Assembly (NCBI GenBank): GCA_013042035.1
Contig: JABDQX010000462.1
Location: 1-29,657 of the forward strand
Direction of reading: 5' to 3'
Source of the DNA: Gammaproteobacteria bacterium
GTDB lineage: Bacteria > Pseudomonadota > Gammaproteobacteria > HK1
DNA: 29,657 bases
Part shown: positions 1 to 29,657 of the stretch, piece after piece
Position numbering within the stretch: position 1 is the first letter of the stretch
Layout: every line of letters starts with the position of its first letter
Program-made: the position numbers and the translations under genes
Notes under the pieces: model-generated
Database searches by the model: none
Told to the model about the DNA's origin: nothing
What the model saw: only the letters and a program-made list of their open reading frames with translations

Positions 1-277
1 ATGAGCTCGATGAATCGATTACGGTAATACTGCCCTTTAGCATATAGCCTGCCGCGGGAACCGGATGGCAATGTTCCGCTAGTATTACTTTCTCACCATC
101 GTTCGGTGTGATCACCAGTTTTTTGACAGTGATTTCAGGTTTGCCATCCGGGTATTGAAAGCTCGCGCCATTCAAACCAACGGAACCTTTTGCTAAGTCG
201 ATTGTGGTAATTCTATCGTCCGCCAGTATATTACTCGTGAGAAAAATCCAACTGGCAAGAATTACAAAACGACGCAT
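1..277 (-). CDS. Hypothetical exported protein, partial (runs off the left edge)
   Basis: Translated by hand because it is absent from the ORF track: ATG at 277 followed by 92 open codons, MRRFVILASWIFLTSNILADDRITTIDLAKGSVGLNGASFQYPDGKPEITVKKLVITPNDGEKVILAEHCHPVPAAGYMLKGSITVIDSSSS. The N-terminus looks like a Sec signal peptide (RR, hydrophobic core, ILA-DD). No resemblance to the NuoG N-terminal 2Fe-2S domain. Confidence 0.6.
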   Translation of the reverse strand, partial: MRRFVILASWIFLTSNILADDRITTIDLAKGSVGLNGASFQYPDGKPEITVKKLVITPNDGEKVILAEHCHPVPAAGYMLKGSITVIDSSSS

Positions 278-319
278 ACTTTATCCAACTAAGAATTAGA
301 GTGAGTTCGTAAATATAAT

Positions 320-1603
320 TTATACCATACAGCGCCCATGCTCGATATGATATTCAAATTCCTCCCGAAATCGCTCAACAAAACTTTGTACTGGCCAAGC
401 CGCGGCATCTCCCAATGCGCAGATGGTCCGCCCTTCGATACTCTTTGCTATATTCGACAGGCGACCCAAATCCTCAGGGCGCCCTTCACCGTGCTCGATA
501 CGGCTTACCATCCGGTACAGCCAACCGGTTCCTTCTCGGCACGGCGTACACTGACCGCAGGATTCGGCGAAATAAAATCGTGATATGCGCTCAAGCGCCT
601 TCACCATGCAGGTGGTCTCATCCATGACAATAACGGCACCGGAGCCCAGCATGGAACCCGCATGGGATAGACTGTCGTAATCCATATTGGTTTCCAGCAT
701 GACATCGCCGCGCAGAACCGGCACCGATGAGCCACCAGGGATGACGGCCTTGAGTTTTCTACCGCCCAACACGCCACCGGCCATCTCCAGAAGTTCCCGA
801 AATGGCGTACCCATGGAGATCTCGTAATTTCCCGGTCGGTTCACGTGCCCGGAAACCGAGAACAGCTTGGTCCCACCCGCGCTTGGGGGATTGCCCAACG
901 TCATGAACCAGTCAGCCCCATTCCTGATAATGGATGGGACAGAAGCAAAGGTTTCCGTGTTGTTGATGGTGGTGGGACGTCCGTAGAGACCGACGTTGGC
1001 GGGGAAGGGTGGCTTGAATCGTGGCAGGCCTTTCTTCCCTTCCAGAGATTCCAGAAGCGCCGTTTCCTCGCCGCAGATATAGGCACCCGCACCCAGATGC
1101 GCATAAAGCTCGAAATCGATTCCGGAGCCGAGAATGTTTTTCCCCAACAGACCGTGCCGATAAGCATCGGACAATGCCTGTTCGAAATGGAGAAAAGGTT
1201 CATCCATGAACTCACCACGCAGATAGTTATATCCCACGGTCGCCCCCATGGCGTATCCGCCGATGGCCATGCCCTCGATCACGGCATGGGGATTGAAGCG
1301 TAAAATGTCACGATCCTTACAGGTGCCGGGTTCACTTTCGTCGGAGTTGCAAACCACATACTTTTGGATGGACTTCTGGCTTGGTAGATGGCGAGGCATG
1401 AAACTCCATTTAAGGCCGGTCAGGAACCCGGCGCCTCCACGTCCGCGCAGACCCGAGCGTTTGACTTCTTCGATCACATCCTCGGGGAGGTGTCGTTCCG
1501 TTAGGATTTTTCGCCATGCCGCGTAGCCACCGACCTTGAGATAATTCTCATAGGTCCACGGTTCTGGAAAATCTCGGGTTGCGAAACAGACTTCGTTGGC
1601 CAT
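320..1603 (-). CDS. nuoF: NADH-quinone oxidoreductase subunit F
   Basis: [19 protein letters not shown] and [13 protein letters not shown] motifs; N3 cluster motif [10 protein letters not shown]...C; position after nuoE. Confidence 0.98.
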
Positions 1604-1846
1604 CCTACTACCTTAGATTCACAAATATGCCGGATTATACTTTTAACGCCTGTATTTTGAACTTTCGTTAGAACAGGCGATGCTATGCAGTGTGTAACAT
1701 TGCGAATGGTAAGCGTAATTTTTAGCTCCATTCGGTACTACAACTGCTTTTAAAACCAAAAAAGCGACCCGTTCGAAGTATAGAACAGGCAATAACATAC
1801 TATTTTTCCGGGAGGCACTAAGTGGAGATGTTTGCCGTGCGCGGCA

Positions 1847-2335
1847 CTACGCCAGGTTCTCCAGGATCTCATCGATCTTTTCAGGTGTCAGATCCTCATG
1901 GTATTTATGATCCACCATCATCATGGGTGCTCCACAACAGGCCGCCAGACATTCCTCTTCCCGCTTGAGAAAGATTCGTCCATCCAACGTGGTTTCCCCC
2001 GTTTTTACACCGAGCTTCTTTTCCACATGTTCCACAATCTCCTCGGCGCCTCGCAGCAGACATGAAATATTCGTGCACACCGAGACGCTGTGACGACCGA
2101 CCGGTTCGGTTTCCAACATGGAATAGAAACTTGCGACCTCATAGACGGCGATTGGCGGCAGATCCAGATACGCGGCCACCGCGTCCATCGATTCGACGGT
2201 GAGATAGCCGTGATTCTCATGCTGCACTTCTCTGAGCGCGGCAAGAAGCGCGGAGCGCTTTTGCTCCGGTGGATATTTTGCTATCCACCGGTCGATCTCC
2301 GCTTGAGCGTGTTCCGAGAGTATATTTTCTGGCAT
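1847..2335 (-). CDS. nuoE: NADH-quinone oxidoreductase subunit E
   Basis: VASFYSM motif; 2Fe-2S ligands CTNISC and CLAAC; 162 aa. Confidence 0.97.
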   Translation of the reverse strand: MPENILSEHAQAEIDRWIAKYPPEQKRSALLAALREVQHENHGYLTVESMDAVAAYLDLPPIAVYEVASFYSMLETEPVGRHSVSVCTNISCLLRGAEEIVEHVEKKLGVKTGETTLDGRIFLKREEECLAACCGAPMMMVDHKYHEDLTPEKIDEILENLA

Positions 2336-2580
2336 AACGTTTGGGGTTTATAAGGGTGGTTTTATAAGCACAATTGGACTTTATCGGAAATGCTCAGACA
2401 TGCCTTTCAGATCAATCAGGGGCGGACCCACCCCGCTGGATTCCCAATAATGACTATTTAAACACGGATGTTCAAAAAATCGTTTACGGATACCAGTCTG
2501 TATTTAGGATGAGTTCTTTCATGATTATTTTTTCTTACCGGTATTTGCACTTTATCCTTTTTCTGCAAACTCGAAGTATA

Positions 2581-2610
2581 TGCATTCCTACGCAGGGCGT
2601 GGGAGCGAGA
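2581..2610. repeat. REP-like palindrome (TCCYACGC-N3-GCGTGGGA type)
   Basis: TGCATTCCTACGC-AGG-GCGTGGGAGCGAGA forms a stem with one G-T wobble. It resembles the proteobacterial extragenic palindrome family TGCATTCCCACGCAGAGCGTGGGAACGA (family match from recall). Single copy in this window. Confidence 0.6.
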
Positions 2611-2661
2611 AACGGGTTGCATTCAATGGACTTCGTTTACCTATCACCAATCAACCAGACA

Positions 2662-2704
2662 AATCTTTTGCATGAATTGCTCTAGGTAATTCATGCAAAA
2701 GATT
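2662..2704. terminator. 19-bp AT-rich inverted repeat overlapping the nuoD stop
   Basis: AATCTTTTGCATGAATTGC-TCTAG-GTAATTCATGCAAAAGATT, one mismatch. Only a weak U-tract follows on the minus strand, so the terminator role is uncertain. Confidence 0.45.
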
Positions 2705-3956
2705 ATCTATCAACTTCCCCAAACACAATATCCTGGGTTCCGATAATCGCTACTACATCCGCCAGCATATGCCCTCTTACCATCTCATCCATGGCAGCCA
2801 AATGGGCAAAACCCGGCGCGCGGATCTTTAAACGATAAGGTTTGTTAGCGCCATCGGAGATCATATAGATCCCAAACTCTCCCTTGGGTGCCTCGACGGC
2901 GGCGTAGACCTCGCCTTCGGGGATGCAGTAGCCCTCGGTGGCGAGTTTGAAGTGGTGGATCAACCCCTCCATCTCTCCCTTCATCTGTTGGCGTTTGGGT
3001 GAGGCAATCTTGTTGTTTTCGAGGATAACGGGGCCGGGGTTGGCCCGCAGCCAGTCGATACATTGTTTGATGATGCGATTGGATTGCCGGAATTCTTCGA
3101 TACGGACAAGATAACGATCATAACTGTCGCCGGTGGCGCCGACAGGAATATCGAAATCCATTTTGTCGTAAACTGCATAGGGCTGTTTTTTGCGCAGATC
3201 CCAGGCAATTCCGGATCCCCGCAGCATGGGGCCGGAGAATCCCAGTTGCAGTGCCCGCTCCGGTGTCACGATACCGATGTCTACCGTGCGCTGTTTCCAG
3301 ATGCGGTTGTCGGTCAGCAATGTCTCGTATTCGTCCACGCATCCCGGGAACCGCGCCGTGAAATCTTCGACGAAGTCGAGCAGCGTCCCTTCCCGCGCAC
3401 GATTCAATTGTTTTAGCTTCGCCCCTTTTCTCCAACGGGAAGCATCGTATTGGGGCATGCTGTCGGGTAGATCCCGGTAGACGCCGCCGGGGCGATAGTA
3501 GGTGGCATGCATCCTGGTGCCGGATACCGCTTCGTATACATCCATGAGATCTTCGCGCTCACGGAAGGCATAGAGAAACATCGACATGGCCCCGATATCC
3601 AGGGCATGGGCGCCGATCCACATAAGATGATTTAGAATTCGAGTGATCTCGTCGAACATCACGCGAATATATTGCGCCCGAATCGGCACCTCTATCCCGA
3701 GTAACCGTTCGATGGCCGACACATAGGCATGCTCATTGCACATCATGGACACGTAATCGAGCCGGTCCATGTAGCCAATGCTTTGGTTGTATGGCTTGTT
3801 CTCGGCGAGCTTTTCCGTGGCGCGATGCAAAAGACCAATGTGGGGGTCGGCACGCACGATGACCTCGCCGTCAAGCTCAAGGACCAAGCGCAAGACGCCG
3901 TGAGCCGCTGGGTGTTGAGGCCCAAAATTCAGCGTAAAGTTATGGATTTCCGGCAT
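2703..3956 (-). CDS. nuoD: NADH-quinone oxidoreductase subunit D
   Basis: [28 protein letters not shown] and C-terminal DIVFGEVDR. Start moved to MPEIHNF (3956), giving 417 aa. Confidence 0.98.
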
Positions 3957-4016
3957 CGTTATCTCTGGTGCTGCGCACGGCAACTTTGTTGGCCATAGAT
4001 TTTTTATAACTTTCCA

Positions 4017-4032
4017 CCCCGCGCAGCGGGGC
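4017..4032. repeat. Short GC-rich hairpin with a GNA triloop in the nuoC-nuoD spacer
   Basis: CCCCGC-GCA-GCGGGG(C); near-identical to CCTCGC-GAA-GCGGGGC at 9209-9224. Confidence 0.45.
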
Positions 4033-4103
4033 CATGTAATTTTTACTAGCCGCTTTGTGTAGCAATCGGATGAACCAGTGCCCTTAAGGCAGTCAATGAA
4101 AAA

Positions 4104-4790
4104 TCACCGTATTACCCGTGGTACCAGTGTCCTTGGCTTTATGGATACCGGTTCATACGTTACCCGTTTTTTCTCCGGATCGTATCGCGTCTCCATTGTG
4201 CCCGTGAGAGGAAAGTCTTTACGCAGTGGATATCCGATGAACCCGTAGTCTGTCAGGATGCGTCGCAAATCAGGATGTCCTTCGAACAGGATGCCAAAGA
4301 GATCGAATGCTTCGCGCTCGAACCAGTTGGCCGAATTCCAGATCTCTACGACTGAACCGAGTCTGGGCGGATCGCTTTGCGCATAGGTTCGTACCCGCAG
4401 GCGCTGATTATTCGAATGAGAAAGCAAATGGTAGACCACGGCAAACCGTTCTCTGGACGGCATGTCGATATTCCTTGCCGATGTGTTGGCCAACGTACTG
4501 GAAGTAATGCCTCGGGAAAAACTACCGGAACCCGTATCGGTATCCCAATTAGTGATGCCGTATTGGGCGTAGTCGACACCGCACAGATCCACTAACTGTT
4601 CGAACTCGAATGCCGATTCATCCCGCAATGCACGGCACACCGTGAGAAGATGTCGGGCTGGAATTTCCAGGGTCACATCGCCTATGGAAACATCACAGGA
4701 AACCAACTCGTCGGCAAAACGCTTCTTTAATGAATCCACCAAATTCCCGGACAGGGAATCTTGGATGTTTTTATTATTGGGGGTTTCCAT
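4104..4790 (-). CDS. nuoC: NADH-quinone oxidoreductase subunit C
   Basis: [27 protein letters not shown] and PLRKDFPL motifs. Confidence 0.98.
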
Positions 4791-4826
4791 GTGATTTTCG
4801 ATTTTAGCCTGCCTGTCACGATGAGA

Positions 4827-5330
4827 TCACGTGACCAGAACTTTTCCCGCATCTTTTCGGGCAATTGTGTTGGTACGCCTGATCTTTTCCTGAAGTTGAA
4901 GTATGCCGTAGAGCAAGGCTTCCGCCGTAGGGGGACAACCTGGTATGTAGATATCCACTGGAACGATACGATCACAGCCCCGAACGACGGAATAGGCGTA
5001 ATGATAATAGCCACCACCATTGGCGCATGAACCCATGGAAATGACCCATCGAGGCTCCGCCATTTGGTCGTAGACCTTACGCAAGGCAGGCGCCATTTTA
5101 TTAACCAATGTCCCGGCGACGATCATGACATCCGATTGTCGGGGGCTTGGACGGAAAATGATGCCGAATCGGTCCAAATCATAGCGGGCCGCACCGGCGT
5201 GCATCATTTCCACCGCGCAGCAGGCAAGACCGAATGTCATTGGCCACAGAGAGCCGGTCCGCGCCCAGTTGATGAGTTGGTCCGCGGTTGTGGTTACGAC
5301 GCTTTCCCGCAGGATGCCTTCTATTCCCAT
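4827..5330 (-). CDS. nuoB: NADH-quinone oxidoreductase subunit B
   Basis: [14 protein letters not shown] and PGCPP motifs for cluster N2. Start moved to MGIEG (5330), which overlaps the nuoA stop. Confidence 0.98.
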
Positions 5331-5677
5331 TCTAAAGCTCCCTTCTTCCACTCATAAATGAAGCCGACTACCAGTATTCCGAGGAATATAACCATTGCCC
5401 AAAATCCGATCATGCCGATTTGCTTCAAAACCACCGCCCACGGGAATAAAAAGGCAATCTCAAGATCGAAAATAATGAACAAGATTGCAACCAGATAGTA
5501 GCGAACATCGAATTTCATACGGGAATCTTCGAATGCCTCGAATCCACACTCGTAAGGGGAGAGCTTTTCTTCATCCGGACGATGCGGCGCTAAAATGTTA
5601 TTTATCGAGATCAGCACCACACCTAATCCAAACCCGACTAAAATGAAGATCAAGACGGGTAGGTAGCTAGTTAACAT
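5321..5677 (-). CDS. nuoA: NADH-quinone oxidoreductase subunit A
   Basis: YECGF, FIIFDLE and [11 protein letters not shown] motifs; 118 aa with three hydrophobic segments. Confidence 0.98.
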
Positions 5678-5808
5678 TCGAATTTCCCCCCGTGTACAAC
5701 TTTCTCGTGTAACCTGCCGATTTTCCGCGAATGCAATCTTTCAACAGGACTTGTTAAGCTTTTAAGCAACTAACGGTTTGGATAAAGTTGCACACGGAAT
5801 GCATCTCG

Positions 5809-7770
5809 TCATTGAGTTGGTTGATTACGCGCTGGTTGACCGTAGTAGTTCGGTTGACCGTAGTATGGATATGGCTGGGATTGTTGTGGGTAACCATATC
5901 CGGCTGCCGGAGCGCGGTAATAGGGATACTGTGGTTGTGGCGGGCGTGGTGCCGCCGCCCGGCTGGTTTGTTTCTTTTTCGCTGCTTTGGTGGATTCCTT
6001 ACCCGTTGCGGAATCTGTTGCAGAGGCACTTTTCTTTTGGCCGGCTGTTTCAGCGTCCGGCTTTTGTGTGGGAGATCCCTGTGCGGTTTCGGGCTCTTTC
6101 TTCTGATCTTTTGCCTTCCGGGATTGTGCCACGGCCGATGGGGTGCTATTCGTGTCGATTGGCGCCTGCGTACCGGTGGCCTGTGCCGGTTTCGATGCCG
6201 TTGTGTCAGGAGTTGGCGGTACGGCAGTGGGACTCGATTGAATAACCGCCGAGGTTTTTTCTTCGATGTTTGTCACGGCCTTCCGGTGCGTACCTTCTGC
6301 TTCATGACTTTCGGCTATTTTAGGTGTTTTTATATCGGTTGTCGGGGCTGTCGGAGCGGGGCGAGAAGTCGTCGATGTGGTTTTGCTGTTTGCTACGGTA
6401 GTACGCTTGTCCGATTGGGTCGGCGTTGCCTTGGCGGGAATCGCTGAAGATTTCGCAGGCTTCTTGATTTCGGCGGATGTTATGGGTGCTTGTTGTGATC
6501 CACTTGGATTTTCATTTCTCTTGGGTTCTTCAAACCATAAAAAAACCACGGCGCTGATTAGGATGATAGAACCTAGCCAAAACAGCCCTCCCTTGACATC
6601 CAGGCTCCCTCCCAATTTTTCCTTCATTGATATCGCATTCGGTGCTGTGTGCGTGCTATGTGTATTGTTTGCGGACATCGAACCCATATCCTCCGTTTTA
6701 GCTGGTATGTGTTTGCTCGGACGTTCTTCCTCGTTTTTCTTTGATTTAGAGCTGGAAACCGATGGAAGATAATCATGATCTTGCGCAGTAGGTTTTGATT
6801 GTGATGAGCTTGGTGTTTGCGAATTCGGTGTTGCCACTGCTCCAGGTTGTATTTGTTCTTCCTGATGTTCCTCTACATCTTCTTTTGGTGCCGAGGTGAA
6901 AGCCGATGGAAGAAAGTCGTAGTTTTGTGAAGTGGATTCCGATAGCGATGGCTGTAATGTTTGCGAACCCGGTGTCGCTACCACTTCAGGTTGCATTTGT
7001 TCTTCCTGATGTTCCTCTACATCTTCTTCTGCTGCCGAGGTAAAAACCGATGGAAGGAAATCATAGTTTTGTGGAGTAGCCCTTGATGTCGATGATTTGA
7101 ATAGTATTCGCGGATCTATTGCCGTCGTCGCTTTAGTTTGTATTTGCTCTTCCTGATGTTCTTCCTCGTGTTCTTTTGGTGTCGAGGTGGAAACTGGTGG
7201 AAGGGAATCATGGTATTGCGCGGTAGACTCCGAGGCAGCAGGCTCTGACGATTCTGGTTCTAGCGCTTGTGAATCCACCGCTTCCAGTATTTCAGACGAT
7301 ATTTGCTTTTCCTGATTTTTCCTCGCTGCCGAGGTAAAGATCGAGGGAAGGAAATCATAGTTTTCCTGAGCGGGCTTTGATGGTTCTAGTATTTCTTCAT
7401 CCGGTGCCACCACCGTTTCAATTTGTATCTGTTCTGCCTGAAGCTCCTCGGAATTTTCCTCTGTTGTCGAGGCAGGAGCTGATAAAGGAATATCATCGCT
7501 TTGTGAAGCAGGCTTGGATGGTGACGGCTTTAGTGTCTGCGGAACGGCTGCTTCCGCCGCAGTTTCCTGTTTCGTTGCAACCGTTTTTTTGGCTTTGGCC
7601 TTTTTCTTCGCCGTGGCTTTTTTTGGAGGCGCCACTTTTTTCTTGGCCGTAACCTTTTTCTTCCCTGTATTTTGCTTTTTTTCTATATCCGGCTGCTCTA
7701 CCGCCTTCTTCTCCGTCTCCGGCTTTTCTGCATCCGGTCGTATGTCATCTCGATCGTCTACATTTGCCAT
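5809..7770 (-). CDS. Hypothetical single-pass membrane protein with Lys/Ala-rich N-terminus, five acidic ~48-aa repeats, Pro/Thr/Ala-rich linker and Tyr/Pro/Gln/Gly-rich tail
   Basis: 653-aa ORF with RBS AGAGGTG upstream of the ATG; one hydrophobic helix LFWLGSIILISAVVFLWF; the repeats stay in frame. Confidence 0.85.
   Translation of the reverse strand: MANVDDRDDIRPDAEKPETEKKAVEQPDIEKKQNTGKKKVTAKKKVAPPKKATAKKKAKAKKTVATKQETAAEAAVPQTLKPSPSKPASQSDDIPLSAPASTTEENSEELQAEQIQIETVVAPDEEILEPSKPAQENYDFLPSIFTSAARKNQEKQISSEILEAVDSQALEPESSEPAASESTAQYHDSLPPVSTSTPKEHEEEHQEEQIQTKATTAIDPRILFKSSTSRATPQNYDFLPSVFTSAAEEDVEEHQEEQMQPEVVATPGSQTLQPSLSESTSQNYDFLPSAFTSAPKEDVEEHQEEQIQPGAVATPNSQTPSSSQSKPTAQDHDYLPSVSSSKSKKNEEERPSKHIPAKTEDMGSMSANNTHSTHTAPNAISMKEKLGGSLDVKGGLFWLGSIILISAVVFLWFEEPKRNENPSGSQQAPITSAEIKKPAKSSAIPAKATPTQSDKRTTVANSKTTSTTSRPAPTAPTTDIKTPKIAESHEAEGTHRKAVTNIEEKTSAVIQSSPTAVPPTPDTTASKPAQATGTQAPIDTNSTPSAVAQSRKAKDQKKEPETAQGSPTQKPDAETAGQKKSASATDSATGKESTKAAKKKQTSRAAAPRPPQPQYPYYRAPAAGYGYPQQSQPYPYYGQPNYYGQPARNQPTQ
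6740..7370 (-). repeat. Intragenic degenerate tandem repeat, 5 units, period 144-147 bp
   Basis: Anchor GRTGGAAG-like motif at 6761, 6905, 7049, 7196 and 7343 (spacings 144, 144, 147, 147). Protein unit approximates Q[NYD]YDFLPS.[FS]TS.....EEHQEEQIQ. Confidence 0.9.
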
Positions 7771-7948
7771 TGATATTCACCTCTTAGCGTGTAAATTCAG
7801 GCCGAGTCGCGATTTTGGTAGTTGGACGGTAGCGCTTGCAACCGAGTCATAATGCTATGTTATTTGCTGAGAGATCAGAGATTCTTGATCCCGATGCGCT
7901 ATCTTGGTGCACAATTCGATAGGCATAATCTCTAAATTAAATCATGAA

Positions 7949-8554
7949 TTACTGATGTTCGCCACACCTATTTTGTGGCAATGGGGGTTCATGGCCCAGT
8001 GCTTCTTTGGTTTTTTTCGCCCATTCAATAAGATAGATAGTTCCACTAAGTAGTGTTGTTATAAAGACCAATATTACCAGAATGGTTTCCAGTCCGGACC
8101 ATGGAATGCCTGTCCCCTGAAAGAACATGACAGCCAACGCGAGCAATATTTGGGCTACTGTATTGATTTTACTAAATAAGTTCGGATGTACTTCCAGTCG
8201 TTGCGTTAAAGCCTGATAGGCTGCCGCCCAACCTACGATGATGGCATCGCGTAAAATAATCAATCCTACTAACCATAGGGGGATGAGCGACAACCAGCCG
8301 AGTGTAATGAACGTCGCTAGAAGGAGCGTTTTATCCGCTAGCGGATCCAATACGCTGCCCAAGCGGGTTTTCCACCCATAGCGTTTTGCCAGAAAACCAT
8401 CTACGCCATCGGAAAGCCCGGCGATGAAAAAGATTCCCAGCGCCAACAAATACTCGTCGAAGATAAGGAGAAGTACGACCGGTGGTGTTAGCAGGACCCG
8501 AAGTCCTGTGATTAAGTTTGGAATGTGATGTTTGTCCACAATCGAATACTGCAA
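7949..8554 (-). CDS. CDP-alcohol phosphatidyltransferase family protein (PgsA-like)
   Basis: IPNLITGLR and the signature SDGVDGFLAK...GSVLDPLADK (DxxDGxxAR-like...GxxLDxxxD); several TM helices. True start may be GTG at 8539. Confidence 0.92.
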   Translation of the reverse strand: MQYSIVDKHHIPNLITGLRVLLTPPVVLLLIFDEYLLALGIFFIAGLSDGVDGFLAKRYGWKTRLGSVLDPLADKTLLLATFITLGWLSLIPLWLVGLIILRDAIIVGWAAAYQALTQRLEVHPNLFSKINTVAQILLALAVMFFQGTGIPWSGLETILVILVFITTLLSGTIYLIEWAKKTKEALGHEPPLPQNRCGEHQ

Positions 8555-8616
8555 TCAGGCTGTTGAGTTGATAAATTAAAGTCCACGAGCGCCTTATGTA
8601 AAGCGCCGAATTGCGG

Positions 8617-8646
8617 TTGCATGTTTGGATACTTGTTTGGTATAAG
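8617..8646 (+). promoter_or_regulatory. Candidate sigma70 promoter for rpmBG
   Basis: TTGCAT (8617-8622), 18-nt spacer, TG-N extended -10 TATAAG (8641-8646), about 90 nt upstream of rpmB. Confidence 0.45.
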
Positions 8647-8737
8647 ATGCGTCTTTTTTATTTCATGAATCACATGGGGCGAAACTGCTCAGCGGGTTTT
8701 ACCGTTCCCACGTGGACAACTTAGGATAATCGGAAAA

Positions 8738-8974
8738 ATGGCTCGAGTCTGTCAGATTACCGGAAAGCGTCCCGCGACCGGAAACAACGTATCTCACGCT
8801 AACAATAAGACGCGGCGTAGGTATTTGCCAAATTTGCATACTCATCGGTTTTGGGTGGATAGCGAAAATCGGTGGGTAAAGCTTCGCATATCGACCAAAG
8901 GTTTGCGGATTATAGATAAGAAAGGTATCGACACGGTGCTTAGAGAGTTGCGTGAGCGTGGAGTAAAGGTCTAA
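8738..8974 (+). CDS. rpmB: 50S ribosomal protein L28
   Basis: [30 protein letters not shown]; 78 aa. Confidence 0.98.
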
Positions 8975-9141
8975 TGGCTAACAAAACACGAGATAAAATC
9001 AGGTTGGTTTCCAGTGCCGGAACCGGGCATTTTTATACAACGACCAAGAACAAAAAGACGACACCAGGGAAAATGGAAATCAAAAAGTTTGATCCTGTGC
9101 TTAGGAAGCATGTTTTGTATAAAGAAGCAAAAATTAAGTGA
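8974..9141 (+). CDS. rpmG: 50S ribosomal protein L33 (Cys-free form)
   Basis: Translated by hand: [55 protein letters not shown] (55 aa). TAATG overlap with rpmB. Confidence 0.97.
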
Positions 9142-9193
9142 TTGAGGAGCATTCCGAAATCCTACCTACCTTGTTTGTCCGTACAATCCGTTT

Positions 9194-9233
9194 GCCGTAA
9201 CCTATTCGCCTCGCGAAGCGGGGCTTATACGGC
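9194..9233. terminator. Hairpin between convergent rpmG and yfgM
   Basis: Inner stem GCCTCGC-GAA-GCGGGGC (9208-9224) enclosed by GCCGTA/TACGGC. No strong U-tract. Confidence 0.45.
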
Positions 9234-9246
9234 GCTCTTCGCGAAG

Positions 9247-9921
9247 TTATTCGGTTTCAGGCATATTTCGAGTGTTTTTGCGCTTGGAATCATCACCCAT
9301 CAAGTCATCCAGTTTCGTTCGAATTCTGACCTGTGATTGTCCTCCAAGGAGGACGGCGCTTGCTAAAGATTGATCATATGCGGAACGGGCTTTAGCCGGC
9401 TCGCCTTGTGCCAGGAAGATGTCGCCACGTATTTCTTCGTATAAGCTGGAAAACTCGCCTGCATTTTCGTCAAGCAATGTTATTGCATCTTCCCATCTCC
9501 CTTCATCCATGAGAAGCCTCGCCATTCGCAGTCGAGCGAGTTGCTGTACGGCCCCGGATGTCTCCTGGTCCATGGCTAACTGAAGGTATGTTTTTGCTTT
9601 ATCTATGTCATTTTGTTGGAAGGCAGCTTTAGCAATAACCAGTGATGCCAATGCGGTGTAGCCGCTATTGGAGAATCCCTCCACCAAGGTGTTTCCTTTT
9701 TGGGTGACTTTTTCGTATAAGTTACCTTTTGCGGAGTCTAAAAGCTGACCGTAATGGCGCGAAGCCTTTTCCGCTTGTTGTATCGTATATGCCTGCCAGG
9801 ACGACCAGCCGATGATGGCGATGGCGCCCAGCAGGACGCCGAAGATTACGGCTCGACCGTTTTCTTTCCACCATTTTTGTAGTGCTTCCAGTTGTTCTTG
9901 TTCTGATTCGTAGGTATTCAT
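9247..9921 (-). CDS. yfgM: YfgM family TPR membrane protein (SecYEG-associated)
   Basis: E.EQLEALQKWWKENG, one TM helix, ARLRMARL and RGDIFLAQG; directly downstream of hisS. Confidence 0.92.
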   Translation of the reverse strand: MNTYESEQEQLEALQKWWKENGRAVIFGVLLGAIAIIGWSSWQAYTIQQAEKASRHYGQLLDSAKGNLYEKVTQKGNTLVEGFSNSGYTALASLVIAKAAFQQNDIDKAKTYLQLAMDQETSGAVQQLARLRMARLLMDEGRWEDAITLLDENAGEFSSLYEEIRGDIFLAQGEPAKARSAYDQSLASAVLLGGQSQVRIRTKLDDLMGDDSKRKNTRNMPETE

Positions 9922-11204
9922 TTCATGTCAGTGAGTAATGTGTCGAGGTAATCGTTGAGTTCGGAACGTGTTAGTGTACGTTGAGAGACTTGTTCACGCA
10001 GGTGTTTTACGCCTACCTGTCCCGTTGTTACCTCATTTTCACCCAGGAGCAATGCGATCTGCGCTGCGCTGCGGTCGGCACGTTTGAGTTTTGCCTTGAA
10101 ACTTCCAGTCTGAGTATCTACGATTAACCGTAGATCCGGGAAACGATCGCGAAGTTCTTCGGCAAGTGAGTGACCAGTGCATCCGGCCTTTGCTCCAACG
10201 GCGACCAGATATGCGTGAGGTGTCGGTTTTGGAATGTTCCTTCCATCGCTTTTTTGCGAGTCTTCTTTAAGAAGCTCGACGAGGCGTTCAAGCCCAATGG
10301 CGCATCCGAGCGCTGGCGTCGAGGATTCTCCCATTTGACTTACCAGCGTATCGAAACGTCCACCAGCGCAAACTGCTGCTTGTGACCCCAGTCGATCTGT
10401 TGTCCATTCAAATACGGTGCCGGTGTAATAGTCAAGGCCGCGCACCAAGTATGGGTTTACAACGTAGTCGATTTTTACTGTATCCAGTATCGACCTTAGC
10501 GCTTCGAAATGCTCTTTTGATTCGCTATCTAAAAAATCCGAAATGCGAGGCGCATTCTCAATGATGGGCCAAAGTGCCGGATTTTTACTGTCAAGAATTC
10601 GCAGAGGATTCGTGTGCAAGCGCCGCCGACTGTCCTCATCCAGTCGGTCAAGTTGTGCGGAAAAATACTTAATCAGCTTTTCCCGGTAGATATCCCGCGC
10701 TGTTCCCGTGCACAAAGAATTTAGTTCCAGACGTAATCCTGATACACCCAGCTTGCGCCACAACCGAGTGATCATCATAAGAATTTCCGCATCAATACCG
10801 GGGTCCGGTATGCCAAATGCTTCCACGCCGATCTGATGAAACTGTCGATATCGTCCCTTTTGCGGGCGCTCATGGCGGAACATAGGGCCCATGTACCAAA
10901 GACGCTGAATCTGATTTCGTAGCAGATGATGTTGAATCCCCGCCCGTACACATCCGGCGGTTCCCTCAGGGCGTAGTGACAGACTCTCACCACTTCGATC
11001 CGTGAAAACGTACATCTCCTTTTCGACGATGTCTGTTACTTCGCCGATGGAGCGAGCAAAAAGCTCGGTTTTCTCCACAAGAGGAAACCGGATTTCTCCA
11101 TATCCGTAGGCTGAAAAAAGCGCACATGCGCTATCCTCAATGTATTGCCAATAGGGTGTGTCGGCGGGGAGGATATCGCTCATTCCACGAATCGCTTGTA
11201 TCAT
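9918..11204 (-). CDS. hisS: Histidine--tRNA ligase
   Basis: RGMSD, LRPEGTAG, FRHERPQKGRYRQFHQ, VRGLDYY and GLERL motifs. Confidence 0.99.
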   Translation of the reverse strand: MIQAIRGMSDILPADTPYWQYIEDSACALFSAYGYGEIRFPLVEKTELFARSIGEVTDIVEKEMYVFTDRSGESLSLRPEGTAGCVRAGIQHHLLRNQIQRLWYMGPMFRHERPQKGRYRQFHQIGVEAFGIPDPGIDAEILMMITRLWRKLGVSGLRLELNSLCTGTARDIYREKLIKYFSAQLDRLDEDSRRRLHTNPLRILDSKNPALWPIIENAPRISDFLDSESKEHFEALRSILDTVKIDYVVNPYLVRGLDYYTGTVFEWTTDRLGSQAAVCAGGRFDTLVSQMGESSTPALGCAIGLERLVELLKEDSQKSDGRNIPKPTPHAYLVAVGAKAGCTGHSLAEELRDRFPDLRLIVDTQTGSFKAKLKRADRSAAQIALLLGENEVTTGQVGVKHLREQVSQRTLTRSELNDYLDTLLTDMK

Positions 11205-11376
11205 CGTCTATGAGGTTTTTCCATTTAAGTTATTGTAGCAGTTCACTTTTTTATCGCTAGAACCCTTAAACAAAACGACTAAAAAATTCCCGTGGAGTAT
11301 TTTGGTTCCAGCAATGTCGGGTTGGGATCGATATCGTAGGACTTTCCGTTAATATCAATTTGCTTGGCAATGGTTA

Positions 11377-11401
11377 GCTGGCGAGGCAGCGCCTCGCCAG
11401 C
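11377..11401 (-). terminator. Perfect 11-bp GC-rich hairpin 9 nt downstream of the DsrC-paralog stop
   Basis: GCTGGCGAGGC-AGC-GCCTCGCCAGC. On the transcribed (minus) strand it is followed by TAACC, not a U-tract. Confidence 0.5.
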
Positions 11402-11410
11402 ACCCGTGCT

Positions 11411-11749
11411 TTAATAGCCGCCTTTTCTACGACTTTCCGGGATGCCTCCAATGCGTCCGGCTTGTTTGCTGGGATTCCCAGGAAAAAGGTCAAAGATCGC
11501 CTTTGTATCGATTTTTTCACCCCAAAGTTTACCAAGTTCTTTTACCATGGTACGCGTGTTAGGCTGGTTCTCGCGATTATTGAAGTATTCGTCCCGTAGA
11601 TATTTGATTACGTCCCAGTGCCGCTCAGTGAGTGTAATGCTTTCTTCTTCTGCGATTACATTGGCTACTTGTTCATTCCAGTCATCCAGATTGGCAAGAA
11701 AACCGGTTTCCGTTGTTTCCAATTCTTTTCCGTCAACTATAATTGCCAT
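11411..11749 (-). CDS. DsrC/TusE-family protein with no cysteine (regulatory RspA-like class)
   Basis: Aligns end to end with the DsrC at 17142 (GFLANL..W, HW.VI..LR.Y, LFP..P.KQA...G.P). It contains no Cys and ends ESRRKGGY. Confidence 0.9.
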   Translation of the reverse strand: MAIIVDGKELETTETGFLANLDDWNEQVANVIAEEESITLTERHWDVIKYLRDEYFNNRENQPNTRTMVKELGKLWGEKIDTKAIFDLFPGNPSKQAGRIGGIPESRRKGGY

Positions 11750-12013
11750 TTTCTTCTCCCGTTTCAGCTTTATTTCTGTGAGTAAATTTCAAGTTCTACT
11801 GTATCGTGAGGTGCCTGTCATTCACATTCACTGCCGAATCAACACGATGTGTTTGCGTGATTTCATTGTGTGAATTCCGGCGCATATGTTGCAGGTGTTC
11901 CTTCACATGACTTTCGAGTTTTGCGATTGTGATAAATGAGCAATCTTGATTATATTTGACAACGTCATTGCTCGTACATATACCTTCGTTTATTTACCGT
12001 AATCGTATTCGCT

Positions 12014-12703
12014 TTATGCTTTGGAAACAGGCGCGATACCTTTATGAGGGATGAACAATCCACACCCTAACTGGCGGTTTGGACCAATTCCATTTTGTTG
12101 TAGTTGCAATGATTCTTCTGGAGTAAGCTCTGCGATGAGGGCGCTTCGGGTATGAATCAGTGCGTTGGGTGTTGGAATAATGTGTGTTCGACCGCAAAGA
12201 ATTTTGCGGGGATTGATGCCTAGGTTCTGAAACTGATCTACAAGGTAATTGATGAATCGAGTTTCTTCGTCATGCTCCTCGGCTACTATGTATCGTGCGA
12301 ACAGAGTGCTGGAGGGAAGCAGTGGTTTTTCTTGGCCTTTTTCTACAACCAATGTATTCCCGCCGATAACGAGTGTAGTTCCTTCAAGGCGTTGTACATT
12401 TGATAACAGCGCTCTTGATAAGCGCAATACTAACCGAGTTCGGCGCGAAAGATGTAATAATTTATTATCGCTTTTTCCTGTTGGTCGTATCCAGCCATTT
12501 CCGGAATCGGCCACATGTATGCTGTGAATGCCAACACTGGGTTCATCGCTTACCCATGGCAGGATGGTCGTGATAGCTTCGGCGAGTAGATAAGCATGCT
12601 CTACCGGTAAGCTATGGCACCGAATTCGGTAGGCATAATCCAGCATTTGGCTTGAATTTTTCGACTGTGATCCGCTTTCTTCCGGTTCTTCTAACCAAAG
12701 CAT
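12014..12703 (-). CDS. Orphan Cas6/Cmx6-like RAMP protein
   Basis: C-terminal G-loop GIGPNRQLGCG (residues 205-215; GhGxxxxxGhG) followed by LFIP; N-terminal LPVEHAYLL..AI and GIHSIH motifs like type I-MYXAN Cas6; 229 aa. No other cas gene or array in the window. Confidence 0.78.
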   Translation of the reverse strand: MLWLEEPEESGSQSKNSSQMLDYAYRIRCHSLPVEHAYLLAEAITTILPWVSDEPSVGIHSIHVADSGNGWIRPTGKSDNKLLHLSRRTRLVLRLSRALLSNVQRLEGTTLVIGGNTLVVEKGQEKPLLPSSTLFARYIVAEEHDEETRFINYLVDQFQNLGINPRKILCGRTHIIPTPNALIHTRSALIAELTPEESLQLQQNGIGPNRQLGCGLFIPHKGIAPVSKA

Positions 12704-12912
12704 TATTTGGTACCTTGTTGTTTCTGATCCAATGCACCGATGAACGCGCTTTCCAATTGGTCTTCCCAGTTTCCGGGAGTATCGATGAATGGTGGCTTTA
12801 CGTCAATACGGAAGAAGCGTTCGGTTCTTGCCGCCTGTTTTACAGCTCTTAGTAAGTCCTTGAATGAGTTCAGATCGTGATGTTGCAATAGCAGTTCGCT
12901 TACGTGTAACAT
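12703..12912 (-). CDS. Small conserved hypothetical protein (69 aa)
   Basis: TAATG stop/start overlap with the Cas6-like gene; plausible RBS. The FFRIDVKPPF.DTP.NWED.LE segment resembles small proteins I recall from dsr-adjacent loci (not verified). Confidence 0.75.
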   Translation of the reverse strand: MLHVSELLLQHHDLNSFKDLLRAVKQAARTERFFRIDVKPPFIDTPGNWEDQLESAFIGALDQKQQGTK

Positions 12913-12952
12913 GCCTTTGATATCCTAATAGTTGTTGCCCGTGGCCGAGAGA

Positions 12953-12996
12953 GTATTTTAGAATAGTCTAAAATGCTAAATGTTGACTTGGATCAT
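12953..12996 (-). promoter_or_regulatory. Candidate FNR/CRP-family class II promoter with an overlapping inverted-repeat operator
   Basis: TTGAC-TTGG-ATCAT at 12983-12996 matches TTGAT-N4-ATCAA at 8/10. Placing its centre at -41.5 on the minus strand puts -12..-7 at 12960-12955, which reads TAAAAT. IR ATTTTAGA-ATAG-TCTAAAAT spans 12955-12974. Confidence 0.55.
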
Positions 12997-13127
12997 TTGA
13001 ATCTCTTCCCGACCCAAAGAGACTATGCCGCCTGTGTCGCTGGCAAAAAAAGCAGGGTATGGCAAGCGCCGGATTCCTCGCTGAACTTGTCGGAATTATC
13101 TTTAGAGTACCCATGAATTTTCGGATA

Positions 13128-13152
13128 TATAATTACTGTCTTTGTTAAGGAG
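13128..13152 (+). promoter_or_regulatory. Candidate -10 box and RBS for dsrA
   Basis: TATAAT at 13128-13133 and AAGGAG at 13147-13152. No good -35 at 17 nt, so it may be activator-dependent. Confidence 0.35.
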
Positions 13153-13157
13153 AGAGC

Positions 13158-14405
13158 GTGATGAAGAAACATGATACCCCGATGCTCGACCAGCTCCAGG
13201 ACGGTCCTTGGCCAAGCTTCATCAGCGGGATCAAGCGGCTGCGCGATGAACATCCCGAGCAGCGTATCAATGAGATGACCAATGACTTGCTTGGCCAGCT
13301 TCAGCACTCCTATGAGACCCGTAAAGGCTATTGGAAAGGGGGTACCCTAAGCGTTTATGGATATGGCGGTGGGATTATTCCCCGCTTTTCCGAAGTAGGA
13401 GATAAGTTTCCCAAGTCCAGAGAGTTTCATACCCTGAGAATCCAGCCGCCAGCTGGTAATTTCTACTCGACCGATATTCTGCGTCGGTTTGCAGATGACT
13501 GGGAAAAATATGGTTCCGGGTTGGTTACTTTCCATGGTCAGACCGGTAATATAATGTTCATTGGCGCTGATAGTGAGTCTACACAAGGCTTTTTCGATGA
13601 GGTCAATGAGTATGGTTGGGATCTTGGTGGAGCCGGTCCCTGTGTGCGCACGGGAATGTCTTGTGTCGGTTCTGCTCGTTGTGAGCAATCATGCTGCAAC
13701 GAACATAAGATTCATCGTCTGCTCATGAATAATTTTACCGATGATGTCCATCGGCCCGCCCTGCCATATAAATTCAAGTTTAAAGTCTCCGGTTGCCCCA
13801 ACGATTGCGTCAATTCCATTGAGCGGGCGGATTTTGCCGTGATTGGCACTTGGCGCGATGACATGAAAGTTGAGCAGGAAGAGGTCAAGGCAGCAGTTGC
13901 CAAGAAAGGGCGCAAATACATTATCGATAATGTGATTACTCGTTGTCCCACCAAGGCATTATCATTGAATGATGATGATACGCTTGATGTCGATAATCGC
14001 AATTGTGTGCGTTGTATGCATTGCCTGAATGTTATGCCGAAGGCATTGTCTCCGGGCGATGACAAAGGGATTACTCTTCTTGTCGGTGGTAAAAGAACGC
14101 TGAAGATTGGGGATTTGTTTGGTACAGTCGTGGTGCCATTTATGAAGCTTGATACCGAGGAAGATTACGAAGGGTTGGTCGAGCTTGCAGAGAATATGAT
14201 TGATTTCTTTGCCGAGAATGCTTTGGAGCACGAACGTACAGGAGAGATGATCGAGCGTATTGGTCTCGTTAATTTCCTGGAAGGTGTCGGAATTGAGGTG
14301 GATCCGAATATGTTGGATCACCCGCGAACGTGTTCTTATGTTCGGATGGATTCTTGGGATGAAGAAGCAGAGAAGTGGTTTGCCCGTAAGCAAGCGGCGG
14401 GATAA
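13158..14405 (+). CDS. dsrA: Dissimilatory sulfite reductase alpha subunit (reverse type)
   Basis: TPMLDQL..GPWPSF, HGQTG, siroheme-cluster motif CVGSARC...GCPNDC, ferredoxin CVRCMHC. Start is GTG 13158 or ATG 13161. Confidence 0.98.
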   Translation: MMKKHDTPMLDQLQDGPWPSFISGIKRLRDEHPEQRINEMTNDLLGQLQHSYETRKGYWKGGTLSVYGYGGGIIPRFSEVGDKFPKSREFHTLRIQPPAGNFYSTDILRRFADDWEKYGSGLVTFHGQTGNIMFIGADSESTQGFFDEVNEYGWDLGGAGPCVRTGMSCVGSARCEQSCCNEHKIHRLLMNNFTDDVHRPALPYKFKFKVSGCPNDCVNSIERADFAVIGTWRDDMKVEQEEVKAAVAKKGRKYIIDNVITRCPTKALSLNDDDTLDVDNRNCVRCMHCLNVMPKALSPGDDKGITLLVGGKRTLKIGDLFGTVVVPFMKLDTEEDYEGLVELAENMIDFFAENALEHERTGEMIERIGLVNFLEGVGIEVDPNMLDHPRTCSYVRMDSWDEEAEKWFARKQAAG

Positions 14406-14464
14406 AGTTTAGGTTTTCTGGTCCCTATGCCTGCTAATAGCTGGTTAGCATGGTAAACAGCACA

Positions 14465-14485
14465 GCTTCGGTCCAAGGCCGGAGC
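14465..14485 (+). other. 9-bp RNA hairpin in the dsrA-dsrB spacer
   Basis: GCTTCGGTC-CAA-GGCCGGAGC, 9 pairs including 2 G-U. Confidence 0.55.
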
Positions 14486-14667
14486 ATGCAGAGCATGGCG
14501 TTTTGTTTGACGCTTTGGAGGTTGTTGGTTGCGTCGATTATATATTGAAGGTTTCAAGCGGTTTTTATCGCTTTCTGGCGTGAAATATATTTTCCCCGCA
14601 CAGCGCTTCTAGGCTTATAGCAAGATTCAAAGTTTAACGATTTGAGTGTTTGATTGGGAGGTGGCCA

Positions 14668-15735
14668 ATGGAACATCGCCCGCCTATTGAGAGCGGTTGC
14701 CCAGACGGGTTCCAATATATGCATCCTACGATGCTGAAAAACTTCGGTCAGTGGAAGTATCACGAGGATATCCAGCCCGGCGTTTTGAAGCATGTTGCGA
14801 AAAGTGGGGATGCGGTTTGTACCGTAAAAGCCGGTACGCAACGCATTCTGGATCTATTTACGCTGCGAAAGCTCTGCGATATTGGGGATCAGTACGGCGA
14901 TGGATATGTACGATTCACAACTCGCAGCAATATTGAGTATATGGTAAACGATGAGGCCAAAGTTGGGCCTTTGGTCGAGGCGCTGGAGAAGGAAGGTTTT
15001 GTCGTTGGTGGAACTCGCAATTCCGTCGCCATGCTTTCGCATACTCAGGGCTGGTTACATTGCGATATCCCCGGTACGGATGCCTCCGGTGTGGTTAAAT
15101 CCATGATGGATGAGCTCATTGGTGAGTTTAAATCGTGGGAAATGCCCAATCGTGTCCATATCACTACTTCTTGCTGCCAGATTAACTGTGGCGGGCAGGG
15201 TGATATTGCAATCAACGTTCAGCACACGAAGCCGCCGAAGATCAACCATAATCTGGTAGCCAATGTCTGTGAAAGGCCATCAGTGGTTGCTCGTTGCCCG
15301 GTGGCGGCGATTCGCCCTGCAATGATTAATGGAAAGCCTTCCCTTGAGGTGGATGAGAAAAAGTGCATCTGTTGTGGTGCTTGTTATCCACCATGTCCAC
15401 CGATGCAGATTAATGATCCTGAGCATTCCAAGCTATCCATTTGGGTTGGGGGAAATCACTCCAATGCACGAAGTAATCCATCTTTCCAAAAGCTTGTAGC
15501 GTCCGGTATCCCCAATAATCCGCCGCGTTGGCCAGAGGCTACGGCTATTGTGAAAAAGATACTTGAAGTCTACAAAGAGGATGCGCGTGATTGGGAACGT
15601 ATCAATGATTGGATCGATCGTATTGGTTGGCCTAGATTTTTTGAGTTGACGGAATTGCCATTCACGAAGTTCCATATTGACAATTGGCGTGGCTCGCGGA
15701 AGAGCCTGAATGCATCGACTTACATTCGTTTCTAA
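14668..15735 (+). CDS. dsrB: Dissimilatory sulfite reductase beta subunit
   Basis: PIESGCPDG, HTQGWLHCD, CCQINCG, CICCGAC and PNNPPRWPE motifs. Start moved to ATG 14668 behind RBS GGAGG. Confidence 0.98.
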   Translation: MEHRPPIESGCPDGFQYMHPTMLKNFGQWKYHEDIQPGVLKHVAKSGDAVCTVKAGTQRILDLFTLRKLCDIGDQYGDGYVRFTTRSNIEYMVNDEAKVGPLVEALEKEGFVVGGTRNSVAMLSHTQGWLHCDIPGTDASGVVKSMMDELIGEFKSWEMPNRVHITTSCCQINCGGQGDIAINVQHTKPPKINHNLVANVCERPSVVARCPVAAIRPAMINGKPSLEVDEKKCICCGACYPPCPPMQINDPEHSKLSIWVGGNHSNARSNPSFQKLVASGIPNNPPRWPEATAIVKKILEVYKEDARDWERINDWIDRIGWPRFFELTELPFTKFHIDNWRGSRKSLNASTYIRF

Positions 15736-15799
15736 TTGTCGAAAAATTCTCGGCAGTTGAGTTGGATTGTCGGGTGGACGGCTATGGGAGAAACCAGGT

Positions 15800-16192
15800 A
15801 TGAAGTTTGGAATCCTAGTCAACGAAGGGCCCTATCAACATCAAGCTTCAGATAGTGCCTATCAGTTTACCAAGGCGGCGCTGGAAAAAGGGCACGAGGT
15901 TTTTCGAGTCTTTTTCTATCACGATGGTGTCAATAACGGGACAAGATTGGCTACGCCTCCTCAAGATGATCGGAATATTACGGTCAGATGGGCAGAGCTA
16001 AGTGATAAATACAATTTGGATTTGGTGATTTGCATTGCAGCTGCCCAGCGGCGCGGTATCGTTGATGAAGAAGAAATGAAGCGCCAAGGGAAAGACGCCA
16101 GTAACCTTGCGCCTGGCTTTCGGATTTCCGGGTTAGGGCAGCTTATTGAGGCAGGCATTCAGTCGGATCGATTAATTGTATTTGGCGATTAG
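15800..16192 (+). CDS. dsrE: Sulfurtransferase complex subunit DsrE
   Basis: EGPYQHQA, FFYHDGV, active-site VICIAAAQRRG and GLGQL. Start moved to ATG 15800, giving 130 aa. Confidence 0.97.
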   Translation: MKFGILVNEGPYQHQASDSAYQFTKAALEKGHEVFRVFFYHDGVNNGTRLATPPQDDRNITVRWAELSDKYNLDLVICIAAAQRRGIVDEEEMKRQGKDASNLAPGFRISGLGQLIEAGIQSDRLIVFGD

Positions 16193-16274
16193 GGTGTTCC
16201 GTCTGGAGAAGTTAAAAGCTGAAATGAGCTAAAAGGGTTCGATAAGTAGCTACGGAAGTTTGCAGCGAATAATG

Positions 16275-16307
16275 CGATATCCCAATTAGACGTGCTTGGG
16301 AATATCG
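16275..16307 (+). other. Hairpin in the expanded dsrE-dsrF spacer
   Basis: CGATATCCCAA-(10 nt)-TTGGG-A-ATATCG: 11 bp with one bulge. Confidence 0.45.
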
Positions 16308-16361
16308 GACCCTTTGTCCTTATGCGGCTGTATTCTAAGCACCTATTGAGGGGGTAAAATA

Positions 16362-16775
16362 ATGGAAGGTGGCGTAGTAAAGAAATTTTTGTACGTGAAT
16401 CGCCGGGCACCTTATGGGAGTATCTACGCTCTGGAATCTTTAGAAGTGGTCCTCATTGGCGCGGCTTTCGAGCAGGATGTAAGTCTGCTGTTCGTTGATG
16501 ATGGGGTATATCAGCTGAAGAAAGGCCAGGACACTAGCGGCGTTGAGATGAAAAACTTTTCGCCAACCTACAATGCCCTCGGCGATTATGATGTCAACAA
16601 GATCTATGTAGATCAAGAGTCCCTCGAAAAGCGGAATCTGACGACGGATGATCTGATGGCGTTGACCTACGAAGATGAAGATGATGACTACGCGGAGAAA
16701 CCGTCGATACGCGTTATTAGTCGTGACGAGGTGGCTGACTTGATGGAAGAGCAGGACGTCGTCTTATCATTTTAG
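16362..16775 (+). CDS. dsrF: Sulfurtransferase complex subunit DsrF
   Basis: KKFLYVNRRAPYG, LFVDDGVYQL and KNFSPTY motifs. Confidence 0.97.
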   Translation: MEGGVVKKFLYVNRRAPYGSIYALESLEVVLIGAAFEQDVSLLFVDDGVYQLKKGQDTSGVEMKNFSPTYNALGDYDVNKIYVDQESLEKRNLTTDDLMALTYEDEDDDYAEKPSIRVISRDEVADLMEEQDVVLSF

Positions 16776-16786
16776 GAGAGCTGGAT

Positions 16787-17095
16787 ATGGGTATGCTGCA
16801 TGTGGTGAATAAGTCTCCGTTTGAGAAAACTTCACTGGATAGTTGTCTCGTATATGCAAAAGAGGGTGCTGCTATCCTACTCATTGAAGACGCTGTCTAC
16901 GCCGCGTTAAAGGATACGGCTGTTGCGGACAAAGTTAGGGCTGCACTCAAAAAGTGTAAGGTATATGCTTTGGAACCCGACATCAAGGCCCGGGGCATGG
17001 AGGTAGCGAAGGTTATCGACGGTATTGATGTTGTTAATTATGGGGGGTTTGTCGATCTGGCTACCGCCTATGATAACGTGCATTCCTGGGTTTAA
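16787..17095 (+). CDS. dsrH: Sulfurtransferase complex subunit DsrH
   Basis: MLHVVNKSPF, Cys20, LLIEDAVY and YGGFVDL...SW motifs. Confidence 0.97.
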   Translation: MGMLHVVNKSPFEKTSLDSCLVYAKEGAAILLIEDAVYAALKDTAVADKVRAALKKCKVYALEPDIKARGMEVAKVIDGIDVVNYGGFVDLATAYDNVHSWV

Positions 17096-17141
17096 CGTTG
17101 TTTGTAGTGGTATCTTTATTAGTTAAAGGGGTAAGGCATAA

Positions 17142-17474
17142 ATGGCTATCGAAGTAAACGGTAAAATGTATGAAACGGATGAGGAAGGTTATCTTGCAAA
17201 TCTGAATGAGTGGACCAAGGAAATAGGTGAGGCCATGGCTGTAGCAGATAATGCGGATCTTTCTGAGAGTCACTGGGAAGTGATTAATTTCTTGCGTGAG
17301 TACTACGATGAGTATCAGATTGCGCCGGCGGTTCGGGTTCTTACGAAAGCTATAGGGAAAAAATTCGGTAAAGACAAAGGGAATAGTAAGTATCTCTATG
17401 AGTTGTTTCCCTATGGTCCTGCAAAGCAAGCTTGTAAGTACGCTGGTTTGCCTAAACCTACAGGTTGCGTGTAA
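17142..17474 (+). CDS. dsrC: Sulfur carrier DsrC (authentic, CysB-X10-CysA)
   Basis: C-terminus PAKQACKYAGLPKPTGCV with two Cys separated by 10 residues. Confidence 0.98.
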   Translation: MAIEVNGKMYETDEEGYLANLNEWTKEIGEAMAVADNADLSESHWEVINFLREYYDEYQIAPAVRVLTKAIGKKFGKDKGNSKYLYELFPYGPAKQACKYAGLPKPTGCV

Positions 17475-17507
17475 TTAAATCGGTGATATGGCCGATATAG
17501 GGAATTG

Positions 17508-17537
17508 TAGGCCGGAGCGTTATTATGCTTCGGTCTG
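17508..17537 (+). terminator. Hairpin downstream of dsrC (possible attenuator or stabiliser)
   Basis: TAGGCCGGAGC-GTTATTAT-GCTTCGGTCTG, 11 pairs with wobbles; a T-run starts about 7 nt downstream. Confidence 0.5.
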
Positions 17538-17585
17538 CAGGGTATTTTTTGTTTGGTGGTAAGGTGTAAGGGGAGAACCGGGAAG

Positions 17586-18377
17586 ATGTCGGCTCTAACG
17601 ATTGCATACATCCTTTTGTTCTATGGAGCAGCCTTGGTTTTTGTAATCGGGTTGTTTTATAGGATTTTCAAGTATGCGACGACCCCAGCACCGTTGAAAA
17701 TCCCTACAACTCCGGCACCGCTTAATCAGAGAGGGGTTGTTTTTCGATTGTTTTGGGAGGTTGTGTTTTTTAGGAGTCTTTTTCGTAGTGCCAAATGGAT
17801 ATGGTTGTTTGGATGGATGTTTCATTTAGCGTTGTTTGTGATCGTGCTTCGGCATCTACGATATTTCACGGATCCGGTTTGGGCTCCAATTGAACTAATT
17901 CAACCCTTTGGTATTTATGCTGGTTTTGTGATGTCGGTAGGTCTTATTGGCCTGTGGGTGCGGAGATTTTCCGTAGCGCGCGTACGTTATGTATCCGTAA
18001 TTTCAGATCATTTTATGCTTGTGCTTCTGTTAGCTATTGTCGTGAGCGGGCTGGCGATGAAGTATGTTGTGCATACCGATATTGTCGCATTTAAAACGTT
18101 TATTTTAGGTATTATGAGTTTTCAATGGGTTTCGCTTCCAGGTACTGGTGCAGGGGAAGCCCCGAATGTTGCGCTTTTGATTCATCTTTTCCTCGTGGCA
18201 GTGTTGATGCTTATATTCCCTTTCAGCAAGCTTATGCATGCCCCGGGATTATTTTTCTGTCCCACTCGAAATCAAATAGACAATCCTCGTGCGGAGCGTG
18301 GTCTGAGATCCCATGAAAGTAGGCATGTTGCGCAATGGGCGCTTGATAGTGAATCGGTAGGTAAGTCCGGTGTCTGA
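17586..18377 (+). CDS. dsrM: DsrM, NarI-like membrane b-type cytochrome
   Basis: PAPLKIPTTPAP, WMFH, LRHLRY, HLFLV and PFSKLMH (heme b His ligands). Start moved to ATG 17586. Confidence 0.96.
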   Translation: MSALTIAYILLFYGAALVFVIGLFYRIFKYATTPAPLKIPTTPAPLNQRGVVFRLFWEVVFFRSLFRSAKWIWLFGWMFHLALFVIVLRHLRYFTDPVWAPIELIQPFGIYAGFVMSVGLIGLWVRRFSVARVRYVSVISDHFMLVLLLAIVVSGLAMKYVVHTDIVAFKTFILGIMSFQWVSLPGTGAGEAPNVALLIHLFLVAVLMLIFPFSKLMHAPGLFFCPTRNQIDNPRAERGLRSHESRHVAQWALDSESVGKSGV

Positions 18378-18409
18378 AAGTGAATATCGTTTGAGGGGGA
18401 TATCATCAA

Positions 18410-19903
18410 ATGGCTAAATTCGAAACGCCGGCACTCAAGGAATATCTGGAGATGCCTGCCTCCCTTAAAAAAGATTCCATGGTTCATAGTGGACCGTTTG
18501 TTGCTGCGCCTCAACACCAAGAACCATTGGGTTTTCCAGGTGAGTTGGTGGATAACTGGCAGGATGTTGCTATCGAGAAGATGGGTGAGTTGCTAGGGAA
18601 GTATCGCTCTCTCCGCGTTTTCCTGGATTCCTGCGTTAAGTGTGGTGCTTGTACCGATAAGTGTCATTATTTCCTAGGGACATCTGATCCGAATAATATG
18701 CCTGTTGCAAGACAGGATCTGTTCCGTAGCGTCTATCGTCGTTACTTCACCTTAGGGGGGAAGCTTTTTCCCAAGCTTGTTGGTGCTGTTAAACTTGATG
18801 AGGGCGTTTTGGATCAATGGTGGAGCTACTATCATCAGTGTTCGCAATGTCGACGTTGTTCGGTTTTTTGCCCGTATGGAATTGATACGGCTGAAATCTC
18901 AATGGCTGCGCGAGAGATTATGGCCTCGGTTGGGAAAGGGCAAAAGTATAGCAATGAAATTATCGCTAAGGTTTTTAAAATAGGTAATAATTTAGGGCTT
19001 CCCGAACCGGCGTTGGTCGATACCATGGAGGGGTTGGAAGAAGATGTGAAGGACGAGACCGGGGTAGCTGTGCGTTATCCTGTGGACGTGGAAGGCGCGG
19101 ATGTTTTGTTAGTTACGCCTTCAGCTGATTTTTTTGCTGAACCCCATGTGGATGGCTTGATAGGGTATGGGAAGGTTTTTCATCAAGCAGGTATTAGCTG
19201 GACGGTAAGTTCTTATGCTTCGGAAGCCGCGAATTTCGGTATGTTCGTTGGTAGCTACGAGAACATGCGAAAGATAGCTCTGAGGATTCGGAAGGCTGCT
19301 CTTGACCTTGGGGTTAAGCGTATAGTGTTCGGTGAGTGTGGTCACGCATGGCGTGTCGCATATAGTTTTTTGAATACTTTAGCCGGTCCCTTTGATTTTC
19401 TTGATTCCAAGTACCCGGTTCCTCAGCACATCATTGAAGTAACCCATGATCTTATCAAGCGAGGTGCGTTAACCCTTGATAAATCTGCTAATGATGATAA
19501 GCGGGTTACGTTCCATGATTCCTGCAATGTGGCCAGAGCATCGCGCATGGGTGATATGCCGGGGGGGCAGTTCATCCTACCTAGGGAAGTGATAAAGGCA
19601 TGTTGTAGTCATTTTTTTGATATGGCTTCGGACACTATACACGATAGCACTTTTTGTTGTGGCGGTGGCGGTGGTCTTTTAACGGATGATCTCATGGAGT
19701 TGCGCGTAAAAGGGGCAATGCCAAGGATGCAAGCCTTAAAAGACGTTACTGAGAGACATCAGGTAACCCATCTTGCGGCTATTTGTGCAATTTGTAAGAG
19801 TCAATTTTCGAAAGTCCTTCCCTACTATGGGTTTACCATGGATCAGGTTGTCAGTGTTCATCAGCTGGTAAGCGAAGCTATTGTGTTAGGAGCGAAGGAC
19901 TAG
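18410..19903 (+). CDS. dsrK: DsrK, HdrD-like Fe-S protein
   Basis: CVKCGACTDKC, CSQCRRCSVFC, GECGH, HDSCN, CCGGGGG and CAIC motifs. Confidence 0.97.
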   Translation: MAKFETPALKEYLEMPASLKKDSMVHSGPFVAAPQHQEPLGFPGELVDNWQDVAIEKMGELLGKYRSLRVFLDSCVKCGACTDKCHYFLGTSDPNNMPVARQDLFRSVYRRYFTLGGKLFPKLVGAVKLDEGVLDQWWSYYHQCSQCRRCSVFCPYGIDTAEISMAAREIMASVGKGQKYSNEIIAKVFKIGNNLGLPEPALVDTMEGLEEDVKDETGVAVRYPVDVEGADVLLVTPSADFFAEPHVDGLIGYGKVFHQAGISWTVSSYASEAANFGMFVGSYENMRKIALRIRKAALDLGVKRIVFGECGHAWRVAYSFLNTLAGPFDFLDSKYPVPQHIIEVTHDLIKRGALTLDKSANDDKRVTFHDSCNVARASRMGDMPGGQFILPREVIKACCSHFFDMASDTIHDSTFCCGGGGGLLTDDLMELRVKGAMPRMQALKDVTERHQVTHLAAICAICKSQFSKVLPYYGFTMDQVVSVHQLVSEAIVLGAKD

Positions 19904-19978
19904 AGCGAATTCGTTTCCCTTAGCAAAATTTCTTGTTGAATTAAATAGATTATTGATTTTAGGTTAGGAGATTCCATC

Positions 19979-21937
19979 ATGGCGACTCCGTGGAGCAAAA
20001 CGTACAGGGCAGAAAACCATACTTTTCGGAAGTTCAAAGAGGGAGAGAGTACATGGTCCAATTGGGAGGCTAGCATTTTTGTAGCCGATACTTCCCATAA
20101 ATGTCCCACGTATGTTCATCGTACCCCGCCTTGCCAGGGGAGTTGTCCTGCAGGTGAGGATATCCGTGGATGGTTGCAGATCGTGCGGGGGATAGAAAAA
20201 CCACCTGAGGGTATGAGTTGGCAGGAATATGCGTTTCGTCGTTCCACGAATGCCAATCCGTTTCCAGCACAGATGGGGCGTGTTTGTCCCGCGCCATGTC
20301 AAGATGGCTGTAACCGCAACGAAGTGGAAGATTTTGTACATATTAATGCTATTGAGCAGTATCTTGGTGATTATGCAAACGAGCAGGGTTTCCGCTTTGA
20401 ATGTCCGGAACAGGTAAGCGGTAAAAAAATCGCTATTATTGGTGGTGGGCCCGCAGGGATGACGGCTGCGTATCAATTGCGGCGCAAAGGCCATGGAAGT
20501 ACCATCTTTGATGATCATGCAGAGTTGGGTGGCATGATGCGTTACGGTATTCCAGGGTATCGTGTGCCGCGTGATAATCTCGGTAAGGAAATCCAACGGA
20601 TCATTGATATGGGTAGTATTGAGGTCCGTACAGAAATAAAAGTGGGTAAGGACATTACCATTGAAGAGCTTGAAAATCAGTTTGATGCTATCTTGTGGAC
20701 TATTGGTTGCCAAAATGGTCGTCCGTTGCCAGTTGCTGGATCCGATGCGCCGAATTGTATTACCGGCGTTCAATTTCTAGACGCTTTCAACTCGGGACGT
20801 ATGCAGGCTGCTGCGAAGCGCGTTGTGTGTGTTGGTGGGGGTGATACGTCCATTGATGTGGTTTCCGTGGCACGTCGTATGGGGCACATTCAGACTTTCC
20901 ATCCCAACGAACGAGCAGAGGATTTTGTGCATGGTTTTGTGGCCCATGATGCGGCTACTGCTGCGAAAGCGGAAGGTGCCGAAGTTACATTGACCTCCTT
21001 GTTCAAGAAGGAGGAGATGACTGCAGCTGAGCATGAAGTTCAAGATGCGCTGACTGAAGGTGTTACGATTCTGGATGGGGTTATGCCGGTAGAAGTGTTA
21101 TTGAATGATGCTGGTAGAGCTCGTGCGTTGAAGATGGCTAAGTGTACTATTGACGCTAAAGGTATTCCTACACCCGTTGAAGGCACTGGGTTTGAACTAG
21201 AGTGCGATCTGGTTGTATCGGCTATCGGTCAGGGTGGTGAACTGAGTGGTCTTGAAGTGCTTAATAATGGTCGTGGTTTTATCAATGCGGATAATCACTA
21301 CCGAGCATCGGATCGGGCAGGGCATTTTGTAGCTGGCGACATTGTACGTCCTCACCTTTTAACAACAGCTATTGGTCAAGCATCCATAGCTGCTCAGAGT
21401 ATTGATAATTATCTTAAAGGCGATGAATTCGGTAAGCGTCCGAAAGTTGATGTACACCATTTCAATTTATTGAATAAGTTGCGCGAAAGAGGGCTTGAGC
21501 CGGAAGAATATAAATCAGTACAGGACTGGGGAACATGCGAGGCCGACTGGGCGATTCATAATTTCGAAGACCGTTCTGCCCATGAAATTGTGCATGCCGA
21601 GGAGTTATTTCTAGGGCATTTTGGGTATGTACCGCGCTATGTTCGTAGTGAAGAAGTCCCTACAGCAGAAGCGGTACTTGGGCACTTTAAAGAGCGGTTA
21701 ATAGGGTTGGGCGAGGAAGAAACGATCGCAGAGGCTAAGCGCTGCATGAGTTGCGGTATGTGTTTTGAGTGTGACAATTGCGTTATCTTTTGCCCGCAGG
21801 ATGCCGTATTTCGTGTCAAAAAAGACAAAAGTGCCATAGGGCGCTATGTGGATACGGATTACAATCGGTGTGTAGGATGTCACATTTGTGCCGATGTTTG
21901 TCCTACAGGGTATATTGATATGGGGCTTGGTGAGTGA
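19979..21937 (+). CDS. dsrL: DsrL, Fe-S flavoprotein NAD(P)H oxidoreductase
   Basis: PCQGSCPAG, CPAPCQ..C, GGGPAG, GGGDTS and C-terminal ferredoxin CMSCGMCFECDNC/CVGCHICADVC motifs. Confidence 0.97.
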   Translation: MATPWSKTYRAENHTFRKFKEGESTWSNWEASIFVADTSHKCPTYVHRTPPCQGSCPAGEDIRGWLQIVRGIEKPPEGMSWQEYAFRRSTNANPFPAQMGRVCPAPCQDGCNRNEVEDFVHINAIEQYLGDYANEQGFRFECPEQVSGKKIAIIGGGPAGMTAAYQLRRKGHGSTIFDDHAELGGMMRYGIPGYRVPRDNLGKEIQRIIDMGSIEVRTEIKVGKDITIEELENQFDAILWTIGCQNGRPLPVAGSDAPNCITGVQFLDAFNSGRMQAAAKRVVCVGGGDTSIDVVSVARRMGHIQTFHPNERAEDFVHGFVAHDAATAAKAEGAEVTLTSLFKKEEMTAAEHEVQDALTEGVTILDGVMPVEVLLNDAGRARALKMAKCTIDAKGIPTPVEGTGFELECDLVVSAIGQGGELSGLEVLNNGRGFINADNHYRASDRAGHFVAGDIVRPHLLTTAIGQASIAAQSIDNYLKGDEFGKRPKVDVHHFNLLNKLRERGLEPEEYKSVQDWGTCEADWAIHNFEDRSAHEIVHAEELFLGHFGYVPRYVRSEEVPTAEAVLGHFKERLIGLGEEETIAEAKRCMSCGMCFECDNCVIFCPQDAVFRVKKDKSAIGRYVDTDYNRCVGCHICADVCPTGYIDMGLGE

Positions 21938-22338
21938 TTCGAGTGTTTGCCATGCGTAAGTTTTGGCTTTTTTTCGTGTTAGCTGTCGTGAGTACGGCAG
22001 TGAGTGGGTTTGTCTTTGCGGGGCAGGAAAATGCACTGCTCTCTGGTGGTGCCGTATCCAAGTGGAAGGGTGATGCGTGTGTTGAGGCAACACCGGTTAT
22101 GCGTAGAGAGCATATGGATTTTCTGCTTAAGCAGCGTGACGAAACTATGCGTCAAGGGATTCGCAATGGGCCTTATAGCTTAAAGGGATGTATAGAGTGT
22201 CATGCGCAGGAAGATGAGCAGGGGCAGGAGATTCCGGTGAACGCTTCAGGGCAGTTCTGTCAGGAATGTCACCAATATGTTGCTGTGAGCATTGATTGTT
22301 TTCAATGTCATGTAGCTACCTCGGAACCCAGGAAATGA
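21934..22338 (+). CDS. dsrJ: DsrJ, periplasmic triheme cytochrome c
   Basis: Signal/anchor sequence; CIECH, CQECH and CFQCH; MRREHM. Start is GTG 21934 or ATG 21952. Confidence 0.95.
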   Translation: MIRVFAMRKFWLFFVLAVVSTAVSGFVFAGQENALLSGGAVSKWKGDACVEATPVMRREHMDFLLKQRDETMRQGIRNGPYSLKGCIECHAQEDEQGQEIPVNASGQFCQECHQYVAVSIDCFQCHVATSEPRK

Positions 22339-22407
22339 CTAGGAAACAAGCGGATTTTGTGTCGTATCATGGCTGGGGGTTATATCTCTAAGTGATATAT
22401 CCTCTTA

Positions 22408-23205
22408 ATGAGTAGTTTGATGAGTGATAACCTGACAAGTGTTAAACAAAGTAAGTTAACTGTGTCAAGCAATAATGTTGACCGGCGCGGCTTTTTAAGT
22501 AGCGTGAGTGCAATAGCGGCTGTTACAGTTGCTCCTGGCGTTGCTTTGGTGGGGTTTGCGGAAGCGCGCTCTGTGGACAAAGAACCGGTGACCGACGCTC
22601 GGCGCTGGGGGATGTTGATAGACTCAAGCCGATGTGTTCGAGGTTGTGATGCATGCGTCTCGGCATGTGGGAAAGAAAATGGTCTTGCCAGTTATAGCAG
22701 GCCGCAGACGGATGTTCAGTGGGTTAGGAAGGTTACGGTTCGTGATACTCGAACCAGACGGATAACATCGCTACCGGTTATGTGCCAGCATTGTCAGGAT
22801 CCGCCTTGTGTTGATGTTTGCCCCACAGGTGCTTCGTTTCGGCGTACGGATGGGATCGTGCTTGTAGACCGGCATATCTGTATTGGATGTCGTTATTGCA
22901 TGATGGCTTGTCCTTACAAGGCGCGATCATTTGCCCATGAGTCGGCAAATAATCAAAAGTCGCATGCGCCTCGTGGGAAAGGAACTGTTGAGGCTTGCAC
23001 GTTCTGCGTACATCGTGTTGACGAGAATTCTGATCGAACGCCTGCTTGTGTTGAGGCTTGTGCCGCCCAAGGGCATGGTGCCATGGTGTTCGGTGATCTG
23101 AATGATCCTAATAGCCAGCTCTCCAAAGACCTCGATAAGTATTCCAGTACGGAGCTTCGAGGAGATATGGGGTTGAATCCGGGTGTGCGATATCGAAATA
23201 TCTAG
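22408..23205 (+). CDS. dsrO: DsrO, Tat-exported ferredoxin-like protein
   Basis: RRGFL twin-arginine motif; CQHCQDPPC, CIGCRYCMMACP and CTFC motifs. Confidence 0.96.
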   Translation: MSSLMSDNLTSVKQSKLTVSSNNVDRRGFLSSVSAIAAVTVAPGVALVGFAEARSVDKEPVTDARRWGMLIDSSRCVRGCDACVSACGKENGLASYSRPQTDVQWVRKVTVRDTRTRRITSLPVMCQHCQDPPCVDVCPTGASFRRTDGIVLVDRHICIGCRYCMMACPYKARSFAHESANNQKSHAPRGKGTVEACTFCVHRVDENSDRTPACVEACAAQGHGAMVFGDLNDPNSQLSKDLDKYSSTELRGDMGLNPGVRYRNI

Positions 23206-23290
23206 TTATAATCGCCTAAATATGCGTTTTATTCCCTATAAGCAGACAAAGATTTTGTCTTTGTACCGACCTTGTAGTCCGTAGGGCCAC

Positions 23291-24553
23291 ATGATGAAAA
23301 TTGTTGATTATGTTGAAATAGAAGGCCGTAGCATAGGCTACTGGGTTTTGTTAGCTATCCTAGGCGCGGGAGCCGCAGCTGGCTTGGGCGCAAGCTATTA
23401 TATGGAGCATCATGGTCACTGGGTAACAGGGATGTCGAATCAGATCGTGTGGGGAACTCCTCATGTTTTTGCCGTATTCCTTATTGTTGCTGCATCGGGA
23501 GCATTGAATGTTGCTTCGATTGCGTCTGTCTTTAACCGTGTAATGTATAAGCCGCTCTCGCGTTTTTCGGGACTTTTGGCTATCGCGCTGTTAATCGGTG
23601 GACTTGCGGTGCTCGTTCTTGATTTGGGGCGCCCTGATCGACTGGTAGTAGCGATGACTAGTTACAATTTTAAGTCGATCTTCACGTGGAATATTTTTCT
23701 ATATACGGGCTTTGTTGTTATCGTTGCCGCATACCTGTGGATGATGATGGAGCGGCGTATGAACCGGTATAGCAAGCCGGTAGGAATGTTTGCGTTCGTT
23801 TGGCGTTTGGCACTGACTACAGGTACCGGTTCTATATTTGGGTTCTTGGTAGCGCGGCAAGCCTTTGATGCTGCAGTTATGGGCCCGATGTTTGTAGTGA
23901 TGTCATTTTCTTATGGTCTGGCGTTTTTTATTCTGCTGTTGATGTGGACCTACCACATGTCAGGCAGAACGCTTGGCGATGCGATTTTGCTGCGGTTGAA
24001 AAATTTGCTTGGTGTGTTTATAGCAGGGGTTCTATACTTTGTGTTAGCGTACCATCTCACTAATCTGTATGCCGCTGAGCATCGCGGGGTGGAACAGTTT
24101 ATTTTGGTGAGTGGTGGGATATACACCCAGGCATTTTGGATCGGAGTGGTGATGCTTGGGTCCATAGTACCGTTCCTCATCTTTCATTTGCCATCTACGG
24201 AAAAATCCCGGTTGGGGATTGCTGTTGGTTCAGTGCTGGTGATTCTTGGCGGGATTGCCCATATATTTGTGATTATCGTTGGGGGACAGGCATACCCGTT
24301 AGTGATTTTCCCAGGGAAGGAAATTATCGAAAGTAGCTTTTTCGATGGTCAAGTGGCTTCCTATGCTCCAAGCTTGCCAGAGGTTATTTTGGGAGTAAGC
24401 GGAATAGCCATCGCCTTGCTTTTGGTTAGCATTGCTATAAAAGTCCTTCGTTTTCTGCCGGATAGTCTTGCCGATGATGTGGTATTTTCTGTTGGCAGTG
24501 ATGCTGTCCTCGGAGAAGAAGAGAAGGCCGCAGCGTCGTCTGCTGGCGCGTGA
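23291..24553 (+). CDS. dsrP: DsrP, NrfD-family membrane protein
   Basis: TGMSNQIVWG.PH, DLGRPDRL and SIFTWN motifs; about 10 TM helices. Confidence 0.96.
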   Translation: MMKIVDYVEIEGRSIGYWVLLAILGAGAAAGLGASYYMEHHGHWVTGMSNQIVWGTPHVFAVFLIVAASGALNVASIASVFNRVMYKPLSRFSGLLAIALLIGGLAVLVLDLGRPDRLVVAMTSYNFKSIFTWNIFLYTGFVVIVAAYLWMMMERRMNRYSKPVGMFAFVWRLALTTGTGSIFGFLVARQAFDAAVMGPMFVVMSFSYGLAFFILLLMWTYHMSGRTLGDAILLRLKNLLGVFIAGVLYFVLAYHLTNLYAAEHRGVEQFILVSGGIYTQAFWIGVVMLGSIVPFLIFHLPSTEKSRLGIAVGSVLVILGGIAHIFVIIVGGQAYPLVIFPGKEIIESSFFDGQVASYAPSLPEVILGVSGIAIALLLVSIAIKVLRFLPDSLADDVVFSVGSDAVLGEEEKAAASSAGA

Positions 24554-24568
24554 TTTTATAGCATAGCT

Positions 24569-25066
24569 ATGCAGTTTGATGTTAGCAGGGAAGATGTCAA
24601 AAAGGCTGCAATCCCTCATGAAATATTTTTGTTTAATCTGATTGGCAACCATATCTTAATTTTCATTGCCTCGCTTGGGATGTTTGGGGGTTTTCCCTAT
24701 CCGCTGTATCTGGTACCCGTTATCTCTGTTTCCTGTTTGCTCTATACGCTATGGCGCGCTAAGCGCTCCCTGAAAGTAGATCCGTGGTTTGCGCTTTGCC
24801 ATTGGCAGGTTTCTGCTCGCCGTGCTAAAGCTTTTATCGGTATGCTCTCCCTTTTGGGCGCCGTATCGCTTTTGGGTTGGCTAGGATATGCTTATCTTGG
24901 CATGATGAAGGAAGCAGTCTACGCCCTTATCGGTGGTATCGGTCTTTTACCTACCATGATGACGATGTTAATTCTGATTATCATGGAATCTGACGGGCTA
25001 TATCAAGCACATCAGCGCAAATTGTCCGCTGCTTGGGTTCTGAAGAAATTTCCCAGGCAAGATTAG
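24569..25066 (+). CDS. Hypothetical 4-TM membrane protein, probably co-transcribed with dsrP
   Basis: 165-aa ORF starting 15 nt after dsrP; four hydrophobic segments; PHEIFLFNLIGNH and WFALCHWQ motifs. Confidence 0.8.
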   Translation: MQFDVSREDVKKAAIPHEIFLFNLIGNHILIFIASLGMFGGFPYPLYLVPVISVSCLLYTLWRAKRSLKVDPWFALCHWQVSARRAKAFIGMLSLLGAVSLLGWLGYAYLGMMKEAVYALIGGIGLLPTMMTMLILIIMESDGLYQAHQRKLSAAWVLKKFPRQD

Positions 25067-25145
25067 GAGACTGGTTGCGTGTGTGTGTGATTCCTGGCTC
25101 TGACTTCAAGTGTATTGCGGAAACAGAATTGTCCAGTCTTGTACT

Positions 25146-25170
25146 GCGAGGCAGCATAAGACAGCTTCGC
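25146..25170 (+). terminator. Hairpin after the last dsr-operon gene
   Basis: GCGAGGC-(11 nt)-GCTTCGC. No U-tract. Confidence 0.35.
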
Positions 25171-25342
25171 TAATCAATCTCATTTGAGTTCTGTTGGCAA
25201 ACGTTTACCTTTTAACCGCCAGCCCTTCCCAACCCGGATTATTTCCCGTTTACGCGCTAACATTACGGCATGGCATATTCGTGTGTTAGCAAGCGTCTCT
25301 GTGTTTTTTCTGCGGATGCGCTATATTCCTTCTGATAACCCT

Positions 25343-25387
25343 TTGCCCTGTAAATCAGGGCTATATAATTTTGCGGAGCAAAATTAT
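25343..25387 (+). promoter_or_regulatory. Inverted repeat over the putative -10/RBS of the PFOR gene
   Basis: ATAATTTTGC-GGA-GCAAAATTAT (25365-25387) overlaps TATAAT (25364-25369) and GGAG (25375-25378). A second IR, GCCCTG-TAAAT-CAGGGC, lies at 25345-25361. Confidence 0.5.
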
Positions 25388-25389
25388 TT

Positions 25390-28300
25390 ATGTCTAAATC
25401 TACCATGGTAACGATCGACGGCAATGAAGCCGCCGCCTATATTGCTTATCTTACGAATGAAGTCATAGCGATTTACCCGATTACCCCTTCCTCGTCCATG
25501 GGAGAGTGGGCTGATGATTGGTCTACATCAGGTAAACGGAACCTTTGGGGAACAGTTCCACAGGTTATTGAGATGCAAAGCGAGGCCGGTGCGGCGGGTA
25601 CACTCCACGGCGCACTTCAGGCAGGTTCGCTGACTACATCGTTTACAGCTTCCCAGGGATTATTATTGATGATTCCGAATCTATATAAGATTGCTGGTGA
25701 GCTTACACCTACGGTGCTACACGTCTCGGCACGTACTATAGCATCCCACGGGTTATCGATTTTTGGTGATCACAGTGATGTAATGGCCTGTCGAGCTACT
25801 GGTTATGCGATGCTCTGCGCCTCTTCGGTACAGGAAGTCATGGATTTCTCGTTGATCGCTCAAGCGGCCACCTTGGAAGGACGGATACCGATCCTCCATT
25901 TCTTTGATGGTTTCCGAACCTCTCATGAGGTTAACAAGGTTTATAGGTTGGATGAGGATACAGTTCGCGCTCTTATTGATGATGCCTTTGTTATCGAGCA
26001 CCGCAACCATGCACTTTCGCCCGATCGACCGGTGATTCGCGGTACCACACAAAATTCTGATGTTTTTTTCCAGTCTCGAGAGGCTTCGAATCATTTTTAC
26101 CAGCGTATGCCGGGCATTGTTCAGGAGAAAATGGATCGATTTTCCTCATTGACCGGGCGTAGTTACCGTCTGTTCGAGTATGCAGGACACCCGGAGGCTG
26201 AACGGGTAATTATCTTGATGGGTTCCGGCATTGGGGCCGCAGAGGAGGCCGTACAACACTTAGTGGATCGGAATGAGAGAGTTGGTCTCGTTAAGGTTCG
26301 GCTGTATCGCCCCTTCGATGCGAAAAGTCTATTGGCCTCGGTGCCGAAGAGTGTGAAAAAAATTGGGGTTCTCGATCGGACGAAAGAGCCGGGTGCTGAC
26401 GGAGAACCTTTGTATAAAGATGTCTTAGGCGCTTTTGCTACGGCGTACAGCACAGGTATCCGGTCATACTTACCTCGTATCGTGGGAGGACGTTATGGCA
26501 TTGCCTCCAAGGAATTCACACCGGGTATGGTGTTGGGTATTCTTCAAGAACTTGCTAAGGAAGATCCAAAGAATTCTTTTACTATCGGCATTATTGATGA
26601 TGTTACACAAAGTAGCCTTGATTGGGATCCCGCTTTTCGAACCGATGCTGTCGAAGGTGTGACTAATTGCGTGTTTTTTGGTCTCGGTTCTGATGGCACG
26701 GTCAGTGCCAATAAGAATTCTATCAAGATCATTGATGAAAAAACGAACAACTTTGCTCAGGGTTACTTTGAATACGATTCCAAAAAGGCCGGTGCTGTTA
26801 CCATATCTCATCTTCGTTTTGGCCCTCGACCTATCAACTCCACTTACCTAATTGGGCGGCAAGAGGCCAATTTTGTCGCTTGTCATCAGCCGGTATTTCT
26901 CGCGCGTTATGATATGTTGGATATGGCAGCGGAAGGTGGTGTGTTTTTGCTGAATTCCTCTGGTTCACCGGAAACGATTTGGGAGAATCTGCCACGTGAT
27001 ATGCAGCAACAACTCATCGCTAAGCACCTTGATTTCTATGTCATCGACGCTTATGGAATTGCTGCGAAAACTGGTATGGGTCGACGCATCAATACCATTA
27101 TGCAGCTTTGCTTTTTTGCGATTTCCGGCATTCTCGATCGTCAGCAGGCCCTGGAAAAAATCAAGACAGCGGTGACCAAAACCTACGGACGCAAAAGTCA
27201 GCGCCTGCTTGAGAGAAATTTTGCAGCACTTGATTCAACGTTAGAGGGTCTGCATAAGGTCGAGGTGCCGGACAAAGTGACCAGTACTGTTGAGGTGCCG
27301 CCACCGGTTTCTTTGAATGCACCTTTGTTTGTACGTGAGGTAACCGGTGCCATCATAGCCGGTCGAGGTAATGCACTTCCTGTTAGTCAATTGCCAATAG
27401 ACGGCACTTGGCCAGTGGGGACTGCTATGTGGGAAAAGCGCAATCTTGCCTTGGCGCTGCCGAAGTGGGAGCCGGATCTTTGTACCCATTGTGGTAAATG
27501 TCCATTAGTTTGTCCACACGCCGCGATTCGCAGTAAACTGTTTCAAGTCGAGTTGACGGAAAATGCACCTGGACACTTTCAGCACACGCAAATAAAGGGG
27601 AAGGACTTCGAACCTGGTTGGCATATCAGCTATCAAGTGTCCCCTGATGATTGCACCGGTTGTGGGCTCTGTGTAGAGGTTTGTCCGATTCGCGATAAGA
27701 AAAATCCCGGACGCAAAGCGCTCAATATGACGGACGACTTGTCTTACCATGATGAAGAATGCGCCAATTGGGATTTTTTTGCGGATCTTCCAGAATACGA
27801 TCGTACAAAGCTTAAAGAAGGCACGATCAAGGGTGCCATGCTTTTGCAACCATTGTTCGAATTCTCTGGTGCCTGCGTTGGTTGTGGAGAGACGCCCTAT
27901 GTAAAGCTTGCCACCCAACTTTTTGGGGATCGTATGATTATTGCCAATGCCACCGGCTGTTCGTCCATCTTTGGCGGTAATTTACCAACGACTCCTTTTA
28001 CCACCAATCCGGATGGACGAGGACCCGCATGGGCTAACTCCCTTTTTGAGGATAATGCCGAATTCGGTCTTGGTATCCGCGTTGCTATCGATAAACAAAC
28101 AGAATATGCACGAGAGCTGATCACGGAATTACGCAGTGATGTCGGAGAAGAACTTGCCAATGGGATCACGATGGCTCGGCAGCAGGGCGAACCGGAAATC
28201 TTCGAGCAACGCCATCGGGTAGTTATGCTCAAACAGCGCCTTGAAGAGATACTTGGAAAGAGCGATAACCCCAAGGCGCGAATCCTTGCTTCCATTGCCG

Positions 28301-29004
28301 ATAATCTTGTCAAGAAAAGCGTGTGGTTGATAGGTGGTGATGGGTGGGCCTATGACATTGGTTTTGGTGGTTTGGACCACGTATTGGCGTCGGGCCGCAA
28401 CGTCAATATTCTAATTTTGGATACCGAAGTCTACTCCAATACCGGGGGTCAGACCTCCAAGGCCACGCCCATCGGCGCTGTCGCCAAGTTTGCGGCAAGT
28501 GGCAAGCCGATGAAGAAAAAGGACCTCAGTCTGATGGCCATGGCATACGGCAATGTTTATGTGGCTCAGGTTGCGTTTGGCGCCAAGGACGTGCAAACCC
28601 TTCGCACATTTCTGGAAGCTGAATCCTATGATGGTCCATCTCTGATAATTGCCTATTGCCCCTGTATTGCTCACGGTGTCGACATGTCCAACAATCTGCG
28701 CCAGCAGGATCTTGCTGTAAACAGTGGCCATTGGCCGTTGTTTCGCTATGATCCGCGCCGTGCCGAAAAAGGCGAAAATCCACTGCACATGGATTCCCGT
28801 GAACCTGCTGTTCCCTATCGTGATTTTGCCGCCACCGAGACACGCTTTAATATGCTGTCACACACGCACCCCGATGATGCTGAACGTTACTTGCGTGAGG
28901 CGCAGCGCAACATTTCGTTACGGTATCGCCGGTATACGCAACTTGCCAGATTTGCTGTGGACGATGAGGCGGATGAGGGGATGAGAGGTGCCTTGGATAA
29001 TTAG
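25390..29004 (+). CDS. nifJ: Pyruvate:ferredoxin (flavodoxin) oxidoreductase, NifJ-type single chain
   Basis: YPITP, SEAGAAG, GSDGTV, CTHCGKC/CTGCGLC ferredoxin motifs, ACVGCGE, TPP motif GGDGWAYDIG...DTEVYSNTGGQ and CPCIAHG. Confidence 0.97.
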   Translation: MSKSTMVTIDGNEAAAYIAYLTNEVIAIYPITPSSSMGEWADDWSTSGKRNLWGTVPQVIEMQSEAGAAGTLHGALQAGSLTTSFTASQGLLLMIPNLYKIAGELTPTVLHVSARTIASHGLSIFGDHSDVMACRATGYAMLCASSVQEVMDFSLIAQAATLEGRIPILHFFDGFRTSHEVNKVYRLDEDTVRALIDDAFVIEHRNHALSPDRPVIRGTTQNSDVFFQSREASNHFYQRMPGIVQEKMDRFSSLTGRSYRLFEYAGHPEAERVIILMGSGIGAAEEAVQHLVDRNERVGLVKVRLYRPFDAKSLLASVPKSVKKIGVLDRTKEPGADGEPLYKDVLGAFATAYSTGIRSYLPRIVGGRYGIASKEFTPGMVLGILQELAKEDPKNSFTIGIIDDVTQSSLDWDPAFRTDAVEGVTNCVFFGLGSDGTVSANKNSIKIIDEKTNNFAQGYFEYDSKKAGAVTISHLRFGPRPINSTYLIGRQEANFVACHQPVFLARYDMLDMAAEGGVFLLNSSGSPETIWENLPRDMQQQLIAKHLDFYVIDAYGIAAKTGMGRRINTIMQLCFFAISGILDRQQALEKIKTAVTKTYGRKSQRLLERNFAALDSTLEGLHKVEVPDKVTSTVEVPPPVSLNAPLFVREVTGAIIAGRGNALPVSQLPIDGTWPVGTAMWEKRNLALALPKWEPDLCTHCGKCPLVCPHAAIRSKLFQVELTENAPGHFQHTQIKGKDFEPGWHISYQVSPDDCTGCGLCVEVCPIRDKKNPGRKALNMTDDLSYHDEECANWDFFADLPEYDRTKLKEGTIKGAMLLQPLFEFSGACVGCGETPYVKLATQLFGDRMIIANATGCSSIFGGNLPTTPFTTNPDGRGPAWANSLFEDNAEFGLGIRVAIDKQTEYARELITELRSDVGEELANGITMARQQGEPEIFEQRHRVVMLKQRLEEILGKSDNPKARILASIADNLVKKSVWLIGGDGWAYDIGFGGLDHVLASGRNVNILILDTEVYSNTGGQTSKATPIGAVAKFAASGKPMKKKDLSLMAMAYGNVYVAQVAFGAKDVQTLRTFLEAESYDGPSLIIAYCPCIAHGVDMSNNLRQQDLAVNSGHWPLFRYDPRRAEKGENPLHMDSREPAVPYRDFAATETRFNMLSHTHPDDAERYLREAQRNISLRYRRYTQLARFAVDDEADEGMRGALDN

Positions 29005-29195
29005 CCAGCTATCCTGATTAGGTTGGCAGAAAGTAAGATACCCGAACCAGAGGACTAATCTGGCTATTGGTTGCACGGGTGAAAAATCAAGGAAAGGGAG
29101 CGCCGTTCACCCTATTCATGAAAAGGTCTTTGATTGGATAAGTTTTTTGTTTTAACAAAACGGCTTCTTATAATAATAACAAGGGGGAGTACCTT

Positions 29196-29657
29196 ATGAT
29201 TCAATGGCCAAAAATCAACGATGCAATCGGAACGACTAACCGAGGTAATGTCTGTGAATCCGGGCTTTGCTCACTGTGCGAATCGGAATGTAAAGGTAAG
29301 TGTGAAACTTGGCTTTCGTGCATGGCTGGCAGAAAATTGCTTTATCCCAAGGATTTCGGGAAAACCACTTCCGGTAGCGGTAACACTACGCATGTGGGAG
29401 TGAATTACAATGCGCTCCGGATCAATGGATTTTGTTACGGCTCCAAAGGAATGCCTCAAGGTCTTTCCCGTAGCGAGGACGATTGTGTTTTCCCCAATGT
29501 GAGTATTGAAACTTCTTTTGGGAGAAAAATAAGAACCAAGGCGCGTGTGCCGCTCATGACGGGCGCATTGGGTTCCACCTTCATCGCGGCGAAATATTGG
29601 GAGTCGTTTGCGGTGGGCGCCGCGCTTGTGGGTTACCCCATTGTGGTGGGGGAGAAC
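29196..29657 (+). CDS. FMN-binding glutamate synthase family protein (stand-alone GltB FMN domain), partial
   Basis: Translated by hand: RBS GGGGAG, ATG 29196, 154 open codons to the edge. MIQWPKINDAIGTTNRGNVCESGLCSLCESECKGKCE...LLYPKDFG...FPNVS...PLMTGALGST...YWESFAVGAAL.G.PIVVGEN. Confidence 0.85.
   Translation, partial: MIQWPKINDAIGTTNRGNVCESGLCSLCESECKGKCETWLSCMAGRKLLYPKDFGKTTSGSGNTTHVGVNYNALRINGFCYGSKGMPQGLSRSEDDCVFPNVSIETSFGRKIRTKARVPLMTGALGSTFIAAKYWESFAVGAALVGYPIVVGEN

Follow-up and report, generated by a model that had tools for sequence, protein, structure and literature searches.

A member of the Cas6 family, normally an enzyme that cuts CRISPR RNA, is a near-universal companion of dsrAB in gammaproteobacterial sulfur oxidizers, where it is found outside CRISPR. 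In a phyletic survey of 401 high-quality genomes of the class Gammaproteobacteria, 126 contained a match to PF09559, 125 contained dsrA, and 120 contained both. The dsr-linked type of Cas6 was present in 124 of the 401 genomes, at least 121 of which also had dsrA, and was found in 120 of the 125 genomes with dsrA. Among the six PF09559-positive genomes without a dsrA call, two had true CRISPR-type members with arrays, one had a dsrA fragment, and two had the module at the end of a contig. We favor the reading that a RAMP protein of the Cas6b/Cmx6 family was withdrawn from CRISPR-Cas, is now fixed as an accessory of the oxidative (reverse) Dsr pathway, and likely still binds RNA, and we assign this reading a probability of about 0.5.

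The window, by which we mean the whole 29,657-nt stretch of gammaproteobacterial DNA analyzed here, carries the Cas6-like gene in a short unit facing away from the dsr operon. Its relevant features are as follows.

11378-11400, minus strand: 9-bp GC-rich hairpin right behind the stop codon of the DsrC paralogue, read from the sequence; terminator-like, without a T run
11411-11749, minus strand: ORF for a 112-aa cysteine-free DsrC/TusE-family paralogue of the RspA type (PF04358, TIGR03342)
11750-12013, minus strand: 264-nt spacer from the Cas6-like gene to the DsrC paralogue
12014-12703, minus strand: ORF for a 229-aa Cas6/Cmx6-family protein (PF09559, TIGR02807)
12703-12912, minus strand: ORF for a 69-aa small protein, with which the unit starts in this genome
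12913-13157, no strand assigned: 245-nt divergent control region common to dsrA and the Cas6-like unit
13158-24553, plus strand: oxidative-type dsr operon dsrABEFHCMKLJOP, the divergent partner, with dsrA starting at 13158

The dsr operon was assigned by profile searches (619 bits for dsrA against TIGR02064 and 534 bits for dsrB against TIGR02066); further dsr ORFs on the contig encode DsrEFH, DsrC, DsrM, DsrK, a DsrL-like protein, and DsrJ, followed by DsrO-like and NrfD/DsrP-like proteins. Other ORFs correspond to nuoA-F, a pgsA-like gene, a TPR protein, hisS, and pyruvate:ferredoxin oxidoreductase. The initial annotation had reported that CRISPR arrays and other cas genes were missing from the surroundings of the Cas6-like gene, and this extends to the whole 29.7-kb contig, on which we found no array and, among the remaining ORFs, no cas gene. 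The 245-nt region facing dsrA and the overlap between the 69-aa ORF and the Cas6-like ORF are likewise as first described. The overlap consists of a stop and a start codon sharing TAATG at 12703 and is not kept in other Kentron species, where the two genes are separated by gaps of 10 to 107 nt. All three members of what had been called a three-gene unit are present, but the unit is a trimmed form of a larger conserved operon that begins with dsrQ. Nor need it be a single transcript, since the 264-nt spacer probably contains the paralogue's own promoter, by analogy with one related lineage, from which the motif is known, where the Cas6-RspA spacer carries a conserved TTGGAT-N17-TATCAT, a sigma-70-like promoter. 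Conserved k-mers of the Cas6-RspA spacer turned out to be this promoter of one lineage.

Sequence, fold, histidine, and glycine-rich loop identify the 229-aa protein as a genuine RAMP protein of the Cas6 family, and it is the sole PF09559 match in the window's genome. It scored 196.6 bits against PF09559 (E value, 5e-58; curated cut-off, 26.7 bits) and 112.2 bits against TIGR02807 (Cas6/Cmx6; curated cut-off, 98.85 bits), and its profile matched PDB chain 8fcj_B with an E value of 3.8e-25. An AF2 model (pLDDT 85, pTM 0.81) has the double ferredoxin-like (RRM) domains of the RAMP fold, the structure for which the initial annotation had proposed a prediction. At E<=0.001, a Foldseek search with this model gave 37 matches in the PDB, which with few exceptions were structures of Cas6, Cas6e, or other Cas6 proteins; at the top stood 8fcu_B and 8fcj_B, the Cas6 of type I-B CAST (TM 0.75 to 0.80), followed by Cas6, Cas6e, and Cas6f structures. 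Both motifs that had been read from the letters were recovered, His36 in LPVEHAY and the G-loop GIGPNRQLGCG at residues 205 to 215, the latter within a glycine-rich loop, GIGPNRQLGCGLF, that spans residues 205 to 217. H36 belongs to a DH motif at the start of helix 1 and aligns with the His of three cyanobacterial array-linked proteins. Across the 265 members of the dsr-linked clade, the core is conserved at H36 (250 members), R94 (263), and R137 (254), with G205, G207, G213, and G215 each kept in at least 254; the G, C, and F positions of the loop are identical in every array-linked Cmx6 compared and are kept in 230 to 260 clade members. H36 is replaced by Tyr or Asn in 13 of the 265, and the solved CAST Cas6 has Asn; therefore, cleavage may not be essential.

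The protein resembles type I-B Cas6b/Cmx6 (Synechocystis sp. PCC 6714; CAST 8FCJ/8FCU chain B) in belonging to the same Pfam/NCBIfam family above curated cut-offs, in its double-ferredoxin fold and size (~220 aa), and in its H36 (Asn in CAST), R94, R137, E147, and GxGxxRxxGCGxF loop, all of which are common to the window protein and CRISPR-linked Cmx6. However, it is 25 to 28% identical to these proteins (28% for Synechocystis 6714 Cas6b) and belongs to a separate clade, which our tree splits from five array-linked Cmx6 proteins with 99% support. The initial annotation had raised the possibility of a dsr-linked clade that is never beside arrays, and a large clade of this kind, not beside arrays, does exist. 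Specific to it are a ~14-aa insert (IHxIHVADSGNGWxRP, with invariant His, Ser, Asn, Gly, Trp, and Arg), which AF2 modeled with low confidence, a C-terminal PHK, and the invariant residues H60, H63, S67, N69, G70, W71, R73, R88, K167, R186, H220, and K221. In Synechocystis sp. PCC 6714, Cas6b is a Cascade subunit; a 71-nt crRNA was obtained upon co-expression with the array, and Cas6b was placed at the crRNA 3' hairpin, a region that the study could not model (PMC11096372). The dsr-linked gene, in contrast, stands without cas3, cas8, cas7, cas5, or an array, and its neighbors are dsrQ, the small protein gene, RspA, and dsrAB.

The possibility that the protein is an ordinary Cas6, serving arrays at other sites of the genome by processing their crRNA in trans, has to be weighed against these observations. 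The window's genome is just 81% complete and has a CRISPR array on contig C17, whose 36-nt repeat resembles a Cas6-type repeat in ending in ATTGAGAC right after a short hairpin. However, the cas genes of this genome form its own type I-C system (Cas8c, Cas7, Cas4, Cas1c, and Cas5d), and since type I-C processes its own crRNA with Cas5d (PMC11096372), no Cas6 is needed; moreover, searching the window with up to 3 mismatches allowed did not recover the C17 repeat. The phyletic data already contradict in-trans processing: Cas1 was absent from 28 of 40 carrier genomes, and the Cas6-like gene follows dsrA and not arrays, whereas true CRISPR-type PF09559 members have adjoining arrays and array-linked Cmx6 falls in a clade of its own. 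We regard this explanation as having very little chance of being correct. A relic CRISPR repeat was also rejected as a candidate target, given the unmatched C17 repeat and a hairpin-plus-handle pattern that gave 2 chance matches in 80 loci.

The gene neighborhood is conserved along with the protein. The order of small protein gene followed by Cas6-like gene was found in nearly all of 80 loci, with RspA next in 71 and dsrA divergent in 61; many of the other loci are on contigs that end before that point. This order is kept down to 31 to 33% identity, and a genome of 1.1 Mb carries the whole module. Kentron relatives have the small protein gene and the Cas6-like gene head-to-head with dsrA, as in the window, and two of them have no adjacent RspA. 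The larger unit of relatives consists of dsrQ (TauD-like), the small protein gene, sometimes a gene for a helical protein, Cas6, and RspA. The helical protein (~240 aa) is absent from the window's genome, and it was rejected as a candidate second RAMP, its Atlas look-alikes being TPR-like with a low score. In a family of three genera, the Cas6-like gene lies head-to-head with rnc-era-recO; there, neither the small protein gene nor dsr is adjacent, dsrQ is not nearby, and an RspA-like gene lies ~1.7 kb off in one. This rnc-era-recO neighborhood was counted as an RNA link for the Cas6-like protein.

The small protein precedes the Cas6-like gene in ~75 of the 80 related loci, with 41 to 73% identity. 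It is acidic, has invariant residues D37, P40, T45, P46, W49, and E54, and was modeled by AF2 as three helices (pLDDT 88.8). A known fold was rejected because the model had no PDB match, and a structure search of AFDB returned only the protein's own unnamed family; one distant relative carries PF22295 (DUF6967).

The C-terminal arm of DsrC enters DsrAB. Behind the Cas6-like gene, the initial annotation had recognized a Cys-free DsrC paralogue, and the 112-aa protein matches PF04358 (DsrC) over its full length (E value, 2e-32) as well as TIGR03342, and it contains zero cysteines. Its identity to the true DsrC of the window (17142-17474) is 40%, and both arm cysteines are replaced (QAGRIGGIPESRRKGGY versus QACKYAGLPKPTGCV in DsrC). 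In place of the two-cysteine arm, it ends in PESRRKGGY, a terminus that is identical across lineages whose Cas6-like proteins are merely 30 to 60% identical. Because the arm cysteines are absent, we file the protein as the RspA type and not as DsrC; within the DsrC/TusE/RspA family (PMC8477390), it shares the lack of C-terminal cysteines with RspA but differs in having its own invariant terminus.

In the initial annotation, the Cas6-like protein was proposed to process or stabilize the long dsr mRNA at intergenic hairpins. A repeat search of 11000-18000, including the dsr intergenic gaps, found no repeated hairpin, just short chance pairs, and an Rfam search gave no match; repeated hairpins in these gaps were rejected as the target on this evidence. 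Likewise, no repeat-like hairpin plus handle was found near the 80 modules. These searches are in line with a possible, though in our view doubtful, alternative, in which the Cas6 fold no longer serves any RNA role and has instead become a scaffold for binding proteins, holding the small protein, the RspA-type paralogue, or DsrAB/DsrEFH and, for example, gating the access of DsrC to the reductase or aiding complex assembly. The many clade-specific invariant residues and the new insert suggest a new binding surface, the pairing with a small acidic protein without a known fold family is constant, and the paralogue keeps its invariant arm where DsrC has the arm entering DsrAB. However, the histidine, two arginines, and glycine-rich loop common to array-linked Cmx6 are kept at 94 to 99%, a retention that disfavors the scaffold because it is hard to explain without nucleic acid, and the three genera with the gene beside rnc have neither proposed partner, small protein or dsr, adjacent.

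Within its 245-nt divergent region, the window has a block that is conserved across six Kentron-clade loci and that includes ATAGTCT (13019-13025) and AGACTAT (12964-12970) as an inverted pair, along with a GATTCAAATGATC box. The window lacks a ~100-nt two-palindrome element that at least 55 other loci have at the same place. Since the pairing of this element, the best conserved of the non-coding ones in relatives, is broken symmetrically between strands (CA 7, UG 5), as expected of a DNA palindrome, it behaves like DNA operators, and we read it as such on a putative basis; the candidate reading as an RNA hairpin pair was rejected, with RNAalifold supporting just 3 pairs. Palindromes of relatives have the forms TATCCC-N4-GGGATA and ACCC-N3-GGGT. 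For the dsrA leader of five Kentron-clade loci, the predicted structure has a weak consensus and little covariation, with 3 compensatory pairs among 5 sequences. Metatranscriptome contigs over dsrA begin at 13046 (two runs) and at 12938 and 12956 (two others). Further contigs cover 12175-12347, 11596-11752, and the junction of the small ORF and Cas6 (12643-12795), in coverage that is thin and unstranded and possibly includes DNA.

Lenk et al. 2012 gave the name dsrQ to the tauD-like gene divergent from dsrA, for which a role in freeing sulfite from sulfonates has been a matter of speculation (PMC7596348, PMC9371685). In most relatives, the Cas6-like gene lies two or three genes behind dsrQ in the same divergent unit, whereas these two papers mention the dioxygenase alone and not the genes behind it. 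This arrangement leads to a further explanation, which overlaps with our preferred one and differs in its driver: the dsrQ-side operon could be an oxygen- or sulfonate-linked control or supply module, in which TauD-like DsrQ senses O2 or frees sulfite and the Cas6-like protein and RspA relay the signal to dsr expression. A TauD-family gene stands ahead of the small ORF in 64 of ~80 loci, a second 2OG-Fe(II) hydroxylase is close by in some loci, and the two conserved palindromes lie between dsrA and dsrQ. We nevertheless consider this explanation improbable: the window's unit is without dsrQ, whose only homologue in the genome (54% identity) is on a 2.3-kb contig (C146) beside unrelated genes, and the three rnc-linked genera carry the Cas6-like gene with no dsrQ nearby.

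We return to a Cas6-family protein that left CRISPR-Cas and likely still handles RNA. Strong purifying selection on its RNA-facing Cas6 core makes it most likely that the protein has kept the ability to bind a structured RNA, and perhaps to cut it. The small protein encoded just upstream would be its partner, and the Cas6-like protein would act post-transcriptionally, on messages of the sulfur-oxidation regulon, either those of the dsr operon or those of its own dsrQ-side operon. A role confined to dsr mRNA is unlikely, since a 100%-complete genome retains the gene without dsrA and since dsr is absent from the vicinity of some loci. The cysteine-free DsrC paralogue may be a separate regulatory partner, probably binding DNA or DsrAB. 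Grimm et al. are reported to have found in 2010 that DsrC of A. vinosum binds dsr promoter DNA. More tentatively, the lone Cas6 endoribonuclease and its 60- to 70-aa partner might form an RNA-processing or RNA-holding switch that is core equipment of reverse Dsr across Gammaproteobacteria.

A Cas component kept for its RNA-handling fold in a non-defense setting has a parallel in CAST, the type I-B and I-F Cascades in Tn7-like transposons. CAST, however, retains crRNA, the array, and the rest of Cascade, whereas the dsr-linked Cas6 is alone among metabolic neighbors. In the literature that we searched, which covered few subscription journals, we found no description of a dsr-linked Cas6-like gene. 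Annotation pipelines call the gene "type I-MYXAN CRISPR-associated protein Cas6/Cmx6," and the initial annotation had correctly placed that label next to dsrA; in sulfur oxidizers the name is misleading and inflates counts of CRISPR systems. Since the gene follows dsrAB with a faithfulness close to that of the known dsr genes and persists in symbiont-sized genomes of 1.1 Mb, its product is likely a regulator or a missing component of a pathway that is central both to the sulfur cycle and to chemosynthetic symbiosis. If RNA handling is borne out, the protein would exemplify cleanly, in nature, how Cas6 can be put to new use away from both immunity and mobile elements, and it would offer a direct handle on how the dsr operon is controlled after transcription, a form of regulation that was proposed before but not explained. 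Should the RNA switch prove true, it would be the first Cas protein domesticated to control an energy-metabolism pathway.

The window is an entire 29.7-kb contig from a metagenome-assembled genome (2.18 Mb, 81% complete) whose closest relatives by protein are labelled Candidatus Kentron/Kentrum, sulfur-oxidising symbionts of Kentrophoros ciliates. The initial annotation had described a three-gene unit divergent from dsrA and remote from any CRISPR array or other cas gene. This description was borne out: all three genes are present in the sequence, their ORF coordinates place them divergently across 245 nt from dsrA, and neither an array nor other cas genes were found on the whole contig.

12703-12912, minus strand: small-protein ORF (69 aa), from ORF calling
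12014-12703, minus strand: Cas6-like ORF (229 aa), its ATG overlapping the stop of the 69-aa ORF as TAATG
11411-11749, minus strand: RspA ORF (112 aa), a cysteine-free DsrC paralogue, after a 264-nt gap following the Cas6-like ORF
245 nt from the minus-strand unit, plus strand: start of dsrA, then dsrBEFHCMKLJOP

The remaining genes of the contig are nuoA-F, a phosphatidyltransferase, a TPR protein, hisS, and pyruvate:ferredoxin oxidoreductase. Two ORFs have no Pfam match: one of 653 aa (5809-7770, minus strand) between the nuo operon and the phosphatidyltransferase gene, around which AT skew is strong (-0.33 to -0.38 over 6001-8000), and one of 165 aa (24569-25066, plus strand) directly 3' of the dsrP-like gene. 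Gaps in the dsr operon are unusually long, with ~245 to 320 nt between dsrA and dsrB depending on the dsrB start (14406-14730), compared to ~85 to 135 nt in other lineages, and ~170 nt between dsrE and dsrF (16193-16361). Metatranscriptome depth falls across 14398-14654.

The Cas6-like identity proposed for the 229-aa protein also holds. It scored 196.6 bits against PF09559 and 112.2 bits against TIGR02807 (Cas6/Cmx6), both exceeding curated cut-offs, and its AlphaFold model (pLDDT 85) matched Cas6 from the type I-B Cascade of a Tn7-like transposon (CAST) at a TM score of 0.75 to 0.80, with numerous Cas6, Cas6e, and Cas6f structures ranking lower. Array-linked members of the PF09559 family were recovered on cyanobacterial plasmids, in cas6-cas3-cas8-cas7-cas5-cas4/1-cas2 loci with arrays. 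In Synechocystis 6714, Cas6b is a Cascade subunit; co-expression with the array yielded a 71-nt crRNA, and Cas6b was assigned to the crRNA 3' hairpin, a region that could not be modeled (PMC11096372). In our alignment, the Cas6-like protein and array-linked cyanobacterial Cmx6 have in common a DH motif (H36), R94, R137, E147, and a glycine-rich loop, features kept in 94 to 99% of 265 sequences of the Cas6-like clade. Unlike array-linked Cmx6, the dsr-linked clade carries a ~14-residue insert (IHxIHVADSGNGWxRP, of low model confidence), several further invariant basic residues, and a C-terminal PHK motif.

Phylogeny and genome content both set the gene apart from CRISPR. Five array-linked proteins split from 155 others with a support of 99, and Cas1 was absent in 28 of 40 genomes with a dsr-type Cas6-like gene, including a complete 2.2-Mb chromosome. 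The CRISPR-Cas system of the window's genome is of type I-C (Cas8c, Cas7, Cas4, Cas1c, and Cas5d), in which crRNA processing is done by Cas5d (PMC11096372). Its genes are spread over short contigs (C359, 1-2985; C444, 419-1063), and an array lies on another contig, C17 (2951-3232); read in its inferred direction, the 36-nt repeat finishes with ATTGAGAC right after a short hairpin. Type I-C repeats are typically 32 nt long, a length that the C17 repeat exceeds. This repeat had no match in the window, and no further match to the Cas6 family was found in the genome at 81% completeness.

When one genome per species was scanned, a relative turned up in at least 541 species. Among the best 80 loci, the order of small protein then Cas6-like protein is almost invariant, RspA comes next in 71, and dsrAB is divergent in 61, many of the others being contigs that end before dsrAB; this arrangement was still found at 31 to 33% identity. 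Across 401 genomes sampled evenly from the families of the class (completeness of at least 90%), 126 had PF09559, 125 had dsrA, and 120 had both, with six having PF09559 only and five dsrA only, a pattern that covers ~96 genera and in which related genomes are not independent samples. Two of the six encode genuine CRISPR-type Cmx6 alongside arrays and cas3/8/7/5. In one, a fragment of dsrA sits where a contig stops, in two the module itself is at such an end, and the last is a 100%-complete 1.4-Mb genome truly without dsrA. A 1.1-Mb genome keeps the full unit of dsrQ, small protein, Cas6-like protein, and RspA next to dsrA. We consider it well supported, at a probability of about 0.9, that a Cas6-family protein was recruited out of CRISPR to the oxidative Dsr system. 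A search of mostly open-access literature returned no description of the gene.

Across ~80 loci, a TauD-family dioxygenase gene lies ahead of the small ORF in 64, a gene for a helical ~240-aa protein separates the small ORF from the Cas6-like gene in 51, and a two-domain rhodanese follows RspA in 25. The dioxygenase gene was named dsrQ by Lenk et al. (2012), as reported in PMC7596348 and PMC9371685, neither of which mentions the genes behind it. Kentron has a trimmed version of this larger dsrQ-side operon: in the window's genome, a dsrQ homologue (54% identity) sits away from the unit on contig C146 and the helical protein was not found (81% complete). Two further Kentron species also lack RspA as a neighbour of the Cas6-like gene. 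Since dsrQ, the helical protein, and sometimes RspA are missing beside it in Kentron, the constant core next to dsrA consists of the small protein and the Cas6-like protein. Some lineages encode a second 2OG-Fe(II) oxygenase (PKHD/PiuC type) immediately downstream of the module, on the other strand (related loci L004:11687-12361(-) and L086:9667-10239(-)).

The small protein is highly conserved, has invariant residues D37, P40, T45, P46, W49, and E54, and is confidently modeled as three helices, with no match among solved structures. RspA has lost both DsrC cysteines and kept the flexible arm, and its nine C-terminal residues, PESRRKGGY, a new terminus, are invariant across the clade (window 11411-11460; loci L004, L005, L085, L086, and L094), even where neighbouring Cas6-like proteins are ~30% identical. 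In one lineage, whose loci bear the titles Sulfuricaulis, Muproteobacteria, Acidiferrobacterales, or just Gammaproteobacteria (L041, L014, L018, L044, L032, and others), the spacer that separates the Cas6-like gene from rspA carries a conserved TTGGAT-N17-TATCAT (or TATTAT) motif, giving rspA a sigma-70-like promoter of its own; by extension, the window's 264-nt spacer probably divides two transcripts.

Relatives carry a conserved ~100-nt element between dsrA and dsrQ, once per locus and always in one orientation, in at least 55 loci (e.g., L004:8472-8579 and L005:7623-7730). It consists of an AGTCTAG box, an ACCC-N3-GGGT palindrome ~30 nt on, and TATCCC-N4-GGGATA ~34 nt further. Because pair breaks are near-equal on either strand (CA, 7; UG, 5), the element is likelier to be operator DNA than RNA hairpins. 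RspA is a candidate binder, and the AGTCTA box (TAGACT on the dsrA strand) could be the -10 element of dsrA. The element is absent from window 12913-13157; Kentron-clade loci share a conserved block of their own between the divergent genes (window 12940-13030), with an inverted pair, ATAGTCT (13019-13025) and AGACTAT (12964-12970), plus GATTCAAATGATC, and TTGAAT-N18-GACTAT is a possible dsrA promoter. In metatranscriptome contigs from related symbionts, which are unstranded and cannot show processing sites, dsrAB is well covered and the module thinly, one contig crosses the small-ORF/Cas6 junction, and in two runs the contigs over dsrA begin at 13046.

Given the conservation of Cas6 core residues, the Cas6-like protein may act by binding or cutting RNA, a reading that we regard as evenly poised; the main rival is a pure protein-scaffold role. 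If the protein is assumed still to act like Cas6, a hairpin RNA is required. No repeated hairpin was found in the window's dsr region, an Rfam search of the window gave no match, no relic CRISPR repeat was found near 80 modules, and the predicted dsrA-leader structure displays little covariation. Cutting at dsr intergenic hairpins, as the initial annotation had envisaged, was not pointed to by anything in the window or the related loci searched. In one family of three genera with 1.4- to 2.2-Mb genomes, the dsr-type Cas6 gene is head-to-head not with dsrA but with rnc-era-recO, the RNase III operon (L098:7436-8101, L103:5955-6620, and L104:6152-6817), and the 100%-complete genome without dsrA belongs to this family. 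Since that genome and the rnc-linked family carry the gene, a role confined to dsr mRNA is argued against, and the rnc-era-recO neighbourhood would at least fit a role in RNA handling.
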